64,000 bases of DNA, from NCBI GenBank assembly GCA_964454905.1, contig CAYVTR010000007.1, forward strand, positions 369 through 64,368, in the 5' to 3' direction. Shown here one piece after another: positions 1-64,000 of the stretch. The number at the start of each line of letters is the position of its first letter. The stretch's first letter is position 1. Origin of the DNA: an uncultured Woeseia sp. GTDB taxonomy: Bacteria; Pseudomonadota; Gammaproteobacteria; Steroidobacterales; UBA11654. The notes beneath the pieces are model-generated. The model saw only the letters and a program-made list of their open reading frames with translations. It made no database searches and was not told the origin of the DNA. The position numbers and the translations under genes are program-made.

Positions 1-416
1 TTTACAACTGACTGGGCGAATTCGTTTTGGACCATGGTAAAAAAAATAATGGCATAACCAATAACAAAAATAGCCAGACCTAAATATTTAGCTATAGGTG
101 TTGGTGTTTCGAAGATATTCAGATAGAAAACATCGACAGTTATAACATTCAGAGCTAATGCTATGGCTATAATAATGATTGAAGTTGCAAGTTTATCTTT
201 TTTTGGTTGCCGCTTAAAATTAGACTCTAATCTGGCTTCCATGCTGGCAGGGTAATACGCACAAATCCAAAATGATGTTATGACATTGATTAGGAAATAA
301 AATCCTGACCAGAAGATGGCATCGAACCAATACCAGGTTGGTGCAGGTAACAAGAGAAACAGTGCTAATAGTGAAACTTGAAAAACAATCCCTATAAAGG
401 TTTTTATATAGAGCAT
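1..416 (-). CDS. membrane protein, N-terminal part (gene runs off the left edge)
   Basis: ATG at 414-416 on the minus strand. Hand translation starts MLYIKTFIGIVFQVSLLALFLLLPAPTWYW and reads ...VIGYAIIFFTMVQNEFAQSVV at the edge with no stop. It has several helix-length hydrophobic stretches. It is absent from the ORF track because it is open-ended. Family not identified. Confidence 0.45.
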   Translation of the reverse strand, partial: MLYIKTFIGIVFQVSLLALFLLLPAPTWYWFDAIFWSGFYFLINVITSFWICAYYPASMEARLESNFKRQPKKDKLATSIIIIAIALALNVITVDVFYLNIFETPTPIAKYLGLAIFVIGYAIIFFTMVQNEFAQSVV

Positions 417-426
417 TGCGAATACA

Positions 427-951
427 TTATTCTTTTATATTGGCATCGATCAAAACCGCTATAAATAAAGCAGGTTCCGAACCATTATTAATCCACGCGT
501 GGTTGGTTCCGCGTTGCACAACCACATCAAAAGATTGTAATTTAACCTCATCATCATCTAAGAGCAGAGTGACATCACCCTCCAATAGAATGATGTAATC
601 AATTGTTTTTGTTTTGTGCATTGTGGGATGTCTGGTTGTGTCAACTCTTTCATGTTCAGCTCCTATGCTTTGAAATGCTTGCGCTGCAAGTTCCTCAAGC
701 ATCTCAGCAGGGATGCCTTCCGGCGTTGGATTAATTCTGAAGTATCTAAATTTCGACCCTCCAGGAGTGGGGGAAAGCACAATATCTATATCAGCCCTAT
801 CGATCGAATCAGTACTATCAACAGAGCTGTCATCAGTGTTCCAAATTTCAAATAAACCTCCAACGTCTTCACCAACTGATCTAGCTGGTCCTCCATCAAT
901 CTTTACAACTGATTTTCCCTCACTGTTATGTCCCGTGATTATTCTCCGCAT
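427..951 (-). CDS. cupin domain-containing protein
   Basis: 174-aa ORF. The C-terminal part (DYIILLEGDVTLLLDD...VVVQRGTNHAWINNGSEPA) looks like a cupin beta-barrel. Confidence 0.6.
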   Translation of the reverse strand: MRRIITGHNSEGKSVVKIDGGPARSVGEDVGGLFEIWNTDDSSVDSTDSIDRADIDIVLSPTPGGSKFRYFRINPTPEGIPAEMLEELAAQAFQSIGAEHERVDTTRHPTMHKTKTIDYIILLEGDVTLLLDDDEVKLQSFDVVVQRGTNHAWINNGSEPALFIAVLIDANIKE

Positions 952-972
952 GACTCACTCCATTAAACTGAT

Positions 973-1329
973 TTATTTTCCTTGGTAGATGCACCCACTT
1001 GTACAGGTTTCTTGTACCTCTACTTTTGATAATTCTGGAAAATCAGAGACTATCCGATTCCATACCCAGATAGCTAAATTTTCGCTTGTTGGATTATTAA
1101 GTCCCTCAATCTCATTTAAATGTGAATGATCTAATATTTTTCTGCTGGCTTCAAAAGCTTTAGCGATGTCTGCATAATCTATAATCCAGCCACTTTCCTC
1201 ATTAGGCATGCCTTCCACATAGAGTCTTATTTTAAATGAATGCCCATGTAATCTTGCACACTTATGTCCCTCGGGCACATTGGGTAATGAATGTGCTGCC
1301 TCTATCGAAAATTCTTTATATATTTCCAT
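973..1329 (-). CDS. queD: 6-carboxy-5,6,7,8-tetrahydropterin synthase (QueD / PTPS family)
   Basis: MEIYKEFSIEAAHSLPNVPEGHKCARLHGHSF carries the His/Cys motifs typical of QueD. I placed the start at the ATG at 1327-1329. The track ORF start at 1386 would run through the tRNA gene. Confidence 0.85.
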   Translation of the reverse strand: MEIYKEFSIEAAHSLPNVPEGHKCARLHGHSFKIRLYVEGMPNEESGWIIDYADIAKAFEASRKILDHSHLNEIEGLNNPTSENLAIWVWNRIVSDFPELSKVEVQETCTSGCIYQGK

Positions 1330-1337
1330 AATAACCT

Positions 1338-1414
1338 TGGCGCGCCCGGAGAGATTCGAACTCCCGACCTTGTGGTTCGTAGCCACACGCTCTATCCAGC
1401 TGAGCTACGGGCGC
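1338..1414 (-). tRNA. tRNA-Arg (anticodon ACG), CCA encoded
   Basis: The reverse complement reads GCGCCCGTAGCTCAGCTGGATAGAGCGTGTGGCTACGAACCACAAGGTCGGGAGTTCGAATCTCTCCGGGCGCGCCA. It has the D-loop AGCTCAGCTGGATAGAGC, the anticodon loop CT-ACG-AA and the T-arm GGTTCGAATCC-like GAGTTCGAATCTC. Confidence 0.95.
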
Positions 1415-1451
1415 TTTTAATCTATTATAATTTAAACAATTGAAACAAATA

Positions 1452-2231
1452 TCAGAAATTATCTTTGCGTTTTCGAATTTCAGCAAAAACCTCAATGTCT
1501 GATGATTCATTCATATTCAGAAATGTTTTTATTTGTTCTTGATTGGCTCTGAGAAAAGGGTTGGTTGATTTCTCTAACTCAACAGTGGTGGGAACAGTAG
1601 GAGTGTTTTCTAGGCGAAGATCATCAACTAAAGTTTTTCGATCTATCAATGCATTATTTTCTGGATCAATGCTGATCGCAAAATTTGCATTTGCTTGAGT
1701 ATACTCATGTGCACAATAGAGTTTTGTGTTATCTGGCCACTGTTTAATTATGTTAAGTGAAGACCACATTTGTTTTGGCGTGCCTTCAAATAATCTGCCA
1801 CAACCCATAGCAAATAGTGTGTCACCGACAAAGGCTAAAGATTGGTCCTCAAAATGATAAATCATATGGCCTAATGTATGGCCCGGAGTATGGAATGCTT
1901 TAACTTTATGTTCTCCAAATTGAAAAATCTCTTCATGTTGAATGCATTGGTCAATGCCAGGAATTCTTGATTGATCAACTGCGGGACCGATAATTGAACA
2001 ACCGGTTTTATTCTTGAGTTTAAGATTCCCACCGGCATGATCATAGTGATGATGGGTGTTGATAATGTGTGTTAAAGACCAGTTATTTTCATTTAGTGCC
2101 TTTTCTATAGCTGTTACTTCTGGTGTGTCAATAGTGGCTGTTAAATTATTGGTATGATCATGAATCAAGAAACCATAGTTGTCACTTAAACAAGGAAACA
2201 TGTGAACTTCTAATCGGCTAGTTTGATTCAT
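1452..2231 (-). CDS. gloB: hydroxyacylglutathione hydrolase (glyoxalase II)
   Basis: FPCLSDNYGFLIHD at the N-terminus, the metal motif THHHYDHAGGN, and HTPGHTLGH. The 259-aa length is typical for GloB. Confidence 0.9.
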   Translation of the reverse strand: MNQTSRLEVHMFPCLSDNYGFLIHDHTNNLTATIDTPEVTAIEKALNENNWSLTHIINTHHHYDHAGGNLKLKNKTGCSIIGPAVDQSRIPGIDQCIQHEEIFQFGEHKVKAFHTPGHTLGHMIYHFEDQSLAFVGDTLFAMGCGRLFEGTPKQMWSSLNIIKQWPDNTKLYCAHEYTQANANFAISIDPENNALIDRKTLVDDLRLENTPTVPTTVELEKSTNPFLRANQEQIKTFLNMNESSDIEVFAEIRKRKDNF

Positions 2232-2242
2232 CGCTGATAAAT

Positions 2243-2767
2243 CTATTCTTTAAGTCTGGGCATTAATTCCACAAGGTTACAGGGCTGTGTTCGATGATCT
2301 AGTTGTTCCTTAATAAGAAAATTCCATCCGTCTTTACATGCACCCGGTGATCCTGGCAAGCAAAAAATAAATGTTCCGTTTGCCACTCCTGCGAAAGCTC
2401 TGGATTGCAAGGTAGAGGTTTTGATGTTTTGATAGGATAAGCTTCTAAACATCTCACCAAATCCATCAATAGTTTTATCTAATAGCGGTTGGATTGCTTC
2501 CGGAGTGCCGTCTGTGCCGGTAATACCTGTTCCGCCTGTAGTGATCACTGCTTGCACAGAATTGCTTAGAATCCACTCAGATAAAATACTTCTAATTTGA
2601 TACCGATTGTCTTTACAAATATTACGCTCTTTTAATTTATGACCAAAAGATTGCAATTGATCTACTAGAAGATCACCTGATTCATCATCTTTTAATGTCC
2701 TTCGATCCGAAATTGTCAGAACCGCAATGTTTACAGGAATAAATTCTTTTTTTTTGTAATCAGTCAT
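2243..2767 (-). CDS. moaB: molybdenum cofactor biosynthesis protein B (MoaB/MogA family)
   Basis: VLTISDRR...TTGGTGITGTDGTPEA motif. 174 aa. Confidence 0.8.
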   Translation of the reverse strand: MTDYKKKEFIPVNIAVLTISDRRTLKDDESGDLLVDQLQSFGHKLKERNICKDNRYQIRSILSEWILSNSVQAVITTGGTGITGTDGTPEAIQPLLDKTIDGFGEMFRSLSYQNIKTSTLQSRAFAGVANGTFIFCLPGSPGACKDGWNFLIKEQLDHRTQPCNLVELMPRLKE

Positions 2768-2827
2768 CTTCTCTATTACGTTTAATCTTATTTTATTTTA
2801 GTTTCTTAGTGTTATCCATTTATTGCA

Positions 2828-3382
2828 CTAGAAACTTGGCGGAGTACATGCTGAAACCAGAACACAATCAGTGGCACCTGGGTTTTTAAAACGATGCGGA
2901 ACACTGCTATTGAATAAATAAGCATCTCCAGTGCTTAAATAGTAAATTTGATCACCTACCGTGAGTTCTAGACGCCCTTCAAGGATTAAACCGCTTTCTT
3001 CTGATTCATGTGTCAGCATGTTTTTACCTGTATCTGCTCCTGGTTTGTATCGTTCAAGAATCATTTGCGGTTGATTGTTCTTTAGATTCTGTCCAATTTG
3101 TAAATAGGAAATAGGGCCACTACCGATTTCAGTAAGTTCATTTTTTCTATAGACTACTTTGTTAGCTAATTTAATTTCCATAGCAAAGAAATCGCTGATC
3201 GAAATAGGCACTGAATCCAGTATCTTTTTTAACATCCCTAATGACGGGTTAGTTTGATTGCTTTCAATGAGCGAAATGGTGGCATTACTTACTTTTGATT
3301 TGATGGCTAACTGCCGCTGAGAGATTTGCCTCTCATGTCTTAGTTTCTTGAGTCTGGTGCCAATGTCTATGTCTTCATTCAT
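2828..3382 (-). CDS. XRE-family HTH transcriptional regulator with C-terminal cupin sensor domain (PuuR-like architecture)
   Basis: N-terminal HTH (GTRLKKLRHERQISQRQLAIKSKVSNATISLIESNQ) and a C-terminal cupin (GLILEGRLELTVGDQIYYLSTGDAYLFNSSVPHRFKNPG). It lies divergent from the aminotransferase operon. Confidence 0.8.
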   Translation of the reverse strand: MNEDIDIGTRLKKLRHERQISQRQLAIKSKVSNATISLIESNQTNPSLGMLKKILDSVPISISDFFAMEIKLANKVVYRKNELTEIGSGPISYLQIGQNLKNNQPQMILERYKPGADTGKNMLTHESEESGLILEGRLELTVGDQIYYLSTGDAYLFNSSVPHRFKNPGATDCVLVSACTPPSF

Positions 3383-3433
3383 GCTGTTAAAACGTTAAAT
3401 ATATTAAACAAAAAATATTAAAACCTATTAAAA

Positions 3434-3481
3434 ACAATAATTTATAAAAAATCAATTTAAATATTGTTAAATTTATAAAAA
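3434..3481. promoter_or_regulatory. candidate operator/promoter repeats in the divergent regulator-aminotransferase intergenic region
   Basis: The 12-nt direct repeat AATTTATAAAAA occurs at 3439-3450 and 3470-3481, 31 bp apart. The inverted hexamers ACAATA (3434-3439) and TATTGT (3462-3467) are also present. The region is extremely AT-rich, so chance occurrence is possible. Confidence 0.3.
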
Positions 3482-3523
3482 CTCATTAAGGTGGGGTTAT
3501 AACAATTAATAAGGACTAGAATT

Positions 3524-4840
3524 ATGAGCAATGCACTCCCTAATCTTGAGGCTTATTGGATGCCTTACACTGGCAATCGATATTTTAAGAAAAACCCTAG
3601 AATGTTTAAAGAAGCTAAAGGCATGTTCTATACCACAAACACGGATCAACAAGTCCTTGATGGAGCTTCAGGTTTGTGGTGTTGTAATGCGGGTCATTGT
3701 CATCCAAAAATTGTAGAAGCGGTACAAAAGCAAGCTGAAACACTTGATTATGCAACTGCTTTTCAATTGGGCCATCCAACGATTTTTGAAATGGCTGATA
3801 AACTGGTCAATATGGCACCGGATGGCATTACCCATGTGTTTTTTTCTAATTCAGGTTCTGAAGCTGTTGATACCGCACTCAAAATGGCGCTAGCGTACCA
3901 TCGAGCAAGAGGAGAAGGCCATCGGACCCGATTAATTGGCAGAGAGAAGGGTTATCATGGCGTTGGTTTTGGCGGCATATCAGTAGGAGGCATGTCCCCT
4001 AATCGGAAAATGTTTGGTGCCTTACTGCCAGCAGTTGATCATCTTAAACACACCCATAATCTTGAACACAATGCATTTTCTGTCGGGCAACCTAAATGGG
4101 GAGGGCATTTAGCAGATGAATTGTCAGACATATTAGCTTTGCATGATCCATCCACGGTTGCTGCTGTAATCCTTGAACCAATTGCTGGCTCAGGTGGAGT
4201 ATTAATCCCTCCTGTGGGTTACTTAGAGCGGATACGACAGATTTGTGATGAGCATGGCATCCTCTTGATTATGGATGAAGTGATTACTGGATTTGGTAGA
4301 ACAGGTAAAAGCTTCGCAGCAGAGGCCTTTGATGTGTCTCCAGATATCATGACCATTGCTAAAGGTATGACTTGTGGAATGGTCCCGATGGGTGGAGTTA
4401 TGGTGAAGGAAGAAATTTATGAAACCTTTATGACCGGCCCTGAAGACAGCATAGAGTTTTATCATGGTTATACATATTCAGGACATCCTTTGGCCGCTGC
4501 TGCCGGTCTTGCCACATTAAATGTCTATGAGGAAGAAGGTTTATTTCAAAGAGCCAGCGAATTGGCACCGATTCTTGAAGAGGAATTACAAACTGTTAAA
4601 GGATCAAATTATGTCATTGATATCAGAAATTATGGGTTATTGGGAGCGATTGAACTTGAGCCTATTGAAGGTCAACCGACCGCTAGAGCATTACAAGTTT
4701 TTAGAGAATGTTTTTCGAGAGGGGTCTTGGTAAGAACAACAGGGGACACAATTGCTTTGTGTCCACCTTACATTGCCACAGAAGATCAGGTTAGAACTGT
4801 CGTACAAACAGTCAAAGAATCACTTACTGCAATCGGTTAG
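3524..4840 (+). CDS. class III aminotransferase, omega-amino acid (beta-alanine)--pyruvate transaminase-like
   Basis: The N-terminus WMPYTGNRYFKKNPRMF...GLWCCNAGH and the blocks SNSGSEAVDTALK, IMDEVITGFGRTG and MTIAKG (PLP Lys region) fit the class. Substrate is inferred from the adjacent mmsA and ald. Confidence 0.8.
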   Translation: MSNALPNLEAYWMPYTGNRYFKKNPRMFKEAKGMFYTTNTDQQVLDGASGLWCCNAGHCHPKIVEAVQKQAETLDYATAFQLGHPTIFEMADKLVNMAPDGITHVFFSNSGSEAVDTALKMALAYHRARGEGHRTRLIGREKGYHGVGFGGISVGGMSPNRKMFGALLPAVDHLKHTHNLEHNAFSVGQPKWGGHLADELSDILALHDPSTVAAVILEPIAGSGGVLIPPVGYLERIRQICDEHGILLIMDEVITGFGRTGKSFAAEAFDVSPDIMTIAKGMTCGMVPMGGVMVKEEIYETFMTGPEDSIEFYHGYTYSGHPLAAAAGLATLNVYEEEGLFQRASELAPILEEELQTVKGSNYVIDIRNYGLLGAIELEPIEGQPTARALQVFRECFSRGVLVRTTGDTIALCPPYIATEDQVRTVVQTVKESLTAIG

Positions 4841-4848
4841 AGAAGACC

Positions 4849-6351
4849 ATGGAACAGAAAGTTATTGAACATTGGATTAATGGCGTACATCAGCCCTCAT
4901 CGTCTAATCGGTATGGCGATATTTACAATCCAGCAACAGGTCAAGTTATTGCAACACTACCCATGGGTAACAGCGATGATTTAGACAAAGCCGTGAAGGC
5001 AGCAGAGCTTGCTTTTAAGTCTTGGTCCAAGACTTCAATAACCAGAAGATCTCAGGTTTTGTTTAAGTACAAAGAATTACTAGAATCGAATCGAGAGGAA
5101 TTGACTCGTTTGATCACTTTAGAGCATGGGAAAGTTCTCTCGGATGCAGCAGGATCTCTCCAAAGGGGGATCGAGGTTGTGGACTTTGCTTGTGGCATTC
5201 CGCATCTTTTGAAGGGTGAATTTAGTGAGCAGGTTGGAACCGGTATTGATTGTTATTCAACAAGACAGCCAATAGGTGTTTGCTCTGGTGTGACGCCCTT
5301 TAATTTTCCTGCAATGGTCCCTATGTGGATGTTTCCTATTGCTATTGTGTGTGGAAACACTTTCATTCTTAAGCCTTCAGAAAAAGACCCTTCATGCGCC
5401 ATGAAATTAGCTGAATTAATGCATGAGGCTGGTCTTCCAGAAGGAGTCATGAACGTGGTGCATGGCGATAAAGAAATGGTGGATGCAATTCTAGATCACC
5501 CCACTATTAAAACATTCAGTTTTGTTGGATCAACACCAGTTGCTCAAGCAGTTCATAGCAAAGCTTCAGCCAATGGAAAACGAGTTCAAGCATTGGGAGG
5601 CGCGAAAAATCATGCCATTATTTTAGCGGATGCTGATATTGAGCAAGCAGCCAATGCAATTATTGGTGCAGCCTACGGTTCAGCAGGAGAGAGATGTATG
5701 GCTATCTCAGTTGTAGTAGCGGTTGATAGTATTGCAGATGAGATGAATAAACATCTTTTAGAGAAGGCAAGCCAGCTTCAAATTGGGCCCGGAGATGATC
5801 CTCATAATGAGATGGGCCCATTAATAACTGCAGAGCATAAAAGTAAAGTGATCGACTACATAGATCAAGGTGTGCAATCAGGGGCAACCCTCTTGCTTGA
5901 TGGAAGACAACACCCTATGACTACGAATAGCGAAGGATTTTTCCTAGGGCCAACACTCTTTGATCATGTGCAAAAAAACATGAGTATTTATCTTAATGAA
6001 ATTTTTGGTCCTGTTTTGGTTATGCTCAGAGTACAGAATTTCTCGGAAGCAATTGAGCTAGCTAATCAACATCAGTTTGGCAATGGTGTTGCTTTATTTA
6101 CGACTAAGGGGTCTGCAGCAAGAGAATTTGTTAATTCTGTTCAGGTGGGAATGGTTGGAATCAATGTGGCGATTCCAGTACCATTATCATTTTACACGTT
6201 CGGGGGTTGGAAGGATTCCATTTATGGGTCATCAAATATCTACGGTATGGACGGCGTTCGGTTTTATACAAGAACCAAGACCGTCACAACCAGATGGCCT
6301 GAGATTGATGAGGATGAGGACTTAAATCTCTCCATGCCAACTGTTAAATAA
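4849..6351 (+). CDS. mmsA: CoA-acylating methylmalonate/malonate-semialdehyde dehydrogenase
   Basis: 500-aa aldehyde dehydrogenase with FNFPAMVPMWMFP, LKPSEKDP and the catalytic Cys context GSAGERCMA. The N-terminus HWINGV...IYNPATG is typical of MmsA. Confidence 0.85.
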   Translation: MEQKVIEHWINGVHQPSSSNRYGDIYNPATGQVIATLPMGNSDDLDKAVKAAELAFKSWSKTSITRRSQVLFKYKELLESNREELTRLITLEHGKVLSDAAGSLQRGIEVVDFACGIPHLLKGEFSEQVGTGIDCYSTRQPIGVCSGVTPFNFPAMVPMWMFPIAIVCGNTFILKPSEKDPSCAMKLAELMHEAGLPEGVMNVVHGDKEMVDAILDHPTIKTFSFVGSTPVAQAVHSKASANGKRVQALGGAKNHAIILADADIEQAANAIIGAAYGSAGERCMAISVVVAVDSIADEMNKHLLEKASQLQIGPGDDPHNEMGPLITAEHKSKVIDYIDQGVQSGATLLLDGRQHPMTTNSEGFFLGPTLFDHVQKNMSIYLNEIFGPVLVMLRVQNFSEAIELANQHQFGNGVALFTTKGSAAREFVNSVQVGMVGINVAIPVPLSFYTFGGWKDSIYGSSNIYGMDGVRFYTRTKTVTTRWPEIDEDEDLNLSMPTVK

Positions 6352-6363
6352 GAGGGGAAATAC

Positions 6364-7497
6364 ATGCTCATAGGTGTACCTAAGGAAATTAAACCTGATG
6401 AATATAGAGTCGGCTTAACACCTGAAAGTGTCCAAGCATTAACTGCAGCTAATCATGAGGTAATGGTTCTAAGCAATGCCGGTCTTGGCATCGGTAAAAC
6501 AGACGAAGAGTTTAAGCAATCTGGAGCAGTGATTGTCAAAACCCGAGAGGAAATTTTTGATCAAGCAGAGATGATTGTTAAGGTGAAAGAACCTCAATTA
6601 GAGGAATGCGCCTTACTTAAGGAAAACCAAATTTTATTTACTTATTTGCATTTAGCTCCTGATCCTGATCAAGCTAAGGCTCTCATTAATTCTGGAGCCA
6701 GTGCTATTGCCTATGAATCAGTAAAAGCAGACGATGACAGTTACCCATTACTTACTCCAATGAGTGAGGTTGCAGGAAGAATGGCAGTCCAGGCGGGCGC
6801 GAGCTGCTTGGAAAAAGCAAAGGGAGGCAAAGGACTTCTGATAGGTGGGGTAACCGGTGTTGATGCTGCTAATGTTGTCATTATTGGTGGCGGTGTTGTG
6901 GGTATTAATTCGATTGAGGTGGCCATTGGCATGCAAGCAAATGTCACTGTTCTTGATAAATCTGCAACTAGACTTGATTATTTGGAATCAATTTTTGGTG
7001 ACAAGTTAAATGCAGTGATTGCCAACTCTGAAAATAATAAAGACTATATCCAAGCGGCTGACCTAGTAATAGGAGCTGTATTGGTTCCTGGGGCATCTGC
7101 ACCTAAGATAATTACTAGAGATTTAGTCAAATTGATGAAGCCTGGCTCTGTTATTGTTGATGTAGCAATAGATCAAGGCGGTTGTTCCGAGACCAGTCAT
7201 GCAACCACGCATTCAGATCCAACGTATGTTGAAGAGGATGTATTGCATTATTGCGTGGCGAATATGCCTGGTGCTGTACCCCTTACTTCTACCTATGCCT
7301 TGAACCAAGCCACCATGCCTTATGTAATGAGCCTTGCTAATAATGGATTTTGCCAAGCCCTATTAAATGATAAAGGACTCTGTGAAGGCTTAAATATTTG
7401 TAACGGAAAAGTCACTATTGAAGCAGTGGCAAAAGAGCAAGGTTATGAATATATTGCACCCATGGAGATGCTAAATATGATCTCTTCCGATCAATGA
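6364..7497 (+). CDS. ald: alanine dehydrogenase
   Basis: MLIGVPKEIKPDEYRVGLTP, the NAD fold VVIIGGGVVG, and HYCVANMPGAVP. Confidence 0.9.
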   Translation: MLIGVPKEIKPDEYRVGLTPESVQALTAANHEVMVLSNAGLGIGKTDEEFKQSGAVIVKTREEIFDQAEMIVKVKEPQLEECALLKENQILFTYLHLAPDPDQAKALINSGASAIAYESVKADDDSYPLLTPMSEVAGRMAVQAGASCLEKAKGGKGLLIGGVTGVDAANVVIIGGGVVGINSIEVAIGMQANVTVLDKSATRLDYLESIFGDKLNAVIANSENNKDYIQAADLVIGAVLVPGASAPKIITRDLVKLMKPGSVIVDVAIDQGGCSETSHATTHSDPTYVEEDVLHYCVANMPGAVPLTSTYALNQATMPYVMSLANNGFCQALLNDKGLCEGLNICNGKVTIEAVAKEQGYEYIAPMEMLNMISSDQ

Positions 7498-8528
7498 CAA
7501 ATCTTTCTCATATGCCTCCCATTAGAGATCAATTAGGCAGAGCGTTGCGAGATCTTAGAATCTCTGTTATGGATCGTTGTAATTTTAGATGCGTTTATTG
7601 TATGCCCGAAGACAAGTTTCATCCAGGGATTAAATTCCTACCGTCTAAAGAAAGATTGAGTTTTGATGAAATGCTTAGACTGGTAAGAATTTTTACTAAC
7701 CTGGGTGTCAGTAAAATAAGAATCACAGGAGGTGAGCCTTTACTCAGGGTCAGCCTAACTGATTTTATAGGAGATCTCTCCACTATTGATAAAATTAAGG
7801 ACATTGCTCTTACCACCAATGGAGTGTTACTGAAGAAGTATGCTTATGAGTTAAGAGCCTCTGGTATTGATCGTATAACAGTCAGTCTGGATTCTATTGA
7901 TCCTCATGAATTCAAACTAATGACAGGAGGCAGAGGTGATCTGGATCGAGTGTTAAGTGGTATAGATGAAGCTCAACGAGCAGGCTTTAAGGACATTAAA
8001 ATTAATGCAGTTATCAAAAAGGGAATCAATGAAAACAATATTCTAAAAATGGTTGAGTATTTTCGAGATCAACCAGTGATTCTTAGATTTATTGAATACA
8101 TGGATGTGGGTAATATTAATGACTGGCAGCAACAAGAAACGATTCCCAACTCAGAAATTATAGAATTGATATCAAATAAATGGTCCCTTAGTCCAATTAA
8201 GCAGAATTATGAAGGTGAGGTGGCTTCTCGTTTTATCTTTGATGATATTGGAACTGAGATTGGTTTTATTTCTTCCATGACTAATCCTTTTTGTGGTTCA
8301 TGCACCAGAGCAAGACTGTCATCAGATGGTAAGTTATACAATTGTTTATTTGCTTCAAAAGGTATGGATATTAAGTCATTGATAAGATCAGAAATAGACG
8401 ATAATACAATAGAAGAAAAGATAATCTCAATTTGGCAATCAAGAGATGACCGATATAGCGAGCTAAGATATCTTAATCAAAACAATAAGGAAAAAGAGAA
8501 AGTAGAAATGCATTACATAGGAGGTTAA
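7494..8528 (+). CDS. moaA: GTP 3',8-cyclase (radical SAM)
   Basis: The radical-SAM motif CNFRCVYCMP, RITGGEPLL, and the C-terminal cluster motif CGSCTRARLSSDGKLYNCLF. Its start overlaps the ald stop (ATGA). Confidence 0.9.
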   Translation: MTNLSHMPPIRDQLGRALRDLRISVMDRCNFRCVYCMPEDKFHPGIKFLPSKERLSFDEMLRLVRIFTNLGVSKIRITGGEPLLRVSLTDFIGDLSTIDKIKDIALTTNGVLLKKYAYELRASGIDRITVSLDSIDPHEFKLMTGGRGDLDRVLSGIDEAQRAGFKDIKINAVIKKGINENNILKMVEYFRDQPVILRFIEYMDVGNINDWQQQETIPNSEIIELISNKWSLSPIKQNYEGEVASRFIFDDIGTEIGFISSMTNPFCGSCTRARLSSDGKLYNCLFASKGMDIKSLIRSEIDDNTIEEKIISIWQSRDDRYSELRYLNQNNKEKEKVEMHYIGG

Positions 8529-8650
8529 ATTAGTATGAAACGATTGATGAAAGGAAAATTGCGATGAACGACTTAATGATGGAAACACCCCTTCTCATTA
8601 CTTCATTAATGTTCCCTGGAATCGATTCTTAACATTAGGACTTTTAATCT

Positions 8651-9487
8651 TTGAAAACAACAAGTCGTATTACTGTTCATAAAAATACTGAAGGTATTAC
8701 TCAAGAAATATCAGATGAAGTTGTCATTGAGGAGCCATTAGAATTTACTATTTGCTTTGGTCCCGCTTCATCTAGGTCTAACAAAAATATTGCTATTACA
8801 ATGCGAACACCGGGCAATGATTTTGAATTAGCCATTGGATTCTTATTTTCTGAAGGTGTGATCAATAATAAACACGATATTCTCTCAGTATCCAGAAATA
8901 AGGGATTAGTCGATGATTCTAATCTTGAAAATACTGTGTTTATTGAGCTCAATGAGTCTGTGAAATTGGACCCAGATAAGATTCGAAATTTTTATATTAA
9001 TTCATCCTGTGGTATTTGTGGTAGCTCAATGGTGGCAGGCATCTCTAAGATACAGCCGATTGATAGTCATGCGAGTAATCTAGAAATTGAAGAGTCTGTT
9101 CTAAGACAACTCCCTGAGAATCTGAGACAAAATCAAGATGCATTCGGAATAACAGGTGGATTGCATGCATCGGCTCTTTTTAATCTCAATGGAGAGATAC
9201 TGCATTTATTTGAAGACGTGGGTCGTCATAATGCATTGGATAAATTAATTGGACAACAGATAAATGAACATGCATTGCCACTGTCCAAATATGGTTTACT
9301 GCTGAGTGGTAGAACCAGTTTTGAGTTAGTGCATAAATCGGCATTAGCAGGAATTCCTATAATAGTAGCAATTGGTGCTCCTTCCAGCTTAGCAATTGAG
9401 GCCGCATGGGAATATGAAATCACTTTGATTGGTTTTTTGAACTCAGATCGTTTTAATATTTACTCTTATCCAAAGAGAATAGTTTGA
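8651..9487 (+). CDS. fdhD: formate dehydrogenase accessory sulfurtransferase FdhD
   Basis: SSCGICGSS and EDVGRHNALDKLIG motifs. TTG start as in the ORF track, so the start is uncertain. Confidence 0.8.
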   Translation: MKTTSRITVHKNTEGITQEISDEVVIEEPLEFTICFGPASSRSNKNIAITMRTPGNDFELAIGFLFSEGVINNKHDILSVSRNKGLVDDSNLENTVFIELNESVKLDPDKIRNFYINSSCGICGSSMVAGISKIQPIDSHASNLEIEESVLRQLPENLRQNQDAFGITGGLHASALFNLNGEILHLFEDVGRHNALDKLIGQQINEHALPLSKYGLLLSGRTSFELVHKSALAGIPIIVAIGAPSSLAIEAAWEYEITLIGFLNSDRFNIYSYPKRIV

Positions 9488-9516
9488 AGTAAAAGAATAA
9501 TTAAGGAAGTAATTTT

Positions 9517-10020
9517 ATGATTAGGAACAAATTTTTGATTTTATTTTTTATGGTACTTATTTTTCCTGTTTTGCTGAATGCACAAGGAAATAATGGAAGA
9601 GGAAAGTGCATGCAACCATTTGGTATCTCTTACTATCTGGTAGAAGGGGGAGACGAAGATGAGTGGCTTGAACTGTATATGAAGTGGCATTATCCTCTGA
9701 TGCAATATGCCTTAGATCATGGGTCTATTATTGAGCATAAACTTTTTGTGCCAGATGGTCATGGTATTGAAGCTCAATGGACATTTGCCGTTTCTTTTCT
9801 ATTTCCAAACTCACAAGAAAGCAAGCCCGCACCTTTAGGTCGAGCAGAATTAATTACAAAACTTTATGGCAATCAAATGGATGATTATATTGCTGGCGAA
9901 CAACGACGCTGGGAACTAACAACCAAACACTGGGACACTGATTTTATTGAGCTCGATAAGTCAGAAATCCCTCTTTCCGTATACAGACCTTCTTTAGGAG
10001 GCTGTGAAAAGAAAAATTAA
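9517..10020 (+). CDS. hypothetical exported protein
   Basis: The N-terminal signal-like segment is MIRNKFLILFFMVLIFPVLLNAQ. I recognise no family. Confidence 0.5.
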   Translation: MIRNKFLILFFMVLIFPVLLNAQGNNGRGKCMQPFGISYYLVEGGDEDEWLELYMKWHYPLMQYALDHGSIIEHKLFVPDGHGIEAQWTFAVSFLFPNSQESKPAPLGRAELITKLYGNQMDDYIAGEQRRWELTTKHWDTDFIELDKSEIPLSVYRPSLGGCEKKN

Positions 10021-10039
10021 CCACAGTTTAGGTATACCA

Positions 10040-10459
10040 ATGTTAACTGATAAAGAAAAACTAAAATTACTTGAAACACATAAGCCACCTTGCCTTGACA
10101 CTTTAAAGGGTAGGGCTACCCAATTGAATTCAGAAAAACAAACTGTAATTATGGAATTCGATGCTGTTCCTGAGTTTTGCCACTCTGAGGCACAAATAGT
10201 TCAGGGAGGGTTTATCACTGGGATGATGGATACTTGTATGGCCCATCTGCTTATAGCTTTGTTGGATTTTAAATTTAATCCAATGTCTTTGGACATCAAT
10301 GTTAGTTTCTTAGCTCCTGCACATCCAGGAATTTTAGTGGCCGAAGCGAAAATTCTTCGTATAGGTAAGAGCATTGCTTTTCTTTCTAGCACCTTGAGCC
10401 AGGGCGAGAAACTAGTCGCCACCTCAACCTCAACAATAAAGCTTATTCCTAGACTCTAA
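10040..10459 (+). CDS. PaaI-family (hotdog fold) thioesterase
   Basis: VQGGFITGMMDTCMAH and RIGKSIAFLSSTL are typical of PaaI/4HBT hotdog thioesterases. I chose the ATG at 10040 to avoid overlap with the upstream gene. The track ORF begins at a GTG at 10004. Confidence 0.65.
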   Translation: MLTDKEKLKLLETHKPPCLDTLKGRATQLNSEKQTVIMEFDAVPEFCHSEAQIVQGGFITGMMDTCMAHLLIALLDFKFNPMSLDINVSFLAPAHPGILVAEAKILRIGKSIAFLSSTLSQGEKLVATSTSTIKLIPRL

Positions 10460-10465
10460 TAGATA

Positions 10466-11395
10466 CTAGCCATCTACTGCCAAGATAGACTTTTCTGCAC
10501 TCCTAACCTTGGTTATCAGCATCGTACCTAATCCAATGATGAAGAGTGATAAATAAGGCTCGTAAGGCCAAAATGGCAGCCACAATACCAGATCTGAAGA
10601 CCACGCTGACGCGGTCAAAAAATCAGTAACACGTTCTTGCCAATAGAGCCCGGGAACTGACCAAATAAGACCAAAGACGATAATGATGCCGCCCAATGCC
10701 CTAAGTGCAAGCGGCATGTTGTTCTCAGCGGCATTCTTATTCGTGGTTTGCCAGCGTTGCTTGCCCCAGGCTGCAATTCTCAGTGCGAACGCAAGAAAAC
10801 CACCCCAGTAGTACACATAGTCAAGTGGTACCGGATTCTCATAACAGGAGAGCCCGTTACAGAGACTCCACCAATAGGTGCTAAAGGGATAGGCCCAGAG
10901 GAAATAGATCCCACTCTTGTGCAGCAACTTCCATTGTTTAGAGCTCAAGTGTTTACGGCCAAAGTGGAAAGATGTCACCACCATGGCGGGAAGAAAGATA
11001 TAGCCGATGCTCCCTTCTAGCTCATCACGAAACAGATAGACTTCTTCAAAGTAGTAATTGTGAAAAAAGTAAGACATTATAAAAATGAACAAGCCTTGCC
11101 ATGCCATGGCAACTGCAAAACATAATCCAATATATTTTCGGTTACGCATTAACCACATTGAGAAGGGTCCTGGATATAGAATCTGAATCGAAGATATTGC
11201 AACTACTAGATAGATGAAAGGCACTGCCCAGCGCACAGAAAACCCAATCATTTCTGACACACCAGATCCAGTTGACATATCAACCCCCATCATGGCAATG
11301 ACCATGATCATGCACATTGGAATAGAAATAAGCCAGAACAAATTCCATTTGTTAATGACTCTATTCTTTAATGTTGTTTTAAGATCAGTACTCAT
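10466..11395 (-). CDS. polytopic inner-membrane protein, unknown family
   Basis: 309 aa, Trp-rich, with about 8 hydrophobic segments. The 3' two-thirds of the gene is visibly more GC-rich than its surroundings. Confidence 0.6.
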   Translation of the reverse strand: MSTDLKTTLKNRVINKWNLFWLISIPMCMIMVIAMMGVDMSTGSGVSEMIGFSVRWAVPFIYLVVAISSIQILYPGPFSMWLMRNRKYIGLCFAVAMAWQGLFIFIMSYFFHNYYFEEVYLFRDELEGSIGYIFLPAMVVTSFHFGRKHLSSKQWKLLHKSGIYFLWAYPFSTYWWSLCNGLSCYENPVPLDYVYYWGGFLAFALRIAAWGKQRWQTTNKNAAENNMPLALRALGGIIIVFGLIWSVPGLYWQERVTDFLTASAWSSDLVLWLPFWPYEPYLSLFIIGLGTMLITKVRSAEKSILAVDG

Positions 11396-11500
11396 ATATG
11401 TCTAGTATTTAAAAATAAAGGATGACTCTTTTTATTGACTATAAATTCAAGCTTTTCCTTATCGTATACGAAGGATATATTTCATGATAGTATTTTTTAG

Positions 11501-11722
11501 ATGGTCAATTTCATGAAACTAAAGGTTCTTCAAGCGATTAAAGTCATGATTGCTTTAGCACCTTGTTTGATCTCCATATACACACTCTATTGGCTTGAAT
11601 CCAATGAGATTTGGACCAGTGAAACTGCACACCGAGGTAAATTGTCATTTGTGACTTTAGTTATAGGGATGGGATTGTCATTTCTCATACAGTCTTATTT
11701 TAAGAAGCACCAGCAGAAATAA
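11501..11722 (+). CDS. small hypothetical membrane protein
   Basis: 73-aa ORF with two hydrophobic segments (IKVMIALAPCLISIYTLYWL and LSFVTLVIGMGLSFLI). No homolog recognised, so it could be spurious. Confidence 0.35.
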   Translation: MVNFMKLKVLQAIKVMIALAPCLISIYTLYWLESNEIWTSETAHRGKLSFVTLVIGMGLSFLIQSYFKKHQQK

Positions 11723-11733
11723 TTAAGCAATCG

Positions 11734-12369
11734 TTAGGTGTCATACCTAATAAATAAGTTACCTTCCATTTCTCTTTTGATACTTGTTTGCGGTCCATGA
11801 CCAGTAATCACAACGGTGGATTCATCCAAAGAATAAATCTTTTCCTGGATTGAGCTCTTAAGCATTTTAAAATCACCTCCAGGTAAATCAGTTCTTCCCA
11901 CAGATCCTTGAAACAAAGTATCACCAGCAATTAACAGTTTTTCTGATTCAAAATGGAAACTAACAGATCCAGGTGTATGCCCTGGTGTATGAATGCAAAC
12001 TCCTGAACAGTGAGTTAAATCTTGTTGATCTTCAATATTAAAATCAGGCGGTGGTGTGGGTTTAAAATCAATATTAAAATAACTGCATTGCATTTCTAGG
12101 GTGTCCCAAAGAAATCTATCGGATTCATTTAGGAAGATCGGTGCACCTGTTTTCTCTTTAATTTCTGCCGAAGCTAAGAAATGATCAAAATGGGCATGAG
12201 TATGATAAATAGCTTCAATGGATAAATTCATGCTGCTTATTGTTTCTAAAATTCTTTCTGCATCTCCGCCAGGGTCAATCAGATAACCTTTCCCAGTTGA
12301 GCTATTACCAATAATCGTGCAGTTGCACTGCAAAGGACCTACTGGGAATGATTTGTAATTAATTGTCAT
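11734..12369 (-). CDS. MBL-fold metallo-hydrolase, YcbL/GloC-like glyoxalase II
   Basis: HTHAHFDH metal motif, HTPGHTPGS, GDTLFQGSVGRTDLPGGD and ITGHGP. The 211-aa length matches the short GloC-type enzymes. Confidence 0.75.
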   Translation of the reverse strand: MTINYKSFPVGPLQCNCTIIGNSSTGKGYLIDPGGDAERILETISSMNLSIEAIYHTHAHFDHFLASAEIKEKTGAPIFLNESDRFLWDTLEMQCSYFNIDFKPTPPPDFNIEDQQDLTHCSGVCIHTPGHTPGSVSFHFESEKLLIAGDTLFQGSVGRTDLPGGDFKMLKSSIQEKIYSLDESTVVITGHGPQTSIKREMEGNLFIRYDT

Positions 12370-12410
12370 GTTATCTGAAGTGAATATGAAGCTATAATAA
12401 GTCCATTGTT

Positions 12411-14081
12411 ATGTATCAGTCCATAGAAAATTTATCCATTCAGAGACATTTTGTAAATCTGGGCTCTCGTCAAGTCCATTATAGAATCTCAGGCTCTGGG
12501 CCCGTTTTGGTTCTTTTACATCAAAGCCCAACATCATCAGCTGAGATGGCAACTGTTATTGAGAACTTAAGTGATGAGTTCACGGTTATTGCTCCTGATA
12601 CTCCAGGTTTTGGCCTGTCTGACTTCATTGATGGAATTGAGCCAGATATTTCACAATACGCAGAAGCTTTAAAGGAGTTTCTGGATGCATTAGAAATAAA
12701 CCAAGCTTGTTTTTATGGTTTTCATACGGGAGCAATCATAGCCACTGAAATCGCTCGTCTTTACCCAGAACTCTGTAATGCTGTGGTGGTAAATGGCTTA
12801 GTTGTTTTAGAGCCTGAAGAAGAAGCTGGCATCCTAAAACACTACACTAAATGGTTTGAGCCTACACCTGAAGGAAGTCAGATGTCATGGATTTGGTCAA
12901 GAATTAGAGACCAACTAATTTTTTTCCCTTGGTTTAAAAAAGAATTAGGAAATAAGATGAGTATTGATCTTCCAAACCCAGAATTCCTTCAGCCCTATAT
13001 TTTAGATTTACTTCGATCCAATGAGGCTTCACAAACAGCTTATCAGGCGGCTTTTTTATATCCCTCAAGGGAACGTATAAGAGAATTACAAGTCCCAACT
13101 TTTCTTATTAACCATGAGGGCGACCCAATCGCAGATCACCCCAGAAGACTCAGTAATCTACCAAATAATGTGGTTATTGAGCAGTTATCAGATCCAGTGG
13201 CAGTGGAAGAAAGGTCCAGAGAGATTTTTAACAAATATTCTGTAAATAAAGATTATATCCACAACAATACTAGCGATCGTTTGCGATCAGGAAAACAAGG
13301 GTTTGCACCAACGACTCATGGCTCTATCTATTATTCAGTTGAAGGTAATAATGTAGAAAACACAGTGCTTTTCCTTCATGATCTCGGTCAATCATCCAGA
13401 GCAGAATTATTTCATTCAATAAGGATAAAAGATTCATTAAAATTATACGTTGATCTTCCAGGACATGGCGAAACAGGACCAACGCATTTAACCAACTATT
13501 CTCCTCAATCAATAGTTGGAATGCTTAAAGAGACCCTTAATTATCTAGGTCTTTCAAATCTCTCCATTATCAGTGTTGGGGCTTCTGTACCTATCGCTTT
13601 ACGATTATCCGAACAAACAAATTTAACCATAGACAATCTAGTCTTAATAGATCCTTGGTGTTTAAGTGAGCTAGAAAAAGAAAAATATATTGAGAATTAT
13701 GTGCCTGACATTACACCCAGTCAATATGGAGAGCATCTTATGAGGTCCTGGTATTTTGCAAGAGACAGCGAACTTTTTTTCCCTTGGTTTGAAGCAAAAT
13801 CCTCGACTGCATTGAATCGTCCGCCAGATATTAAAGCTGAGAGTGTCCATGAAAAAGCAGTCGAAATTTTGAAAGCTGGGCCAGGATTAAAGCTAGTGGC
13901 AAAAGATTTGATTGGATATGATATTCGAGAGGATTTAGAAAATTTTTCTCAAAAGCTAACAATATTTATTTGGCAAGGTAACTTAAGAGAGATTTTTGCA
14001 GAAAGAATTAATAACCAACTAGATGATGTACAGATTAATTATTTACCAGAAGATAAAAATGACTGGTTAATTGAGTTTTAG
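12411..14081 (+). CDS. protein with two tandem alpha/beta-hydrolase-fold-like halves
   Basis: First half: PVLVLLHQSPTSSAEM...VIAPDTPGFGLSD...FYGFHTGAIIA. Second half: TVLFLHDLGQSS...YVDLPGHGETG...IISVGASVPIAL. Both halves are followed by a FFPWF motif. Confidence 0.65.
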   Translation: MYQSIENLSIQRHFVNLGSRQVHYRISGSGPVLVLLHQSPTSSAEMATVIENLSDEFTVIAPDTPGFGLSDFIDGIEPDISQYAEALKEFLDALEINQACFYGFHTGAIIATEIARLYPELCNAVVVNGLVVLEPEEEAGILKHYTKWFEPTPEGSQMSWIWSRIRDQLIFFPWFKKELGNKMSIDLPNPEFLQPYILDLLRSNEASQTAYQAAFLYPSRERIRELQVPTFLINHEGDPIADHPRRLSNLPNNVVIEQLSDPVAVEERSREIFNKYSVNKDYIHNNTSDRLRSGKQGFAPTTHGSIYYSVEGNNVENTVLFLHDLGQSSRAELFHSIRIKDSLKLYVDLPGHGETGPTHLTNYSPQSIVGMLKETLNYLGLSNLSIISVGASVPIALRLSEQTNLTIDNLVLIDPWCLSELEKEKYIENYVPDITPSQYGEHLMRSWYFARDSELFFPWFEAKSSTALNRPPDIKAESVHEKAVEILKAGPGLKLVAKDLIGYDIREDLENFSQKLTIFIWQGNLREIFAERINNQLDDVQINYLPEDKNDWLIEF

Positions 14082-14091
14082 GAGGAACAAG

Positions 14092-15666
14092 ATGTCTGAC
14101 ACGAATAAGAATGTTGTTAAAGTGCTTAAAGCAGCAGTAGGAAAAGATAATGTTTTGACAGATCAAGAATCCCTGTCTTTCTATTCAATGGATGTTTATC
14201 GATCTATAGAAACACCCATAGCAGTTGTTCAACCAGGATCCACAGAGGAGCTTCAAGAAGCTGTACGAGTAGCGACAGGTTTAGATGTTGCTATAGTAAC
14301 GCGTGGAGGAGGAGCATCATACACTGATGGCTACCTTCCCACCACTGCTGAATCAGTCATTGTCGATACTTCTCGACTTAATAAGATTCTTGAGATCAAT
14401 GAAGAGGACATGTTCATTACTGTTGAACCTGGGATTACTTGGGCGGAAATGACTGACGCATTAGCTGAGAGTAATTTAAGAACACCTTTTTGGGGACCCT
14501 TTTCAGGATTAAAAGCAACAGTTGGTGGTTCAACTTCACAAAATAGTGTAAGTATGGGAACCAGTAGATACGGAGGATCCCCAGAGTCAATACTTTGTTA
14601 TGACATTGTTTTAGCAAATGGCGATATTCTGAAAACAGGCTCTTCTGCAATGGAACAAAGTTCACCATTTTTCAGGCACTATGGACCCGATTTAACCGGC
14701 TTATTTTCTGGTGATGCTGGGTCATTGGGTGTTAAGGCAAAAATTACACTGCGTCTAATAAAGTTACCCAGTCATAGTCTCACTTGTTCTTTTGGTTTTA
14801 AGAGCTACGATGCCATGAGCCAGGCGATGGCAGCTGTAGCAAGAGAAGAGTCAGCTTCAAGTAATTGGGGCTTGGACCCTAAATTACAGCAGGGTCAGCT
14901 TGGTAGCACTTCATTCAGTGATGCGCTCAAAGCCGCTTTTGCTGTTTTAAAAACAGCTCGTAATCCATTTGAGGCTTTTGTTCAACTGGGTAAGATGGCC
15001 CTTGCAGGAAAGCGATTTTTAACTGGTTACGATTATTCAGCTCACTTTGTCGTAGACGGCTATTCAATCAGTGAAGTCAAAAGTAAATTGGCACAAACTA
15101 GAAAAGCACTGTCTCCTTACGGCACAGAAATTGCAAACACCATACCAACAGTTCTAGGCGCGATGCCTTTCATGCCTCTTTATCCTATTTTAGGACCTCA
15201 AGGAGAGAGGTGGGTTCCGATGCATGGCTTATTGTCTTTTTCAAAAATGCAGGAGATGCATCAGCGATTAATGGATCTTTACAGAGAAAAGAAAGGTGAA
15301 ATGGAAGAATGTTCAGTTTATGCAGGTGCAATGTATATGACGTATTCCACACATAGTTTCCTCTATGAGGTGGCTTTATATTGGCAAGACGATCGGACTG
15401 TTTATCATAAACTTTACTTGGATCAAGACTATCTTGATATGCTACCAACTTACCCTGAAAATAAAAAAGGCAGAGCTTTAGTTGCTGAACTTCGCGCTTC
15501 AATTCAGGAAATATATTCAGATCTTGGTGCCGTTCATTTTCAAGTAGGAAAGAGCTATCCATATCAAAAAGGCAGGCAAACTCTAGCCGCTGAAACTCTA
15601 AGGGCAATAAAGAAGTCGGTGGATCCAAAGAATCTAATGAATCCAGGAGCACTAGGCCTTGAATAG
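14092..15666 (+). CDS. FAD-binding (PCMH/VAO-type) FAD-linked oxidase
   Basis: The FAD-binding N-terminal domain (VVQPGSTEELQEAVRVA...IVTRGGGASYTDG) and the typical C-terminal tail KSVDPKNLMNPGALGL. I chose the ATG at 14092, which follows AGGAGG. The track starts at a TTG at 14071. Confidence 0.8.
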   Translation: MSDTNKNVVKVLKAAVGKDNVLTDQESLSFYSMDVYRSIETPIAVVQPGSTEELQEAVRVATGLDVAIVTRGGGASYTDGYLPTTAESVIVDTSRLNKILEINEEDMFITVEPGITWAEMTDALAESNLRTPFWGPFSGLKATVGGSTSQNSVSMGTSRYGGSPESILCYDIVLANGDILKTGSSAMEQSSPFFRHYGPDLTGLFSGDAGSLGVKAKITLRLIKLPSHSLTCSFGFKSYDAMSQAMAAVAREESASSNWGLDPKLQQGQLGSTSFSDALKAAFAVLKTARNPFEAFVQLGKMALAGKRFLTGYDYSAHFVVDGYSISEVKSKLAQTRKALSPYGTEIANTIPTVLGAMPFMPLYPILGPQGERWVPMHGLLSFSKMQEMHQRLMDLYREKKGEMEECSVYAGAMYMTYSTHSFLYEVALYWQDDRTVYHKLYLDQDYLDMLPTYPENKKGRALVAELRASIQEIYSDLGAVHFQVGKSYPYQKGRQTLAAETLRAIKKSVDPKNLMNPGALGLE

Positions 15667-15670
15667 GCAA

Positions 15671-17461
15671 ATGAAAAATTCAATAACCCTGCTACTGACC
15701 ATCCCTTTATTAGCCTGTTCTCAGTATTCTGATCAATTACAAACCAAACACCCTCCATACAATGAAAGACCTAGAGTAGGGGTTCTTTATGTGTCTCACG
15801 GAGGAAATGAAACGTATGGTGAAAAACAGGTTTGGGAATCCACTGTTCAAATTTTTTCGTACGATAAGAACAGTCCAGTCTATCAGCGAATTTTGTGGAA
15901 CCCTGATTATTGGCCTCAATTCTATGGATTTGGGAATGCGACAAAAGAAATAGGCAAGTATTCTTTTGAATATGAGCGAATAGGGGGTGTTGACCCCTAC
16001 CCGAAATCTAAAGCTGAACTCACTCAACATTTAGTTGAACTGATGAATGCTTATGAAAATAAATACGAAATGGATTTTATTGTAGATAAAATGTCTTGGT
16101 TAAGTCCCGAGATAGTCGAATTAGCCAATCCAAGAAGGCTGTACTACCCAGGAACAGAAGATGGCTCAATACTGGCTTATTGTGGCAAGGGAGATGACTC
16201 ATGGTTAGACTGTAATCCTGATCGATATGATATTGATGGACCCATCGAGAGACTTCTAAAGATAGGTGTTGAGCGATTTATAATTGTGGATCTAACAACA
16301 GCCGGTGCTCGTTTTTCTAAAACCTTCGACGTATACACCGTAGCTAAGCAGGTTATTGATAAGCATAATCAAGCCACAGGGGAAAACGTGGTTATTGAAT
16401 GGGTTAATGATCCAGATAATCTGATGGTGAAATCATACCCACAGGATGCATCTGGATGGACACGATCTAAGGGTAAACCTGAGATCAACCCAATTATTGC
16501 AATTTCAGATTTCCCTAATCCTGTTATTGAAGACCTGAGATTAGCTAAATTCCAAGTGGAGGGTATTGCATCACAATTTAATGAAAACGTGTCACTTAAG
16601 GACACGGGTGTTCTCATGATTAATCACGGAATTCGAAATGGTGATGAAGTATTTGATCCAAAAATTAACGACACGCTTACTCTTAATAAGAACATTAAAA
16701 ATCTCTTACTTCAAAACTTTCCTGAATTAAAAACACAAAATATTTTAGGAGGTTGGTTTGGTGAAATGGTTATCAATCAAAGAGTGAAACCATCCCCACC
16801 GGCTTTCACACAAATGGAAAGGACTCGGGAAATGCGAGGAGAGAATTTAGGTTATATCGTCCTTCATGACAGCGATGGTGAAGTACCAGCAGGTGAATGG
16901 GGTTATCGTTATTGGGAAGCTCTTGATCAACTAAAGAAAAATAAAGTCAAGCATATCGTCATTGTATTTCCTCAAATCATGGAAAATTCTGTTTTAAACC
17001 TTGTTGAAGTTCCCAATCAGATAGCCAAAGAGATTGGTTATAAGAATTGGCTGCATTTCGATACATTGGATTTTGATACCTACCCAGAATACGGTCACCC
17101 CTTTGCTGATTATTGGGGAATATGGGTGTCAACGTCATGTGCTATTCCTTCGGATACTAATCAATCTGAGCAGTGTTGTTTAACCATGGGGGGTTGCTCA
17201 ACTGGGCAATCATACCCACCACCTCGGCAAGCTAAGCTTAATGAGAGACGCAATGATCTAGATCCTTCTTTGGCTTATGATGTTTCTGAATTTGGGCACT
17301 TAGGCTATAGGTCTGCGTTAGGTGCTCCAAATCTCAGTCAACCCGTCCAAAATCAATATTCAGGAACTTGGTCAATGTGGAAAGTGACCGAAGATCACCA
17401 CGCTTTAGCTAAGTTTCTTGCAGATAAGGTCGTTGAACATATAGAATCAAGTCAAAATTAA
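15671..17461 (+). CDS. lipoprotein with ferrochelatase/CbiK-like (class II chelatase) two-lobe architecture and Cys-rich C-terminus; function unknown
   Basis: Lipobox in MKNSITLLLTIPLLAC-SQ. By-eye similarity to ferrochelatase blocks (GVLYVSHGG; YERIGGVDPYPKSKAELTQHL; GVERFIIVDLTTAGARFS; GVLMINHGI; KHIVIVFPQIMENSVLNLVEV). Five Cys occur in STSCAIPSDTNQSEQCCLTMGGCSTG. Confidence 0.5.
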   Translation: MKNSITLLLTIPLLACSQYSDQLQTKHPPYNERPRVGVLYVSHGGNETYGEKQVWESTVQIFSYDKNSPVYQRILWNPDYWPQFYGFGNATKEIGKYSFEYERIGGVDPYPKSKAELTQHLVELMNAYENKYEMDFIVDKMSWLSPEIVELANPRRLYYPGTEDGSILAYCGKGDDSWLDCNPDRYDIDGPIERLLKIGVERFIIVDLTTAGARFSKTFDVYTVAKQVIDKHNQATGENVVIEWVNDPDNLMVKSYPQDASGWTRSKGKPEINPIIAISDFPNPVIEDLRLAKFQVEGIASQFNENVSLKDTGVLMINHGIRNGDEVFDPKINDTLTLNKNIKNLLLQNFPELKTQNILGGWFGEMVINQRVKPSPPAFTQMERTREMRGENLGYIVLHDSDGEVPAGEWGYRYWEALDQLKKNKVKHIVIVFPQIMENSVLNLVEVPNQIAKEIGYKNWLHFDTLDFDTYPEYGHPFADYWGIWVSTSCAIPSDTNQSEQCCLTMGGCSTGQSYPPPRQAKLNERRNDLDPSLAYDVSEFGHLGYRSALGAPNLSQPVQNQYSGTWSMWKVTEDHHALAKFLADKVVEHIESSQN

Positions 17462-17482
17462 AAAGGGAAACAGGAAAAGAGT

Positions 17483-18346
17483 ATGTCAATCAAGTTATTA
17501 AGGAGAGATTTTCTTATGGGTCTTGGTTTGGCTACTGTTTTAGCATCAGATAATACCAAGAGTATAGTCAGTGGAAGCATACCAAGTTCAGCTCCTGACT
17601 TGAGTTTACCGGTGAATAATTTAATTAACTTAATACGAATGCAATCAAGCTTAGGAAATGAGGATCAGGTGCCGTGGCATTATAATGGCACGCTCTATTT
17701 TCAAAAAGGCTCTGAACAACCAATTCCAATGATCAAGATAGAAGGGATGGAGAGTTACAAGGTCATCCCTCAAGAAGACGGTTCTTATGAGATTTTAGGC
17801 AATATGCTGACTTTTTTTAGGGATTTAGACTCCGGCGAAATGATTAGGGAATTTAAGAATCCGTTTACTGGGGAAGTTAATAGAATATTACCTAACATTA
17901 GACGAGCAAGCTTAGGCAGAGGATTGAATATCTCAACCATGGGTGTGAGGCCAACTGCCTTTATTGAGAAAATGGCTGATGATCCTTTAATTTTAGATTG
18001 GACATTTGGCCCCAAGACCATTTGGCTGCATAATCAAACAGCATACCCACCTGGACTATCTGCTCCAAGGATGCAACGCATGACAATGTTTGCACCAATA
18101 GAAGAGTTCCTAGATAAAGAGGCTCTCTCTTTGTCAACCATGTTCACTGCCACCGTTTTAATGCCGTGGCTTCCATGGATGGGCATGGATAATATTGAAG
18201 GCCATACTCTTTGGCATGCATCAGGGGTTAAATTAAACTCAATTGACCAGCTTCCAGAAGAATATTACACAAGAATGATGGAAGAGCACCCAGAGTTATC
18301 TAGATTTAACCTGCAAGAAGACACTGGTCCAGTTATTTATGAATGA
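17483..18346 (+). CDS. Tat-exported DUF1838-like protein
   Basis: Twin-arginine signal MSIKLLRRDFLMGLGLATVLAS. The core GTLYF...IEGMESYKVIPQEDGSYEILGNMLTFFRDLDSGEMIREFKNPFTGEV matches my recollection of the DUF1838 pattern. Confidence 0.55.
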   Translation: MSIKLLRRDFLMGLGLATVLASDNTKSIVSGSIPSSAPDLSLPVNNLINLIRMQSSLGNEDQVPWHYNGTLYFQKGSEQPIPMIKIEGMESYKVIPQEDGSYEILGNMLTFFRDLDSGEMIREFKNPFTGEVNRILPNIRRASLGRGLNISTMGVRPTAFIEKMADDPLILDWTFGPKTIWLHNQTAYPPGLSAPRMQRMTMFAPIEEFLDKEALSLSTMFTATVLMPWLPWMGMDNIEGHTLWHASGVKLNSIDQLPEEYYTRMMEEHPELSRFNLQEDTGPVIYE

Positions 18347-18361
18347 TTATTATTATCCTTT

Positions 18362-18814
18362 ATGATCACTTTTGAAAATCTAAGTTTATTTATCCTAGTT
18401 CTCTTGATGGGCTGCAGTGATCAAAAGAGTGTTGACAATGATCAACAGGACATTGCATTAGCTAATACAGTTGATACAAGAGAACTAATCACTATTGATG
18501 GCGATTTAGAAAGGGGTAGAAAGCTTTATTTGCAATGCCGTGCATGCCATTCATTAAAAGAAAATGAGCCTCACAAAATAGGTCCTAATTTGTTTAAAAT
18601 AATTGGCTCAACAGCAGGCAGCATGAAAGGCTATAATTACTCAGATGCTTTATCAAAGAGTGAAATTCTTTGGACTATAGAAAACCTTGATCTTTGGTTA
18701 GAGAAACCTTATGAGATTATCCCTGGTAATAAAATGGTTTTTTCTGGTATGAGAAAACAAGAAGACAGAAATGATTTAATTGCATACGTTTATGATGAAA
18801 CCTCTGAGGAATAA
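18362..18814 (+). CDS. class I c-type cytochrome (cytochrome c2-like), lipoprotein
   Basis: Lipobox LVLLMGC-SD. Haem motif CRACHSL followed by HKIGPNL, and a distal Met context PGNKMVFSG. Confidence 0.85.
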   Translation: MITFENLSLFILVLLMGCSDQKSVDNDQQDIALANTVDTRELITIDGDLERGRKLYLQCRACHSLKENEPHKIGPNLFKIIGSTAGSMKGYNYSDALSKSEILWTIENLDLWLEKPYEIIPGNKMVFSGMRKQEDRNDLIAYVYDETSEE

Positions 18815-18880
18815 ATTACTGATTCTACTTGAGTCTATTGATAATTTAATTACAATCGCACTTATCAAAGAGGAAAAAAC

Positions 18881-19558
18881 ATGAGTTCAGATACTTTTCT
18901 AGGAATGCTTGCAGATTCACCATTCTCTGGACTACAAGATCATATGGCGCTGGGCAATAAAGCCACAGACTCGCTGGAAAAATTTTTAACCGCTGTTTCC
19001 CAATCAGATTGGAGCACTGCTTTAGAATGCAGAGAGGAAATTGTTCATTTAGAGAACCAAGCGGATGACATAAAAAATAATATTCGAAACAACCTTCCAA
19101 CATCACTTTTTATGAGTGTTTCAAGACAGGATTTATTGGATTTAGTGTTTACAATGGATGGCATTCCTAATGCAGCAAAAGATATTTCAGGGGTAATGAT
19201 TGGGAGAAAAATGGAAATCCCAAAAGAGATCCTAGAAAGTTTTATTGATTGTTCTAAGGCTGCCATCAAAGCAGCCAATCAAGCATCCGATGCGATTAGA
19301 AAAGTAGACGGCATGCAAAAAAGAGGTTTTGGTTCTCGTGATGCATCAGCATTAAGTGAGCTCGTCGTTGAATTAGAGCAAATGGAAAGAGAAAACGATG
19401 AATTAGAAATAGCCTTACGCAATAAATTTTTTGAATATGAGAAACAACACGATCCTGTAGAAGTTATGTTTTTCTATGATGTAATCAATAAAATTGGTTC
19501 CCTTGCAGATATTTCTCAAACTGTAGGACATCTTCTGGTGCGTTTAGTATCAAAATGA
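18881..19558 (+). CDS. DUF47 / TIGR00153-family PhoU-like phosphate transport regulator
   Basis: Colinear with the E. coli/B. subtilis DUF47 proteins that precede pit genes (SPF..LQDHM...; LFMSVSRQDLLDLV; PVEVMFFYDVI..IGSLAD). Confidence 0.8.
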   Translation: MSSDTFLGMLADSPFSGLQDHMALGNKATDSLEKFLTAVSQSDWSTALECREEIVHLENQADDIKNNIRNNLPTSLFMSVSRQDLLDLVFTMDGIPNAAKDISGVMIGRKMEIPKEILESFIDCSKAAIKAANQASDAIRKVDGMQKRGFGSRDASALSELVVELEQMERENDELEIALRNKFFEYEKQHDPVEVMFFYDVINKIGSLADISQTVGHLLVRLVSK

Positions 19559-19575
19559 TTTAAGGAAAAAGATTA

Positions 19576-20841
19576 ATGGAAATAATTATGGAATATGGCT
19601 ATATCTTGCTGATTATTGGCTGTGTTTGTGGTTTCTTTATGGCTTGGGGTATTGGTGCAAACGATGTTGCTAATGCTATGGGCACTTCTGTAGGTGCTAG
19701 AGCATTAACTTTATGGCAAGCTGTTTTAGTCGCATGTGTGTTTGAATTTGCAGGCGCTTATCTTGCAGGTGGCGAAGTTACATCAACAATTCGTAAGGGA
19801 ATCATTGATGCAGGAGTTATGTCTGACAGTCCTGAATTATTGGTTTATGGAATGATCGCTTCATTGCTAGCTGCAGGAATTTGGTTATTAATTGCTTCTT
19901 ACTTTGGTTGGCCTGTTTCAACAACTCATTCCATTGTGGGAGCAATAGTTGGGTTTGCTGCTGTGGGCATAGGCTTTGATGCTGTAAAATGGGGACAAGT
20001 TGGCTCAATTGTTGCCAGTTGGGTAGTGTCACCAGTTATGGCTGGGACAATTTCTTTTCTGTTATTCACAAGTGTTAAAAGATTAATTCTGCAAACTTCA
20101 GATCCTTTTATGAGTGCAAAAAGATATGTTCCTTTCTATATGTTTCTTGCTGGTTTTGTTGTTTCAATGGTGACTTTTTTAAAAGGTCTAAAACATGTTG
20201 GCCTAAGTTTTACTGCATCTGAAAGCATTGCATGGTCACTTGTCTTTGCTTTGATCATTTCTTTATTAGGAACACTGATGTTGCAAAGAATTGATAACAC
20301 AAGAAAAGAAAAGAATGGCGCTATGTTTAATGGCGTTGAAAGAGTTTTTGCAGTTCTCATGGTGTTTACAGCTTGTGCCATGGCTTTTGCTCATGGATCA
20401 AATGATGTGGCTAATGCCATAGGTCCTCTAGCAGCAATTGTTTCAGTAGTGCAAAGTGGAGGAGAGATAGCCTCTAAATCAATGTTGCCGCCATGGGTCT
20501 TATTGATCGGAGCATCAGGTATTGTTATTGGATTGGGTACGCTTGGTTACAGAGTCATGATGACCGTGGGCAGAGCCATTACAGAACTCACTCCAAGCAG
20601 AGGTTTTGCAGCTGAACTAGCGGCTGCAGGAACAGTTGTTATTGCTTCCGGAACAGGCCTACCAATCTCGACAACACATACCCTCGTTGGAGCAGTTCTA
20701 GGTGTTGGTTTAGCTAGAGGCATCGGCGCGATTAATTTAGGTGTGGTTGGGAAAATTATCCTATCTTGGATTGTAACTTTACCAGTGGGTGCTGGTTTGT
20801 CTATTCTGTTTTTCTTTGCATTAAAGGGAGCTTTTGGTTAA
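19576..20841 (+). CDS. inorganic phosphate transporter, PiT family
   Basis: The duplicated signature GANDVANAMGTSVG / GSNDVANAIGPL. 421 aa and polytopic. Confidence 0.9.
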   Translation: MEIIMEYGYILLIIGCVCGFFMAWGIGANDVANAMGTSVGARALTLWQAVLVACVFEFAGAYLAGGEVTSTIRKGIIDAGVMSDSPELLVYGMIASLLAAGIWLLIASYFGWPVSTTHSIVGAIVGFAAVGIGFDAVKWGQVGSIVASWVVSPVMAGTISFLLFTSVKRLILQTSDPFMSAKRYVPFYMFLAGFVVSMVTFLKGLKHVGLSFTASESIAWSLVFALIISLLGTLMLQRIDNTRKEKNGAMFNGVERVFAVLMVFTACAMAFAHGSNDVANAIGPLAAIVSVVQSGGEIASKSMLPPWVLLIGASGIVIGLGTLGYRVMMTVGRAITELTPSRGFAAELAAAGTVVIASGTGLPISTTHTLVGAVLGVGLARGIGAINLGVVGKIILSWIVTLPVGAGLSILFFFALKGAFG

Positions 20842-20847
20842 TTGAAA

Positions 20848-21912
20848 ATGACAATAAAAATGATACATTCTCTATCATTCTTATTCTTAGGACTCTTAAT
20901 AATTCACTCTGATTCCACACAGGCATCGAATATAGAGACATCATTTGATTTTAGATTTCGTTATGATTACACAGATGATGATAGCAATTCTACAAAACGT
21001 AGACGGAACAGAATACGCACAAGACTAGGCGCTCAATATTCGCCTAATGAACGATTAAAAATCAAAATCAGGTTTGCTACAGCCGAGGAAAACACCACAG
21101 GTGCTAATCAAACTCTTGGCCATGATTTTAGTTTAAGTGATATTGGTATGGATCAGTTATATATTAATTTTTCGCTAATGGGTAATACTTATATTTCACT
21201 TGGTAAAATGACTAATCCTTTCTTTAAACCTAATAAAAGCGAGTTACTTTTCGATGCAGATTACACTCCTGAGGGAGTGGCTTTATCTTTTAATGAAGGT
21301 GATATTTTTGGCAACATTGGGTTTTTTAAGTTTGATGAAAGTTCATCGAAAACATCTAATATTCTTGGTTTTCAGATTGGCTTAAGCAATAAAATCACAA
21401 ATCAAACAAGTTATAAGATTGCTCTTGCTCAATATAACTTTGATGATATTAAGGGCAGATCTGCGTCTGATATTACTTGGAATGGCAAAATATTTGGCAA
21501 CCCTGTTGATGCCAATAATAACTACCTGAATAATTATAATGTCACCAATTTCTCTGCTGAGATTCAGACAAAATTAGGTACGGATACAATCCCAACAACA
21601 ATTTTTTTAGATGTTGCAAGGAACTCTAAAGCACATGACAATGATCTGGGTTTTCAAATAGGAGCCAAACTGACTTTAAGTGATCTTTGGAACGTTGCCT
21701 ATCTTTATAAGGACGTCGAGAAAAATGCTGTTTTTGGCGCTTTAACTCATTCAGATTTTGGAGGAGGTGGCGTAGGTCATAAAGGACATCAGCTTAATGT
21801 TGGCTATACTTTTTCAAAAAAACTTAGTGTTGAATTCATTTGGTTTGATAATAAGAAAGAGATGAAAATTGATTATAAAAAAGCTTTTTTTGACCTTAAG
21901 TATAAGTTCTAA
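20848..21912 (+). CDS. putative outer-membrane beta-barrel porin
   Basis: Signal peptide (MTIKMIHSLSFLFLGLLIIHSDSTQA), alternating beta-strand pattern, and a C-terminal aromatic residue (..FFDLKYKF). Its position after pit suggests anion/phosphate entry, which is inference. Confidence 0.55.
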   Translation: MTIKMIHSLSFLFLGLLIIHSDSTQASNIETSFDFRFRYDYTDDDSNSTKRRRNRIRTRLGAQYSPNERLKIKIRFATAEENTTGANQTLGHDFSLSDIGMDQLYINFSLMGNTYISLGKMTNPFFKPNKSELLFDADYTPEGVALSFNEGDIFGNIGFFKFDESSSKTSNILGFQIGLSNKITNQTSYKIALAQYNFDDIKGRSASDITWNGKIFGNPVDANNNYLNNYNVTNFSAEIQTKLGTDTIPTTIFLDVARNSKAHDNDLGFQIGAKLTLSDLWNVAYLYKDVEKNAVFGALTHSDFGGGGVGHKGHQLNVGYTFSKKLSVEFIWFDNKKEMKIDYKKAFFDLKYKF

Positions 21913-21919
21913 GAGCAAG

Positions 21920-22864
21920 TTAGTTGGTTCCCCATCCTCCCTCTGAGTAACCTTTAGGTAGACCAGAATCTACAGTAAAACCATAGAGTTCTTCGTTAGG
22001 AAGGCACGTCTTAACAATTCTATTAACTTCTATTAAGGCTTCAAGATCAATGCCTGTTTTTAGCCCCATTGAGTCGAGCATAAACACTAAATCTTCAGTG
22101 ACGATGTTGCCACTAGCACCTGGTGCAAAAGGACAGCCGCCAATTCCACCAAGAGATGAATCTAAGGTCATGATCCCTTCCTCAAGAGAAGCAAGAGCAT
22201 TAGCCAGTCCTAGCCCTCTAGTATTATGCAGATGCATACTGGTTAAATTATTATGGCCAATTTCTTTTTTGAGTAAACGAATTAGTCTTTTGATTTGTGC
22301 CGGATTTGCATAACCAGTTGTATCAGATAGACCCACTTCATCACAGCCCAATTCCATCATTTTAACACCTAGAGAGACCACATCTTTTTCAGAAACTTTT
22401 CCTTCAATAGTGCACCCAAAAGCAGTGGATAAATTACCCTCAAACTCCGGTCTCTCATTTTCATTTAGAGTGTTTAAGTACTCAGTAATTTTTCCAATTT
22501 CTTTCAAAACTTCATCATGGGTTTTTTTTAAATTTGCTTGACTGTGAGTTTCACTAACAGACAAGGGTAGACACATTTTATCAACCCCTGCATCAATGGC
22601 ATTTTTTGCTCCTATAAAATTAGGAACTAAGGCCACAACAGTAAGATTTGGAAGGCTTTTTGCATATTTAACAATCTCTGAAGTATCCGCCATTTGTGGT
22701 AACAAGTTTGGTGGAACAAAAGAACCCACTTCAATTTCTCTAACTCCTGCTTCTGCCTCAGCTTTTATCCATTTTTTCTTGTCACTAGTAGACATAATGG
22801 TATCTATACTTTGTAAACCGTCTCTTGGTCCAACTTCACTCACTAATACATCAATATCAGACAT
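21920..22864 (-). CDS. hydroxymethylglutaryl-CoA lyase family (HMGL-like) enzyme
   Basis: EVGPRDGLQS, EVGSFV, MHLHNTRGLGLANA and GGCPFAPGASGN are typical of HMG-CoA lyase. Confidence 0.85.
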   Translation of the reverse strand: MSDIDVLVSEVGPRDGLQSIDTIMSTSDKKKWIKAEAEAGVREIEVGSFVPPNLLPQMADTSEIVKYAKSLPNLTVVALVPNFIGAKNAIDAGVDKMCLPLSVSETHSQANLKKTHDEVLKEIGKITEYLNTLNENERPEFEGNLSTAFGCTIEGKVSEKDVVSLGVKMMELGCDEVGLSDTTGYANPAQIKRLIRLLKKEIGHNNLTSMHLHNTRGLGLANALASLEEGIMTLDSSLGGIGGCPFAPGASGNIVTEDLVFMLDSMGLKTGIDLEALIEVNRIVKTCLPNEELYGFTVDSGLPKGYSEGGWGTN

Positions 22865-22892
22865 ATCCTTCCTTATATATTTTCAACATAGG

Positions 22893-24164
22893 TTATTTTA
22901 CTTTATTTGAACATTGGCGATCACTTAGCTCATCAAGACCCAACGCTTCCTTCATAATAAAAAATATATCAGTGTTATCCATTACACCTGCTATATTTTC
23001 TGCACCTGGGCCAAAAGCAAATGCTGGAATCATTGTTCCTGTGTGGGTTCCTAATCCCACAGCGGTGTTCCACGAAATTTTCATCTTGTTGCTGGGTTCA
23101 GGGTCTCTGTTCCAATCATCTGTTTCTATAAGAAGCCCCCCTGTTTCATGGTCTGAGAGAACGATTACTAATGTGTTTTGATCTGATTTAGCATATTCCA
23201 GTGCACGGTTCACAACTTGATCAAACTCATCCATCTCTTTAAATACACCATTAAAATCATTCTCATGTCCTTCCCAATCTATTTGAGAACCCTCGGTCAT
23301 TATAAAAAAACCAGCACAATTATTTACCAGCATCTTTTTAGATTGCTCTAAAGTGAAATTAAACATTTCTAAAAGATTGGGTTCATTATCTTCCCTGACA
23401 AAGCCTTCTTTTGCGAATAGACCAAAAATTCTTTTTGATGGATCAAATTGAAAATTATTGAAATCACCTTTCGATTCCAAGTAACTCTCTTCCTCTTTTA
23501 TTAAACTAAGAATATCGAAATTATCTTCTCTTTGACCTCCTAGGTCTTCAGGGACAAAGAAATCTCGTCCTCCGCCTAGTGAAATAAAATTATTAGACCT
23601 AAACATTGCTTCAGCTATCTGATCAGTGTTGTCTCTTGATTCATTATGAACTACAAATGCAGCAGGTGTTGCGTGAGTAATTTCAGATGTTGCAACTAGG
23701 CTAGTCACATACCCTTTTTCATGTAACATTTCAGTTATATTTCTTACTACTTGTTTATCCTTATTAACGCCTAAGTATCCATTAACAGTTTTAATACCAG
23801 AGCTATAAGCTGTAGCAGAGGAGGCAGAATCAGTGATTAAAGTGTCGACAGCATGTGTTTTAATTAAACCTGAAAAGGGGAATTTATCGAAAGCTGAAAT
23901 ATAATTTGGCCCACCTTTTGCAATTCTATAAGCGGTTACTTGATTAATTCCCATGCCATCACCAATTAAAAGAATTATATTTTTAGCTTTTTTATCTACT
24001 GTTTTTAATTTTTTTTTAGTAACGCTCTGGTCAAAATTAATCTGAATTTCTTGAGTATCTTTGTTGGGGACTAGGATGATGAATGGTGCAATTTGCATCA
24101 ATGCAACAATAGTCACGGAAGAGGTGATTAGAATGATAGACAGGTATTTGAAAAATGACTTCAC
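22893..24164 (-). CDS. phoA: alkaline phosphatase (PhoA family), exported
   Basis: LLIGDGMGINQ, the nucleophile-Ser motif TDSASSATAYSSGIKT, and DWEGHEND. The N-terminus is a hydrophobic signal/anchor. Confidence 0.8.
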   Translation of the reverse strand: MKSFFKYLSIILITSSVTIVALMQIAPFIILVPNKDTQEIQINFDQSVTKKKLKTVDKKAKNIILLIGDGMGINQVTAYRIAKGGPNYISAFDKFPFSGLIKTHAVDTLITDSASSATAYSSGIKTVNGYLGVNKDKQVVRNITEMLHEKGYVTSLVATSEITHATPAAFVVHNESRDNTDQIAEAMFRSNNFISLGGGRDFFVPEDLGGQREDNFDILSLIKEEESYLESKGDFNNFQFDPSKRIFGLFAKEGFVREDNEPNLLEMFNFTLEQSKKMLVNNCAGFFIMTEGSQIDWEGHENDFNGVFKEMDEFDQVVNRALEYAKSDQNTLVIVLSDHETGGLLIETDDWNRDPEPSNKMKISWNTAVGLGTHTGTMIPAFAFGPGAENIAGVMDNTDIFFIMKEALGLDELSDRQCSNKVK

Positions 24165-24970
24165 TTAGGGTCTAGCGCATCTAATTTTTTTCTCAGGATA
24201 GCTTCACTAGGTTGCCCGAAATCAAAATCTATGATTGCTCCTTCCCATGCTCCATACATTGGATTCGAGAGCATGTACCATGATGTGCCCCAATATTTTG
24301 AGTATTTCTTTATGGTTTCGACTCTGTCTTTGGGAGAGAGCAGATTTTCATTGATGTCTACAAAGTCGCCAAAATTATCTCCAAACATCATCACTATACG
24401 ATAATCTTTTGCAATCAATTCTCTTCTTGATGATTTATTAGATCCCCAACCGTTTTCCCCTCGAGATAAAACATGATCTTCTGAAGAACCGTTGAAACCA
24501 AGGGCTATATAATTATTGATTGTTGCTTTTTCTATCTCAAGATCTCGGTTGGTCACAAAAAATATTTCTACACCTTTTGATTGTGCATATTCCATGAACT
24601 CAAGTACACCAGGCATAAATTCTGCCTTCTCTTCTTTTGCCCAATCAAACCAGCCATCTGGATAAGAAGTTTCTTTTTCAATGATTCTCGCCTGATATGC
24701 ACTGTTGTCTAATACTGTCTGATCGACATCAAGGATAATTGCTGGTGGTTTGTCACTGAAGTTTTCTAACTGTTCAAGTGCTGCCGTATGATTGTTATCT
24801 GACAATAATGCATCTAAATTATTTTGAGCTGCTCGATAAATGGTGCTTGAATTTGCATAAAACTCTGCAGAAGATTGAACATATAAAGTAGCCATTAGTA
24901 ATTCATGATCTTTTTCACTCGCATGAATGCTCAATGGAATCATTAACAAAAGTAAGAAGAGATTTTTCAT
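24161..24970 (-). CDS. HAD-superfamily class B/C acid phosphatase (e(P4) 5'-nucleotidase-like), exported
   Basis: Signal MKNLFLLLLMIPLSIHA, the DDDD-type motif ILDVDQTVLDNSAY, FVTNR and MFGDNFGDF. I placed the start at the ATG at 24968-24970. The track extension to 25033 overlaps leuD. Confidence 0.75.
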   Translation of the reverse strand: MKNLFLLLLMIPLSIHASEKDHELLMATLYVQSSAEFYANSSTIYRAAQNNLDALLSDNNHTAALEQLENFSDKPPAIILDVDQTVLDNSAYQARIIEKETSYPDGWFDWAKEEKAEFMPGVLEFMEYAQSKGVEIFFVTNRDLEIEKATINNYIALGFNGSSEDHVLSRGENGWGSNKSSRRELIAKDYRIVMMFGDNFGDFVDINENLLSPKDRVETIKKYSKYWGTSWYMLSNPMYGAWEGAIIDFDFGQPSEAILRKKLDALDPK

Positions 24971-25023
24971 AGCGACATCATAAACTATTTGATTCCAAAA
25001 ACATCTATTTTGGGATTGCTTTT

Positions 25024-25635
25024 TTAGAGCCATGGGTTGCTTCCAAGATGTTTTTCTTCAAATGAAGAAATTTCATTTTTCAGCTTCAATGTTCGTTGAA
25101 TTTCATCAAGGCCCTCTAAGAGTAAGATTTGATTGTTTTTATCAAAATCAAAAATGATTTCTAAGGACCCATAAGAGATCTTCAATGTTTCTAAGTTGAT
25201 CGTTATCTGATTTGTTTCTGGGTCTTCCTCCACAAATCTGACTAATTTCTGGACATCTTCCGATGACAGTTTAATGGGAAGCAAACCATTTCTTATGCAG
25301 TTACCATAAAAAATTGATCCGAATGTAGTTCCGATTACTGCCTTTATCCCCCATTCTTGTAATGCCCAAACCGCGTGTTCTCTTGATGAGCCACATCCAA
25401 AATTATCACCCGTTAGAAGCATCAAAGACCGGTTGTATGGATCTTGATTGAGAACAAAATCATCATTTGGCCTTCTCTCAGTCATCGAAGTATATCTCCA
25501 TTCAGAAAAGAGACCTTCTGATAAGCCCTTTTTCGAGACGGCTTTTATTTCTCGACTAGGTATGATCGCATCAGTATCAACATTGATCCTTAAAAAAGGT
25601 GCCACAATACCAGATATTATTTTTACTGGATTCAT
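25024..25635 (-). CDS. leuD: 3-isopropylmalate dehydratase small subunit (LeuD family)
   Basis: NVDTDAIIP, GDNFGCGSSREHA and FGSIFYGN are colinear with E. coli LeuD. Confidence 0.8.
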   Translation of the reverse strand: MNPVKIISGIVAPFLRINVDTDAIIPSREIKAVSKKGLSEGLFSEWRYTSMTERRPNDDFVLNQDPYNRSLMLLTGDNFGCGSSREHAVWALQEWGIKAVIGTTFGSIFYGNCIRNGLLPIKLSSEDVQKLVRFVEEDPETNQITINLETLKISYGSLEIIFDFDKNNQILLLEGLDEIQRTLKLKNEISSFEEKHLGSNPWL

Positions 25636-27044
25636 GATTGTTGTTCCAGTTGATCTGAAGTAGTTATTTCACCTTTAATGGCAGACGCAGCTACTGTAGC
25701 TGGTGACCCTAAATGTGTTCTGGTTTTCTTTCCTTGTCGATTTTCAAAATTTCGATTAGTGGTTGAGATTACACGCTCATTTTCACCAAAGCTTTCTCCG
25801 CCTGCAAAGAAACACATAGAGCACCCTGATTCTCTCCATGCAAACCCAGCCGAAATAAATATCTTGTCTAAGCCTTCTTCTTCGGCTTGTTTTTTAACTT
25901 GTGATGAACCTGGTACACATATTGCTTTAACACCTCTAGCTACTTTTTGATTTTCAAGGACTCTAGCTGCAGCTCTTAAGTCACTGATTCGACTATTAGT
26001 ACATGACCCAATAAAAGCTGCGTCAATAGGTTTGCCTTTAATAGCTTCACCTTCACCAAGACCCATATATTCTAGAGCTCTAAACATAGATTTCTTTTCG
26101 GTGCTATCATTTATTTGACCTGATACGGGTATAGCTTTATTCATTGGAATGGCTTGGTGTGGGCTGGTGCCCCATGTGACATAAGGGTCTAGGTTTGAGC
26201 AATCAATAGTTATTGTTTTATCAAACTTTGCATCTCTATCTGACTTAAGATTTTGCCACTGCTCAATCGCTGCTATAAAATCATTTCCTTTGGGAGAGAA
26301 TGTCTTGCCTTCTAAGTAAGCAAATGTCTTTTTATCAGGAGCGATCATGCCGGTCATAGCTCCAAATTCAACCGCCATATTGCACAACGTGAGCCTTGAC
26401 TCTATTTCAAGATCAGTAATTGCAGATCCAGTAAATTCAACCGCATGGCCTTTGGCTCCATTAGACCCAAATTTTGATATTAAATGCAGAACAATATCTT
26501 TTGATGTGACCCCAGTGGGTAATTTCCCTTCAATATTTATTCGCATTAATTTTGGTTTCTTCTTAATTAGGGTATTTGTTGCCAGGGCATGTTCGCATTC
26601 TGTCGACCCAACACCCCAAGCTAATGTTCCCAGCGCCCCTAGACTACAAGTGTGAGAATCAGGACAAATATATGTCATTCCAGGTAGGGCAATACCTTGC
26701 TCTGGTGAGACAACATGAACAATCCCTTGCTTAGGATCATCAAGATCAAAAAAATTAATTGCTGATTTATTGGCAGATTTCCTCAGTGATTGAATAAAAT
26801 CAGAACCGCTTGGCATAAGCGTTTGGTCATTTCTTCCTGGAAATGTATCAACAATATGATCAATTGTTGCAAACACTTGGTTGGGATTACGAATTTTAAT
26901 ATTTCTTTCTTCTAAGGATTTAAGAGCGATACTTCCAGTTCTCTCATGAAGAAAGATTCTATCAATATAAATTAGCTCGTCACCGTCACCTAAGTTTTTA
27001 ATTGAATGTTGATTCCAAATCTTTTCAAATAGTGTTTGGGCCAT
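25632..27044 (-). CDS. leuC: 3-isopropylmalate dehydratase large subunit (LeuC family, aconitase superfamily)
   Basis: MAQTLFEKIW...YIDRIFLHE, ICPDSHT, the Fe-S Cys contexts GSCTNSR and GCSMC, and TNRNFENRQG. Substrate specificity is uncertain (see findings). Confidence 0.8.
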   Translation of the reverse strand: MAQTLFEKIWNQHSIKNLGDGDELIYIDRIFLHERTGSIALKSLEERNIKIRNPNQVFATIDHIVDTFPGRNDQTLMPSGSDFIQSLRKSANKSAINFFDLDDPKQGIVHVVSPEQGIALPGMTYICPDSHTCSLGALGTLAWGVGSTECEHALATNTLIKKKPKLMRINIEGKLPTGVTSKDIVLHLISKFGSNGAKGHAVEFTGSAITDLEIESRLTLCNMAVEFGAMTGMIAPDKKTFAYLEGKTFSPKGNDFIAAIEQWQNLKSDRDAKFDKTITIDCSNLDPYVTWGTSPHQAIPMNKAIPVSGQINDSTEKKSMFRALEYMGLGEGEAIKGKPIDAAFIGSCTNSRISDLRAAARVLENQKVARGVKAICVPGSSQVKKQAEEEGLDKIFISAGFAWRESGCSMCFFAGGESFGENERVISTTNRNFENRQGKKTRTHLGSPATVAASAIKGEITTSDQLEQQS

Positions 27045-27197
27045 GAATGTCTCGATAATAATGGTTAGACATTATAGGAAAATTTCTAAACAACTTCATT
27101 GATTGCTTTTCTCTTATTGAATTAGATTAGAGTTATTGAAATCCTAAAGAGGTGTAAGATAGTTTGAAAGTAATACATAAAAGTAAAATATAAATTC

Positions 27198-28274
27198 ATG
27201 CTTGAAGGAATTCGAATAATAGAATTAGAAGGTCTGGGCCCGGGTCCATTTGCGGCAATGATGTTAGCTGATTTAGGTGCTGACGTTATTGTTGTGCATC
27301 GCCCATCGTCACCTCATCATTTAATGCCTGAACAGAACATAATTGATCGAGGCAAACGTTCCATTATCCTTGACCTTAAAAATAAGGATGATTTAGCAAA
27401 TATGAAAAAACTCATTGCTACTGCTGATGGTTTAATAGAAGGGTTTAGGCCTGGTGTGATGGAAGCTTTGGGACTAGGTCCGGAGATCCTTCATAAAGAT
27501 CACCCTGGTCTGGTGTATGGGCGTATGACAGGTTGGGGACAAAACGGCCCTAAAGCTAAGGATGCAGGCCACGATCTTAATTATATCGCTCTCTCTGGAG
27601 CTCTATGGTACTCGTCATTACCTGGCACACCACCGTTTACTCCGCCTACCTTAGCAGGAGACATTGGGGGCGGCGCATTGTATTTAGTAGCAGGGATCTT
27701 GGCAGGATTATTAAAAGCACAAAATACCGGCAAAGGGACAGTTGTTGATGCTGCAATTGTAGACGGTTCAGCGCATATGATGAATCTGTTAATGTCCACC
27801 CAAGCTGCAGGTTTACTCAGCCCAAACAGAGGAGAGAGTTTTCTTGATGGACCTCCATGGAGTCGATGCTATGCCTGCGCGGATGATGAGTGGATTTCTG
27901 TGCAATGTCTTGAGCCAAAATTCTATGCTGTCTTTATAGAGAAGCTAGATCTGAAGAATGATCCAGACTTTAATCAACAAATGGATCAATCGGTTTGGCC
28001 TAAAATGACATCAACACTAGAACTACTTTTTTCACAATACCCTTTAAAACATTGGCAAGAACTTTTTGAAAATTCTGACGCATGTGTTGCTCCAGTCTAC
28101 AGACCTCAAGAGTCTAATAATCACCCGCATATTGCTGAGCGTGATATTTGGTTTAAAGTGAACGAACAATTACAAGCCAGATCAGCCCCAAGATTTGATG
28201 ATCAAATCCAAGAACCAAAGCCAAGCCCTAAAAGAGGTGAGCATACACAAGAAATTTTAAACAGTATTTTGTAA
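27198..28274 (+). CDS. CaiB/BaiF family III CoA-transferase (alpha-methylacyl-CoA racemase-like)
   Basis: LEGIRIIELEGLGPGPFAAMMLADLGADVI, LIEGFRPGVME and GHDLNYIALSG. Confidence 0.8.
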   Translation: MLEGIRIIELEGLGPGPFAAMMLADLGADVIVVHRPSSPHHLMPEQNIIDRGKRSIILDLKNKDDLANMKKLIATADGLIEGFRPGVMEALGLGPEILHKDHPGLVYGRMTGWGQNGPKAKDAGHDLNYIALSGALWYSSLPGTPPFTPPTLAGDIGGGALYLVAGILAGLLKAQNTGKGTVVDAAIVDGSAHMMNLLMSTQAAGLLSPNRGESFLDGPPWSRCYACADDEWISVQCLEPKFYAVFIEKLDLKNDPDFNQQMDQSVWPKMTSTLELLFSQYPLKHWQELFENSDACVAPVYRPQESNNHPHIAERDIWFKVNEQLQARSAPRFDDQIQEPKPSPKRGEHTQEILNSIL

Positions 28275-28297
28275 GATTTAAAAATAGAGATATTAAA

Positions 28298-28762
28298 ATG
28301 TTAAATCATATAGATAAAAAGAACAGACCAACAATGGTGGATATTTCTTCCAAGAAAACCACTAAAAGAACAGCAATTGCAACAGCTAAAATCATTTTTC
28401 CTGAAGCGGTCAAGAACCATTTTAAAGACGGTGATTTGCAGACAAAAAAAGGCCCTGTGATTGATACAGCAATTATTGCCGGAACCATGGCAGTTAAGAA
28501 AACCCATAATCTTATTCCATTTTGTCATCCTCTAAATATTAATGCCTGTCATATCTCAATCGAGCCGGATGATAATCAGGATTTTATTATTACCTGTGAA
28601 GTTGGTATTGAACATAAAACAGGTGTTGAAATGGAAGCTTTAACGGGAGTATCAGTAGCAGCGTTAACTGTTTATGACATGTGTAAATCTCTAAGTCATG
28701 ACATTGTTATCACTGATATTTCTCTTCAAAAGAAAACAGGCGGCAAAACAGATTTAGTTTAA
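28298..28762 (+). CDS. moaC: cyclic pyranopterin monophosphate synthase
   Basis: MVDISSKKTTKRTA, LIPFCHPL and GVEMEALTGVSVAALTVYDMCK. Confidence 0.9.
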   Translation: MLNHIDKKNRPTMVDISSKKTTKRTAIATAKIIFPEAVKNHFKDGDLQTKKGPVIDTAIIAGTMAVKKTHNLIPFCHPLNINACHISIEPDDNQDFIITCEVGIEHKTGVEMEALTGVSVAALTVYDMCKSLSHDIVITDISLQKKTGGKTDLV

Positions 28763-28785
28763 CTTTTTAACAATAACTCAATATC

Positions 28786-29364
28786 ATGACACCACTTAAA
28801 GGGTTGATTTTAACTGGGGGCCATAGTCGAAGAATGGGCCGGGATAAGGCTCTTATAAATCTAGAGGGATCCACTTTACTCGAGAGAACTTATAATCTAT
28901 TGAACTCATTTATAGAGCAGGTTTTTGTTTCCATCAGACACGATCAAAGACATGAGACTAAACGAGCTCAATACTCACTGATTATTGATCAGGAGGGGTA
29001 TTCAGGACCTATTGCTGGTATTTTATCTGCAGGGGATTATGATCCTCATTCTGGATGGCTGGTGGTGGCTTGTGACATGCCCTTTCTTGATAACCAAACC
29101 ATAGATCAATTGATTCGTGCTAGAAACCCAGAAACAACTGCAACCCTTTTTCAGTCCATAGACGGATCAGGTGTTGAACCTTTATGTGCTATTTATGAGC
29201 CAAGATTTTTTAGTGCCATTGCATCTGATTCCGAATTTTTAAAGAATGCTGGCCCTCGAGAAACGTTATCAAAAATGAATCTAGAGATCCTTGATCCATT
29301 GAATCCAGACGCATTGTTTAGTGCGAATGTTTCGATTGAAGAGATAATTAATAGACTTAGATGA
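28786..29364 (+). CDS. mobA: molybdenum cofactor guanylyltransferase
   Basis: GLILTGGHSRRMGRDKAL and VVACDMPFL. Confidence 0.8.
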   Translation: MTPLKGLILTGGHSRRMGRDKALINLEGSTLLERTYNLLNSFIEQVFVSIRHDQRHETKRAQYSLIIDQEGYSGPIAGILSAGDYDPHSGWLVVACDMPFLDNQTIDQLIRARNPETTATLFQSIDGSGVEPLCAIYEPRFFSAIASDSEFLKNAGPRETLSKMNLEILDPLNPDALFSANVSIEEIINRLR

Positions 29365-29436
29365 TCATTCATTACTTGCATAATAGTGCTCATTTCGATA
29401 ATTTCTCGTTTATAGACAACCATTTGAGCATTAATA

Positions 29437-30033
29437 ATGAGTAAAGAATTTAAAATACCAACACGTGAAGATGCTGAACAAGCAGTTAAAACCTTAATAA
29501 AATGGGCTGGTGATGATCCTAATAGGGAAGGGATGATTGAAACACCTCAACGCGTTGCTAAAGCTTACCGAGATTGGTTTAGTGGCTACAATGAAGACCC
29601 TCATGAGTTTTTGAGCCGTACTTTTGAAGAAGTAGAGGATTACGATGAAATGGTGACTTTAAGAGGAATTGATTTTGAGTCACACTGTGAACATCATATT
29701 GCTTTGATCACTGGTAAAGCTTATGTGGCTTATTTACCTAAGAACAAAGTGGTTGGAATTAGCAAATTAGCTAGAGTCGTTGACACTTACGCTCGACGTT
29801 TTCAGGTCCAGGAAAAGATGACTAAACAAATTGCCAACTCTATTGAAGAAGTTCTACAACCTAAAGGTGTTGGCGTTGTTATTGTGGCCAGACATGCTTG
29901 TATGACCACTCGGGGTGTTCATAAAAGTAATGTGGATATGGTAACCAGCACTATGACAGGTGGCTTCAGAAACAACGATGCTACCCGATTGGAGTTTCTG
30001 AATACCATAGGCAATATTTCTGTTGAAAACTAA
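29437..30033 (+). CDS. folE: GTP cyclohydrolase I
   Basis: [17 protein letters not shown] and QVQEKMT. Confidence 0.9.
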
Positions 30034-30494
30034 TGGCTCAAACCATCTCAAATTTCGAAGATTTCAAGGCGCTAGAGGGTCAGGAAATAGGCATTTCTGA
30101 ATGGTTTGATGTAAGCCAAGAACAGATCAATCAATTTGCAGATGCCACAAACGATCATCAATGGATTCATGTTGATGTTGATAGAGCCAAGAAAGAAATG
30201 CCAGGTTCCAAGACCATTGCCCATGGTTACTTGACGCTTTCTATGGTGCCTGCTATGTCATCAACTTTTATTAAGTTTAAAAATCTAGAGCGCGCTATTA
30301 ATTATGGGGTTAACAAAGTTCGTTTTACCAATATGGTTCCTGTGGACAGTAAAATCCGTGCTCGAGCCACAGTCTCACGAGTTAGACAACGATCAGGTGC
30401 AACTCAAGTGATCGGTGAAACCACTGTTGAAATACAAGGCCAAGAAAAACCTGCTTGCGTTGCAGAAACGGTTTCCTTTTATTATTTCAAATAG
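30033..30494 (+). CDS. MaoC-family (R-specific enoyl-CoA hydratase-like) hotdog dehydratase
   Basis: FADATNDHQWIHVDVDRAK...IAHGYLTLS. The start ATG overlaps the folE stop. Confidence 0.75.
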   Translation: MAQTISNFEDFKALEGQEIGISEWFDVSQEQINQFADATNDHQWIHVDVDRAKKEMPGSKTIAHGYLTLSMVPAMSSTFIKFKNLERAINYGVNKVRFTNMVPVDSKIRARATVSRVRQRSGATQVIGETTVEIQGQEKPACVAETVSFYYFK

Positions 30495-30496
30495 TC

Positions 30497-31375
30497 ATGA
30501 AATCAAATAACTCTCTCGACACCACCATTGAACGGTTAGTTGAACTCATGGATCTTGAGGTTATTGAAGAGAATATTTTTAGGGGTGAAAGCCAAGATAT
30601 TGGTAGCCCCCAAGTGTTTGGGGGGCAGGTTCTAGGTCAAGCATTAATGGCTGCTACAAGAACCATCGAGGGTCGCTCAGTCCATTCTTTACACGCTTAT
30701 TTTTTAAGACGTGGAGATTTTGAAGCGCCCATAGTCTACGAGGTTGATCGTGCAAGAGATGGGGGAAGTTTCTCTAATCGAAGAATTATTGCAGTTCAAC
30801 ATGGCGAGCAGATATTCAATATGACAGCATCTTTCCAAAAACCTGAGGAGGGACTAGAGCATCAATCTAAAATGCCAGAAGTTAAAGGACCTGATGAGCT
30901 AGAAGATTTAGTGGACCTGATAAAACCTGAGTGGGTTGAGCAATTGCCTGGACGAATTAAGAGAATGCTGACACGAGAACGTCCCTTTGAGGTCAAGCCA
31001 GTAGAAATACCTCATTTTTTGACCAATAAAACAACTGAACCAATTAAGCACAGTTGGATCAAAGCTAAAGGAGAAGTGCCTCAACATATTGGCTTGCATC
31101 AAGCACTTTTGGCTTATGTCTCAGATTATGATCTATTGACAACCGCAATACTTCCACACGGCACCAATTTGATGCAATCCCGTTTTCAGATGGCCAGTCT
31201 GGATCATGCCATGTGGTTTCATAAACCAATGTTAATTGATCAATGGATGTTATTTGCTTATGAAAGCACTAGATCATCAGGAGCACGAGGCTTTGCCAGA
31301 GCACAGATTTTCTCTCAAGACGGGCTGTTGATTGCATCAACGTCCCAAGAAGGACTCATGCGAGTTAGACGCTAG
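30497..31375 (+). CDS. tesB: acyl-CoA thioesterase II
   Basis: LEVIEENIFRGESQDIGSPQVFGGQVLGQAL, HSLHAYFLRRGD and SLDHAMWFH. I placed the start at the ATG at 30497. The track extension from 30455 overlaps the maoC-like gene. Confidence 0.85.
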   Translation: MKSNNSLDTTIERLVELMDLEVIEENIFRGESQDIGSPQVFGGQVLGQALMAATRTIEGRSVHSLHAYFLRRGDFEAPIVYEVDRARDGGSFSNRRIIAVQHGEQIFNMTASFQKPEEGLEHQSKMPEVKGPDELEDLVDLIKPEWVEQLPGRIKRMLTRERPFEVKPVEIPHFLTNKTTEPIKHSWIKAKGEVPQHIGLHQALLAYVSDYDLLTTAILPHGTNLMQSRFQMASLDHAMWFHKPMLIDQWMLFAYESTRSSGARGFARAQIFSQDGLLIASTSQEGLMRVRR

Positions 31376-31883
31376 AGAGCGATTTCATAAATCGTTTTCC
31401 GTTATCAACGTAATGTTGAGAAGACATCTTAATCATCATAATTTCAGCCTCTGTTAACTGACGAATAGATTTTGCTGGTGAACCCATAATAAGAGTGTTT
31501 TCTGGGTATTCCTTGCCTTCAGTGATCAGAGAATTAGCCCCAACTATGCTGTTTTTCCCAATCACTGCATGATTGAGTATTGTGGTGTTAATTCCAATAA
31601 GGCAATTCTCAGAGATGGTACAACCATGAAGCATGACTTTGTGACCTACTGTGACACCTTCACTGATATTCAATGGTGCTCCCAGGTCAGTGTGAAGTAT
31701 AGACCCATCTTGAATATTGCTTTTTTTACCGATAATTATGGGGTCATTATCTCCTCTAATTACCACGTTAAACCAGATACTTGCATCCTCTTTTAGCACC
31801 ACTCGACCAATCAATGTTGCATTTGGAGCAATAAAGTTAGTGTCGTTGAATTTAGGTTTATGTTTATCAATTTGAAAATTCAT
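31365..31883 (-). CDS. gamma-class carbonic anhydrase / hexapeptide-repeat (YrdA/PaaY-like) protein
   Basis: ASIWFNVVIRGD...IGKKSNIQDGSILH, with hexapeptide repeats. Confidence 0.8.
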   Translation of the reverse strand: MNFQIDKHKPKFNDTNFIAPNATLIGRVVLKEDASIWFNVVIRGDNDPIIIGKKSNIQDGSILHTDLGAPLNISEGVTVGHKVMLHGCTISENCLIGINTTILNHAVIGKNSIVGANSLITEGKEYPENTLIMGSPAKSIRQLTEAEIMMIKMSSQHYVDNGKRFMKSLSSV

Positions 31884-32629
31884 TATTTTTTTATGCTACC
31901 TTGTTGGGCAATCATTTCAGTAGCTTTTTTGATAGCTTCTTCATCACCAAGAAAATATTTAGAGGTTGGTTTAAGATTCTCATTAAACTCATAGACCAGA
32001 GGAACACCTGTTGGGATATTAAGTGAAACAATGTCATGATCACTAATATTATCAATGATTTTTATCAGAGACCGAAGGCTGTTCCCATGAGCAACAATTA
32101 AGACATTTTGATTGCCTAGGAGTGAAGGTAAAATATTTTCTTGCCAATAAGGTTTCACTCTATTCAACGTATCTTTTAGGCTCTCTGAGCCTGGCAAGCT
32201 ATCTAGACCATCGTACTTTGCATCAAATCTTGGGTGTGCACTGTCATCTTCAGCCATAACTGGGGGAGGGGTATCATAACTTCTTCTCCATATATGTACT
32301 TGATCCTCACCATATTGTTTAGCAACATCTGCTTTATACAATCCTTGAAGTGCACCATAGTGTCTTTCATTGAGTTCCCAAGAATTGATTACAGGTATCC
32401 AGGTTAGATTCATCTCTTCTAGGATAATGAAAAGTGTCTTAGTTGCTCGCTTAAGTACGGAAGTGTAAGCGACATCAAAAGTTAATTCAGTTCCGTTTAA
32501 CTGTTGACCTGCCTCTAGAGCTTCAGTTTGTCCTTGCTCGGTAAGATCCACATCCACCCAACCAGTGAATCTATTTTCAAGATTCCATTTACTTTGTCCG
32601 TGCCTACAAAGAACGAGTTTACCTGCCAC
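31883..32629 (-). CDS. gpmA: 2,3-bisphosphoglycerate-dependent phosphoglycerate mutase
   Basis: [22 protein letters not shown] and [11 protein letters not shown] start. Confidence 0.9.
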
Positions 32630-32832
32630 TTAGCCTCTCTCCTTAACTGTTTGGTTGGATTATAAATTATATGAGTTTGGATGTAATTAATCTTTTATCT
32701 CAACTATTAAAACAGGAATAATTAAGACTACAAGAATAGTTCGTAGTAAAATCCTTTTATATATTTAATAAAACTGGATATAACTGCAATAGGTAAAAAA
32801 ATTTGATGGTTTTCAACTTTAAGGAGATTAAG

Positions 32833-33285
32833 ATGAGCAAGCTACTTGTAATTCTTATGATGACAGTGTTGTCTCTCTCAGCATTAGCTGCAGACAAGCA
32901 TTTTGAGCGAAATCAGCTCCCTCAACTAAACCAAGAGATACTTGACTCAAGTGATTACTCTTATGAAAAAACCACTATTCCCACCAAAGACATTATTCCT
33001 GTTCAAACACAGAGAGTTAGAGGACTTAGAGTTCAAGAAAAAGAATGGCTATTAAATGATGAATATAGACCTTTGATCATTGATCGAGATAACTATCTCA
33101 TAGACGGACATCATAGGTTAGATGGAATTAAAGAGCTTCAAATAAAAAATGTAAGAGTATTAAGAGTCAATGCAAGTATAGAAGAAATTATTGAAGCATT
33201 TAAAAAGTATCAAGATCATACTCCTACTTATGAGCCTATTACATCCACTCCAGATCAAAGAGATCTAATAACTATAACTCAGTAA
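32833..33285 (+). CDS. exported ParB/sulfiredoxin-like N-terminal domain protein
   Basis: The ATG follows AAGGAG. Signal peptide MSKLLVILMMTVLSLSALA. The core is IIPVQ...RPLIIDRDNYLIDGHHRLDGIKEL (DGHHR motif). Confidence 0.5.
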   Translation: MSKLLVILMMTVLSLSALAADKHFERNQLPQLNQEILDSSDYSYEKTTIPTKDIIPVQTQRVRGLRVQEKEWLLNDEYRPLIIDRDNYLIDGHHRLDGIKELQIKNVRVLRVNASIEEIIEAFKKYQDHTPTYEPITSTPDQRDLITITQ

Positions 33286-33290
33286 ATGAA

Positions 33291-34937
33291 ATGAGCAGAG
33301 AATCTATGGAATTTGATGTGGTTGTGGTTGGCGCTGGACCAGCAGGCCTAAGTGCATCTATTCGTTTGATGCAGCTATCCAATGACAATAACTTAGATTT
33401 GAGTGTCTGCTTACTAGAGAAAGGTTCTGAAATAGGAGCCCATATCATTTCAGGAGCTGTCATAGAGACCAGATCTTTAGATGAGTTACTGCCTGATTGG
33501 GATGAGGGGAATAATTTTCTTCAAACCCCTGTAATTGATGACAAAATGCTTTTTCTAACTGGAGAAAATACAAGTATTTCAGTGCCAAAGTTTTTAATGC
33601 CTAAAACCATGATGAATCATGGGAATCGAATTATCAGCTTAGGATCTATGTGTCAGTACCTAGGAAGAGAGGCTGAGAGTCTTGGAGTTAACGTTTTTCC
33701 TGGTTTTCCTGCAGTTGATCTCATTGAAGAAGAGGGAACAATTGTTGGTGTGATCACGGGTGACATGGGCCTTGATAAGAATGGTGAACCTAAAGACGGT
33801 TATGAGATGGGTTATGAACTACGGGCCAAGCAGACAATATTTTCTGAAGGCTGTCGAGGTAATTTGGGTAAACAATTAATCAAAAAATATTCTTTAGATG
33901 AAAATTCTGATCCTCAGCACTACGGTATTGGATTTAAAGAAGTTTGGAGTATAGACCCTGAAAAGCATTCAGAAGGCTTAGTAATGCATACTGCTGGCTT
34001 CCCATTAGACAATAACACTGAAGGAGGGGGCTTTATTTATCATGCTCCCAATCACCAAGTGTTTATTGGTTTAATTGTCTCACTTGATTACGCTAACCCC
34101 AATTTAAGCCCTTTTGAAGAGTTTCAGAGATGGAAGACACATTCAGAGCTTAAGGAATTACTAAAAGATGGTGAACGAATCTCATATGGAGCAAGAGCAC
34201 TTAATAAAGGCGGCATTCAATCAATACCTCAACTTACTTTTCCTGGTGGGGTCATGATTGGTTGCGATGCTGGGTTCATGAATGGAGCTAAAATTAAAGG
34301 AACCCATACCGCAATGAAAACAGGCATTATTGCAGCTGAAACGTATATTCAATCGATTGAAAATGAAACTCGAAGTGATGAAACTGATACTTTTGAAGAT
34401 CACTTAAAACAGTCCTGGGTATTTGATGAGTTACATCGAGCTAGAAATTTTTCACCTTTCCAGAAAAAGTTTGGTTTATTGCTGGGTTCTATTTTTATCT
34501 GGATTGATCAGAATTTATTTTTTGGAAAACTTCCTTTTACTTTATCAGCAAAGGGTGAGGATTATGCTAAATTATCACCCTTCGATAAAGCTGCAAAAAA
34601 GAATTATCTAAAACCAGATAATATTGTCACTTTTGATCGTACTTCATCAATCTATTTATCTGGAGTTAATCATGAAGAAGATCAACCGTGCCATCTTCAT
34701 TTAAACGATCCGACTATACCAATTCAGAAAAATTTACCTGAATTTGGTGAGCCTGCAAGACTGTATTGCCCTGCAGGTGTTTATGAGGTCCTTGAATCTG
34801 AATCAGGAGAACCGTATTTTCAGATCAATGCTCAAAATTGTATTCATTGTAAAACTTGCGATATCAAAGACCCATCACAGAACATAGACTGGCGTTGCCC
34901 TGAGGGAGCGGGCGGTCCAAATTATACTGATATGTGA
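33291..34937 (+). CDS. electron-transfer flavoprotein:ubiquinone oxidoreductase
   Basis: FDVVVVGAGPAGLSA and a C-terminal 4Fe-4S region (LYCPAGVY...NCIHCKTCDIKDP...GGPNY). Confidence 0.9.
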   Translation: MSRESMEFDVVVVGAGPAGLSASIRLMQLSNDNNLDLSVCLLEKGSEIGAHIISGAVIETRSLDELLPDWDEGNNFLQTPVIDDKMLFLTGENTSISVPKFLMPKTMMNHGNRIISLGSMCQYLGREAESLGVNVFPGFPAVDLIEEEGTIVGVITGDMGLDKNGEPKDGYEMGYELRAKQTIFSEGCRGNLGKQLIKKYSLDENSDPQHYGIGFKEVWSIDPEKHSEGLVMHTAGFPLDNNTEGGGFIYHAPNHQVFIGLIVSLDYANPNLSPFEEFQRWKTHSELKELLKDGERISYGARALNKGGIQSIPQLTFPGGVMIGCDAGFMNGAKIKGTHTAMKTGIIAAETYIQSIENETRSDETDTFEDHLKQSWVFDELHRARNFSPFQKKFGLLLGSIFIWIDQNLFFGKLPFTLSAKGEDYAKLSPFDKAAKKNYLKPDNIVTFDRTSSIYLSGVNHEEDQPCHLHLNDPTIPIQKNLPEFGEPARLYCPAGVYEVLESESGEPYFQINAQNCIHCKTCDIKDPSQNIDWRCPEGAGGPNYTDM

Positions 34938-34948
34938 AGGTAATTGTA

Positions 34949-35419
34949 ATGATTGAAAAAATTATACCCAAATCAGCAAACAATAATTACTTAGGGTCTC
35001 CCATAGCTTTTTACGGCATGATTTTATTTGTGTTGTTAATGACTTTTAGTGCTTATATGCATTTTCTTCAACCTCAATATGCTGCCAATGAAATAGCAAG
35101 TATTATTGTTTTTGAATCAGTGCCTGACCCCAATCACATTATCTATATGGCTTTTTCTTTGTGGGGTTTGCAACAAGTGAGCTTTGTTATACTCAATGTT
35201 ATTGTACTTTTTGCGTATCGTAATCTGATCCCATTGATGTATATATTATGGATATTTACTTGGCTGATGAGGCCCTTAGTCGTTTCACAGTTATACCCAT
35301 TAACCTCTGAATACACATCAGGAATCACTCCTGGGAAAGCTGGATTACCATTTATACTTTCTTATTTGCTCGTCATGTTGATAATGTCGCTTAGACAACC
35401 TAAAGACAAAGCGCTTTAA
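34949..35419 (+). CDS. hypothetical membrane protein
   Basis: About 4 hydrophobic segments. The ATG at 34949 follows GAAGG. The track ORF starts at a GTG at 34934. Confidence 0.45.
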   Translation: MIEKIIPKSANNNYLGSPIAFYGMILFVLLMTFSAYMHFLQPQYAANEIASIIVFESVPDPNHIIYMAFSLWGLQQVSFVILNVIVLFAYRNLIPLMYILWIFTWLMRPLVVSQLYPLTSEYTSGITPGKAGLPFILSYLLVMLIMSLRQPKDKAL

Positions 35420-35484
35420 TTTAATGACTCTATCTGATAACTTGCCTTGATATCTGAAGATTGCAAATGAATTAATAGCTGAAT

Positions 35485-36312
35485 ATGAACCAATCCAAAA
35501 AGAAATATTTTTCATTGTCTCTATTCTTAGTAATAGTTATTAATTTGGCATATTCCACAGGATCAATTTCTCAAGAGGATAATATTGAAGACTTAGTGCT
35601 TCAAGATCCTGTAGAGATCTTAGGCGACAGTTTATTTGTTCAAAATGACAGCACTATAGACTCAAAGGGTTCACAAGAAAAAATTACTGATTTATCAATT
35701 GAGACTCAGGAATTGTTAGGCGAATATCGTTTAGTGCTTCAACAGATTGATCGATTGATAGCCTACAATGATTATGTTGAACGTTTAATCACAGACCAAG
35801 AAGAGCAGATTATAGATATTAATCGTCAGCTTCAAGAATTTGCTTTGATTGAACGAGGTATCGTGCCATTGATGTTAGAAAGCATCGAAACTTTGGATCG
35901 CTTTATTGATCTGGATGTTCCATTTTTGCTTGAAGAAAGAAAGGACAGGGTTAACCGACTCAGAGTTATTATGAATGAATCTGATATAACTGTTTCTGAA
36001 AAATTTAGACAAATCATGGACGCCTATCAGATTGAAACAAGTTTCGGTTCAGATATTGAGGCTTACACAGGGTTCTTAGAAATTGACGGTGAAAATAGAC
36101 AAGTCGACTTCTTAAGAATTGGAAGAACATCGCTAACATATCAAACACCCGATCAGAATCAGACGGGATTTTGGAACAAACAAACTCAAGAATGGGAAGA
36201 TTTACCTCGTAAATATACTGACCATGTTAAAGAAGGTTTGAGAATAGCTAAGAAACAAATTACACCTGACCTTATTCAATTGCCAGTTGAAGCTCCAAAG
36301 GTAATGCAATGA
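35485..36312 (+). CDS. DUF3450-like periplasmic coiled-coil protein (TtpB-like, TonB2-system associated)
   Basis: Signal peptide followed by a coiled-coil-rich sequence. It is the first gene of the TonB cluster, and its stop overlaps the next start (ATGA). Confidence 0.6.
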   Translation: MNQSKKKYFSLSLFLVIVINLAYSTGSISQEDNIEDLVLQDPVEILGDSLFVQNDSTIDSKGSQEKITDLSIETQELLGEYRLVLQQIDRLIAYNDYVERLITDQEEQIIDINRQLQEFALIERGIVPLMLESIETLDRFIDLDVPFLLEERKDRVNRLRVIMNESDITVSEKFRQIMDAYQIETSFGSDIEAYTGFLEIDGENRQVDFLRIGRTSLTYQTPDQNQTGFWNKQTQEWEDLPRKYTDHVKEGLRIAKKQITPDLIQLPVEAPKVMQ

Positions 36313-37715
36313 GTAAAGTGATAATAAAAAATACTTTTCTATCAGTCATTGTGTTGTTCATCAGCTTTGAAGTTTTCGCTCAAGATGAAAATCAACCAGT
36401 AGAGGAGGTTCTTGACCCGGTTTTATTGGAGAAACTGAAGAATATTGAAACGATGGAAAAACTCCTAGAAATCACTAAAACCGATAGCATTACAACAGGA
36501 ATGATTAATGAAGAAAGAGAGAAAAAGTTCTTAAGTGCCAGAAACAGACAACGTGCATTATTAGAAGAGGCAAAGATCAGGCTCAATCAAGAAGAAGAAC
36601 GCAGTGTGCGCTTACAACAAGAATTTGAGGACAATGAAAAAGTTCTCGAAGACATTGGAGAGACGCTACGCATAAGAATTGGAAATTTTGGAGAGCTCTT
36701 TGGTGTTGTTAGACAAGTTGCTGGTGAAGCCATAGCGACAGTTAAGAATTCACTGGTGTCTATTCAATACCCTGGAAGGGAAGGCTCATTAGCTGCATTA
36801 GCAGAAACCAGAAATTTACCTAGTATTGATCAAATGAAGGGTTTAATCGTTACGATGCTTGAAGAAATGACTAAATCAGGAAATGTCGAGCGATTTAACA
36901 GCCAAGTCATTCTCCCGGGCGGTTCTATCTCAGATGCTGAGGTTGTAAGAGTTGGCGTATTTAATGCCATCACTGAGAACTTTTTTCTTAAATTTATTCC
37001 TGAAACCCAATCACTTCAAGTCTTAGCACGACAACCTGCAAGACGCTTTAGATCTCTAGCTGATGATCTTTTTGATCTTGAAGAAGGCTACACAACCATG
37101 GCTGTTGATCCAAGCAGAGGACAAATTTTAGGTCTACTGATCCAAGCGCCTGGGATTGGAGAAAGGATAAGTCAAGGTGGTTTGGTTGGTTACTTTATTA
37201 TTTTTATTGGGTTACTGGGTTTAATTCTTTCTGGATGGAGACTAAAACTCCTTAAAGACGAAGGTGATGCCATTAATCGCCAGTTAAAATCAGACCAAGC
37301 GTCTGATGACAATGCTTTGGGTCGAATACTTTCGGTGTTTGATCAAAATCAACACATTGATCCTGAATCTTTAGAATTAAAAATTGATGAGGCTATTTTA
37401 AGAGAAGTACCAAAATTAGAAAAATTCCATAGCATTATTAAGGTCTTTGCTGCGGTCGCTCCTTTACTAGGTCTCTTGGGTACTGTGGTCGGTATGATTG
37501 TTACTTTCCAAGCTCTCACTCTCTTTGGAACTGGTGACCCTAAACTTATGGCTGGTGGCATATCACAAGCACTTGTGACCACAATGCTCGGTCTAATAGT
37601 CGCTATCCCTCTGGTTTTCTTACACAGTGTGTTGACCAGCTGGAGTGGCTCCTTGATTGAAATTATAGAAGAGCAAAGCGCCGGATTGATTGCTAGGAAT
37701 GCCGGCAATAAATAG
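36309..37715 (+). CDS. large MotA/TolQ/ExbB-family proton channel protein (TtpC-like)
   Basis: 468 aa. It has a signal peptide, a long coiled-coil periplasmic region and a C-terminal MotA/ExbB core (LLGLLGTVVGMIVTFQAL...GGISQALVTTMLGLIVAIP). Confidence 0.75.
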   Translation: MSKVIIKNTFLSVIVLFISFEVFAQDENQPVEEVLDPVLLEKLKNIETMEKLLEITKTDSITTGMINEEREKKFLSARNRQRALLEEAKIRLNQEEERSVRLQQEFEDNEKVLEDIGETLRIRIGNFGELFGVVRQVAGEAIATVKNSLVSIQYPGREGSLAALAETRNLPSIDQMKGLIVTMLEEMTKSGNVERFNSQVILPGGSISDAEVVRVGVFNAITENFFLKFIPETQSLQVLARQPARRFRSLADDLFDLEEGYTTMAVDPSRGQILGLLIQAPGIGERISQGGLVGYFIIFIGLLGLILSGWRLKLLKDEGDAINRQLKSDQASDDNALGRILSVFDQNQHIDPESLELKIDEAILREVPKLEKFHSIIKVFAAVAPLLGLLGTVVGMIVTFQALTLFGTGDPKLMAGGISQALVTTMLGLIVAIPLVFLHSVLTSWSGSLIEIIEEQSAGLIARNAGNK

Positions 37716-37724
37716 TTTTGTTTT

Positions 37725-38342
37725 ATGTCGTTTTTGAAGAACTTTTTAATTTGGTTTGAGGGTCAATCCATAGGTAGGGAAACCACAATAATTTTAGCAA
37801 TCTTTTCGCTCGTTGTAGCGAGCCTCCTGTGGTTAATATTACCAGAGATAAGAGATTTTTTTGAAGCAGGAGGACCAGTTCTCTGGGGCATCCTTTTGGT
37901 TACCACTATTATGTGGACATTGATCATTGAACGATTCTGGTTTTTTCGATTCTTGTTACCCGTTAGAAGACATCAAGCTATTAGTGAATGGAAAGCAATA
38001 GACAATAAAAGCGATTGGTTCTCTCGGAGGATTCGTGATCAGATTATTTCTCAAGTATCGGTTGATACTAAGAAGTTCTTATTAACAATTGAAACCATGA
38101 TGCAGATTTTGCCACTCCTTGGACTTTTAGGCACAGTCGTGGGTATGATCAAGGTTTTTGATGTCATGACTTTTTTTGGGACTGGTAATGCAAGATTAAT
38201 GGCCAGTGGGGTATCGCAAGCCACAATACCAACTATGGCAGGTTTAGTTGCAGCCATATCAGGATTGTATATAGCTAATTTATTGAAAAGGAAAGCTGAG
38301 GATGAAGTTTCTAGAGTTGCCGATCAATTGGTGATCGAATAA
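37725..38342 (+). CDS. exbB: ExbB/TolQ-family proton channel protein
   Basis: LPLLGLLGTVVGMIKVF...SGVSQATIPTMAGLVAAI. Confidence 0.8.
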   Translation: MSFLKNFLIWFEGQSIGRETTIILAIFSLVVASLLWLILPEIRDFFEAGGPVLWGILLVTTIMWTLIIERFWFFRFLLPVRRHQAISEWKAIDNKSDWFSRRIRDQIISQVSVDTKKFLLTIETMMQILPLLGLLGTVVGMIKVFDVMTFFGTGNARLMASGVSQATIPTMAGLVAAISGLYIANLLKRKAEDEVSRVADQLVIE

Positions 38343-38349
38343 ATTTAAG

Positions 38350-38751
38350 ATGAGAAGAAGATTTAAGAAAAAACGTGAAGAAAGTGAAATTAATATCACG
38401 CCGATGCTTGATATTGTGTTCATCATGTTGATTTTTTTTATAGTGACCACCTCATTTGTTAAAGAGATTTCTATTGATGTCAATCGCCCCACAAAATCAC
38501 CGATAAAAGAACAAAAAAAATCAGAAGTAATTTCTATCAGGATCTCAGCAGAAGGACAGATTTTTGTTCAAGATCGTTTAATAACAGTGGATGCGGTAAG
38601 AGCTAATATAGAATCGTATTTGGCATTAAAACCCCAAGCGTCCGTGGTAGTGATTTCAGATCGTGATGCTGATGCAGGTTTTTTGGTCAGAGTAATTGAC
38701 CAATCTAGATTAGCCGGCGCTAGAAATGTTTCATTAGCAGCACCAAAATAA
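38350..38751 (+). CDS. exbD: ExbD/TolR-family protein (copy 1)
   Basis: EINITPMLDIVFIMLIFFIVT (TM helix with conserved Asp). 133 aa. Confidence 0.85.
   Translation: MRRRFKKKREESEINITPMLDIVFIMLIFFIVTTSFVKEISIDVNRPTKSPIKEQKKSEVISIRISAEGQIFVQDRLITVDAVRANIESYLALKPQASVVVISDRDADAGFLVRVIDQSRLAGARNVSLAAPK
38383..38450 (+). repeat. 68-nt patch shared with 38789-38856 (62/68 nt identical) inside the tandem exbD paralogs
   Basis: Hand alignment gives 24 identical nt, 6 divergent nt (cttgat vs atggac), then 38 identical nt including the T8 run. Confidence 0.9.
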
Positions 38752-38755
38752 TTTT

Positions 38756-39157
38756 ATGATTAAAAGAAGACATAGGGAAGAAGAAGACAGTGAAATTAAT
38801 ATCACGCCGATGATGGACATTGTGTTCATCATGTTGATTTTTTTTATAGTGACCACTTCTTTTATTAAGGAAACGGGTATTAACCCTAATCGACCTGAAG
38901 CTGAAACAGCAGCTAGAGCAGAACTAGGCAATATTCTTATCGCGGTGTCACCTAGCGATCAAATATGGATGAACAAAAATCAAATCCAATTGGAATCAGT
39001 ACGTATATTAATGGAATCAGCCCATGCTGAAAATCCAGAAAGCAGTGTTGTTATTGTCGCTGATGAACTGGCTTCCACAGGCTTAATTATTGATATTATG
39101 GACCAAATTAGACTCAGCGGTATTTCAAAAGTGTCTCTATCAGCAAAGGAAAAGTAA
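38756..39157 (+). CDS. exbD: ExbD/TolR-family protein (copy 2)
   Basis: EINITPMMDIVFIMLIFFIVT. 133 aa. The periplasmic domain has diverged from copy 1. Confidence 0.85.
   Translation: MIKRRHREEEDSEINITPMMDIVFIMLIFFIVTTSFIKETGINPNRPEAETAARAELGNILIAVSPSDQIWMNKNQIQLESVRILMESAHAENPESSVVIVADELASTGLIIDIMDQIRLSGISKVSLSAKEK
38789..38856 (+). repeat. partner copy of the 68-nt exbD patch
   Basis: See 38383-38450. Confidence 0.9.
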
Positions 39158-39159
39158 AC

Positions 39160-39813
39160 GTGAACGACTTGACAATGAATTTAAAACCTGAGGTTAGGTA
39201 CCTTAGTGCTTTGTTGCTTGGCATGATTGTCACATCAGGGTTATTTTTTCTAATGCAAGCCTTGATAGATTCAGGTGAGCAGGGTTTTGATTCATCTTCT
39301 GAGGGCCAGATGATGGAATTTATTCGGATCAAGGACGATGAAAGCTTAAGCTTCAAAGACAGAAGAAAACCGGTTAAACCAAAGCCACCAAAAGAACCTC
39401 CACCTCCGCCAAAATTAATTGTGCAAAAGCAAGTTAAACCAACGATGAATAAGGTCAAGATTGAGATACCAGATATTGATCTCCCAAGTATAGCTGGAGG
39501 AGGTCCTTTTTTAGGTAATTGGGAAGGGAACCCGCTTGCCGAGGGAGATGTTTTACCAATTGTCCGAATTAACCCACAATGGCCTAGAAAAGCTTTGGTT
39601 GAAGGCATTGAAGGATATGTTGTGGTTGAAGTATTGATCGGTGTTGATGGTTCAGTGAGAGGTGTGGTTGTGATTGAATCTATGCCGAAGAGACTATTTG
39701 ACAGAAATGTAATTAGAGCTGTTCTCAAATGGAAATTTAAACCAAGAATAGTTAACGGTGTTCCTGTTGAGAGAAAAGCTATTCAGAAGTTAGATTTTAA
39801 TCTTGATCAATAA
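39160..39813 (+). CDS. tonB: energy transducer TonB
   Basis: N-terminal TM anchor, a Pro-rich spacer (KPVKPKPPKEPPPPPK), and a C-terminal TonB domain (PQWPRKALVEGIEGYVVVEVLIGVDGSV...LKWKFKP). The start is GTG 39160 or ATG 39175. Confidence 0.85.
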   Translation: MNDLTMNLKPEVRYLSALLLGMIVTSGLFFLMQALIDSGEQGFDSSSEGQMMEFIRIKDDESLSFKDRRKPVKPKPPKEPPPPPKLIVQKQVKPTMNKVKIEIPDIDLPSIAGGGPFLGNWEGNPLAEGDVLPIVRINPQWPRKALVEGIEGYVVVEVLIGVDGSVRGVVVIESMPKRLFDRNVIRAVLKWKFKPRIVNGVPVERKAIQKLDFNLDQ

Positions 39814-39814
39814 A

Positions 39815-41095
39815 ATGCAAAGGAAAAGAATACATAATAACCTATTAAAGTTGTCACTAACTTTGTTAGTGCTTTTTCCTCAATATTCAAATTCTGAAAG
39901 CTTGCCTAAGTATCACCCATTAAAAGAAGACAGAGTTGCTATAGAGCGCTCAAACGCAGCACCCCAAATGGCTTACAACGTCAATAAAAAGTTTGAAGGG
40001 GTGGCTGACCGTTTTGGTAACAGCGATCTTGAAGGTGCCATGAAGAATTTAAAAGCCATGTTAGAGTGGAATTTATCAAAATATGAGACAGCCGTGGTGT
40101 ATCAGTTTATGGGCTTTGTCTATGTTCAACAAAATGATATAGATTCTGCTATTGAGGTATTTAAAAAAACTGTTGATTTCAATATTCTTTCTAACAGCCA
40201 ACATCAAGGGACTGTATTTAACCTAGCAAGTCTCTATGGATCTCAAGAAAAATGGGATCTTGCGATTGATTCTTTGATGGAATTTTTTAAATTTGAACAA
40301 GACCCTGCTGCTGAGTCATACATCATGGCAGGCATAGCCTACTTCCAAAAAGGCCAGCCTCTCAAAGCATTACCTTATATCCATATTGCCAATCAAAAAG
40401 CCGAAAAACCAAAGGAAACTTGGTTGCAATTAGAGCTTGCTATCTTGTTTATTAATAAACGTTATGACGAGGCTGTTGGGATCGTCAAGCAATTAGCGAC
40501 CTATTGGCCTGACAAAGGACAATACTGGGAAACAATGGCTGGTGCTTATATGGAAATGCAAAAAGACACAGATGCTCTAGCAGCGTTAAATTTAGGTTAT
40601 AAAAATAACGCTATTGATAAAGAAGAGACTTTAGAGAGTCTTGCCAGACTGAGTTTATTTCTGGAAATACCTTATCAGGCAGCTGAGATTATGCAGAACA
40701 ACATGGACTCAGGCTTAGTTGAAAAAAATGAGGAAAATCTTAGATTACTCCTTGGAGCGTGGACTTCTGCCAGAGAATTTGATCAAGCCATACAGATTAT
40801 AGATACGCTAGCCTTAATGTTGAACGATGGAACCTTATATATTCAAAAAGCCATGTTACTTAATGAGAAAGGTGATTGGTCTGGCATTAAAGACGCAGCA
40901 GGCATGGCTCTTCAAGATCAGGAGCTTGAAAACCCTGGAGATGTTTATATTTTGAGAGGTATGGCACACAGTGAGCTGGGTGAGTTTGAAGAGGCCATTG
41001 ATTCTTTTACCCAAGCGATTGAAGTTGGGACTGACGGCAATAAAAAAAATGCAGAGGCTTGGATTGAGTATGTTTCAGATCGCCGAGGCAGTTAG
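39815..41095 (+). CDS. TPR-repeat protein (TtpD-like, last gene of the TonB cluster)
   Basis: Signal-like N-terminus and multiple TPR-like repeats. The ATG at 39815 lies just after the tonB stop. Confidence 0.65.
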   Translation: MQRKRIHNNLLKLSLTLLVLFPQYSNSESLPKYHPLKEDRVAIERSNAAPQMAYNVNKKFEGVADRFGNSDLEGAMKNLKAMLEWNLSKYETAVVYQFMGFVYVQQNDIDSAIEVFKKTVDFNILSNSQHQGTVFNLASLYGSQEKWDLAIDSLMEFFKFEQDPAAESYIMAGIAYFQKGQPLKALPYIHIANQKAEKPKETWLQLELAILFINKRYDEAVGIVKQLATYWPDKGQYWETMAGAYMEMQKDTDALAALNLGYKNNAIDKEETLESLARLSLFLEIPYQAAEIMQNNMDSGLVEKNEENLRLLLGAWTSAREFDQAIQIIDTLALMLNDGTLYIQKAMLLNEKGDWSGIKDAAGMALQDQELENPGDVYILRGMAHSELGEFEEAIDSFTQAIEVGTDGNKKNAEAWIEYVSDRRGS

Positions 41096-41824
41096 TTAAG
41101 AAAAAGATCTGTGATTTAAATCAGGTTCATCCAAGCTACTTAATATCATTTCTCTTGATGCGTCTGATAAATCTTGAGCATTAATTGAATCATCTGTTGT
41201 GTAGATAGGAGAATGTATTGTAACTGATAAGGTGACTTTTTTTGGCAACCAGCTTTCTGATGTTAATAACTCTCTAGTTCCATTTAGCGTTACCGGAATG
41301 ATAGGAACTTGATTTTTTATTGCTGTGAGAAACGCACCTTTTTTAAATTTTAAAAGACCTTCTTCTTTCAAAAAAGTTGCTTCAGGAAAAAAGATAATAG
41401 AATCGTCATCTTTGTTACTTTTCATGATTTTCTTAAAGTCACTGGCTCCTTCTTTTGCATCCCGTCTCTCCACTAAATGCGTGCCCATTTTCCCTAACAC
41501 ATAGTCAGCAAAGGGGATGTATTTAAGCTCTTTTTTGGCAACATAAGCATAGTGAGGTGGTAAAGCAGCCTGAAGTATCATTGGATCAGTGTAACTGGCA
41601 TGATTAGCAACCAACACCGATGGTTCATCAACCAAATTCTCTGAGCCTTCGACTATTAATTTAACCCCAATCAATTTAATAATTGCAGCCGAACAATTTC
41701 TAGCTAGTTTTCTTGTTGAGACAACAGTTCGAGTGAAAGGAAAACAGCAGACCATCACTAAGAGAACGACAGAAAAAACTAACCAAGCCCAAGAGCCAAA
41801 TAAATATATAGAAACACTTTTCAT
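41096..41824 (-). CDS. 1-acyl-sn-glycerol-3-phosphate acyltransferase family (PlsC-like)
   Basis: HX4D motif NHASYTDP, plus FFPEATF. I placed the start at the ATG at 41822-41824. The track extension overlaps xerD. Confidence 0.75.
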   Translation of the reverse strand: MKSVSIYLFGSWAWLVFSVVLLVMVCCFPFTRTVVSTRKLARNCSAAIIKLIGVKLIVEGSENLVDEPSVLVANHASYTDPMILQAALPPHYAYVAKKELKYIPFADYVLGKMGTHLVERRDAKEGASDFKKIMKSNKDDDSIIFFPEATFLKEEGLLKFKKGAFLTAIKNQVPIIPVTLNGTRELLTSESWLPKKVTLSVTIHSPIYTTDDSINAQDLSDASREMILSSLDEPDLNHRSFS

Positions 41825-41877
41825 GGTTTTTCTTATATTGTGTATATTAAAGTCAACATAATACACAAATCTGATCA

Positions 41878-42792
41878 ATGAAAACATCTGAGGATAATAA
41901 TTCTAATTCAAACCTGATCATAGATCAGTTCATAGATTCAATTTGGCTTGAGCAAGGATTATCCAAGGCCACTCTTAGTGCTTATCGTTCAGATTTAAAA
42001 GTTTTAAACCAATGGGTAGAGAAAAAGCAACTAACAATTGACAATATTTCGCGTGCTGATTTACTCGACTTTATAGCCCATAAGGCAAATTCAGGATGCA
42101 GCAGCAGAACCTCAGCGAGGATGTTATCTTCCTATAGAAGATTTTATGCTTTTCTTTTTCAACAGGAAATAATTTCAAAGAATCCCACTGAAAAGATTTC
42201 CATGCCAAAGATAGGACGATCCTTGCCAAAACTTTTATCAGAAGAACAGGTTATACGCTTAATAAAGGCACCGAATACTAAGAAACCATTAGGCTTCAGG
42301 GACAGGGTAATGTTGGAGATACTCTATGCAACTGGATTGAGAGTTTCAGAATTAGTAACCTTAAAACAAGGCGATTTAAACCTTAATCAAGGCTATATAA
42401 GAGTAATGGGTAAAGGCAGTAAAGAACGATTAGTGCCCATGGGCTCAATTGCAAAACGTTGGCTTAAAAAATATTTAAACGGTCCGATCGTTGAAATCCT
42501 AGGAGAACGACAATCTGATTATTTATTTCCAACAAGAACCTCAGAGTCGATTTCAAGACAAGCGTTCTGGCAGATTATTAAAAAATATTCTAATAAAGTA
42601 AGTATTGATAGTGATTTATCTCCTCACAGTCTCCGACATGCTTTTGCTACACATTTGATAAATCACGGAGCTGATCTAAGAGTTGTTCAAATGTTGTTAG
42701 GGCACAGTGATCTATCAACAACACAGATCTATACTCATATTGCACAACATCGCCTAAAAGATCTTCATCAAAAACATCACCCAAGAGGCTAG
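41878..42792 (+). CDS. xerD: site-specific tyrosine recombinase XerD
   Basis: ATGLRVSEL, HSLRHAFATHL and LLGHSDLSTTQIYTH. Conserved xerD-dsbC synteny. Confidence 0.85.
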   Translation: MKTSEDNNSNSNLIIDQFIDSIWLEQGLSKATLSAYRSDLKVLNQWVEKKQLTIDNISRADLLDFIAHKANSGCSSRTSARMLSSYRRFYAFLFQQEIISKNPTEKISMPKIGRSLPKLLSEEQVIRLIKAPNTKKPLGFRDRVMLEILYATGLRVSELVTLKQGDLNLNQGYIRVMGKGSKERLVPMGSIAKRWLKKYLNGPIVEILGERQSDYLFPTRTSESISRQAFWQIIKKYSNKVSIDSDLSPHSLRHAFATHLINHGADLRVVQMLLGHSDLSTTQIYTHIAQHRLKDLHQKHHPRG

Positions 42793-42812
42793 GGTTTTTG
42801 TAAACTAATACA

Positions 42813-43580
42813 ATGAAAAAAATAATTACAATTCTAACGGTTCTGACTCTTTTTACAGGCCATGAAAGCCTCAAATCTGATGAATCTGATTCTCCTGAAA
42901 CGAGGCTTGATTATAAAGTTTCTACTGATCAAAGAATTGAGGAAATTGTAACGGACTTATTGGACTTTTTTCCCGAAGGCACCAAGGTCAATCTTAAGTC
43001 ATCACCCATGGAAGGTCTCTATGCGGTTCATATTGGTTCCCAGGTTTTTTATATCAGTGATGATGGGAAATTCTTACTGAGTGGGGATATTTACAACACT
43101 CAAACCAGTGAAAATTTAACTGATAATGACCGGAGAATTGCTCGTATAGAATATTTAAGTGAACTTGATTCAAGTTCAATGATCACTTTTTCTCCTATTG
43201 AATATCAACGCTCAGTGACTGTATTTACTGATATTGATTGCGGTTATTGTAGGAAGTTTCACCAACAGATTGATGCAGTGATGAATGAAGGTATTCAGGT
43301 TCGGTATATATTTTTCCCCAGAAGCGGTCCTGATTCAGAAAGCTGGTATAAAGCTCAAGAAGTTTGGTGCAGTGCTGATCAACTGCAAGCCATCACTCTA
43401 GCTAAACTAGGTAAGAGCTTCAACAGTCAGAAGTGTTCTAATGATCCAATTCAAGAGCATTATGATCTGGGCAGGATATTCAATGTTCAGGGCACACCCA
43501 CAATGGTTACTGATGCAGGTGAAATCATTGTTGGTTATTTGTCGGCTACTGATTTAAAAGACAGATTAGACGGCAAATAG
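42813..43580 (+). CDS. dsbC: thiol:disulfide interchange protein DsbC
   Basis: Signal peptide, the active site DIDCGYCRKFH, and GTPTMV. Confidence 0.85.
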   Translation: MKKIITILTVLTLFTGHESLKSDESDSPETRLDYKVSTDQRIEEIVTDLLDFFPEGTKVNLKSSPMEGLYAVHIGSQVFYISDDGKFLLSGDIYNTQTSENLTDNDRRIARIEYLSELDSSSMITFSPIEYQRSVTVFTDIDCGYCRKFHQQIDAVMNEGIQVRYIFFPRSGPDSESWYKAQEVWCSADQLQAITLAKLGKSFNSQKCSNDPIQEHYDLGRIFNVQGTPTMVTDAGEIIVGYLSATDLKDRLDGK

Positions 43581-43589
43581 TTCTAAATT

Positions 43590-43913
43590 TTATTTCTCAA
43601 GATATTTTATTTTGTTTTTTACATCTCTCCATTCATCTGCATCAGGAGGTGGTTCTGGTGCATGAGATATCACAGGCCACTTTTCACTAAGTTCTACATT
43701 TAAATCGTAGAAGATTTCTTGACCTTCAGGGATTTCATCATCTGCAAAAATTGCGTCAACCGGACATTCAGGTTCACATAAAGCACAATCTATGCATTCG
43801 TCAGGATTGATCACCAACATGTTTGGACCCTCGTGAAAACAGTCAACAGGACAGACTTCAACACAATCGCCAAGTTTGCACTTAATACAGTTTTCTCCTA
43901 CTAAAAAGGTCAT
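43590..43913 (-). CDS. fdxA: 7Fe ferredoxin (FdxA type)
   Basis: [18 protein letters not shown] and [12 protein letters not shown]. Confidence 0.9.
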
Positions 43914-43944
43914 ATTTTTATTGCTTTGTCTCTAAGTTGTGTTG

Positions 43945-44469
43945 TTATTCTATTGTTTTGTATATCGGTTCAAAATCGTTTTTTTCTTTTTCAATGTGTG
44001 CCTTAAGGGCTAGCTTACCTGTTTTAAACGCCATTGCCTCCCAAGGAATATCATCCAAGGAAAACATCTTTACATCGAGTGACTCTGCTCCCGGACCAAA
44101 AGTATTATCCCTTAGTTCAGCTCTAAAGAAAATATGCACTTGATCAGAATGTACCACATCAACAACAGCTAACATTGGTCCCAGTATAGGGGTGAACAAG
44201 GCTTCTTCTTGAGTCTCTCTAATAGCCCCTTCTGCTAAGCTTTCTCCATTCTCTAGAAAACCAGCGGGTAAAGTCCAAAAATTCTGTCGTGGTTCTATAG
44301 CCCTTAGGCATAATAGAACTTCATTGTTATGAATTGGCACAGTTCCAACAACAATCTTTGGGTTTTGATAATGAATAAATTTACAAGCAGTGCATACAAA
44401 CCTAAGTTTTGTATCACTGGTTGGGATTTTTGACTGAACAGTGCCCCCACATTGATTACAATATTTCAT
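43945..44469 (-). CDS. NUDIX hydrolase with N-terminal zinc ribbon
   Basis: CNQCGG...CTAC and the NUDIX box GFLENGESLAEGAIRETQEEA. Confidence 0.8.
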   Translation of the reverse strand: MKYCNQCGGTVQSKIPTSDTKLRFVCTACKFIHYQNPKIVVGTVPIHNNEVLLCLRAIEPRQNFWTLPAGFLENGESLAEGAIRETQEEALFTPILGPMLAVVDVVHSDQVHIFFRAELRDNTFGPGAESLDVKMFSLDDIPWEAMAFKTGKLALKAHIEKEKNDFEPIYKTIE

Positions 44470-44485
44470 AATGTTTTCTTCTCTA

Positions 44486-44569
44486 TGCCGAGAGAGAGAC
44501 TCGAACTCTCACGGGTTTAACCCCACCGGATTTTGAATCCGGCGCGTCTACCAATTCCGCCATCCCGGC
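44486..44569 (-). tRNA. tRNA-Leu (anticodon CAA), CCA not encoded
   Basis: The reverse complement reads GCCGGGATGGCGGAATTGGTAGACGCGCCGGATTCAAAATCCGGTGGGGTTAAACCCGTGAGAGTTCGAGTCTCTCTCTCGGCA. It has a long variable arm, and the acceptor stem pairs (GCCGGGA/TCTCGGC with one G-U). Confidence 0.9.
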
Positions 44570-44669
44570 TTAATATTAATGAAGAATACCTTGAGTTCAA
44601 GATGCAGTCTATCAATCTTTATGCCTTAAACCGATTATTCTAATTCTTATAATTCAGTACAATGTTTGC

Positions 44670-46798
<2,129 letters not shown>

Positions 46799-46846
46799 TT
46801 ATTTCTGTGTCATAATTGCACATCTAATTTTTCTCAAGGGTGTGAA

Positions 46847-47173
46847 ATGAGTATATTTTTCGAAAATGCTTGGGCACAAGGTAGTGCGACTGGAGGGGAT
46901 TCTTTTTTAGGGTTTCTCCCGCTTATTATTATTTTTGTGGTTTTTTATTTTTTGCTGATCAGACCTCAATCTAAGAAACAGAAGGAACATCAAGGAATGA
47001 TATCTTCATTGGAGGTAGGCAATGAAGTTGTGACTGCCGGGGGTGTTTTGGGGAAGATTAAAGAAATTAATGACCAGTACGTTCAATTACAAATATCGGA
47101 AAATGTAATTATCAAGGTTCAGAAACACACCATTGGGGCTTTAATGCCAAAAGGCACTATCAAGAAAGGCTAG
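46847..47173 (+). CDS. yajC: preprotein translocase subunit YajC
   Basis: LPLIIIFVVFYFLLIRPQSKKQKEH and GDEV-type VTAGGVLGKI. Confidence 0.9.
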   Translation: MSIFFENAWAQGSATGGDSFLGFLPLIIIFVVFYFLLIRPQSKKQKEHQGMISSLEVGNEVVTAGGVLGKIKEINDQYVQLQISENVIIKVQKHTIGALMPKGTIKKG

Positions 47174-47178
47174 TTTTT

Positions 47179-49023
47179 ATGAATCATTATCCATTATGGA
47201 AAAATGCTATTGTCGTGGTTGTTATTCTGCTCGGCACTTTATTTGCTTTGCCTAATTTTTATGGCGAGGACCCAGCTGTAATTGTTTCAAAAGAGAACGG
47301 TGAAGTTTTTTCTAACACAGAGTTAAAGGATGTTGAGAGCTTTCTTCTTAGCAAGGAAGCTTCTGTTACATCGATTAGAAATAAAAACGGCGATCTTCTA
47401 ATTCGCTTTCCAGATGTAAAAAATCAAATTGCTGCCAGTAGCAATATCCGATCTTATCTTGGACGATTCTCCACAGTTGCCTTAACATTTGCTCCCAAGA
47501 TGCCAGAGTGGATTCAGCAACTTGATCTTAATCCAATGAGTCTTGGATTGGATCTCAGAGGCGGTGTGTATTTTAAATTTGAAGTTGATCTTGATGCTGC
47601 GATTCAGCAAAGACTTGATCAATACATAACGGATATTAATAAATCACTAATTGATCAACGCATTAGACGCACTATTAGAAAGGAAGGTAATACGCTAAGG
47701 GTAGAATTATCAAACCCTGAGGATTTGAACCAAGCACGACGATCCATAAGGGAAATTGATAACTTACTGGATATTTCTAACGCATCAACTGCTACCCAAA
47801 CAGTGATTCTGGTGAATATGACAGACGATCAGCTTAAGCAAAGACGAGATTTTGCTATTCAGCAAAATATTTTGACCATGAGAAATCGAGTTAACGAGCT
47901 GGGCGTAGCAGAACCCATAGTTCAACGTCAAGGCCTTGACCGAATCGTTGTCCAATTGCCTGGTGTACAAGACCCAACTCAAGCAGAGCGAATACTTGGA
48001 GCCACAGCAACATTGGAGTTTCGTTTAGTTTGTGAGAATGAAAATGCCTTTGAAGCGGAAGAAAAAGGCCGTGCACCGATAGGATGTGATCTTTTTCAGG
48101 ATCGAACTGGTAACCCTGTACTTTTGAAAAAGAAAGCTATTGTCACAGGAAATCAACTCATTGATGCTTCACAGTCTTTTTCCCAAGGTCGACCTGCAGT
48201 ATCCATCCGTTTAGATGGCAAAGGCTCAAAATCCATGTTGGAGACCACAAAAAGAAATTTAAACAAGCCCATGGCTGTGTTGTTTGTTCAACAACGCCAA
48301 GAAACCATAGAAGAGAACGGGGGTTTTATTAATCGGTCAGTACTGGATAAAGAGGTAATCAATATTGCAACCATCAGAGGAGTATTCAGTAGTCAATTTG
48401 AAATCACGGGGTTAACTACATTCGAGGCCAAAGATCTGGCTATATTACTTAGAGCTGGAGCACTCGCTGCGCCAATATTTAAAGTGGAAGAAAAAACCAT
48501 AGGGCCTAGCTTGGGTCAAGATAATATTGATAAAGGATTCGCTGCGATCGTCACCGGACTCATTCTGATTGTGATTTTTATGGCCTTGTATTACAAAGGC
48601 TTTGGATTAATAGCAAATCTAGGTCTGGTGGTTAATATGACCTTACTAGTTGCCTTGTTATCACTTTTACAAGCCTCATTAACCTTACCGGGTATTGCAG
48701 GTATCGTTTTAACTGTGGGAATGGCTGTTGACGCCAATGTACTTATTTTTGAGAGAATCAGAGAAGAATTACGTAACGGTAATTCACCCCAAGCCAGTAT
48801 TGCTGCAGGATACCAAAAAGCTTTTGCAACAATTACTGATGCCAATATCACCACTTTAATTGCAGCCTTGGTTTTGTTCACATTTGGAACGGGCCCAATT
48901 AAAGGGTTTGCCGTCACTTTATCTTTGGGTATTTTAACCTCACTGTTTACTGCAATTATTGCTTCCAGAGCAGTTGTTAATTGGGTCTATGGACGCAGGA
49001 TCATTGAGAAATTAAGGATCTAG
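47179..49023 (+). CDS. secD: protein translocase subunit SecD
   Basis: MNHYPLWK..., LGLDLRGGV, and the C-terminal TM bundle GIAGIVLTVGMAVDANVLIFERIREE. Confidence 0.9.
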   Translation: MNHYPLWKNAIVVVVILLGTLFALPNFYGEDPAVIVSKENGEVFSNTELKDVESFLLSKEASVTSIRNKNGDLLIRFPDVKNQIAASSNIRSYLGRFSTVALTFAPKMPEWIQQLDLNPMSLGLDLRGGVYFKFEVDLDAAIQQRLDQYITDINKSLIDQRIRRTIRKEGNTLRVELSNPEDLNQARRSIREIDNLLDISNASTATQTVILVNMTDDQLKQRRDFAIQQNILTMRNRVNELGVAEPIVQRQGLDRIVVQLPGVQDPTQAERILGATATLEFRLVCENENAFEAEEKGRAPIGCDLFQDRTGNPVLLKKKAIVTGNQLIDASQSFSQGRPAVSIRLDGKGSKSMLETTKRNLNKPMAVLFVQQRQETIEENGGFINRSVLDKEVINIATIRGVFSSQFEITGLTTFEAKDLAILLRAGALAAPIFKVEEKTIGPSLGQDNIDKGFAAIVTGLILIVIFMALYYKGFGLIANLGLVVNMTLLVALLSLLQASLTLPGIAGIVLTVGMAVDANVLIFERIREELRNGNSPQASIAAGYQKAFATITDANITTLIAALVLFTFGTGPIKGFAVTLSLGILTSLFTAIIASRAVVNWVYGRRIIEKLRI

Positions 49024-49024
49024 C

Positions 49025-49951
49025 ATGTTGATTTTTAAGAAGACAGTCAATTTTCTATCGGTCCGTCGGATAACGACGACTCTCTCAATTGTATTAATGA
49101 TTTTTTCATTGGTTTCCATCATTTCAAAAGGACTGAATCCAGGCATTGATTTTACCGGAGGTTTTCAAGTTGAAGTTAGTTATGAACAATCTCCAGAGAT
49201 CGAAAGCATCCGTAATAATTTATCAGCGGCTGGCTTTAATGATGCGATAGTACAAAATTCTGGCTCAGCCACAGATATTATGATCAGAATTGCACCAAGA
49301 GAAGGACTCAATAGCAGAACCGTTGGTAAGCTAATTATCGATAACCTCAATCAATCTTCAAATTCTGCACAACTCATGAGTTCTGAGTATGTCAGTGCAC
49401 AAGTGGGAGAGGAACTGACAGAGCAGGGTGGCCTTGCTATGATCTTTGCCTTGATCATGATCATGATTTACATTGTGTTTCGTTTTCAGTGGAAATTTTC
49501 TATTGGGGCTGTCATGGCTTTGATCCATGATGTTTTAATCACTATAGGCGTCTTCTCAATTTTCCAAATTACCTTTGATTTGGCGGTTCTGGCAGCAATT
49601 TTGGCTGTGGTTGGTTATTCATTAAATGACACCATTGTTATTTTTGATCGAATTAGAGAAAATTTCCGTTCCATGAGGCGCGCTGAGACACTTGATATTC
49701 TTAATTCATCAATCACTCAAACAATTAGCCGAACAATGATCACCAGTTCCACAACCCTAATGGTTTTATTAGCTCTTTACATTATGGGTGGTCAATCTCT
49801 GCAAGGGTTTTCTTTAGCCTTAATTATTGGTGTATTAATTGGTACCTATTCTTCTATTTTTATTGCCTCAACTTCAATCTTTTATTTAGATATATCAACA
49901 TCTGATTTATTGTCTACTAAGCGAGAGGAAGTTGATGATGGAATGCCGTAG
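49025..49951 (+). CDS. secF: protein translocase subunit SecF
   Basis: GIDFTGG and VGYSLNDTIVIFDRIREN. Confidence 0.9.
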   Translation: MLIFKKTVNFLSVRRITTTLSIVLMIFSLVSIISKGLNPGIDFTGGFQVEVSYEQSPEIESIRNNLSAAGFNDAIVQNSGSATDIMIRIAPREGLNSRTVGKLIIDNLNQSSNSAQLMSSEYVSAQVGEELTEQGGLAMIFALIMIMIYIVFRFQWKFSIGAVMALIHDVLITIGVFSIFQITFDLAVLAAILAVVGYSLNDTIVIFDRIRENFRSMRRAETLDILNSSITQTISRTMITSSTTLMVLLALYIMGGQSLQGFSLALIIGVLIGTYSSIFIASTSIFYLDISTSDLLSTKREEVDDGMP

Positions 49952-49961
49952 GGCTTTTTTC

Positions 49962-50768
49962 TTAGAATAGTTTTTCTAATCTGTCGTCATATTTTGAAAC
50001 AACGTCCTTCATCGCATCAAAAATCTTTGGAGTTCCACATAGTATACTGCCGCTATCAACCGGGTCTTGACCAGGGATAAGATTTTCAACCAATCCACCC
50101 GCCTCTTGTATGAGTAAAACACCGGCAGCAACATCCCATGGTTTCAGCCCAAATTCCCAGAATCCATCATAACGACCGGCAGCAACATAAGCTAAGTCAA
50201 GAGCAGCAGAGCCTGGTCTTCTGATAGCACCTACAATTTTGGTGAAGTCAGTAAAAATATCTAAATACACTTCAAGCCAATCCGATTGATCTCTATAAGG
50301 AAAGCCTGTTCCTAGTAAGCTACCCTGGAGTGTCGTTTGCTTGCTGACTCTAATTCTTCTGCCATCCAGCAGGCTCCCCATGCCTCTAATGGCTGTAAAT
50401 AATTCTTGTCTAGATGGGTCATAGATTACAGCTAGCTCAAGTCGTCCCTTAATTTTTAAAGCAATAGACACACAGTAAACAGGGAACCCGTGGATATAAT
50501 TTGTGGTGCCATCAATGGGATCAATAATCCACAAAAAGTCTGATTCGTCTCCTTGAAGACCATGTTCTTCCCCCAGAATGGTATGATCAGAGTAACGTCC
50601 ACGTATAATCTCTATAATGGCTTTTTCTGCTTCCTCATCTACATAGGTTACAAATTCATTATAAGCTTTGGTTTTAATATCACCGGCGTTGATCCGATTA
50701 AAATTAATCTGAGCAATATCGCCCGCTTTTCTTGCAGCTTCTACGGCAGTGTTTAAAAATGCTTGCAT
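49962..50768 (-). CDS. suhB: inositol monophosphatase family protein SuhB
   Basis: ILGEE, WIIDPIDGTTNY and WDVAAG. I placed the start at the ATG at 50766-50768 (MQAFLNTAVEAARKAG). The track extension to 50921 overlaps trmJ. Confidence 0.85.
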   Translation of the reverse strand: MQAFLNTAVEAARKAGDIAQINFNRINAGDIKTKAYNEFVTYVDEEAEKAIIEIIRGRYSDHTILGEEHGLQGDESDFLWIIDPIDGTTNYIHGFPVYCVSIALKIKGRLELAVIYDPSRQELFTAIRGMGSLLDGRRIRVSKQTTLQGSLLGTGFPYRDQSDWLEVYLDIFTDFTKIVGAIRRPGSAALDLAYVAAGRYDGFWEFGLKPWDVAAGVLLIQEAGGLVENLIPGQDPVDSGSILCGTPKIFDAMKDVVSKYDDRLEKLF

Positions 50769-50859
50769 GTTAAAATCTCTATCATGAATCAATAACTCTT
50801 TGGAATATGTGTAGAATAACAAAACTTTTTGATCAAATGTTTTACTTTGTTTGTAATTA

Positions 50860-51597
50860 TTGAAGATTATTTTGAATAAGAATATACAGTTTGTACTTGT
50901 TGAGCCCTCACATCCTGGCAATATCGGAGCTGTGGCTAGGGCAATTAGTACTATGGGATTTCACCAACTTGCTTTGGTGAAGCCGAAGGAGCATCCACAT
51001 CCTGAATCCAGGGCTCGGTCTTCCTCTGCATTAGAAGTGTTGTTAAATGCCGGTGTTTATAACGAATTGGAAGATGCCGTTGGTGATTCTGGGTATGTGA
51101 TTGGTACCACAGCACGAAATCGAAGAATCAGTGTGCCCGTGTCCTCAATAGGAGACATGGCTCATGATATTTCAAGCAAAGCAGAGCATCAAAAAATCTC
51201 TATTGTCTTTGGCCCTGAAACCTCAGGACTGAGCAATGAAGACATTGATCGATGCAATCATCTGGTCTATATTCCCTCGAGTGAAGAATATCCTTCACTT
51301 AATCTATCCATGGCTGTTCAAGTTGTTGCCTACGAGTTAAAAATGGCTGAGACCATTGACATCAAAGAAACAGTAGAAAGAAACCTTGCTTCAGGACAAG
51401 AGATGGAATTGTTTTATGAGCATTTGAAAGAGGTGCTGTTAGAAACTGGGTTTCTTAACCCAAGAAACCCAAAGCAACTGATGAGAAGATTAAGAGCTTT
51501 ATTTAATAGAGCCGAACTGGATGACAATGAAGTCAATATTATGAGAGGTATATTGGCGTCTTATAAAAAATCAAGAAAAGAAATCAATGAAGAATAA
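50860..51597 (+). CDS. trmJ: tRNA (cytidine/uridine-2'-O)-methyltransferase TrmJ (SpoU family)
   Basis: VLVEPSHPGNIGAVARA, FGPETSGLSNE and LNLSMAV. TTG start as in the track, so the start is uncertain. Confidence 0.8.
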   Translation: MKIILNKNIQFVLVEPSHPGNIGAVARAISTMGFHQLALVKPKEHPHPESRARSSSALEVLLNAGVYNELEDAVGDSGYVIGTTARNRRISVPVSSIGDMAHDISSKAEHQKISIVFGPETSGLSNEDIDRCNHLVYIPSSEEYPSLNLSMAVQVVAYELKMAETIDIKETVERNLASGQEMELFYEHLKEVLLETGFLNPRNPKQLMRRLRALFNRAELDDNEVNIMRGILASYKKSRKEINEE

Positions 51598-52750
51598 GAT
51601 CTATTTTGATTACGCCTCCACCACCCCAATAGCAAAGGAGGTCAAGCAAGATATGGCCACTGCCCTCGATGATGATCTTCTTGGGAATGCGTCATCCCTA
51701 GATCATGAGTTTGGCTTGGGTGCTAGTCAAGCAATTGAATTGGCAAGACAAGATATTGCAAGCCTTATTAATGCACAAACAGCCGAGATTATTTGGACTT
51801 CTGGAGCCACAGAATCAAATAATTTAGCTTTATTAGGAGTCTGTAATTTTAAACCTCATGACCAACCTTTAAGAATTGTTTCTTCATACGCAGAACATAA
51901 GTCAGTGATTGAACCCCTTATGGGTTTGAAAAGAAAAGGTCATCATGTTGAATTTATCGAACCAAATAAACACGGATACTTAGAACCTGCATCCATTGCA
52001 AAAGCTATGGACAGTGGATGCGATCTTTTTAGTTGCATGCATATAAACAATGAAATTGGCAGCATCAATGACATTGAGTTAATTGGCTCTATGTGTCGAG
52101 AAAGAAAGATTATTTTTCATGTTGATGTTGCTCAAAGTATTGGCAAGCTTCCTCTCGATGTTGAAGAAAATAATATTGATTTAATGTCTTTATCAGCTCA
52201 TAAAATATACGGACCCAAAGGAATTGGGGCATTGTTTATTAATCAGAAGACAGTCGGTCGGTTGCAACCGTTAATGTCAGGAGGAGGGCAAGAAAGAGCG
52301 ATTAGACCTGGGACTCTTGCAACTCACCAAATTATTGGCATGGCATCTGCGTATCGACTCGCTAAGGCCACTATGGAGAATGATTTAGTCCACTTAACAG
52401 AATGTCGTGATCTTTTTCTGCGACTCACAAATGTAATTAAGGGGCTAATGATCAATGGGGATATCCATAATACTTTTCCAGGAATTATTAGTATTTCGCT
52501 CCCTGACTTGCATGCAGAAAGCTTATTATTTGCTATGGATAAGGTGGCAATTTCAAAAGGGTCTGCTTGCAGCTCTGAAAGTGATGAACCTTCTCATGTA
52601 TTAAAATCTATGGGTCTTAGTAAGGAGGCAATAGAAGGAACTATTCGTGTCAGTTTTGGCCGACACACCAAATTTAAAGACATTGAGATACTCGCGCAAT
52701 CATTAAAAAAGGCTGTGGATCATTTAAGACTTCTCAAGGGGGGTATCTGA
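51587..52750 (+). CDS. iscS: cysteine desulfurase (IscS/NifS class V aminotransferase)
   Basis: YFDYASTTP, the PLP Lys in SAHKIYGPKGIGALF, and the active Cys in SKGSACSSES. At 387 aa it is shorter than E. coli IscS. Confidence 0.8.
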   Translation: MKNKIYFDYASTTPIAKEVKQDMATALDDDLLGNASSLDHEFGLGASQAIELARQDIASLINAQTAEIIWTSGATESNNLALLGVCNFKPHDQPLRIVSSYAEHKSVIEPLMGLKRKGHHVEFIEPNKHGYLEPASIAKAMDSGCDLFSCMHINNEIGSINDIELIGSMCRERKIIFHVDVAQSIGKLPLDVEENNIDLMSLSAHKIYGPKGIGALFINQKTVGRLQPLMSGGGQERAIRPGTLATHQIIGMASAYRLAKATMENDLVHLTECRDLFLRLTNVIKGLMINGDIHNTFPGIISISLPDLHAESLLFAMDKVAISKGSACSSESDEPSHVLKSMGLSKEAIEGTIRVSFGRHTKFKDIEILAQSLKKAVDHLRLLKGGI

Positions 52751-53122
52751 ATGAACTCATCTGTTGAGATTTTAAAAAAGGCTTTTTTTGACACCGATCA
52801 TGTCTTTAGAACAAAAGATCAAACTGATCAATACACAGTTGGATTTTCTGATAACGCTCAGAACATGTGGGTCAAGTTCTACTTCATCACCAGTCATACG
52901 AAAATTATTGATGTTAAATACGAAGTTAAGGGTTGTCAGTATTTAGTGGCTTTAGCCTCGTTATTCACTCACTCAATCATTAATCAGGATGTTTTGAGTC
53001 TAGCTGATTTCAATTATCAGTCACTGGGGAGTCTGATAGATCTTCCTAAAAATAGACAAGATCGACTTTTTTTGTTGGAAGATGCAGTAAAAGACTGTAT
53101 AAATCACTTTGAAAGAGGCTAA
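52751..53122 (+). CDS. IscU/NifU-N-like fold protein lacking most Fe-S ligand residues
   Basis: It is colinear by eye with E. coli IscU. However, GAPACGD is replaced by SDNAQNM and KIHCSILAEDAIK by RQDRLFLLEDAVK. Only the central GC (KGCQYLVA vs YGCGSAIA) is kept. Confidence 0.6.
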   Translation: MNSSVEILKKAFFDTDHVFRTKDQTDQYTVGFSDNAQNMWVKFYFITSHTKIIDVKYEVKGCQYLVALASLFTHSIINQDVLSLADFNYQSLGSLIDLPKNRQDRLFLLEDAVKDCINHFERG

Positions 53123-53125
53123 ACA

Positions 53126-53449
53126 ATGAATTTATCAGTTACAGACAGTGCAGTAAGACGGTTCAAAGAAAACTTGTCTAGTAAACCTGATGCTATTGGC
53201 TTGCGCATTAGCATCAAATCAACGGGATGCAATGGTTATTCGTATATATTGGACTATGCTGGGGAAATCGCGAGCGATGATAATGTCATTAGTGTTTCAG
53301 ATATATCAATCGTTGTTGACCCTGAAAGCATGACTTTGATCAAGGGAACAGAAATTGATTTTATTGATGAAGGTTTGAACCAGGTCTTCAAATTCAAGAA
53401 TCCTAATGCCACAGGTGAGTGCGGTTGTGGTGAAAGTTTCAGCGTTTAA
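53126..53449 (+). CDS. iscA: iron-sulfur cluster insertion protein (IscA/ErpA A-type carrier)
   Basis: GLRISIKSTGCNGYSY and the C-terminal CGCGESF. Confidence 0.85.
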   Translation: MNLSVTDSAVRRFKENLSSKPDAIGLRISIKSTGCNGYSYILDYAGEIASDDNVISVSDISIVVDPESMTLIKGTEIDFIDEGLNQVFKFKNPNATGECGCGESFSV

Positions 53450-53467
53450 ATCATAAAGGATATTATT

Positions 53468-53866
53468 ATGGAGAGAACACTTTCAATTATTAAACCTGAT
53501 GGTGTTGAAAAACATATTATTGGAGAAATATATAAGCGTTTTGAGCAGGCAAATCTTGCAATAGTTCAAGCAAAAATGATGCATCTAAGTAAAGAAGAAG
53601 CTGAGGGGTTTTATGCCGTTCATAAAGACAGACCTTTCTTTAATGATTTAGTTGACTACATGACTTCTGGACCAGTGATGGTACAAGTTTTAGAAGGAGA
53701 TAATGCCATTAGATTAAATCGAGCATTAATGGGAGCTACCAATCCTGATGATGCCGATGAAGGCACTATCCGTAAGGATTTCGCAACCAGCATTGAACAA
53801 AATATTGTCCATGGTTCAGATGGGCCTGACACTGCTAGAGAAGAAATTAACTTCTTTTTTGGTTAA
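53468..53866 (+). CDS. ndk: nucleoside-diphosphate kinase
   Basis: [12 protein letters not shown] and NIVHGSDG (active His). Confidence 0.9.
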
Positions 53867-53875
53867 TCCAAAAAA

Positions 53876-54961
53876 TTGACCGATCTGCAAAACAATCTTT
53901 TAGGGCTACCACCACAAGAGCTTCAAGAATTTTTTGAGGGTCTTGAGGAGAAAACCTATCGAGCTAAGCAGCTTATGCAATGGGTTTATTCCAAACAAGT
54001 TTATGACTTTAACTCGATGACCAATTTTAATATTGGCTTAAGAGAATATCTTGATAGTCATTGCACTTTAACTTTTGATCTTTCTTCAAGAACTGATGTC
54101 TCGAGAGACGGCACCACTAAATGGCTTATTGGCAAACAAGGTAATCAGATCATAGAGACAGTTTTTATTCCCGAAGATCATAGGGGAACTTTATGTATTT
54201 CGAGTCAAATTGGTTGTTTAATTGATTGCCCTTTTTGTGCAACAGGGCATCAAGGATTTAATCGTAATTTAAAAGCACATGAAATAATTGGCCAGATTTT
54301 AGTTGCCAGGGAAAGTTTGAGTGAAGAAAAGAAGATAACAAATATTGTGTTCATGGGTATGGGAGAGCCTTTAGCTAATTACCCCGAGGTTATTAAAACC
54401 GTCAAAATCTTAAATGATCCCAATGGGTTCAATATTTCAAGACGACGAATTACTATCAGCACCTCAGGTTTAGTGCCCCAATTGAATAAGTTAGGTGATG
54501 AAGTCGGGGTGGCCTTAGCTATTTCTTTGCATGCACCTAATGATAAGCTTCGTGATGAGCTGGTTCCCATTAACCGTAAACACCCTATTGCCGATCTTCT
54601 TGAGGCTTGCTGGTTGTACGCTGAAAAACAGAATTTAAAAACCATTACCTTTGAGTACACCATGTTAAAAGGGGTGAATGATGGAAAAGAGCAAGCCCAG
54701 GAATTAGCTAAGTTATTGAAGAATAAACCCGCAAAGGTCAATTTAATACCCTTCAACACCTTTCCTGGTGTTAAATTTGAGGCCACAGACAGAGAAAACA
54801 TCGATGAATTCAGGAATATCTTATTAGAATCTGGAATAATGACTATAACTAGAAAGACTAGAGGTGAAGATATCCAAGCTGCCTGTGGACAACTTTCTGG
54901 TAGTGTTAGAAATTTAGCCAAGAAAACATTAAGACAAAAACTTAAAAAACAATTACATTAG
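53876..54961 (+). CDS. rlmN: 23S rRNA/tRNA (adenine-C2)-methyltransferase RlmN (radical SAM)
   Basis: YRAKQLMQWVY, the radical-SAM motif CLIDCPFC, MGMGEPL, and C-terminal ACGQL. TTG start. Confidence 0.85.
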   Translation: MTDLQNNLLGLPPQELQEFFEGLEEKTYRAKQLMQWVYSKQVYDFNSMTNFNIGLREYLDSHCTLTFDLSSRTDVSRDGTTKWLIGKQGNQIIETVFIPEDHRGTLCISSQIGCLIDCPFCATGHQGFNRNLKAHEIIGQILVARESLSEEKKITNIVFMGMGEPLANYPEVIKTVKILNDPNGFNISRRRITISTSGLVPQLNKLGDEVGVALAISLHAPNDKLRDELVPINRKHPIADLLEACWLYAEKQNLKTITFEYTMLKGVNDGKEQAQELAKLLKNKPAKVNLIPFNTFPGVKFEATDRENIDEFRNILLESGIMTITRKTRGEDIQAACGQLSGSVRNLAKKTLRQKLKKQLH

Positions 54962-54979
54962 ACAAAAAAGGAGTAATTT

Positions 54980-55099
54980 ATGTCAGATGATACAGAATCA
55001 AATGTTGTTGAACACATGGTTGCATTAAAGATTATTGGAGTTGCTAGTGTAATCCTTTTTCTAGTGACCTTGGTTGGTATGTATATCTCCCATAACTAA
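54980..55099 (+). CDS. small hypothetical single-pass membrane protein (39 aa)
   Basis: My own translation is MSDDTESNVVEHMVALKIIGVASVILFLVTLVGMYISHN*. The ATG is preceded by AAAGGAG. It is below the ORF-track size cut-off. Confidence 0.35.
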   Translation: MSDDTESNVVEHMVALKIIGVASVILFLVTLVGMYISHN

Positions 55100-55103
55100 G
55101 GGC

Positions 55104-56378
55104 TTGAGCAATCAAATAAAATCAATACGGGGAATGCCAGCGCTTCTTCCAGAAGAGCTGGTTAAGTGGCAATTTGTTGAATCAAAGGTGAAGCGTGTGA
55201 TGCAGGCCTATGCTTTCCAAGAAATTAGAACTCCGATTGTTGAACGAACTGAATTATTTCAACGAACCATTGGTCAAGACACTGATGTGGTGTCAAAAGA
55301 AATGTACACATTCAATGATCGTAAGGATCAATCGTTATCTCTTCGGCCTGAGGCAACAGCTGGGGTGGTCAGAGCAGGTATTGAGCACGGTCTCTTTTAC
55401 AATCAAACTCAGAAATTATGGTCTATGGGACCGATGTATCGCTACGAGAGACCACAAAAAGGCAGGTATCGACAATTTCATCAGATTAATATGGAGGCCT
55501 TTGGTTATCAAGGACCTCAGATTGATCTGGAAATTATTTTAATGACCTCAAGAATTTGGAAGGCACTAAAGGTGGATGCTATTGAGCTTGAGATCAATTC
55601 ATTGGGTACTTCAGCTTCAAGGCAAACCTATCGCCAGGTTTTGGTTGAATACTTTTCTGATCATAAATCTGATCTTGATGAGGATTCAACAAAGCGTTTA
55701 GCAGCGAACCCAATGAGAATTCTTGACAGTAAGAATCCTGAAATGGATCATCTTATTTCAAATGCTCCTATAATCACCGACTATATTGATACAGAATCTG
55801 AGGATCATTTTGCAACTCTAACCAATGCTTTGGAACAACATAATATTAGCTTTCAATTGAACCCAAGATTAGTGAGGGGTCTAGATTATTACACAAAGAC
55901 AGTATTTGAATGGACCACTGATCAATTGGGTTCACAGGCTACTGTGTGTGGAGGCGGTCGTTATGATGACTTGGTTAAGCAATTGGGTGGCCAGAATATT
56001 TGTGCTGTTGGTTGTGCAATCGGCTTTGAAAGGCTAACAGAATTGGTTGAAGTCTCATCCAAAAAAGAACAAAATATGCAGCCAAAAATTTATATTGTTG
56101 CGGTTGGAGACGACACAGAATTACACGCTAGTCTCTTGGCAGAGAAAATCCGAGATGCTAGTGAGGAATATGCGGTTGAGATTAATATGGACGGCGGAAG
56201 TTTTAAACAACAATTTAGAAAGGCAGATAAATCTGGTTCTGAATTGGCGATTGTCATAGGAGAAGAAGAGATTCAACAAGGTAACCTTGGATTTAAGCCT
56301 TTAATGATTGATCAAGAACAGACAACCATTAAAGAAGAAAATCTCATGGAAGAAATTAATCAATTCTTTATTGAATAA
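55104..56378 (+). CDS. hisS: histidine--tRNA ligase
   Basis: IKSIRGMPALLP aligns with the E. coli N-terminus (IQAIRGMNDYLP). Other blocks are LRPEATAG, YRYERPQKGRYRQFHQ and GGGRYD. I chose the in-frame TTG at 55104. The track start at 55074 overlaps the small ORF. Confidence 0.85.
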   Translation: MSNQIKSIRGMPALLPEELVKWQFVESKVKRVMQAYAFQEIRTPIVERTELFQRTIGQDTDVVSKEMYTFNDRKDQSLSLRPEATAGVVRAGIEHGLFYNQTQKLWSMGPMYRYERPQKGRYRQFHQINMEAFGYQGPQIDLEIILMTSRIWKALKVDAIELEINSLGTSASRQTYRQVLVEYFSDHKSDLDEDSTKRLAANPMRILDSKNPEMDHLISNAPIITDYIDTESEDHFATLTNALEQHNISFQLNPRLVRGLDYYTKTVFEWTTDQLGSQATVCGGGRYDDLVKQLGGQNICAVGCAIGFERLTELVEVSSKKEQNMQPKIYIVAVGDDTELHASLLAEKIRDASEEYAVEINMDGGSFKQQFRKADKSGSELAIVIGEEEIQQGNLGFKPLMIDQEQTTIKEENLMEEINQFFIE

Positions 56379-56395
56379 ATAAAGGTAATAGAACG

Positions 56396-57061
56396 ATGGA
56401 TGATAATTTAACAGATCAACAACAAGCAGAAGTTGTAAAGCAATGGCTTAAAGACAATGGGTTAAGTATTCTATTTTCTATAGGTCTGGGTATTTCGGCG
56501 TATTTTGGGTTGCAATTCTATCAACAGAGTCAATTGCAAGAGTCTGAAAGCGCTTCTCGATTGTATGCAGAGGTTGAATTTGCATTAAAACAGCAAAGAA
56601 TGGCTCAAGCACAGAATTTACTTCAAGAGATGGATAATAATTTCTCTGGTAGCCCTTATCAGCAACAGAGCCATTTAGCCATGGCAAAGTTACACATGGA
56701 TTCATTGGATTATGATAATGCCATTATTCAGTTAGAGTTTGTTATGGAAAATGCTAGAGATGAATCCTTTCAGCACATTGCACGATTAAGAATCGCACGG
56801 ATCATGATTGAACAAGATGAGTTGGATGGTGCTTTAGCATTGTTGGACTCAGTAACAGCATCTCCGATTGCCTATACTCCCTATTACGAAGGTGTAAAAG
56901 GCGATATATACGCTGCCCAAGGTCAGGTAGAAAAAGCTAAGGTTGCTTATTCATTGGCTCTTGATGCACTTGAACCTGGCAATTTTGATTTTGATTTTAT
57001 TAAAATGAAATCCGATCAGATTCAAACCGATGCGGCTCCCCTAGACAGCAACCAGTCATGA
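56396..57061 (+). CDS. yfgM: YfgM-family ancillary translocon/TPR-like membrane protein
   Basis: The N-terminal EQ..VKQWLKDNG followed by a TM segment, and the conserved hisS-yfgM-bamB-der order. Confidence 0.75.
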   Translation: MDDNLTDQQQAEVVKQWLKDNGLSILFSIGLGISAYFGLQFYQQSQLQESESASRLYAEVEFALKQQRMAQAQNLLQEMDNNFSGSPYQQQSHLAMAKLHMDSLDYDNAIIQLEFVMENARDESFQHIARLRIARIMIEQDELDGALALLDSVTASPIAYTPYYEGVKGDIYAAQGQVEKAKVAYSLALDALEPGNFDFDFIKMKSDQIQTDAAPLDSNQS

Positions 57062-58266
57062 ATCCATTCGTAAAACAAATCAATAATGATATGACCACCT
57101 GGGTGTCACCGAGGTGGTTGTGGGTAATATTTTTTCTATTTCTTAACCAAGGGTGTTCTCTTTTCGGCGGTGATGACGAGGACGAGTCATTGTTGCCTGC
57201 AGAATTAATTGAATTTGTAGAATCCGTTGATGTGGATGAACGATGGAAAGCTTCTGTTGGTAAAGGGCACGAGGGCTTAGGAATTGCCTTATATCCAACC
57301 ACAGATGGAGAGACCGTCTATGCCGCAAGCTTTAACGGTAATGTGCTTGCTGTAAATGCAAACAACGGAAGAAAAATATGGAAGCAAAGCTTTGATTTTT
57401 CCTTCACAGCTGGACCCACATACAAAGATGGGATTCTGGTGCTTGGTACAAATAATGGTGAACTTATTAATATTGACTCTATGACCGGTGAAATTCTTTG
57501 GACCACCACAGTCAGTAGTGAAATCCTTGCTCCGGTTGCTATTAAGGACGATCAAATTTTTGTCAGATCAGTCGACGGTAATTTAACTGCTGTTCTAAGC
57601 GATAACGGGTCTTTAATGTGGACAGCTAACCATAGGGTTCCCCGATTAAGTCTAAGAGGCACAACGAGTCCAGAAATATTTGCTAATGCAGTATTGTGCG
57701 GTTTTGATGACGGGAAAGTCAGTGCTTATGATTTAGTGGACGGTTCATTGTTGTGGGAAACTATGCTGACGCCTCCAGGAGGTCGAACTGAAATAGAAAA
57801 AATTAATGATATTGATGCGCCGATGACCATTGTTGGTAACGAACTTTATGTGGGCAGCTACCAAGGCGCCCTAGCGGCACTGGCTTTGGAATCTGGGGAC
57901 ATTATCTGGCTTACTGAAGCGTCTATTTATACTGGGATGGCAGTGGATGAGAAGGCAGTGTTTGTTTCAGAATCTGACGGCAGTGTCATGGCTTTGTCTC
58001 GTTTTACTGGCAGAGAGATATGGAAAAAAGACAATTTATTGAACCGTTATCCGTCAGCTCCAGTGATTATCGGCAATTCAATTATCGTTGGTGATCTTGA
58101 AGGCTACTTGCATTGGTTGGATAAAGAATCCGGTGAAACGCAACAACGAATTAGTATTGGTAAGGATAAAATTTCATCAGTGCCTTTGGTAATGAAAGAC
58201 ACTGTTATTGTACAAACCGATGGAGGTAACCTGGTCTCAGTTAAAACCTTCATTCCTAGTTCGTAG
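57058..58266 (+). CDS. bamB: outer membrane protein assembly factor BamB
   Basis: Lipoprotein-like signal (..FLFLNQGC-S), repeated PQQ-like beta-propeller blades (G.....LW), and synteny. Confidence 0.85.
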   Translation: MNPFVKQINNDMTTWVSPRWLWVIFFLFLNQGCSLFGGDDEDESLLPAELIEFVESVDVDERWKASVGKGHEGLGIALYPTTDGETVYAASFNGNVLAVNANNGRKIWKQSFDFSFTAGPTYKDGILVLGTNNGELINIDSMTGEILWTTTVSSEILAPVAIKDDQIFVRSVDGNLTAVLSDNGSLMWTANHRVPRLSLRGTTSPEIFANAVLCGFDDGKVSAYDLVDGSLLWETMLTPPGGRTEIEKINDIDAPMTIVGNELYVGSYQGALAALALESGDIIWLTEASIYTGMAVDEKAVFVSESDGSVMALSRFTGREIWKKDNLLNRYPSAPVIIGNSIIVGDLEGYLHWLDKESGETQQRISIGKDKISSVPLVMKDTVIVQTDGGNLVSVKTFIPSS

Positions 58267-58283
58267 TATGAGGAGGTCATACT

Positions 58284-59684
58284 ATGCTGCCAGTAGTCGC
58301 AATTGTCGGAAGACCAAACGTTGGTAAATCGTCTCTTTTTAATCAACTAACGCAAACGAATGACGCTTTAGTTGCTGATTTCCATGGCCTTACGAGAGAC
58401 CGCATCTACGGTCATCTCCACACCGATAAGGGTGATATTATCCTTATTGATACTGGTGGGTTAGATCATGACCACGGTGATTTATCGCAAATTATCAAAG
58501 AGCAGACCGATCTGGCCATTGAAGAATCCGATCTTATTGTGATGATAGTAGATGGCCGAGAAGGACTAACAAACAGTGATCAAGAGATTGCCCAAGCGCT
58601 GAGAAAAAAGAATAAATCTGTGCTTCTTGCCATTAATAAGACTGAAGGCATGAACAGTCAGACTATGGACGCAGATTTTTATTCACTTGGCTTCAAAGCA
58701 ATGTTGAGTATCTCAGCTTTAAGAGGCGATCATTGCGAAGAACTCATTTCCCAAATTTCAGAGATTCTTGATGTGGATCAGGCAGATTCAGGCTATCAAG
58801 AATTACCGGATGAAAAAATTTCTATTGCCTTAATTGGCAGACCCAATGTGGGCAAGTCAACGTTCATTAATGGTTTACTTAAAGAGGAACGACTGCTGAC
58901 TGAGAACCAACCTGGCACAACTCGAGACAGTATTTATATTGATTACCAGTTTGGTGGCCAAGACTTAATCTTGATTGATACTGCAGGCATAAGACGAAAA
59001 AAGAAGGTTGGAGAGGTCATTGAAAAATTCAGTATCGTCAAAGCATTGCAAGCTCTAGATGTCTCCGATGCTGTGATCGTCATGATTGATGGAGATGAAG
59101 GCATTACAGACCAAGATCTTTCATTAATTGGTTTGGTGCTCAACTCCGGTCGCGCGTTTACAATTGCGGTCAACAAATATGATTTGCTGGATGACGAAGC
59201 GCAAGAAATGATTGATCGCCAAATTAAAAGACGGCTAAAATTTGCCGCGTTTGTTGATATTCAATTTATTTCAGCTTTAAAAAGAAAACATCTTAAACAG
59301 ACAATGAAAGGAGTGTTGGCTGCAGCTAAGAATGCTATGCAAACTGTGTCTACCTCAGAGTTGTCAAAGTTGATTGAAAGACTTATGGAAACTGATCCAC
59401 CCCCTTATGTTCAAGGACGCAGAATAAAACTAAAGTATGCTCATCAAGGCGGCATTCAGCCTCCCACATTTATCATTTATGGCAATCAAACCAAAAAATT
59501 AAGAGGCAACTATAAAAAATTTATTGAGAATCAGATTCGGTCTCGTTTTTCCTTATTAGGAACACCGATAGAATTATTTTTTAAAGACAGTAAGAATCCT
59601 TTTTCTGATCGAAAAAACAAACTCTCTAGCCGACAGTGGAAAAAAAGAAGACGTGTAATTCGTTTACGTAAAAAAAGATCCTAA
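58284..59684 (+). CDS. der: ribosome biogenesis GTPase Der (EngA)
   Basis: Two GTPase domains (GRPNVGKSSLFN and GRPNVGKSTFIN; DTGG and DTAG) and a KH-like basic C-terminus. Confidence 0.9.
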   Translation: MLPVVAIVGRPNVGKSSLFNQLTQTNDALVADFHGLTRDRIYGHLHTDKGDIILIDTGGLDHDHGDLSQIIKEQTDLAIEESDLIVMIVDGREGLTNSDQEIAQALRKKNKSVLLAINKTEGMNSQTMDADFYSLGFKAMLSISALRGDHCEELISQISEILDVDQADSGYQELPDEKISIALIGRPNVGKSTFINGLLKEERLLTENQPGTTRDSIYIDYQFGGQDLILIDTAGIRRKKKVGEVIEKFSIVKALQALDVSDAVIVMIDGDEGITDQDLSLIGLVLNSGRAFTIAVNKYDLLDDEAQEMIDRQIKRRLKFAAFVDIQFISALKRKHLKQTMKGVLAAAKNAMQTVSTSELSKLIERLMETDPPPYVQGRRIKLKYAHQGGIQPPTFIIYGNQTKKLRGNYKKFIENQIRSRFSLLGTPIELFFKDSKNPFSDRKNKLSSRQWKKRRRVIRLRKKRS

Positions 59685-61036
59685 CTCTTTTTTTTGATTT
59701 CAGTGACCTTGGACTTAAAAGACCCATCTTTGAGACGAGTGGTCAATGCTGAACCTTTTTTGATCGTATTCAGGGATTTGACATGCTGTCCCGTTTTATC
59801 ATCAGTCACATAGGCATAACCTCTAGAGAGATTTTGCAGTGGGGATATACCATTGAGTTTTGCCATAGCGATTGAAAATTGTTGTTGTTGTCTATTGAAA
59901 ATTTGTTGTGTGAATAACACCAATTGATGATTAACTTCTTTGAGATCAGAATGTATTGAGTCAATAGTAAATTTTGGGTTTTGTATCGCCAATGCATTGA
60001 TTTTATTATTTAGGCTTGACTGCAAACTATTGATGTAGGTGTTTGGCATGGTCTGAATTTTCTGTTGGATTGCATCCAATTGTTGACTGCGTTGTTGCAA
60101 TTTAGTTTTAGGGTGATTTTCTTCAAGTTTAATTTGGTTTCGCATCAAGACATTGTGAAGATTTTTAAGTATTAAACTGAAAGCCTGAGTGATTTGTCTT
60201 GAACGATTTGTGAAGGTGTTTATAAGTTCAGTCGCTTCAGGCAAAATCATTTCAGCAGCCCCAGTGGGAGTAGGGGCTCTAAGATCAGAGACCATGTCAG
60301 CTATTGTGGTGTCGGTTTCATGACCAATGCCGGTAATTATAGGAATATTTGATTCAAACACGGCTCGCGCAACCTGTTCTTCATTGAAGCACCACAAATC
60401 CTCTAGTGACCCTCCACCTCTTGCAAGAATGATGACTGAGCATTCATCTCGATTATTAGCGATATCTATAGCTTGACAGATCTGCTTGCTGGCTTCCTGA
60501 CCTTGAACCAAGGTAGGGTAGACCAACAATTCAACCAAGTTAAAGCGTCGTTTTATGGTGTTAAAAATATCTTGAATAGCAGCGCCTGTGGGCGAAGAAA
60601 TAATGCCAATTTTTGTGGGTATAAAAGGGAGGGATTGCTTATGAATCGGCTCAAACAATCCCTCGGCTTCAAGCTTCTTTTTTAACAATTCAAACTTTTG
60701 CCTAAGCAACCCCTCACCTGCTTGCTCAGCGTATTCAACGATTAATTGATATTCACCTCTAGCTTGATACAGACCAACCTTAACTTTAGCTAAAATATGT
60801 TGCCCGTCTTGCAACTCAAAATTAAGCGATTGATTTTGTATTCTAAACATTGCGCAACGAACACTGGATGTTGGGTCTTTTAAAGAAAAATAACTATGGC
60901 CAGCTGCTGACTTCATGTAGTTAGAAATCTCTCCTTCAATCCAAACGATGCCAAAATTTATGCCCAGCAGCGACGCGACCTCGTCATTTAATTCTGAGAC
61001 ACTGTAAATGTGTTCTTGTAATATTTCTGAATCCAT
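59681..61036 (-). CDS. xseA: exodeoxyribonuclease VII large subunit
   Basis: YSVSELN...VWIEGEISN, ARGGGSLEDLW, and GIGHETD. Confidence 0.9.
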   Translation of the reverse strand: MDSEILQEHIYSVSELNDEVASLLGINFGIVWIEGEISNYMKSAAGHSYFSLKDPTSSVRCAMFRIQNQSLNFELQDGQHILAKVKVGLYQARGEYQLIVEYAEQAGEGLLRQKFELLKKKLEAEGLFEPIHKQSLPFIPTKIGIISSPTGAAIQDIFNTIKRRFNLVELLVYPTLVQGQEASKQICQAIDIANNRDECSVIILARGGGSLEDLWCFNEEQVARAVFESNIPIITGIGHETDTTIADMVSDLRAPTPTGAAEMILPEATELINTFTNRSRQITQAFSLILKNLHNVLMRNQIKLEENHPKTKLQQRSQQLDAIQQKIQTMPNTYINSLQSSLNNKINALAIQNPKFTIDSIHSDLKEVNHQLVLFTQQIFNRQQQQFSIAMAKLNGISPLQNLSRGYAYVTDDKTGQHVKSLNTIKKGSALTTRLKDGSFKSKVTEIKKKS

Positions 61037-61141
61037 AGATGCCTTTAATTATACAAGAAAGCAGACCCACTCGGGTTTACAAATTGAACCATCAGTGTAG
61101 AATGCCTTTGACAAATCCATGGTAATAAATGGAGCTGTCAA

Positions 61142-62608
61142 ATGACCATAGAAAAACTCGCATTAACTTTTGATGATGTGCTTCTTAAACCGAATTACTC
61201 GGATGTGCGACCCCGCGAGACTGATTTATCAACAAAGCTAACTCGTAACCTAAACATTAACATTCCATTGCTATCCGCAGCTATGGACACGGTCACAGAA
61301 TTTCAACTCGCCATTGCCATTGCTCAAGAGGGAGGTATTGGCGTGGTGCATAAAAACTTAAGTGTTGAAGAGCAAGCTGCTCAAGTCAACCGAGTTAAAA
61401 AATTTGAAAGCGGCGTGATTACCGATCCCATTACTGTTGCGCCTGATATCACTATTCGAGAAGTCCTTGAAATCACTAGAAAGAATAATATTTCTGGAGT
61501 GCCAGTGGTGCAAAACGATGAGACGGTAGGGATTGTGACGAACCGAGATTTAAGGTATGAAAACAGATTGGATGCTTTAGTCAGCAGCGTGATGACTCCT
61601 AAGGAGGATTTAATCACAGTCAGGGAAGGCGAAGAGAAAGAAGAAGTTTTAAGACTTCTACACCATCACAGGATTGAAAAAGTATTAGTGGTTGACGATA
61701 ACTTCAAGCTTAAGGGTATGATCACTGCCAAGGATTTTCAAAAAGCCACTGATTTTCCATTGGCTTCTAAAGATGACAACGGGGCATTAATAGTTGCTGC
61801 TGCAGTTGGCGTTGAAGGGGATTCTGATGATCGGGTTGAGGCATTACATAAATCCGGTGTTGATGTCATTGTTATTGACACCGCTCATGCGCACTCTAAA
61901 AGTGTCATTGAGAAGATCAAATTCATTAAAACAAAATACCCTAAGTTGGAACTTATTGTCGGCAACATTGTGACTGCAGAAGCGGCCACAGCCTTAGCTG
62001 AAGCCGGTGCTGATGCAGTGAAAGTGGGCATTGGCCCAGGGTCAATTTGCACCACAAGAATTATTGCTGGTGTCGGAATGCCACAAGTCACTGCCATCAT
62101 TGATGTGGCTGAAGCACTTAAGGGTAAAGGTATACCCGTTATTGCAGACGGAGGAATTCGTTACTCAGGAGATATTGCCAAAGCCATTGCAGCAGGAGCT
62201 GACAGCATTATGTTGGGCAGCTTGTTTGCAGGCACTGAAGAGTCACCTGGTGAAGTAGAGCTTTATCAAGGCAGAAGTTTTAAGTCTTATCGCGGCATGG
62301 GATCTCTTGGCGCTATGGCAGAAAAACATGGCTCTAAAGACAGATACTTCCAAGGCGATGTTGATATCAATGATAAATTGGTACCCGAAGGCATAGAGGG
62401 CAGAGTTCCATTTAAAGGTAGCCTAACTCAAATCGTTGAACAATTAATTGGCGGTTTAAGGCAATCCATGGGTTACACAGGTTGCAACAACATAGAAGAG
62501 CTTAAAACCAAGACTGAGTTTGTTCGTATCACTGATGCCGGAAGAAAAGAGAACCATGTTCATGATGTAAGTATTACTAAAGAACCGCCCAATTATTCTG
62601 TCGATTAA
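61142..62608 (+). CDS. guaB: IMP dehydrogenase
   Basis: LTFDDVLL, tandem CBS domains, the catalytic loop [11 protein letters not shown], and GGIRYSGD. Confidence 0.95.
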
Positions 62609-64000
62609 TGACACTTGACGCTGATAAAATATTAATTCTTGATTTCGGCTCACAATACACACAACTCATCGCCCGACGGGTCAGAGAAGCGGGTGTTTAC
62701 AGTGAGATATATGCTGGCGACATCGACCATCAATCTATCAGTGATTTCAACCCATCAGGGATAATTCTTTCGGGTGGGCCTGAGTCTGCCTTTTCTGATG
62801 ATTCCCCTAAAGCAGCCACAGAGATATTTACCATGGGGGTTCCTATTTTAGGGATCTGTTATGGAATGCAAACCATGGCTGAGCAGTTGGGAGGTCATGT
62901 TCGGTCCTCAGCCCATAGAGAATTTGGTTATGCTGAAGTGTCTGTTCAAACATCCAATAGATTGTTTAGCGGGATTGAGGTAAGCGAAGATAGCCTCCAA
63001 GTGTGGATGAGTCATGGCGACCGAGTGGAGGCCTTACCCGAAGGATTCGCGATTATTGGTAAAAGCGATAGTTCACCAGCGGCTGCAATGGCTAATGATG
63101 AGAAATTATTTTTTGGGTTGCAATTTCATCCAGAAGTGACTCACACCAATAAAGGACAAATTATTATTGAGAATTTTGTTCATCAAATTTGTGGATGCGG
63201 TAGTGAATGGACGCCAGGCAATATCATAGAGAACGACATCAATAATATCCGTGAAGAGATTGGAGATGACCAAGTCTTGTTAGGTTTATCAGGAGGCGTT
63301 GACTCTTCGGTGGTAGCAGCATTACTCAATAGAGCTATAGGCGATCAATTGACTTGTATTTTTGTGGATAACGGTCTATTACGACTACATGAAGGCGATC
63401 AAGTCATGGAAGTGTTTTCAACACACATGAATTTGAATGTTATCCGTGTGGATGCTGAAGAGCTTTTTCTCAGTAAACTTCAAGGAGTAGAAGATCCAGA
63501 AGAGAAACGAAAAATAATAGGCAATACTTTTATTGAAGTTTTCGAGGAAGAAGCATCTAAATTAGTCAATGTTAAATGGTTAGCTCAAGGAACTATTTAC
63601 CCAGATGTTATTGAGTCAGCTGGAGCAAAAACAGGAAAAGCTCATGTCATAAAATCACATCATAATGTTGCCGGCTTACCAGAGGATATGACATTAAAGC
63701 TGATAGAGCCACTTAGAGATCTCTTCAAAGATGAGGTGAGAGTTATAGGTAAAGAATTAGGTTTACCTTCAGAGTTGGTTGATCGTCATCCTTTCCCAGG
63801 CCCTGGACTTGGCGTAAGGATATTAGGTGAAGTGAAAAAAGAGTTTGCTGATCTTTTAAGGTTGGCCGATTCAATTTTCATTGAAGAGTTGGTAACAAAC
63901 AATCTTTATCATGATGTCAGTCAGGCATTTTCAGTTTTTCTGCCTGTAAAGTCAGTCGGAGTTATGGGGGATGGAAGAAAGTATGATTATGTTATTGCAC
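62608..64000 (+). CDS. guaA: GMP synthase (glutamine-hydrolysing), C-terminus beyond the right edge
   Basis: My translation from ATG 62608 (overlapping the guaB stop) reads [27 protein letters not shown]. It contains GICYGMQ (GATase Cys) and the ATP-PPase motif SGGVDSSV. The ORF is open at the window end. Confidence 0.9.

Follow-up and report, generated by a model that had tools for sequence, protein, structure and literature searches.

A putative five-gene operon in an uncultured Woeseia sp. places a ferrochelatase-like-fold lipoprotein within a flavoprotein/DUF1838/cytochrome c gene set

Organization of the locus

The window analysed here is a stretch of 64 000 nucleotides of contig CAYVTR010000007.1 (assembly GCA_964454905.1) from an uncultured Woeseia sp. 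Five consecutive genes within it (g1, g2, G3, g4 and g5; Table 1) share one strand and are separated by gaps of 10, 4, 21 and 15 nt, exactly as an earlier note on this DNA had listed them. The ATG starts adopted for g2 and G3 give products (524 and 596 aa) that match the lengths of their homologues. Judged by the 4–21 nt spacing, the five genes are putatively co-transcribed; sigma-70-like and terminator-like sites within the block are not commoner than in shuffled sequence, which is no evidence either way on a single transcript. The block is followed on its 3' side by a 66-nt gap and then by same-strand DUF47/PhoU_div, PHO4 and porin genes. The divergent gene on the other side, previously described as GloC-like, encodes an MBL-fold hydrolase. 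Its position is kept at the related loci L003–L015 and L049, an MBL-fold gene is also found there in L092 and none was found at distant loci; we regard it as a conserved flank and at most as a putative member of the system.

Table 1. Genes of the five-gene block and the divergent flanking gene (positions in the window).
Gene	Position	Strand	Length	Remarks
MBL-fold (GloB-like) hydrolase gene	11734–12369	−		Divergent, 41 nt from g1; Pfam Lactamase_B, 8.5e-36
g1	12411–14081	+	556 aa	
g2	14092–15666	+	524 aa	ATG start; alternative upstream TTG at 14071 possible
G3	15671–17461	+	596 aa	ATG start; alternative TTG at 15659 possible
g4	17483–18346	+	287 aa	
g5	18362–18814	+	150 aa	

Products of g1, g2, g4 and g5

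The g1 product is a tandem double alpha/beta-hydrolase-fold protein. The N-terminal half matches Pfam Abhydrolase_1 (residues 31–148, 4e-17), the second half (residues 301–452) is an Ndr-like alpha/beta-hydrolase (Pfam/NCBIfam) and blastp aligns the two halves with an E value of 3e-6, as in an internal duplication. The nucleophile elbow of the N-terminal half reads G-F-H-T-G, with His in place of the expected Ser, Asp or Cys. This motif is invariant in nine orthologues and in the 37%-identical orthologue of L086, which does not keep the Ser of the C-terminal half and which lies upstream of g2, in the same position, at a locus that lacks G3.

The g2 product is a VAO/PCMH-type FAD-linked oxidoreductase (Pfam FAD_binding_4, 3.6e-32, with a short FAD-oxidase_C tail). 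Its PDB sequence matches span the FAD domain only (glycolate oxidase, 1.6e-25; p-cresol methylhydroxylase, PCMH, 1e-21), and its NCBIfam matches all fall far under their cut-offs. The family is large, with 2625 matches at E ≤ 1e-20; among the matches listed, the homologues are ∼518–550 aa long (one of 594 aa) and none carries a signal peptide. Both g1 and g2 lack signal peptides; the earlier description of them as two cytoplasmic enzymes is uncertain for g2, which may be co-exported with a Tat-signal DUF1838 protein. In L084, L085, L086, L087 and L092 the gene next downstream of g2 encodes a DUF1838 protein, and in L086 the two genes overlap by 4 nt.

The g4 product is a DUF1838 protein (Pfam, 6e-18) with a Tat signal; the twin arginine of its LLRRDFLMGLG motif is invariant in 23 homologues. 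The AlphaFold2 (AF2) model (pLDDT 86) is all-β and barrel-like. There is no PDB sequence match for g4, and no convincing structural neighbour was found for the model (best TM ≤ 0.28). The g5 product is a lipoprotein class I c-type cytochrome (lipobox LMGC/S; haem motif CRACH followed by GNKMVF) that matches Pfam Cytochrom_C and the c550-like NCBIfam family CycA (7.5e-21), and is the probable electron acceptor of the system.

G3, an exported protein with a predicted chelatase fold

G3 encodes a Sec-type lipoprotein (lipobox LLAC/S) with no sequence match in Pfam, NCBIfam or the PDB. Its 628 homologues are all unnamed or annotated as 'hypothetical', and a profile search of 1.84 billion representatives returned only 183 matches (∼10 full-length clusters) and no remote relatives. 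By sequence, the family is a compact orphan. The AF2 model (pLDDT 76, pTM 0.83) was compared with the PDB using Foldseek: the top 43 matches are all ferrochelatase chains (E ≤ 1e-3, best 9e-9; target TM score 0.52–0.64) and the next is the periplasmic CbiK(P) (E = 0.02). G3 is therefore predicted to adopt a two-lobed, ferrochelatase-like (class II chelatase) fold with a conserved Cys/His-rich C-terminal extension. The family and topology calls of the earlier note were borne out for all five products by Pfam, NCBIfam, AF2, Foldseek and the export signals read in the sequences, including this non-obvious chelatase-like fold.

More than 100 residues are invariant in 22 G3 sequences at 48–87% identity, among them His43, His319, His428, His476, His543 and six Cys residues, and the protein is under very strong constraint. 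The Cys residues may form disulfides. Two of the most conserved loops, 456–486 (with His476) and 531–547 (with His543), are modelled with low confidence, which is common for ligand-dependent sites. Each lobe has an invariant His just after its first strand (YVSHGG and MINHGI), where the catalytic His of CbiX/SirB and HemH lies. The only profile alignment obtained, with HemH (hhalign), is weak (E = 0.014, probability 3%) and places an invariant Leu of G3 at the position of the HemH catalytic Glu. The homologues carry Sec/lipoprotein rather than Tat signals, so an Fe–S cofactor is unlikely.

Gene neighbourhoods

Linkage of G3 was counted over 80 species-level loci, 47 of which have full flanks. 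At 33 of the 80 (24 of the 47 with full flanks) a DUF1838 gene is found no more than 6 kb from G3, in both co-directional (Gammaproteobacteria) and divergent (Rhodospirillaceae) arrangements. Directly downstream of G3 there is a same-strand HiPIP gene in 13/80 loci, at a distance of 12–47 nt, and a dihaem cytochrome c gene in two; a g5-type cytochrome c gene occurs near G3 in 11/80. These associations strengthen the suggested link to periplasmic electron transfer. The five genes are not, however, one conserved unit. The full set is confined to about nine closely related Woeseiaceae-like loci, about half of the G3 loci have none of the other four genes, and eight of the 47 full-flank loci contain none of the tracked partner families. 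The order g2–G3–g4 is kept at 47–57% identity in Candidatus Foliamicus and allied Gammaproteobacteria MAGs, and G3–g4 is kept where g1 and g2 are absent (L010–L014). At L010 and L011, g4 and g5 have two genes of the opposite strand between them, so part of the g5 linkage may be inherited synteny.

The remaining genes, g1–g2–g4–g5 (Module A), form a conserved operon, found with unchanged gene order but no G3 in other Gammaproteobacteria (L086, L087, L092, L083 and L084), usually with a second DUF1838 gene and a gene for a CoxS-like 2×[2Fe–2S] protein. In these loci the g4 orthologues are paired with g2, the DUF1838 paralogue, the Fe–S protein and a g5-type cytochrome c. The order in L086 is SnoaL, g1-like (37% identity), g2 (62%), DUF1838 (48%), DUF1838 paralogue, Fer2+Fer2_2 and cytochrome c (51%); L087, L083, L084 and L085 follow the same logic. 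Orthologues of g5 (41–51% identity) are the last genes of the operons in L083, L084 and L086, and equivalent cytochrome c genes close those of L087 and L092. Twin-arginine signals are present in the g4-type, b-type and Rhodospirillaceae DUF1838 proteins, while the adjacent g2 and Fer2 proteins have none. The Fer2+Fer2_2 protein matches PaoA (1.3e-33) and is XdhC-like; the window itself contains no Fer2 subunit gene. L092 (SnoaL–g2–DUF1838–Fer2–cytochrome c) shares the flanks of the window, with an MBL-fold gene on one side and Porin_5 and HMGL-like genes on the other, yet has Fer2 and no G3, which places the gain of G3 and the loss of Fer2 in the window lineage. L086 and L047 belong to one genome, as do L087 and L020, so both modules are present but unlinked there. 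G3, which stands between g2 and g4 in two lineages, is an add-on to Module A. Since the Lhr and Pho-gene flanks of Module A are conserved too, its conservation could be largely vertical synteny among related orders.

Comparison with known systems

No characterised pathway, curated family or paper covering the five-gene combination was found in Pfam, NCBIfam, the PDB or the literature, as the earlier note had anticipated; its interpretation as a whole is partly supported. The closest structural relatives of G3 are the ferrochelatases and coproporphyrin ferrochelatases (HemH and CpfC), which share its two-lobed Rossmann-like fold. The second-lobe motif MINHGI corresponds to LSYHGIP in Escherichia coli HemH, and a Cys-bearing C-terminal extension is also a feature of human ferrochelatase. 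G3 differs from HemH and CpfC in being about twice as long, in its export as a lipoprotein and in being encoded beside HiPIP, cytochrome c and DUF1838 genes rather than haem-biosynthesis genes. Like G3, CbiK(P) of Desulfovibrio vulgaris (PDB entries 2xvx and 2xvz), which binds haem, has a class II chelatase fold outside the cytoplasm, as does the Porphyromonas gingivalis lipoprotein IhtB. However, CbiK(P) is a weaker structural match (TM 0.22–0.44), comprises only ∼260 aa, belongs to the CbiK sequence family and has no described link to HiPIP, cytochrome c, DUF1838 or a flavoprotein.

In p-cresol methylhydroxylase (PchCF) a VAO/PCMH-type FAD subunit is encoded with a small class I c-type cytochrome, which recalls g2 and g5. 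Here, however, the two genes are not adjacent, only residues 5–250 of g2 align and its substrate domain is not PCMH-like, its periplasmic location is conjectural and PCMH has no counterpart of the additional obligatory partners (DUF1838 and, in relatives, the CoxS-like Fe–S protein). The relatives of the operon recall the Tat 'hitchhiker' aldehyde oxidoreductases of the PaoABC and IorAB types: they encode a 2×[2Fe–2S] subunit beside a Tat-signal protein and a cytochrome c, and a single Tat signal appears to serve several cofactor-bearing subunits. The two differ in that the relatives have DUF1838 proteins in place of a molybdopterin subunit, the g2-type protein is FAD_binding_4 rather than FAD_binding_5 and the window lacks the Fe–S subunit.

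Proposed function and alternatives

From the gene order, families, export signals, G3 fold and recurrent linkages observed, we propose, at about even chances, a composite operon whose products make up a periplasmic oxidoreductase system connected to soluble electron carriers of high potential. Module A would be the ancestral, vertically conserved operon in this part of the Gammaproteobacteria. Its signal-less FAD and Fe–S subunits would fold in the cytoplasm and, to judge from the gene pairings and signals, are probably co-exported with their DUF1838 partner through its Tat signal. Once exported, they would oxidize a probably hydrophobic substrate in the periplasm, and the electrons would reach the respiratory chain by way of cytochrome c, as in flavocytochrome c dehydrogenases. 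G3 (Module B) would occupy the place between g2 and g4 in the window lineage, where the Fe–S protein is absent. Its occurrence elsewhere as a two-gene unit with HiPIP or dihaem cytochrome c suggests that G3 is itself redox-active. Exported by Sec, it is probably either a redox metalloprotein or a protein that binds tetrapyrroles; it would hold a metal ion or tetrapyrrole in the chelatase cleft or the C-terminal extension and act on a substrate or pathway common to the DUF1838 proteins. Among the points against this scheme, His241 and His245 of g4 are not kept across DUF1838, and g2 may be simply cytoplasmic because neither it nor its listed homologues have signal peptides, which would break the path from flavoprotein to cytochrome c.

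The fold of G3 and its scattered neighbours lend themselves to the hypothesis of a tetrapyrrole or metal role, and any link to tetrapyrroles, metals or lipids is only hinted at. G3 could be a true (de)chelatase or tetrapyrrole oxidoreductase for haem, chlorophyll derivatives or porphyrins scavenged from the sea, although we think this improbable. DUF1838/CpeT-like barrels would hold the macrocycle, alpha/beta-hydrolases would cut ester side chains, electron carriers would shift the redox state of the metal or ring, and the breakdown would be completed in the cytoplasm by Rieske oxygenase and bilin-reductase-like enzymes. The specificity of the fold match, well ahead of other two-lobed folds, the invariant His of each lobe and a sub-threshold BchO-like NCBIfam match of g1 fit such a role, as do neighbours of G3 in other clades: an exported chlorophyllase/PAF-AH-like hydrolase with an exported CpeT/CpcT-like protein (L063, L065, L074, L076 and L080), a Rieske oxygenase no more than 6 kb away (11 loci), the gene next downstream in L078, which is ferredoxin-dependent bilin-reductase-like (6.7e-15), and haem A synthase CtaA (Rhodospirillaceae). 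Yet each such neighbour is limited to one clade or locus, and the Rieske protein matches VanA_C rather than PaO, with a sterol monooxygenase as its best NCBIfam match. G3 itself falls outside the Pfam Ferrochelatase, CbiK and CbiX families, and the Leu aligned with the HemH catalytic Glu (probability 3%) and the poor capacity of high-potential HiPIP and cytochrome c to reduce haem iron also speak against it. A metal-handling role seems very unlikely. In it a metal ion (Fe(II), Cu(I), Mn(II) or a metalloid) would sit at the His/Cys sites of G3, and single electrons would pass between G3 and HiPIP or cytochrome c in the service of uptake, detoxification or energy. The invariant residues of G3 (five His and six Cys), its Sec export, its chelatase fold and its adjacency to HiPIP (13 species) or dihaem cytochrome c (two) would suit this, and HiPIPs take part in iron oxidation in Acidithiobacillus (Iro) and Rhodopseudomonas (PioC). 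Nevertheless, the genes that recur near G3 are MFS and catabolic oxidoreductase genes rather than any metal transporter, metallochaperone or metal-responsive regulator, the Cys residues may serve disulfides only, and g1, g2 and DUF1838 are left without a role.

Oxidation of a lipid-like substrate (a sterol, isoprenoid or alkyl-aromatic) in the periplasm, with G3 as an accessory binding or redox protein, is likewise an improbable account. In it g2 would work in the manner of the cholesterol, alkylphenol or alditol oxidases of the VAO family, the lipid would be kept in solution by DUF1838 barrels, and epoxides or esters would be handled by SnoaL/LEH and alpha/beta-hydrolase proteins. Module A is directly preceded by SnoaL/LEH-like genes in L085, L086, L087 and L092, and the N-terminal half of g1 is similar to epoxide hydrolases, dehalogenases and HsaD. 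Genes for SDR, luciferase-like monooxygenase, acyl-CoA dehydrogenase, MFS and SdmA-like Rieske proteins are met repeatedly around G3, and lipid-binding barrels (ApoB/vitellogenin/MTP, MucB and PagP) make up most of the weak structural neighbours of g4. These similarities are all sub-threshold or generic, however, those of g4 lying at TM ≤ 0.28; the window operon lacks sterol/terpene pathway genes, and the pairing of a ferrochelatase fold with HiPIP is left unexplained. There is also a slim chance that no joint function exists, with G3 inside an older operon by accident, g1/g2 serving cytoplasmic catabolism and g4/g5 an unrelated periplasmic process. The modules are separable, and the synteny of the flanks (Lhr, MBL, Pho genes, porin and HMGL) indicates strong vertical inheritance. 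Against this stand the recurrence of the G3–DUF1838 linkage across arrangements and classes, the retention of g2–G3–g4 at 47–57% identity and of G3–g4 without g1 and g2, and the 4–21 nt gaps, which argue for co-translation.

In the composite operon that we favour, a widely conserved flavoprotein/DUF1838/cytochrome c set would have been joined, in a marine gammaproteobacterium, to an exported protein with a predicted ferrochelatase-like fold.

Organization of the operon and its flanks

The operon comprises g1 (a double α/β-hydrolase), g2 (a VAO-type flavoprotein), G3 (a chelatase-fold lipoprotein), g4 (a DUF1838 protein) and g5 (a cytochrome c). The earlier note had described five closely spaced same-strand ORFs, and both their coordinates and the gaps between them agree with the ORF list. 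The ATG starts of g2 and G3 fit the lengths of their homologues, and a divergent gene for an MBL-fold protein lies 41 nt 5′ of g1. Matches to promoter and terminator consensus sequences inside the five-gene block occur at the level of shuffled sequence and are silent, either way, on the unity of the transcript. No gene for a Fer2 protein (CoxS-like, 2×[2Fe-2S]), a second DUF1838 paralogue (b-type) or a HiPIP is present in the window. The closest genome match is a MAG labelled 'uncultured Woeseia sp.' (locus L003), with a G3 protein identity of 97%.

Coordinates of the operon genes, their flanks and selected genes of homologous loci (handles beginning with L)
Feature	Source	Coordinates	Strand	Remarks
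FdhD/NarQ-family gene	Window	8651-9487		Flank of region
Gene for 309-aa membrane protein	Window	10466-11395	-	Multi-pass
g1 ORF	Window	12411-14081	+	Gap to g2, 10 nt
g2 ORF	Window	14092-15666	+	ATG start; 524 aa; gap to G3, 4 nt
G3 ORF	Window	15671-17461	+	ATG start; 596 aa; gap to g4, 21 nt
g4 ORF	Window	17483-18346	+	Gap to g5, 15 nt
g5 ORF	Window	18362-18814	+	Last of five
DUF47/PhoU_div, PHO4, porin	Window	18881-21912
HMG-CoA-lyase-like gene	Window	21920-22864		Flank of region
Bilin-reductase-like gene	L078	7059-7826		255 aa; directly 3′ of G3
CoxS/PaoA-like subunit gene	L083	10026-10490		Between DUF1838 and cytochrome c genes
CoxS/PaoA-like subunit gene	L086	10577-11044		Between DUF1838 and cytochrome c genes
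CoxS/PaoA-like subunit gene	L092	9454-9918		Between DUF1838 and cytochrome c genes

Phosphate and polyphosphate genes repeatedly flank the operon, in the window and in the homologous loci L083, L086, L087, L010 and L011. In these relatives they comprise PhoB-PhoR-PhoU-PstS, CHAD, PPK2 and Ppx, with PPK2 and Ppx situated between g4 and g5 in L010 and L011. Because Pho-gene neighbours are conserved, the window was scanned for a Pho box with a simple E. coli-type pattern, and the matches were at chance level. The 309-aa membrane protein has no Pfam match and only a weak MsrQ-like match in NCBIfam (1.7e-6, far under the cut-off); its gene is kept 5′ of the MBL gene in the related loci L003, L010, L011, L014, L015 and L049. 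An MsrQ-like haem-b protein could pass electrons to periplasmic partners.

Sequence family and fold of G3

G3 has 628 homologues, all unnamed or annotated as 'hypothetical', in Gamma- and Alphaproteobacteria and Thermodesulfobacteriota, with the cultured Oceanicoccus sagamiensis (BST96_02805), pelagic Woeseiaceae-like MAGs and sponge symbionts among the carriers. It matches nothing in Pfam or NCBIfam at E ≤ 0.01 and hence is not a member by sequence of the Ferrochelatase, CbiK or CbiX families; Pfam searches with longer or possibly fused G3 members were uninformative, and a profile search of the PDB (E ≤ 10) returned nothing except one spurious match. When 1.84 billion cluster representatives were searched exhaustively with a profile, no remote relatives came up, only the G3 family itself (about ten full-length clusters and fragments). 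Judged from these searches, the family forms a compact island in sequence space. Across 22 members at 48-87% identity, more than 100 positions are invariant, including five His (43, 319, 428, 476 and 543) and six Cys (171, 181, 490, 502, 503 and 509). The family is well populated and very strongly constrained, yet is without a Pfam model, a name or literature.

The AF2 model of G3 (pTM 0.83) displays a two-lobed α/β fold with a central cleft. The top 43 chains in a Foldseek search of the PDB are all ferrochelatases (probability 1.00, E values of 9e-9 to 2e-4, TM on target of 0.52-0.64), with the periplasmic CbiK(P) next in the ranking; the chelatase fold that had been guessed for the 596-aa lipoprotein from sequence alone is therefore correct. 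Alignment of the N-lobe with the C-lobe by hhalign gave a probability of 3%. The invariant residues His43 (VSHGG) and His319 (NHG) directly follow strands 35-42 and 312-318, the first strand of each lobe, which we take to be the position of the catalytic His of CbiX/SirB and HemH. The motif at this point is LSYHGIP in E. coli HemH and MINHGI in G3. The catalytic pair of class II chelatases is His183/Glu264 (B. subtilis numbering). A very weak hhalign alignment of G3 with E. coli HemH (E 0.014, probability 3%) spans a helix-strand-helix of the C-lobe that matches in topology and places the invariant Leu442 of G3 at the position of the catalytic Glu. Loops 456-486 and 531-547 are among the most conserved parts of G3, yet have low model confidence.

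Signal peptides throughout the G3 family are of the Sec or lipoprotein type and never Tat. An Fe-S cluster on the four Cys residues of the C-terminus, considered by analogy with human ferrochelatase, is disfavoured by this export route, which points instead to disulfides together with a cofactor taken up in the periplasm. The known haem dechelatases HmuS/BtuS (class I, CobN-like) and YfeX/EfeB, for which such activity has been claimed, belong to families unrelated to G3. A literature search for periplasmic ferrochelatase-like proteins found nothing.

Genomic neighbourhoods of G3

Neighbourhoods were compared for 80 G3 loci, each from another GTDB species (47 with full flanks), with partner genes counted within 6 kb. 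In the earlier note the five genes were proposed to form one system; they are not conserved as one unit, and the set is complete only in about nine close relatives. A sister group (L010-L014) has G3-g4(-g5) without g1 and g2, Candidatus Foliamicus and allied Gammaproteobacteria MAGs have g2-G3-g4 at 47-57% identity, and in Rhodospirillaceae a DUF1838 gene adjoins G3 in divergent orientation. Within 6 kb of G3, a DUF1838 gene is found at 33/80 loci (24/47 with full flanks), g2 at 23/80 and a g5-type cytochrome c at 11/80. At 13 of the 80 loci a HiPIP gene, encoding a Tat signal, lies on the same strand 12-47 nt 3′ of G3, and at two of the 80 a gene for a dihaem c-type lipoprotein is located directly 3′. 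Near G3, a gene for an MFS transporter recurs at 13 loci and one for a VanA-like Rieske oxygenase at 11, the latter in two different arrangements, and SDR and luciferase-like oxidoreductases are repeated neighbours as well; the top NCBIfam match of the Rieske protein, under the cut-off, is a sterol monooxygenase.

In five loci from Rhodospirillaceae MAGs (L063, L065, L074, L076 and L080), G3 is flanked by varying subsets of a Rieske oxygenase, chlorophyllase/PAF-AH-like and CpeT/CpcT-like proteins (both signal-peptide-bearing), TldD and the haem A synthase CtaA, and a divergent Tat-signal DUF1838 gene lies close to G3 in L065, L074 and L080. At L078, from a MAG of a non-phototrophic member of the Thermodesulfobacteriota, the neighbouring gene encodes a ferredoxin-dependent bilin-reductase-like protein (Pfam Fe_bilin_red, 6.7e-15, with a weak RCC_reductase match), and an α/β-hydrolase gene is located upstream.

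Partner proteins and operons lacking G3

g1 is a tandem duplication of the α/β-hydrolase fold (Pfam; N-half versus C-half, E 3e-6). The nucleophile elbow of its N-half (residues about 100-106) reads G-F-H-T-G, in which His replaces the expected Ser/Asp/Cys; nine orthologues share this motif unchanged, as does another at 37% identity, whose C-half has not kept the Ser. Ordinary hydrolase chemistry is therefore doubtful, and g1 is perhaps no hydrolase at all. g2 is a VAO/PCMH-type flavoprotein (Pfam FAD_binding_4, 3.6e-32; PCMH chains 1dii and 1wve, 1.3e-21 in a PDB sequence search), with its alignment to solved enzymes (glycolate oxidase, PCMH and D-lactate dehydrogenase) limited to the FAD domain. 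Neither g2 nor any of its homologues listed has a signal peptide. g5 is a class I cytochrome c and a lipoprotein (Pfam and NCBIfam).

g4 passes the Pfam gathering score for DUF1838 (PF08894; 65.9 bits, cut-off 25), and the domain is found in all g4 homologues listed but one incomplete sequence. The twin-arginine motif is invariant among g4 homologues and is also present in the b-type paralogues examined (L083b, L084b, L086b and L087b) and in the Rhodospirillaceae DUF1838 members. The AF2 model of g4 is all-β (pLDDT 86), with no convincing structural neighbour found in the PDB. A His/Met cofactor ligand common to the DUF1838 family is excluded, as His241 and His245 of g4 are unconserved in the paralogues. 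DUF1838 was found in the literature only in two gene-cluster tables, and a search for PF08894 found nothing.

Related operons occur without G3. The order at L086 is Lhr / SnoaL / g1-like / g2 / DUF1838 / DUF1838 paralogue / Fer2+Fer2_2 / cytochrome c, with identities to the window proteins of 37% (g1-like), 62% (g2), 48% (DUF1838) and 51% (cytochrome c); the g2 and DUF1838 ORFs overlap by 4 nt, the DUF1838 paralogue carries RR plus a lipobox and the CoxS-like Fer2+Fer2_2 protein is signal-less. The same genome encodes G3 elsewhere, beside a HiPIP (L047), and a second complete genome has the same split between an operon of this type (L087) and G3 (L020). L083 and L084 carry DUF1838 / DUF1838 paralogue / Fer2 / cytochrome c, L084 also with g2, and the incomplete locus L085 carries g2-DUF1838. 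At L092, SnoaL-g2-DUF1838-Fer2-cytochrome c is bordered by genes of the same kinds as in the window, with an MBL-fold gene to one side and Porin_5 plus an HMGL-like gene to the other. g5 orthologues or an equivalent cytochrome c close the g2-DUF1838 operons of L084, L086, L087 and L092, and g2 and g5 are never adjacent. The operons lacking G3 (L083-L087 and L092) indicate that g1-g2-g4-g5 is an older conserved operon, into which the window lineage gained G3 between g2 and g4, with loss of the Fer2 protein; FdhD-NarQ and HMGL-like families near the L092 operon, as in the window flanks, help to date the insertion.

The CoxS/PaoA-like 2×[2Fe-2S] subunit of L083, L086 and L092 is without a molybdopterin or FAD_binding_5 partner, an unusual context for this subunit family.

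Comparison with known systems and functional implications

No paper or curated model was found for G3, for DUF1838 function or for this operon, which bears out the earlier note in its view that no characterised pathway combines the five genes. G3 has the same fold as class II chelatases and is set apart from them by sequence membership, by its size and location and by its gene neighbourhood; among periplasmic proteins with a chelatase fold, CbiK(P) offers the closest precedent. For the g1-g2-g4-g5 module, the nearest precedents are PCMH-type flavocytochromes and PaoABC/IorAB-type enzymes. As in the PCMH-type flavocytochromes, the FAD subunit (g2) has the VAO/PCMH fold and a c-type cytochrome (g5) is in the same operon, whereas DUF1838 takes the place of the substrate domain or molybdopterin subunit of these precedents. 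As in Tat hitchhiker complexes, a twin-arginine subunit (DUF1838) adjoins a signal-less cofactor subunit (g2 or Fer2).

Every signal-less cofactor-bearing protein (g2 with FAD; Fer2 with 2×[2Fe-2S]) is encoded beside a Tat-signal DUF1838 protein, and a lipoprotein cytochrome c terminates these operons; by analogy, the layout is that of Tat 'hitchhiker' periplasmic dehydrogenases and flavocytochromes c. From this gene order, DUF1838 proteins appear to be Tat-signal-bearing partners to FAD and Fe-S proteins that have no signal of their own, in operons linked to a cytochrome c. Outside this module, the partner of G3 is a one-electron carrier of high potential. The two pairings lead us to read the window operon as a putative composite periplasmic oxidoreductase system, in which g2 would be exported together with g4 and G3 would serve the same pathway as an accessory enzyme that is redox-active and binds a metal or a tetrapyrrole; g2 export, the electron-flow direction and the G3 cofactor are inferred.

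Rival readings, each less likely, centre on tetrapyrroles, lipid-like compounds or metals. A few G3 neighbours hint at tetrapyrroles, each restricted to one clade or locus; those in Rhodospirillaceae include chlorophyllase/PAF-AH-like hydrolases and CpeT/CpcT-like proteins, both exported. There is an appreciable chance that G3 is a new enzyme class. We consider it rather unlikely that G3 both founds a new exported, redox-coupled class of chelatase-fold enzymes and, with Tat-exported DUF1838 barrels, constitutes a new envelope tetrapyrrole pathway. In such a pathway G3 would insert, remove or oxidize the metal of a tetrapyrrole or oxidize the macrocycle, with the HiPIP or cytochrome c as one-electron partner, and the pathway would let marine and symbiotic Proteobacteria recover or break down tetrapyrroles that derive from haem or chlorophyll.

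An exported ferrochelatase fold genetically tied to a HiPIP or cytochrome c is absent from any described system. DUF1838, a family of previously unassigned function, gains a first functional context that is independent of G3 and becomes directly testable. If G3 handles tetrapyrroles or metals in the periplasm, it would bear on the acquisition of iron from haem by marine heterotrophs and on the recycling of chlorophyll-derived pigments.

Follow-up and report, generated by a model that had tools for sequence, protein, structure and literature searches.

A predicted exported protein family with a ferrochelatase-like fold in marine and sediment bacteria

The synthesis of haem, sirohaem, B12 and F430 involves class II chelatases, which textbooks describe as cytoplasmic enzymes. 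Exported members of this superfamily are known to us only as small CbiK-type proteins, namely CbiK(P) of Desulfovibrio vulgaris (PDB 2xvx/2xvz) and FetB/IhtB of Porphyromonas gingivalis (PDB 9B86), and what these do in haem and iron metabolism is still debated. Both bind metalloporphyrins outside the cytoplasm and have been discussed as chelatases or reverse chelatases (PMC13065792, PMC12094164). The ancestral CfbA/CbiX-S enzymes are homodimeric, and a class II chelatase that is naturally monomeric and has four His residues in its active site is not known (PMC11301274).

Here we describe an exported protein of 596 amino acids that is encoded in the window, a stretch of 64,000 nucleotides from an uncultured Woeseia, and that resembles ferrochelatase (HemH/CpfC/FECH; PF00762, TIGR00109) in its fold, with two class II chelatase lobes in matching strand order. 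By predicted topology, H319 of the window protein would also correspond to the His residue (His183/His263) that follows the first strand of the C-terminal lobe in ferrochelatase. The window protein is unlike ferrochelatase in that the family is exported rather than cytoplasmic or matrix-facing, in its length (596 versus ~310-360 residues, with four large insertions), in the presence of Leu for the catalytic Glu and His for the proximal Tyr/Met, in the replacement of the propionate-binding Arg/Ser residues by Phe/Ser, Glu/Gln and Asp, in six disulfide-type Cys residues, and in scores far below the thresholds of the ferrochelatase family HMMs. With CbiK(P) and FetB/IhtB it shares export of a class II superfamily member; FetB/IhtB is a surface lipoprotein, which parallels the predicted lipid anchor of the window protein, and CbiK(P) is the best fold match outside the ferrochelatases (Foldseek). 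Those two proteins, however, are bona fide CbiK-family members (PF06180) of ~270 residues with 37% identity to Salmonella CbiK, and they have a His-His site in one lobe, whereas the window family has one His per lobe. The IhtB operon includes a TonB receptor and an ABC transporter, but the window family has no such link to uptake genes; it lies on the ferrochelatase branch, at twice the CbiK-type length, and its fold matches rank ferrochelatase well above CbiK. CfbA offers a further likeness in the 'HG' motif on both halves of the cleft and the symmetric placement of His (PMC11301274), but it is a small homodimer with a second His (His75) per half. In the window protein the halves are fused and strongly diverged, the second ligand is lost at least in the C-terminal lobe (Leu442), and the four-His monomeric gap is not filled. 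The family represents a separate, ferrochelatase-derived branch of doubled size that is always exported and has a remodelled active site, and a further mark is its consistent association, in the genomes, with periplasmic electron carriers and with the uncharacterised DUF1838 family.

Export and distribution of the family

The gene occupies positions 15671..17461 of the forward strand, stop codon included, and has an alternative TTG start at 15659. Its N-terminus, MKNSITLLLTIPLLAC-SQ, begins with a short, polar n-region containing a single Lys and continues through a hydrophobic core to the lipobox L-L-A-C16, and was read as a Sec signal peptide (15671..15718, forward strand) with Cys16 as the predicted lipidated residue, in agreement with the lipoprotein pattern [LVI][ASTVI][GAS]C after a hydrophobic signal. 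Sec-type signals, ending in a lipobox or an AxA cleavage site, were present in all 69 genome-derived family members, which bears out the lipobox and export signal proposed in a preliminary description of this DNA; the failed signal prediction that its author had named as counterevidence was not encountered. A lipobox occurs in only about one third to one half of the members, the others having an AxA site, and lipidation is not universal in the family. An extracytoplasmic location of the protein is very probable.

The protein has 628 full-length homologues, none of them named. The family occurs in ~180 species of marine and sediment bacteria, which include Woeseiaceae, sponge-associated Gammaproteobacteria and Rhodospirillaceae. 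The family is undescribed and is without a name or a Pfam or NCBIfam model. Residue conservation was counted over 75 family members, and ~94 positions are conserved at a level of at least 97% in the family alignment, many of them Arg, Asp, Glu, Asn and Trp.

Relationship of the fold to ferrochelatase

The AlphaFold model of the 596-residue protein (pLDDT 80, pTM 0.86) consists of two Rossmann-like lobes in ferrochelatase topology, with insertions that expand it to about twice the length of HemH, as the preliminary description had noted. Comparison with the PDB by Foldseek returned ferrochelatases exclusively as matches 1-44 (E 4.7e-9 to 5e-6, probability 1.00, TM on target 0.53-0.68), followed by CbiK (E 2.6e-3 to 8e-3), including the periplasmic CbiK of Desulfovibrio, with periplasmic binding proteins far behind (E 2e-2 versus 5e-9 for ferrochelatases). 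The model has the duplicated alpha/beta lobes of the class II superfamily, with an 'h-h-h-x-H-G' motif closing the first strand of each. These matches support the ferrochelatase-like two-lobe architecture that had been proposed from the sequence and are the reverse of the lack of class II chelatase similarity that would have spoken against it.

Sequence searches were far less informative. The comparison with PF00762 and the CbiK families that had been suggested gave no Pfam match at E<=1, PF06180 included; NCBIfam TIGR00109 scored 13 bits against a cut-off of 124.6 (E=0.05), below threshold; and a family-profile search of PDB sequences found nothing at E<=10, so sequence alone cannot place the family. 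An unrelated characterised family, the other outcome named as counterevidence, did not emerge from the Pfam, NCBIfam or PDB profile searches. All sub-threshold matches from phmmer (PDB) and NCBIfam were to ferrochelatase, the single PDB phmmer match being the M76H variant of human ferrochelatase (4kmm), in which LNHGGPET is paired with VSHGGNET of the window protein. Alignment of the family profile to a three-sequence ferrochelatase alignment with hhalign matched the N-terminal lobe (E=9e-5, prob 59%) and the beta7/helix region (E=5e-4 to 7e-3, with a one-residue shift) in the correct order along the chain; ferrochelatases from the protein database (120 matches listed) were nearly all close kin from Bacillus or Enterobacteriaceae and added no diversity.

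Five blocks of B. subtilis HemH, aligned by eye in the preliminary description, are all exact substrings of PDB 1ak1_A. Four of the five pairings were recovered by hhalign, namely blocks 1-3 (GVLYVSHGG with GLLVMAYGT, YERIGGVDP with YEAIGGISP, GVERFIIVDLT with GITEAVSIVLA) and block 5, in the shifted beta7/helix region (FPQIMENSVLNLVEV with VPVGFVADHLEVLYD). Block 4, GVLMINHGI against MLIVSAHSL, was found by no sequence method and is suggested by predicted topology only. Identity within the blocks is 16 of 82 positions, or ~20%, which by itself is not above chance; the resemblance gains its significance from the profile and fold evidence. Although this low identity and the silence of every HMM library would fit a chance resemblance or an artefact of the predicted model, such an explanation is exceedingly improbable given sub-threshold matches to ferrochelatase only, hhalign matches in the correct chain order and a template-free model with 44 consecutive ferrochelatase matches. 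With high confidence, the protein can be placed in the class II chelatase superfamily as a strongly diverged member with a fold closest to that of ferrochelatase.

The N-terminal lobe (residues ~33-300, 15767..16570, forward strand) has four strands and helices in the model and carries a long aromatic-rich insertion (residues 46-100) and a loop between Cys171 and Cys181. His43, in the motif LYVSHGG (15797..15799, forward strand), is conserved in 75 of 75 members and is placed by hhalign, and by the phmmer match to 4kmm, at the position of B. subtilis Tyr13, L. monocytogenes Tyr12 and human Met76, the proximal axial position; the one open paper that uses the human M76H variant states nothing about haem ligation. 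The motif YERIGGVDP (15971..15997, forward strand) corresponds in hhalign to YEAIGGISP of the propionate-binding loop. The propionate-binding residues listed for LmCpfC (Bsu Arg30/31, Arg46, Tyr47 and Ser54; PMC7340540) are matched by F62/S63, E100 (E in 50/75, Q in 16/75), Y101 and D108 (D in 63/75, S in 11/75), respectively. None of these is basic, and only the Tyr (Y101) and the IGG-x-x-P backbone motif of this site are retained, so a porphyrin could not bind in the canonical way. Arg214 is a candidate for the N-lobe equivalent of the second ligand by motif spacing only.

The first part of the C-terminal lobe (residues ~301-457, 16571..17041, forward strand) includes an invariant ERTRxMRGENLG insertion. 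His319, in LMINHG (16625..16627, forward strand), is likewise conserved in 75/75 and in the model directly follows strand 312-318, the first of this lobe, so that an 'HG' motif ends the first strand of each lobe. No sequence alignment, including an hhalign run restricted to the C-terminal lobe, paired it with Bsu His183 or human His263, and the proposed equivalence to these residues rests on topology only. In coproheme-bound LmCpfC, Tyr12 and His182 lie 2.7 Å and 3.2 Å from the iron on opposite faces (PMC7340540). H43 and, if its topological placement is right, H319 would occupy the positions that flank the metal in such ferrochelatase-product complexes. The catalytic Glu of the pi-helix (Glu264 in B. 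subtilis, Glu343 in human) is paired in hhalign with Leu442 (16994..16996, forward strand), a position occupied by Leu in 74/75 members; were the alignment shifted by one residue, the counterpart would be Asn443, a variable position (N/D/S/T). The second metal ligand of the C-terminal lobe (at the position of His75/76, CbiK His207 and HemH Glu264) is absent, and the loss of a DHLE-type acidic motif suspected on first reading is borne out. The lobe is completed by its last strand (E566-569) and a C-terminal helix (H576-595; 17366..17458, forward strand, by DSSP of the model). The protein is very likely not a canonical ferrochelatase, and the suggestion that an exported version would have a different job is strengthened because the catalytic Glu is lost.

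Genomic neighbourhood and proposed function

Upstream of the gene lies a cytoplasmic VAO/PCMH-type FAD-linked oxidase (14071..15666, forward strand; Pfam FAD_binding_4), whose stop codon is 4 nt before the target ATG, whose PDB relatives include glycolate oxidase and p-cresol methylhydroxylase, and which occupies this position in 18-22 loci of three sub-clades. Its start is overlapped by a gene for a protein with two alpha/beta-hydrolase domains (12411..14081, forward strand; Pfam), likely the first gene of the operon, as Woeseiaceae synteny suggests. Downstream follows a DUF1838 protein with the twin-arginine signal RRDFLMGLG (17483..18346, forward strand; Pfam E=6e-18), the commonest conserved neighbour of the family, adjoining the target gene in 25-27 loci from at least five sub-clades, and then a class I cytochrome c lipoprotein with the haem motif CRACH (18362..18814, forward strand; Pfam and NCBIfam matches), which is conserved after DUF1838, two genes downstream of the target, in Woeseiaceae loci. 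In six loci of another sub-clade a Tat-HiPIP is immediately downstream of the target, and in one lineage a four-haem cytochrome domain (4xCXXCH) is fused to the family protein P0126, which is present in two tandem copies. A scan of the operon region for promoters and terminators gave counts equal to those of shuffled sequence and was thus uninformative. Farther downstream in the window are PhoU, Pit, porin and phosphatase genes, which might hint at a phosphate-related role, but this synteny is limited to Woeseiaceae.

DUF1838 itself gives few clues to its function. Its model, a beta-barrel, matches no known fold with confidence (TM <= 0.28), it has no sequence relative in the PDB, and informative literature was not found. 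Kinship to the CpeT/CpcT-like neighbours (hhalign E=0.11) and to the Tat proteins of Thermodesulfobacteriota loci, where the signal peptide alone aligns, was ruled out.

Across 80 loci the neighbourhoods are heterogeneous; the first two distant homologue contexts had no conserved neighbours in common, and the pattern emerged when the neighbours of all 80 were clustered. Genes of tetrapyrrole type, counted when immediately downstream of the target gene or only a few genes away, include a Fe_bilin_red family member in locus L081 (55.8 bits) and another below threshold in L070 (23 bits), secreted CpeT/CpcT-family proteins in L066, L068 and L083, exported chlorophyllase-family hydrolases in L066, L077 and L079, and one ChaN haem-binding protein, with CtaA nearby. 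They are few, some are near threshold, and the 'chlorophyllase' matches also fit generic lipase/PETase families. Many neighbours point instead to the catabolism of small organic molecules: VAO/PCMH-type FAD oxidases, Rieske/VanA oxygenases, luciferase-like monooxygenases, MBL hydrolases, alpha/beta hydrolases, SDR and MFS proteins are all recurrent. A TonB receptor, haem/iron ABC transporter or Feo system was not recurrent among the 138 immediately flanking genes of the 80 loci.

Because a ferrochelatase fold without the catalytic Glu is exported and encoded near periplasmic electron carriers, its probable task is an extracytoplasmic one with a metal or tetrapyrrole, and not haem synthesis. 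We tentatively propose, as a mechanism that as a whole has somewhat less than even support, that it is a periplasmic, redox-linked tetrapyrrole- or metal-binding protein. Under this proposal canonical iron insertion would no longer be performed, and the ligand held in the inter-lobe cleft would contain a metal; a (metallo)tetrapyrrole, for instance haem, is the most likely kind. H43 and H319 would face it from opposite sides, as the proximal Tyr and the distal His do in complexes of ferrochelatase with its product. The protein would work in the periplasm with a Tat-exported partner (DUF1838 in the window) and would exchange electrons with the lipoprotein cytochrome c in the window or with a HiPIP or fused multihaem domain in other lineages. 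For a tetrapyrrole as the ligand, the evidence is evenly balanced. A more specific version, which is possible though rather doubtful, is that of a ferrochelatase-derived periplasmic haemoprotein or tetrapyrrole-processing enzyme that has lost catalysis, gained a second axial His and become wired to the cytochrome c, HiPIP or multihaem domain and to DUF1838; it might then be a b-type cytochrome or an oxidoreductase of a new periplasmic kind, or a dechelatase, driven by redox chemistry, with which marine bacteria would salvage the metal or the macrocycle of haem or chlorophyll derivatives from their environment.

The strongest competitor, itself rather unlikely, is that the chelatase fold has been re-purposed without tetrapyrroles and serves in the periplasm, as an enzyme or a binding protein, to handle either a free metal ion, with Fe(II) oxidation feeding the cytochrome c or HiPIP as one example, or an anionic or aromatic organic substrate co-processed with the neighbouring oxidases and hydrolases. 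The loss of the catalytic Glu and the propionate binders, with acidic residues (E100, D108) near the cleft, fits this explanation, as do the recurrent oxidase, oxygenase, monooxygenase, hydrolase, SDR and MFS neighbours, and so many near-invariant positions are what an elaborate active site of an enzyme typically shows. Among the usual acceptors of electrons from periplasmic dehydrogenases and oxidases, moreover, are HiPIP and cytochrome c. The fold, however, matches ferrochelatases specifically and not periplasmic binding proteins, the two invariant His residues would be exactly at axial-ligand positions, and the neighbours of the bilin-reductase, CpcT, ChaN and chlorophyllase families are hard to explain without tetrapyrroles.

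Less probable still is a true periplasmic chelatase or dechelatase that moves metal into or out of a tetrapyrrole, as proposed for FetB/IhtB and CbiK(P), with H319 and/or H43 as metal ligand or base and with the electron carriers setting the redox state of the metal, as in a reduction of ferric haem that precedes the release of iron. In its favour, the protein shares its fold with ferrochelatase and CbiK, several lineages have neighbours related to tetrapyrroles, both lobes would retain the first His of the class II metal site, an arrangement that recalls the symmetric CfbA homodimer (PMC11301274), and exported chelatases with measured activity exist (PMC13065792, PMC12094164). Against this, the second canonical ligand of the C-terminal lobe is replaced by Leu442 in 74/75 members, the propionate binders are lost, and TonB receptor, ABC transporter and Feo genes are not recurrent beside the gene. 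HiPIP and class I cytochrome c also have high potentials and are poor reductants for haem iron.

If the proposed binding of a tetrapyrrole is correct, a biosynthetic chelatase scaffold would have been turned into an extracytoplasmic cofactor-binding or salvage protein, and the first functional handle on DUF1838 would be available. The family could then bear on how abundant bacteria of the sea and its sediments turn over haem and chlorophyll derivatives, or on their redox chemistry of metals. If no tetrapyrrole is bound, the chelatase fold would have been re-used for new chemistry.

Conserved cysteines

An insertion of ~100 residues (458-565; 17042..17365, forward strand) connects the helix equivalent to the pi-helix with the last strand; its first 28 residues have low model confidence, and it holds a Cys-rich hairpin. 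The preliminary description had counted five Cys residues in STSCAIPSDTNQSEQCCLTMGGCSTG (residues 487-512; 17129..17206, forward strand) and had placed them at the end of the protein. There are four (490, 502, 503 and 509), and the stretch lies ~85 residues from the C-terminus, ahead of the last beta-strand and the C-terminal helix. With Cys171 and Cys181, the mature protein has six Cys residues, all invariant in 75/75 members.

Some ferrochelatases of animals and bacteria carry a [2Fe-2S] cluster, and exported Fe-S proteins require the Tat pathway. The [2Fe-2S] ferrochelatases (animals, some Actinobacteria and Proteobacteria) resemble the window protein in having extra Cys residues in the C-terminal third, and four invariant Cys within 20 residues (C-x11-CC-x5-C), with two more elsewhere, might suggest an Fe-S cluster or other metal centre here. 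This idea, which the preliminary description had listed among several, was rejected and is very improbable: every member has a Sec and not a Tat signal, and Sec export does not allow a cluster to be inserted; the Cys residues differ in pattern and position, lying in an internal insertion before the last strand instead of a C-terminal extension; loop lengths are variable; and the number of Cys in the mature protein is even. Disulfide-closed loops are favoured by the Sec signal, the variable lengths of the Cys loops and the tolerance of a domain-size insert, and the residues of the Cys-rich region would most likely form disulfides. The six Cys would then give three disulfides closing variable surface loops, among them a probable Cys171-Cys181 disulfide (16181..16213, forward strand). 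The loop between Cys490 and Cys502 ranges from 4 to ~90 residues across the family, and that between Cys171 and Cys181 accommodates an insert of ~90 residues in P0125.

Gene structure, predicted fold and distribution

The gene for the exported ferrochelatase-fold lipoprotein runs, as in the preliminary description, from 15671 to 17461 on the forward strand and encodes 596 aa from an ATG start, with an in-frame TTG upstream at 15659. Its N-terminus (MKNSITLLLTIPLLAC-SQ) reads as a textbook Sec/SPII signal with the lipobox L-L-A-C16, in agreement with the earlier lipoprotein assignment. The stop codon of an FAD oxidase gene lies 4 nt upstream of the ATG and a DUF1838 gene with its own Shine-Dalgarno sequence starts 22 nt past the stop codon, placing the gene inside a tightly packed forward-strand string in the order alpha/beta hydrolase, FAD oxidase, ferrochelatase-like lipoprotein, DUF1838 and cytochrome c. 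The first gene of this operon is probably that at 12411-14081 (forward strand), which encodes a two-domain alpha/beta-hydrolase protein of 556 aa and whose last 11 nt overlap the beginning of the FAD oxidase gene.

The kinship with ferrochelatase proposed from inspection of the protein is not recognized by profile models: a Pfam search returned nothing at E<=1, and the sole NCBIfam match, to TIGR00109 (hemH; E=0.05), scored 13 bits, far under the cut-off of 124.6. A phmmer search of all PDB sequences gave a single sub-threshold match, the M76H variant of human ferrochelatase (4kmm), picked because VLYVSHGGNETYGE matches ILMLNHGGPETLGD, and a profile of 26 family members matched nothing in the PDB. 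Decisive evidence for a ferrochelatase-like fold comes from structure prediction. When the template-free AlphaFold2 model built from a 26-member alignment (mean pLDDT 80, pTM 0.86) was compared with the PDB by Foldseek, hits 1 to 44 were all ferrochelatases (human, yeast, B. subtilis, B. anthracis and L. monocytogenes; E 4.7e-9 to 5e-6, probability 1.00, TM on target 0.53-0.68). The next hits were CbiK proteins (E 2.6e-3 to 8e-3), the periplasmic one from Desulfovibrio among them, and the rest were noise; the predicted structure thus bears out the likeness. Each modelled lobe has four strands in chelatase order, at residues 35-44, 135-144, 202-207 and 241-244 in the N-lobe and 312-318, 358-362, 428-432 and 566-569 in the C-lobe, with a closing C-terminal helix at 576-595.

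The five B. subtilis HemH blocks with which the protein had been paired by eye are each exact substrings of PDB 1ak1_A, and the paired blocks as typed hold 16 identities in 82 positions, which alone is unconvincing. All hhalign results are based on a thin ferrochelatase reference alignment of three sequences (1ak1_A, 2qd3_A and E. coli HemH), to which the family aligned with E=6.7e-4 over the full length and 9.4e-5 for the N-lobe alone. The N-lobe pairings were reproduced (GVLYVSHGG with GLLVMAYGT, YERIGGVDP with YEAIGGISP, and GVERFIIVDLT with GITEAVSIVLA). The fifth pairing was also recovered, as KHIVIVFPQIMENSVLNLVEV...KEIG with QAFVYVPVGFVADHLEVLYDN...DDIG (E=7e-3 and 5e-4), but the original register was off by one residue. 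The fourth block, GVLMINHGI, was not recovered by sequence, although in the model His319 directly follows the first C-lobe strand, as His183/His263 does in ferrochelatases.

The protein database contains 628 homologues, none of them named beyond 'hypothetical' and nearly all of 585-630 aa. When 1.84 billion cluster representatives were scanned exhaustively with HMMER, only 148 clusters turned up, mostly fragments, and none of the approximately 10 full-length clusters among them (38-48% identity) bridges to canonical ferrochelatases. Relatives are encoded by 180 of 185,579 species in a one-genome-per-species collection. Gammaproteobacterial carriers comprise Woeseiaceae, Steroidobacteraceae, Ca. 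Foliamicus and other marine Gammaproteobacteria, together with MAGs labelled Chromatiales or Chromatiaceae; the others are Rhodospirillaceae, further Alphaproteobacteria and some Thermodesulfobacteriota. The window itself shares 97% identity with a MAG of an uncultured Woeseia sp. Two copies are present in a few genomes, and one carrier that has been cultured is Oceanicoccus sagamiensis (BST96_02805). Every family member reads as having a Sec signal, with a lipobox in about one third to one half and AxA cleavage sites in the rest; export is therefore a family trait and lipidation is not. The papers searched contain no description of a bacterial exported ferrochelatase-like family. The family is new and unnamed, it lies within the class II chelatase superfamily, and its function is one that we infer. 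The finding is solid, and specialists in tetrapyrrole biology would not have expected it.

Residues of the predicted inter-lobe cleft

Conservation was counted over 75 aligned members, comprising 69 from genomes and divergent database representatives. His43 and His319 are invariant and His428 is conserved in 74 of the 75. The catalytic glutamate of ferrochelatases (Glu264/Glu343) is lost, the aligned position being Leu442, a leucine in 74/75 members; the adjacent Asn443 is variable. His43 aligns with Tyr13 of B. subtilis, Tyr12 of Listeria and Met76 of the human enzyme. In coproheme-bound LmCpfC the iron has Tyr12 on its proximal axial side, at 2.7 A, and His182 on its distal side, at 3.2 A (PMC7340540). 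With His43 at the Tyr12 position and His319 at the predicted counterpart of His182, the family would therefore place a histidine on each side of the metal in a bound tetrapyrrole.

An 'HG' motif ends the first strand in both lobes, a symmetry that resembles the CfbA homodimer. The C-lobe equivalents in SirB are Arg134/Leu200, and among natural monomeric class II chelatases none is known to have four histidines in its active site (PMC11301274). Each lobe of the present protein seems to keep only the first histidine of the class II site, so that the canonical pair of metal ligands would be incomplete on the side of the C-lobe (Leu442). The propionate binders of LmCpfC are Arg29, Arg45, Tyr46, Ser53 and Tyr124 (PMC7340540). 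Aligned with them are F62/S63, E/Q100, Y101 and D108; none of these is basic, and Asp replaces Ser in 63/75 members, Ser being kept in 11/75. The protein thus lacks catalytic residues that define a ferrochelatase, yet clearly belongs to the superfamily: it shares the ferrochelatase scaffold but departs from it in HMM match, catalytic Glu, propionate binders and location.

Genomic neighbourhood and possible roles

For the context survey, ORFs called in 81 loci were clustered by BLASTP and mapped onto 12 sub-clades (55% identity). The commonest neighbour is DUF1838, always with a twin-arginine signal, which adjoins the gene in 25-27 loci from at least five sub-clades (Woeseiaceae, the Foliamicus-like group, Rhodospirillaceae and locus L055 are represented). 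The predicted structure of the window's DUF1838 protein (17483-18346) is an all-beta barrel (pLDDT 86) with the invariant H241 and H245 both in the last long strand; it found no convincing structural relative in the PDB (best TM 0.28; PsbO, lipid-transfer barrels and a Riemerella haemophore), and a literature search on DUF1838 yielded nothing useful. The present family provides its first context. A cytoplasmic VAO/PCMH-type FAD oxidase is encoded directly upstream in 18-22 loci of three sub-clades.

Periplasmic electron carriers are associated with the family in three recurrent forms. A class I cytochrome c lipoprotein (18362-18814 in the window) follows DUF1838 in Woeseiaceae. Another sub-clade has, at six loci, a HiPIP lipoprotein with a Tat signal directly downstream, accompanied by an MFS transporter, a secreted DUF4440 protein and an oxygenase of the Rieske/VanA type. 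In P0126, a Thermodesulfobacteriota-related member of 986 aa that also carries Asp-rich repeats, the ferrochelatase-like domain is fused to an N-terminal region bearing four haem-binding motifs (CXXCH). It is encoded by two tandem copies, 99.9% identical (locus L086, 495-3455 and 3606-6566), which are either the product of a very recent duplication or a repeat in the assembly. Thermodesulfobacteriota also encode, downstream of the gene, two tandem Tat-signal proteins of ~225 aa (L070, 6865-7524 and 7552-8214; L072, 2030-2713 and 2738-3409), in which FPCPY, WC and C motifs are conserved and which match nothing in Pfam or the PDB. These are not relatives of DUF1838. The arrangements fit a shared pattern in which a Sec-exported chelatase-like protein is followed by a small Tat-exported partner.

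A bulk Pfam scan of the 138 immediately flanking genes, with follow-up scans, identified few tetrapyrrole-related neighbours, some with scores near threshold. A ferredoxin-dependent bilin reductase family member lies directly downstream at L081 (7059-7823; 55.8 bits, cut-off 31), and a weaker, sub-threshold match (23 bits) occurs at L070 (5788-6543); the two are paralogous loci of one non-photosynthetic Thermodesulfobacteriota MAG. Secreted proteins of ~345 aa with weak matches to the CpeT/CpcT family (bilin lyase, DUF1001; cut-off 21) recur in Rhodospirillaceae at L066 (11608-12648, 25 bits), L068 (9801-10832, 23 bits) and L083 (10107-11153, 21 bits), with CtaA and a TldD-like gene nearby. 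Haem A synthase CtaA is encoded two to three genes from the target in Rhodospirillaceae, and a ChaN haem-binding neighbour occurs at one locus. Exported alpha/beta hydrolases directly downstream at L066, L077 and L079 match the chlorophyllase family (34-61 bits, cut-off 26), and also the generic PAF-AH and PETase families.

Our tentative reading, held at somewhat less than an even chance as a whole, is that the scaffold no longer performs canonical iron insertion and that a metal-containing ligand, most likely a (metallo)tetrapyrrole between His43 and His319, would be bound in the inter-lobe cleft. The protein would act with the Tat-exported partner and might exchange electrons with the cytochrome c, the HiPIP or the fused multihaem domain. 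Less probable, though still a serious candidate, is a re-use of the fold for work on a free metal ion or an organic substrate. In its favor are the lost propionate binders, acidic side chains close to the cleft, the large number of charged and aromatic positions that never vary, and neighbours that look catabolic. We consider it unlikely that the protein is a true periplasmic chelatase or dechelatase, as proposed for FetB/IhtB and CbiK(P); these exported CbiK-type proteins are the closest conceptual precedents, but are small, genuine CbiK-family members in an uptake-gene context, and the 138 flanking genes show no recurrent TonB-dependent receptor or haem ABC transporter. A chance resemblance to ferrochelatase is scarcely credible beside the Foldseek result.

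Upstream of the operon, Woeseiaceae loci keep a pair of genes, which in the window encode a secreted 167-aa protein with no family match (9517-10020, forward strand) and a 309-aa membrane protein (10466-11395, reverse strand) that resembles the haem-b subunit MsrQ at a score short of the cut-off (E=1.6e-6). Downstream, the window holds a phosphate-themed cluster (18881-25033) comprising PhoU_div/DUF47 (18881-19558), a Pit/PHO4 transporter (19576-20841), a Porin_5 porin (20842-21912) and, on the reverse strand, an alkaline phosphatase (22893-24164) and a class B acid phosphatase (24161-25033). The first three of these recur beside the ferrochelatase-like gene in Woeseiaceae loci only, and the two phosphatases are found in the window alone.

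Conserved cysteines

All six cysteines of the mature protein are invariant in the 75-member alignment. The preliminary description placed five in a tail ending the protein; the stretch in question (STSC...GGCSTG, residues 487-512) has four and is followed by 84 more residues. In the model it falls within an insertion of ~100 residues (458-565) between the pi-helix-equivalent helix and the last strand. The C490...C502 spacing ranges from 4 residues in the family member P0123 to ~90 in P0126, and the C171...C181 loop of P0125, another member, has a ~90-residue insert resembling that of P0126. As the number of invariant cysteines is even, the loops are variable and the signals are Sec rather than Tat, three structural disulfides are the economical reading, with 171-181, 490-502/503 and 503/502-509 as the probable pairs; these same features make an Fe-S cluster on the cysteines very unlikely. 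The inserts of P0125 and P0126 share a ~90-aa module (G.TG.I..V...SGSW...DAAG.I.L....GSFTD.EL) placed in different Cys-bounded loops (171/181 and 490/502, respectively), and P0123 and P0126 both carry a C-terminal Ig-like domain.

Follow-up and report, generated by a model that had tools for sequence, protein, structure and literature searches.

The stretch of DNA analysed here, 64,000 nucleotides long, from an uncultured marine bacterium and called the window throughout, carries at the position of the gammaproteobacterial isc operon a three-gene module, iscS'-iscU'-iscA, whose U-type protein, IscU', retains a single one of the four cluster ligands. To our knowledge, the U-type scaffold counts as the invariant core of ISC in bacteria and mitochondria alike; in the literature searched we recognised no description of a ligand-less IscU, although one may have been published nonetheless. 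Many uncultured relatives keep the same trio, and we therefore consider it a working, undescribed variant and not a product of decay. We propose, with a probability of roughly 45%, that IscS' and IscU' are dedicated to each other, the former scaffold now serving as a persulfide relay or adaptor resembling SufU or SufE.

Gene identities at the locus were assigned with HMMs (Pfam, NCBIfam). On the left, the synteny is anchored by suhB (inositol monophosphatase family; 49962..50765, reverse strand), whose product is 49% identical to E. coli SuhB and whose orthologues in relatives match Pfam Inositol_P. It is divergent to trmJ (tRNA Cm32/Um32 methyltransferase; 50860..51597, forward strand, as are all features that follow), which scores 226 bits against NCBIfam TIGR00050 (cut-off 167) and also matches Pfam SpoU_methylase. 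The 3' end of trmJ overlaps the start of iscS' (51587..52750, 387 aa) by 11 nt; iscU' (52751..53122, 123 aa) and iscA (53126..53449, 107 aa) come next, followed by the right anchors ndk (53468..53866; Pfam NDK, 192 bits) and rlmN (53876..54961; Pfam RlmN_N and Radical_SAM). The product of rlmN, a radical-SAM [4Fe-4S] enzyme, is itself an Fe-S client. The ORF coordinates bear out exactly the statement of a preliminary description of this DNA that just three genes lie between trmJ and ndk. Its reading of the flanks as those of the gammaproteobacterial isc region agrees with the annotated record of E. coli K-12, where suhB stands beside trmJ-iscR-iscS-iscU-iscA-hscB-hscA-fdx-iscX and ndk-rlmN follows further on, and the orthologous isc position therefore holds. 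None of iscR, hscB, hscA, fdx and iscX is present between trmJ and ndk, and no SUF system, hscBA or second iscU was found in the window or in the 10 kb beyond its left end; the earlier statement that iscR, hscBA and fdx are missing holds for the locus, the window and these 10 kb, where its scope ends.

The stop codon of iscS' (TGA, 52748-52750) directly abuts the ATG of iscU', and a Shine-Dalgarno-like AAGGGGGG (52736..52743, forward strand) lies within the 3' end of iscS', 7 nt ahead of that ATG. In relatives, this junction is a 4-nt overlap instead of an abutting TGA-ATG. The gene junctions of the trio are tight, and no internal promoter or terminator signal was found there above background. 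We picture an ancestral gammaproteobacterial isc locus that was remodelled to the three-gene module, which would be co-transcribed with its housekeeping neighbours.

The loss of ligands was assessed against the E. coli IscU sequence, checked against its annotated record, by MAFFT, and by HMMER comparison with PDB IscU/ISCU chains. In these alignments Cys62 of IscU' (codon 52934..52936, forward strand) falls on E. coli Cys63, Gln37 and Met39 fall on Cys37 and Asp39, and Asp104-Arg105 (codons 53060..53065, forward strand) stand where His105-Cys106 were. IscU' lacks equivalents of Cys37, Asp39, His105 and Cys106, and the Cys63 equivalent alone remains; with three of the four ligands gone, the protein cannot hold a cluster in the canonical way, as had been claimed together with the survival of the central cysteine only. 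Since IscU' possesses just two cysteines in total (62 and 116, beside four histidines), a shifted three-Cys site is impossible under any alignment, and with three alignment methods concordant the possibility that the ligands are present but displaced is ruled out. The HscA-recognition motif LPPVK has become LPKNR, in which the Leu, the Pro and a basic residue alone are kept.

What remains at the old site is strongly conserved. Both Gly61-Cys62 and Asp104-Arg105 are unchanged in all 25 homologues compared (34-98% identity), and among 340 retrieved sequences position 106 (E. coli numbering) is Arg or Lys in 264 and position 63 is Cys in most. Gly-Cys and (D/G)(R/K) are the conserved motifs of the IscU' family, positions 37 and 39 are now hydrophobic (Leu/Gln and Val/Ala/Met, respectively), and conservation is highest in the C-terminal helix, over the motif D-L-P-K-x-x-x-D-R-L-F-L-L-E-D-A. 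A new metal site built from Cys116 and His119 (C-x-x-H, last helix) was considered and rejected: Cys116 is conserved among close relatives of the window protein and is Cys in 41 of 74 family representatives, being Leu or Ala in the others. His119 and His74 were likewise dismissed as metal ligands, their conservation being limited to close relatives. By helical periodicity, position 116 would lie about three turns away from the old cluster site.

Despite these replacements, the relationship of IscU' to U-type proteins can be recognised. Residues 48-121 match Pfam NifU_N at 29.9 bits (cut-off 22), the sole Pfam match at E up to 1, with no match to the SufE family at that level. With the AF2 model of IscU' (pLDDT 74.6) as query, Foldseek placed ISCU/IscU structures at the top (TM 0.70-0.74) and SufU lower. 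The model is that of a U-type alpha+beta (IscU) fold, and both the TM of about 0.72 to IscU/ISCU and the NifU_N score above cut-off speak for the IscU fold named in the preliminary description and against an unrelated one. Compared with the narrower NCBIfam models, IscU' falls short of the IscU equivalog TIGR01999 (23.7 bits, cut-off 192.4) and of the SufU model TIGR01994 (14.4 bits, cut-off 92.5). A 1689-aa match (P0052, 18 matched stretches) turned out to be an unrelated repeat protein.

IscU' might still be a scaffold with non-canonical ligation, carrying a [2Fe-2S] cluster across two monomers (Cys62 and His64 of each) or sharing one with Cys328 of IscS' and with IscA. We judge this very unlikely. 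Most of the family does carry Gly-Cys-Pro-His (His in 60 of 74 representatives), so that an IscU' dimer would bring together two Cys and two His; in the Archaeoglobus fulgidus IscS-IscU complex the fourth cluster ligand is a cysteine of IscS (review PMC13066941), and no other obvious scaffold is encoded in the 64-kb window or the 10 kb to its left. The window IscU' and all its close relatives, however, have Gln63-Tyr64 in place of Pro-His, and the difference between Gly-Cys-Pro-His and Gly-Cys-Gln-Tyr means that the local chemistry is not uniform across the family. Against a scaffold also speak the hydrophobic residues at positions 37 and 39, the disappearance of the sulfur-reducing and cluster-releasing parts (Fdx, HscBA) from the locus, and the poor basis that one thiol per chain provides for a transferable cluster.

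At least 24 independent contigs, drawn from several marine metagenomes, carry the identical 123-aa IscU', which excludes a frameshift, a sequencing error or an assembly error as the cause of the ligand loss. A survey of related lineages, as the preliminary description had suggested, found the degenerate form widely and as a conserved trio: the order trmJ-iscS'-iscU'-iscA-ndk-rlmN recurs in uncultured Gammaproteobacteria with GC contents of 36 to 63%, the same locus being present in subgroups with 48% and 35% IscU' identity to the window protein and in four further lineages, three of which have a GC fraction of 0.58-0.63. Neither a cultured member nor a curated name was found, the named members all being MAGs ('Gammaproteobacteria bacterium', 'Candidatus Rariloculaceae bacterium', 'uncultured Woeseia sp.'). 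The arrangement is an old conserved state common to many uncultured Gammaproteobacteria and not a local degeneration. Within it, iscU' is the fastest-evolving gene, the 48% and 35% identities comparing with 54-89% for its neighbours, and it has the highest dN/dS of the locus. The absolute value is 0.17-0.20; iscU' is under purifying selection and is not a pseudogene.

These data bear directly on whether the locus could be a decaying remnant, with SUF having taken over cluster assembly, IscS' serving other sulfur needs and iscU' on its way out. The missing iscR, hscBA, fdx and iscX would suit such a history, as would the position of IscU' at the extremes of dN/dS and cross-group identity, but an intact iscU' ORF persists in at least nine separately sampled lineages spanning GC 36-63%, its dN/dS denotes purifying selection, its motifs are invariant and the signals of translational coupling are preserved. 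We regard decay as barely credible.

The partner desulfurase has been remodelled as well. IscS' matches Pfam Aminotran_5 (244 bits) and is collinear with residues 1-383 of E. coli IscS at 43% identity, and it stays below the cut-offs of both NCBIfam IscS models (416.7 bits vs 548 for TIGR02006; 413.3 vs 643.2 for NF010611). An identity as DndA or NifS was rejected, both models scoring under IscS and dnd or nif neighbours being absent. For a residue-by-residue comparison, 75 sequences of the short family to which IscS' belongs (384-391 aa, sharing 52% or more identity with the window protein) were set against 37 canonical ones; below the short family, identity steps down to 46-48% for canonical IscS of 401-411 aa. 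The active-site set, His104, Gln183, His205, Lys206, Ala327-Cys328 and Arg354, is intact and is kept in 75 of 75 short-family members. It includes the PLP-binding Lys206 (codon 52202..52204, forward strand; aligned to E. coli IscS/1P3W) and the persulfide-forming Cys328 of the loop GSACSS (codon 52568..52570, forward strand). Judged by these residues, IscS' can be predicted with confidence to be a catalytically competent type I cysteine desulfurase. The preliminary description was right that the PLP lysine and active cysteine of an IscS-like protein are present, while the protein is not a standard IscS but a member of a distinct short family.

The differences concern the surfaces that meet other proteins. 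In canonical IscS, the C-terminal helix and tail (residues 379-404) take part in binding IscU. The C-terminal tail from Pro385 on is absent from all 75 short-family sequences, the window IscS' ending at residue 387 and lacking half of helix alpha12 together with the tail. Arg39, Trp45, Arg220 and Arg223, invariant in the 37 canonical sequences, are Leu, Leu, Gln and Val in the window protein; the short family as a whole shows Trp45 to Lys/Leu, Arg39 to Thr/Leu and Arg223 to Val/Leu, and the IscS' proteins of high-GC relatives have likewise lost Trp45 and the tail. In E. coli IscS, W45R abolished the binding of TusA and lowered that of ThiI, R220E abolished the binding of ThiI, CyaY and IscX, and R223E abolished that of CyaY and IscX and lowered that of ThiI (PMC2854127). 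The remodelling of IscS' alongside IscU' is a new observation of this work. It suggests that IscS' may have co-evolved as a dedicated partner, giving up the tail as well as Trp45, Arg39 and Arg223, through which E. coli IscS engages TusA, ThiI, CyaY and IscX.

The third protein, IscA, has all three ligand cysteines of an A-type carrier (Cys35, Cys99, Cys101). It matches Pfam Fe-S_biosyn (62.6 bits) and TIGR00049 (113 bits, cut-off 58.8), lies just under the cut-offs of the SufA and IscA equivalog models, is 41% identical to E. coli IscA and is 73-82% conserved among subgroups. With the window encoding RlmN, MoaA, an aconitase-family dehydratase, ETF-QO and a 7Fe ferredoxin, the genome clearly requires [4Fe-4S] clusters, as judged from these client genes. 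Since iscS'-iscU'-iscA is the only Fe-S biogenesis equipment in the window and the 10 kb to its left, since clients are encoded in the window, and since IscS' lacks the surfaces for other E. coli partners, as if dedicated, the trio could conceivably be a self-sufficient and sole assembly line, free of chaperones and ferredoxin, in which IscS' makes the persulfide, Cys62 of IscU' relays it, and the A-type IscA, in place of a U-type or SufB-type protein, is the first scaffold; we consider this unlikely.

On E. coli IscS, IscU makes contact through Tyr3, Tyr11, Gly38, Val40, Lys42, Lys59-Gly64 and Lys103, and the K103E mutation of IscU abolished binding (PMC2854127). Of these, IscU' keeps Phe12 (E. 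coli Tyr11), Gly61-Cys62 and Arg/Lys102 (E. coli Lys103), from which we infer that it probably still docks on IscS'. E. coli IscS without residues 376-404 did not bind IscU (Shi et al. 2010, PMC2854127), and with half of alpha12 and the tail missing from IscS', the docking of IscU' must differ or may be weak. Once docked, IscU' would no longer build clusters; its lone Cys62 would sit in a now-hydrophobic pocket, with Arg/Lys beside it in place of Cys106. The most likely route for a persulfide, as suggested by position, would lead from Cys328 of IscS' to Cys62 of IscU' and onward, IscU' acting as a transpersulfidase or adaptor in the SufU/SufE manner, and the next acceptor might be IscA, encoded next door, or else a scaffold from another locus, presumably SufBCD. 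In the eukaryotic system, work points to the Cys106 equivalent as the persulfide acceptor. In E. coli IscU, the side chains of Cys63 and Cys106 are about 4 A apart, and Cys37, not Cys63, has been proposed as the most exposed first acceptor (PMC2854127). Both of these assignments speak against Cys62 as the acceptor. On sequence grounds, the role of persulfide acceptor or shuttle, or of desulfurase regulator, that had been proposed for IscU' fits, because docking residues are kept, Arg/Lys occupies the Cys106 position and the gene is under purifying selection.

A somewhat unlikely but serious alternative is that IscU' is a non-catalytic partner of IscS', being an allosteric activator or stabiliser, an adaptor recruiting IscA or clients, or a gate for sulfur release, with Cys62 vestigial or structural. 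In one sister group of U-type proteins the Cys63 position is occupied by Asn, and the genes are flanked by those of a short IscS and of an IscA with three Cys; the trio is thus kept there in the absence of any conserved cysteine at that site. An explanation by thiol chemistry alone becomes less convincing, and at least in the sister group the retained function cannot be thiol-based. Many further partly ligand-deficient U-type proteins occur in metagenomes, IscU' evolves fast save for a few patches, and its conserved C-terminal helix motif resembles an interface more than a catalytic site. Moreover, binding of E. coli IscU displaces TusA from IscS (PMC2854127), which means that an IscU-fold protein can act by occupancy alone. 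On the other side stand the invariance of Gly61-Cys62 in 25/25 homologues, the prevalence of Cys at the Cys63 position among the 340 sequences and the equally conserved Arg/Lys beside Cys62; had the thiol become vestigial, it should have drifted in the way seen for Cys116.

The trio offers a natural, widely conserved case of a U-type protein that has no cluster site and is still found beside a desulfurase and an A-type carrier, with the desulfurase reshaped in step. If the dedicated-pair reading is correct, it would be a second, independent example, next to SufU, of a scaffold turned into a sulfur relay or adaptor. As a natural separation-of-function variant, IscU' may help to define what IscU does for IscS apart from clusters and which IscU cysteine accepts the persulfide. 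Present annotation gives proteins of the IscU' family the name 'iron-sulfur cluster assembly scaffold protein', and owing to this label metabolic reconstructions may wrongly credit abundant uncultured marine and other Gammaproteobacteria with a working ISC.

Compared with E. coli-type ISC, the module shares the position between suhB/trmJ and ndk/rlmN, a type I desulfurase (Lys206, Cys328 loop), an adjoining U-type protein and a three-Cys A-type carrier. It differs from the eight-gene set in lacking iscR, hscB, hscA, fdx and iscX, in an IscU' without Cys37, Asp39, His105 and Cys106 and with a degraded LPPVK, and in an IscS' without the tail from residue 385, Trp45, Arg39 and Arg223. The truncated ISC of Mycobacterium tuberculosis is reported to consist of nothing but iscS, clusters being assembled by SUF (PMC10848736); to that extent it is a precedent for an isc locus cut down to a sulfur donor while another system builds clusters, whereas the module of the window retains both a U-type protein and an A-type carrier beside the desulfurase. 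The NifS-NifU-like and MIS systems are also minimal desulfurase plus U-type sets with no chaperones or ferredoxin (review PMC13066941). The cluster-binding cysteines are kept in MisU and NifU, however, and lost in IscU'.

Closer likenesses are found among sulfur-transfer proteins. SufE and CsdE each accept sulfur on a single conserved cysteine, work with a dedicated desulfurase and bind no cluster; their fold is related to that of IscU, and SufE keeps its cysteine sheltered within a hydrophobic pocket. Their partners are type II enzymes (SufS or CsdA), whereas that of IscU' is IscS-like and of type I, they are found in suf or csd operons and not at the isc position, and IscU' has no sequence match to them (E up to 1). 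For SufU of Bacillus-type SUF, it has been argued that a U-type scaffold was its ancestor and that it became a dedicated sulfurtransferase in the course of evolution (review PMC13066941). Like IscU' in the role proposed here, it combines an IscU fold with an abandoned scaffold role, service to a dedicated desulfurase and the absence of an HscA motif, and although SufU has a tight zinc site (three Cys and Asp) and a type II SufS partner where IscU' has a lone cysteine, lacks any plausible zinc site and pairs with a type I enzyme, SufU is the best functional analogy for IscU'.

Three tightly spaced genes on the forward strand lie between trmJ and ndk, exactly where the preliminary description had placed them, and HMM searches assigned their products to a class-V aminotransferase nearest to IscS (IscS', 387 aa; 51587-52750), a protein with a NifU_N (U-type) domain (IscU', 123 aa; 52751-53122) and an A-type Fe-S carrier (IscA, 107 aa; 53126-53449). 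The trmJ gene (50860-51597, forward strand) overlaps iscS' by 11 nt, suhB lies divergently upstream of trmJ, and ndk, rlmN and hisS follow the trio. The annotated record of E. coli K-12 gives the order suhB / trmJ-iscR-iscS-iscU-iscA-hscB-hscA-fdx-iscX-pepB ... ndk-rlmN, which bears out the proposed synteny with the gammaproteobacterial isc region and therefore places the trio at the orthologous isc position. Compared with this order, iscR, hscB, hscA, fdx and iscX are missing at the locus. The earlier claim that iscR, hscBA and fdx are absent stands for the locus and, as regards HscBA and Fdx, for the 64-kb window and a further 10 kb to the left, where neither SUF nor a second IscU was found. 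Consensus scans gave no promoter or terminator above background inside the gene cluster, and a Shine-Dalgarno-like run, AAGGGGGG, lies 7 nt upstream of the iscU' ATG, which the iscS' stop codon (TGA, 52748-52750) directly abuts.

The sole Pfam match of IscU' was NifU_N, which at 29.9 bits was barely over the cut-off and covered residues 48-121, and on the curated IscU model the protein scored 23.7 bits against a cut-off of 192. An AlphaFold2 model built from 25 homologues (mean pLDDT 74.6, with the N-terminal 18 residues poorly defined) found its best PDB matches in human ISCU, E. coli IscU and archaeal IscU (TM 0.70-0.74), with SufU lower, so that the fold is IscU-like, as first supposed, rather than an unrelated one. 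Alignment with E. coli IscU, using a sequence identical to the database record, paired Cys62 of IscU' with Cys63, Asp104-Arg105 with His105-Cys106, and Gln37 and Met39 with Cys37 and Asp39; HMMER alignments to solved IscU chains were concordant over the C-terminal two-thirds of IscU'. These alignments agree that only the Cys63 equivalent has been kept. With two cysteines in all, IscU' cannot provide canonical three-Cys ligation under any alignment, which rules out the possibility that the ligands are present but shifted.

A frameshift or sequencing error as the source of these differences is refuted by at least 24 independent contigs, drawn from several marine metagenomes, that all encode the identical 123-aa protein. 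Its dN/dS values against two close relatives (0.17 and 0.20) are the highest in the locus and clearly indicative of purifying selection. The IscU' homologues form subgroups with 80-98%, some 50% and some 35% identity, and gene order from queA to xseA is unchanged in all three. Between subgroups iscU' diverges fastest of all the genes (48% and 35% identity). Second comes iscS' (68% and 54%), jointly with xseA in the subgroup that is more distant, and the remaining neighbours, IscA included, show 57-89%. Simple decay of the locus does not fit with this conservation and is a less likely reading. In the window, the iscS' TGA and the iscU' ATG (52748-52753) share one reading frame, so that a single read-through event would fuse both proteins; in the 50% and 35% subgroups, unlike the window, the two genes overlap by 4 nt and are out of frame with each other.

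When 1.84 billion representative proteins were searched with a profile of the IscU' family, 340 matches were obtained at E < 0.001, and one signature is shared by 264 retrieved sequences (74 clusters at 70% identity): no Cys at position 37, Val/Ala/Met at 39, invariant Gly-Cys at 62-63 (E. coli numbering) and then usually Pro-His, Lys/Arg at the Lys103 position, Gly/Asp at 105, Arg/Lys at 106 and an invariant Glu-Asp-Ala in the last helix. Gly61, Cys62, Asp104 and Arg105 are also invariant in 25 homologues that were not picked by the signature criteria. The degenerate form recurs not only in the 50% and 35% subgroups: trmJ, a 385-396-aa desulfurase, a U-type gene, iscA, ndk and rlmN were found in four further lineages, one of the loci sitting on a 2.83-Mb contig, and the GC content of all these loci ranges from 0.36 to 0.63. 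Carriers of the locus are the assemblies CAYQEV01, JAPYQN01, CAUZCF01, GCA_937770505.1 and GCA_040255535.1, the 2.83-Mb contig (ERZ19489113 s3.ptg000004l) and a 194-kb scaffold (ERZ23499047 SUTE22-1_SAMN10231922 scaffold_49). No cultured member of the family was found; all named ones are metagenome-assembled genomes, under the labels 'Gammaproteobacteria bacterium', 'Candidatus Rariloculaceae bacterium' or 'uncultured Woeseia sp.', whose proteins bear the annotation 'iron-sulfur cluster assembly scaffold protein' or 'NifU-like'.

The desulfurase is collinear with residues 1-383 of E. coli IscS at 43% identity; the corresponding identities to E. coli are 41% (TrmJ) and 49-55% (SuhB, RlmN and Ndk). 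Its homology search contained a step: the first ~80 clusters were mostly of 384-391 aa and at least 52% identical, shorter entries being partial sequences, and they were followed by canonical IscS proteins of 401-411 aa (Vibrio, Photobacterium, Colwellia and others) at 46-48% identity. Comparison of 75 members of this short family with 37 canonical IscS sequences revealed that all catalytic residues (His104, Gln183, His205, Lys206, Ala327, Cys328 and Arg354) are retained and that the C-terminal segment from Pro385 onward is missing in every one of the 75. The canonically invariant Arg39 and Trp45 are replaced by Thr/Leu and Lys/Leu, respectively, and further changes affect Arg219 (Asn/Asp), Arg220 (Lys/Gly/Gln), Lys221 (Glu), Arg223 (Val/Leu), Glu309 (His/Asp), Gly310 (Ala) and Met315 (Tyr/Phe). 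In the high-GC relatives the tail and Trp45 are likewise missing, yet more of the basic patch is retained, and these relatives look like a less derived stage. E. coli IscS is contacted by IscU at helix alpha8 (309-316), Glu347 and the C-terminal helix 379-391, and does not bind IscU when residues 376-404 are removed; W45R abolishes TusA binding and lowers that of ThiI, R220E abolishes binding of ThiI, CyaY and IscX, and R223E abolishes binding of CyaY and IscX and lowers that of ThiI (PMC2854127). Set against these data, IscS' is naturally altered at positions where a single mutation cuts the E. coli enzyme off from partners other than IscU, and the surface that binds IscU is changed too; from these altered sites we infer that IscS' is now dedicated to a co-evolved U-type partner. 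The locus encodes a remodelled ISC module in which a U-type protein stripped of its ligands stands beside a short, apparently co-evolved IscS, a module that is widespread in uncultured Gammaproteobacteria and of which no description was found in the literature searched.

Residues of IscU that contact IscS are Tyr3, Tyr11, Gly38, Val40, Lys42, Lys59-Gly64 and Lys103 (Shi et al. 2010, PMC2854127), and the K103E substitution abolishes the complex (PMC2854127). All 74 family representatives have Gly-Cys at 62-63, 72 of them carry Lys or Arg where E. coli has Lys103, and 65 carry Phe where it has Tyr11; positions 37 and 39 are now mostly hydrophobic. The HscA-binding motif LPPVK is reduced to Leu-Pro-x-x-basic in the family, in agreement with the missing hscBA. 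Since the side chains of Cys63 and Cys106 lie about 4 Å apart in E. coli IscU (PMC2854127), the conserved Arg/Lys at 106 should adjoin the Cys62 thiol, where a basic residue would favour the thiolate or a bound persulfide. Cys116, which in the close relatives had seemed a candidate for a new ligand, was rejected as such: only 41 of the 74 representatives have Cys there, the others having Leu or Ala, and we read this position as a buried structural site. The Gly-Cys-Pro-His of the majority could possibly allow a non-canonical inter-subunit cluster via Cys and His, a less likely arrangement that finds no support in the window subgroup, which has Gln-Tyr after Gly-Cys instead of the usual Pro-His.

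A different role, that of a non-catalytic activator, adaptor or gate, is supported by a sister U-type group with the motif Gly-Asn-Pro-Tyr, which has Asn at the Cys63 position yet is flanked by an IscS with a shortened C-terminus and an IscA with three Cys. This group keeps the trio without Cys63, and its retained role therefore cannot depend on that thiol; many further partly ligand-deficient U-type proteins in the representative search also speak for such a role. The Asn63 proteins are about equally far from the main IscU' family and from canonical IscU, and for the window protein we regard the non-catalytic role as the main rival explanation, less probable than the sulfur-relay reading given below. 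Loci of the 'GNPYLIA' sister group, with flanking genes, occur on two contig stretches (L016:587-997 and L017:566-955), and the retrieved proteins P0055, P0066, P0068, P0070 and about a dozen more share no conserved cysteine. The short IscS beside them retains the Arg219/220/223/225 patch, and their contigs have a GC content of 0.38-0.39 and downstream genes that differ from the window's. Ligand-deficient IscU-like proteins appear to be a recurrent, little-studied phenomenon: many metagenomic U-type proteins from the same search (P0059-P0193) show partial loss, for example of Cys37 with Cys63 and Cys106 kept, or with Gly, Ser or Asp at 63, and P0054 and P0057 (472-482 aa) have three tandem IscU-like domains each.

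Fe-S clients encoded in the window are RlmN, MoaA, both subunits of an aconitase-family dehydratase, ETF-ubiquinone oxidoreductase and a 7Fe-type ferredoxin. FdhD (8651-9487, forward), also encoded there, does not count among these clients; its E. coli counterpart is an IscS-dependent sulfurtransferase, and in that species IscS supplies sulfur to FdhD and to molybdopterin synthesis. The FdhD gene is one of several molybdenum-cofactor genes dispersed across the window, with MoaB/Mog-like (2243-2767, reverse), MoaA (7494-8528, forward), MoaC (28298-28762, forward) and MobA (28786-29364, forward), and these genes are relevant to which pathways the remodelled IscS' continues to supply.

A 39-aa ORF (MSDDTESNVVEHMVALKIIGVASVILFLVTLVGMYISHN; 54981-55100, forward), preceded by the ribosome-binding site AAAGGAG and predicted to form a single membrane helix, occupies the interval from rlmN to hisS; gene calling on several related contigs recovers it as well. 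At this place E. coli carries rodZ-ispG, and the high-GC relatives carry a TPR gene and rodZ. Genes for DUF3450, two ExbB/MotA-family proteins, two ExbD, TonB and a TPR protein (35485-41095, forward) form a TonB energising system, of a kind common in marine heterotrophs. Five ORFs matched no Pfam family at an E-value threshold of 1e-4: those of 167 aa (9517-10020), 160 aa (32803-33285), 161 aa (34934-35419) and 600 aa (15659-17461) on the forward strand and that of 309 aa (10466-11395) on the reverse; the 600-aa ORF follows alpha/beta-hydrolase and FAD-binding oxidase genes and precedes DUF1838 and cytochrome c genes. The reverse strand carries tRNA-Arg(ACG) (1338-1414) and tRNA-Leu(CAA) (44486-44569). 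A mechanically called PTPS-family ORF (973-1386) overlaps the former, so its true start must lie further downstream; metagenome gene calls give it 118 aa.

Because the ligands and Fdx, HscB, HscA, IscX and IscR are jointly gone from the locus, we conclude that the U-type protein has probably ceased to serve as a site of cluster assembly in the window lineage. The observation in the preliminary description is confirmed, and its interpretation partly supported and extended. The reading that we favour, at a probability of roughly 0.45, is that IscS' and IscU' form a dedicated pair in which IscU' would dock onto IscS', take the Cys328 persulfide on Cys62 and then transfer the sulfur, the recipient being either the neighbouring IscA or a scaffold whose gene lies elsewhere. 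IscU' would in this respect resemble SufU and SufE, which likewise dock onto SufS, accept its persulfide and pass the sulfur on, and the case has been made in a recent review (PMC13066941) that SufU, too, descends from a U-type scaffold.
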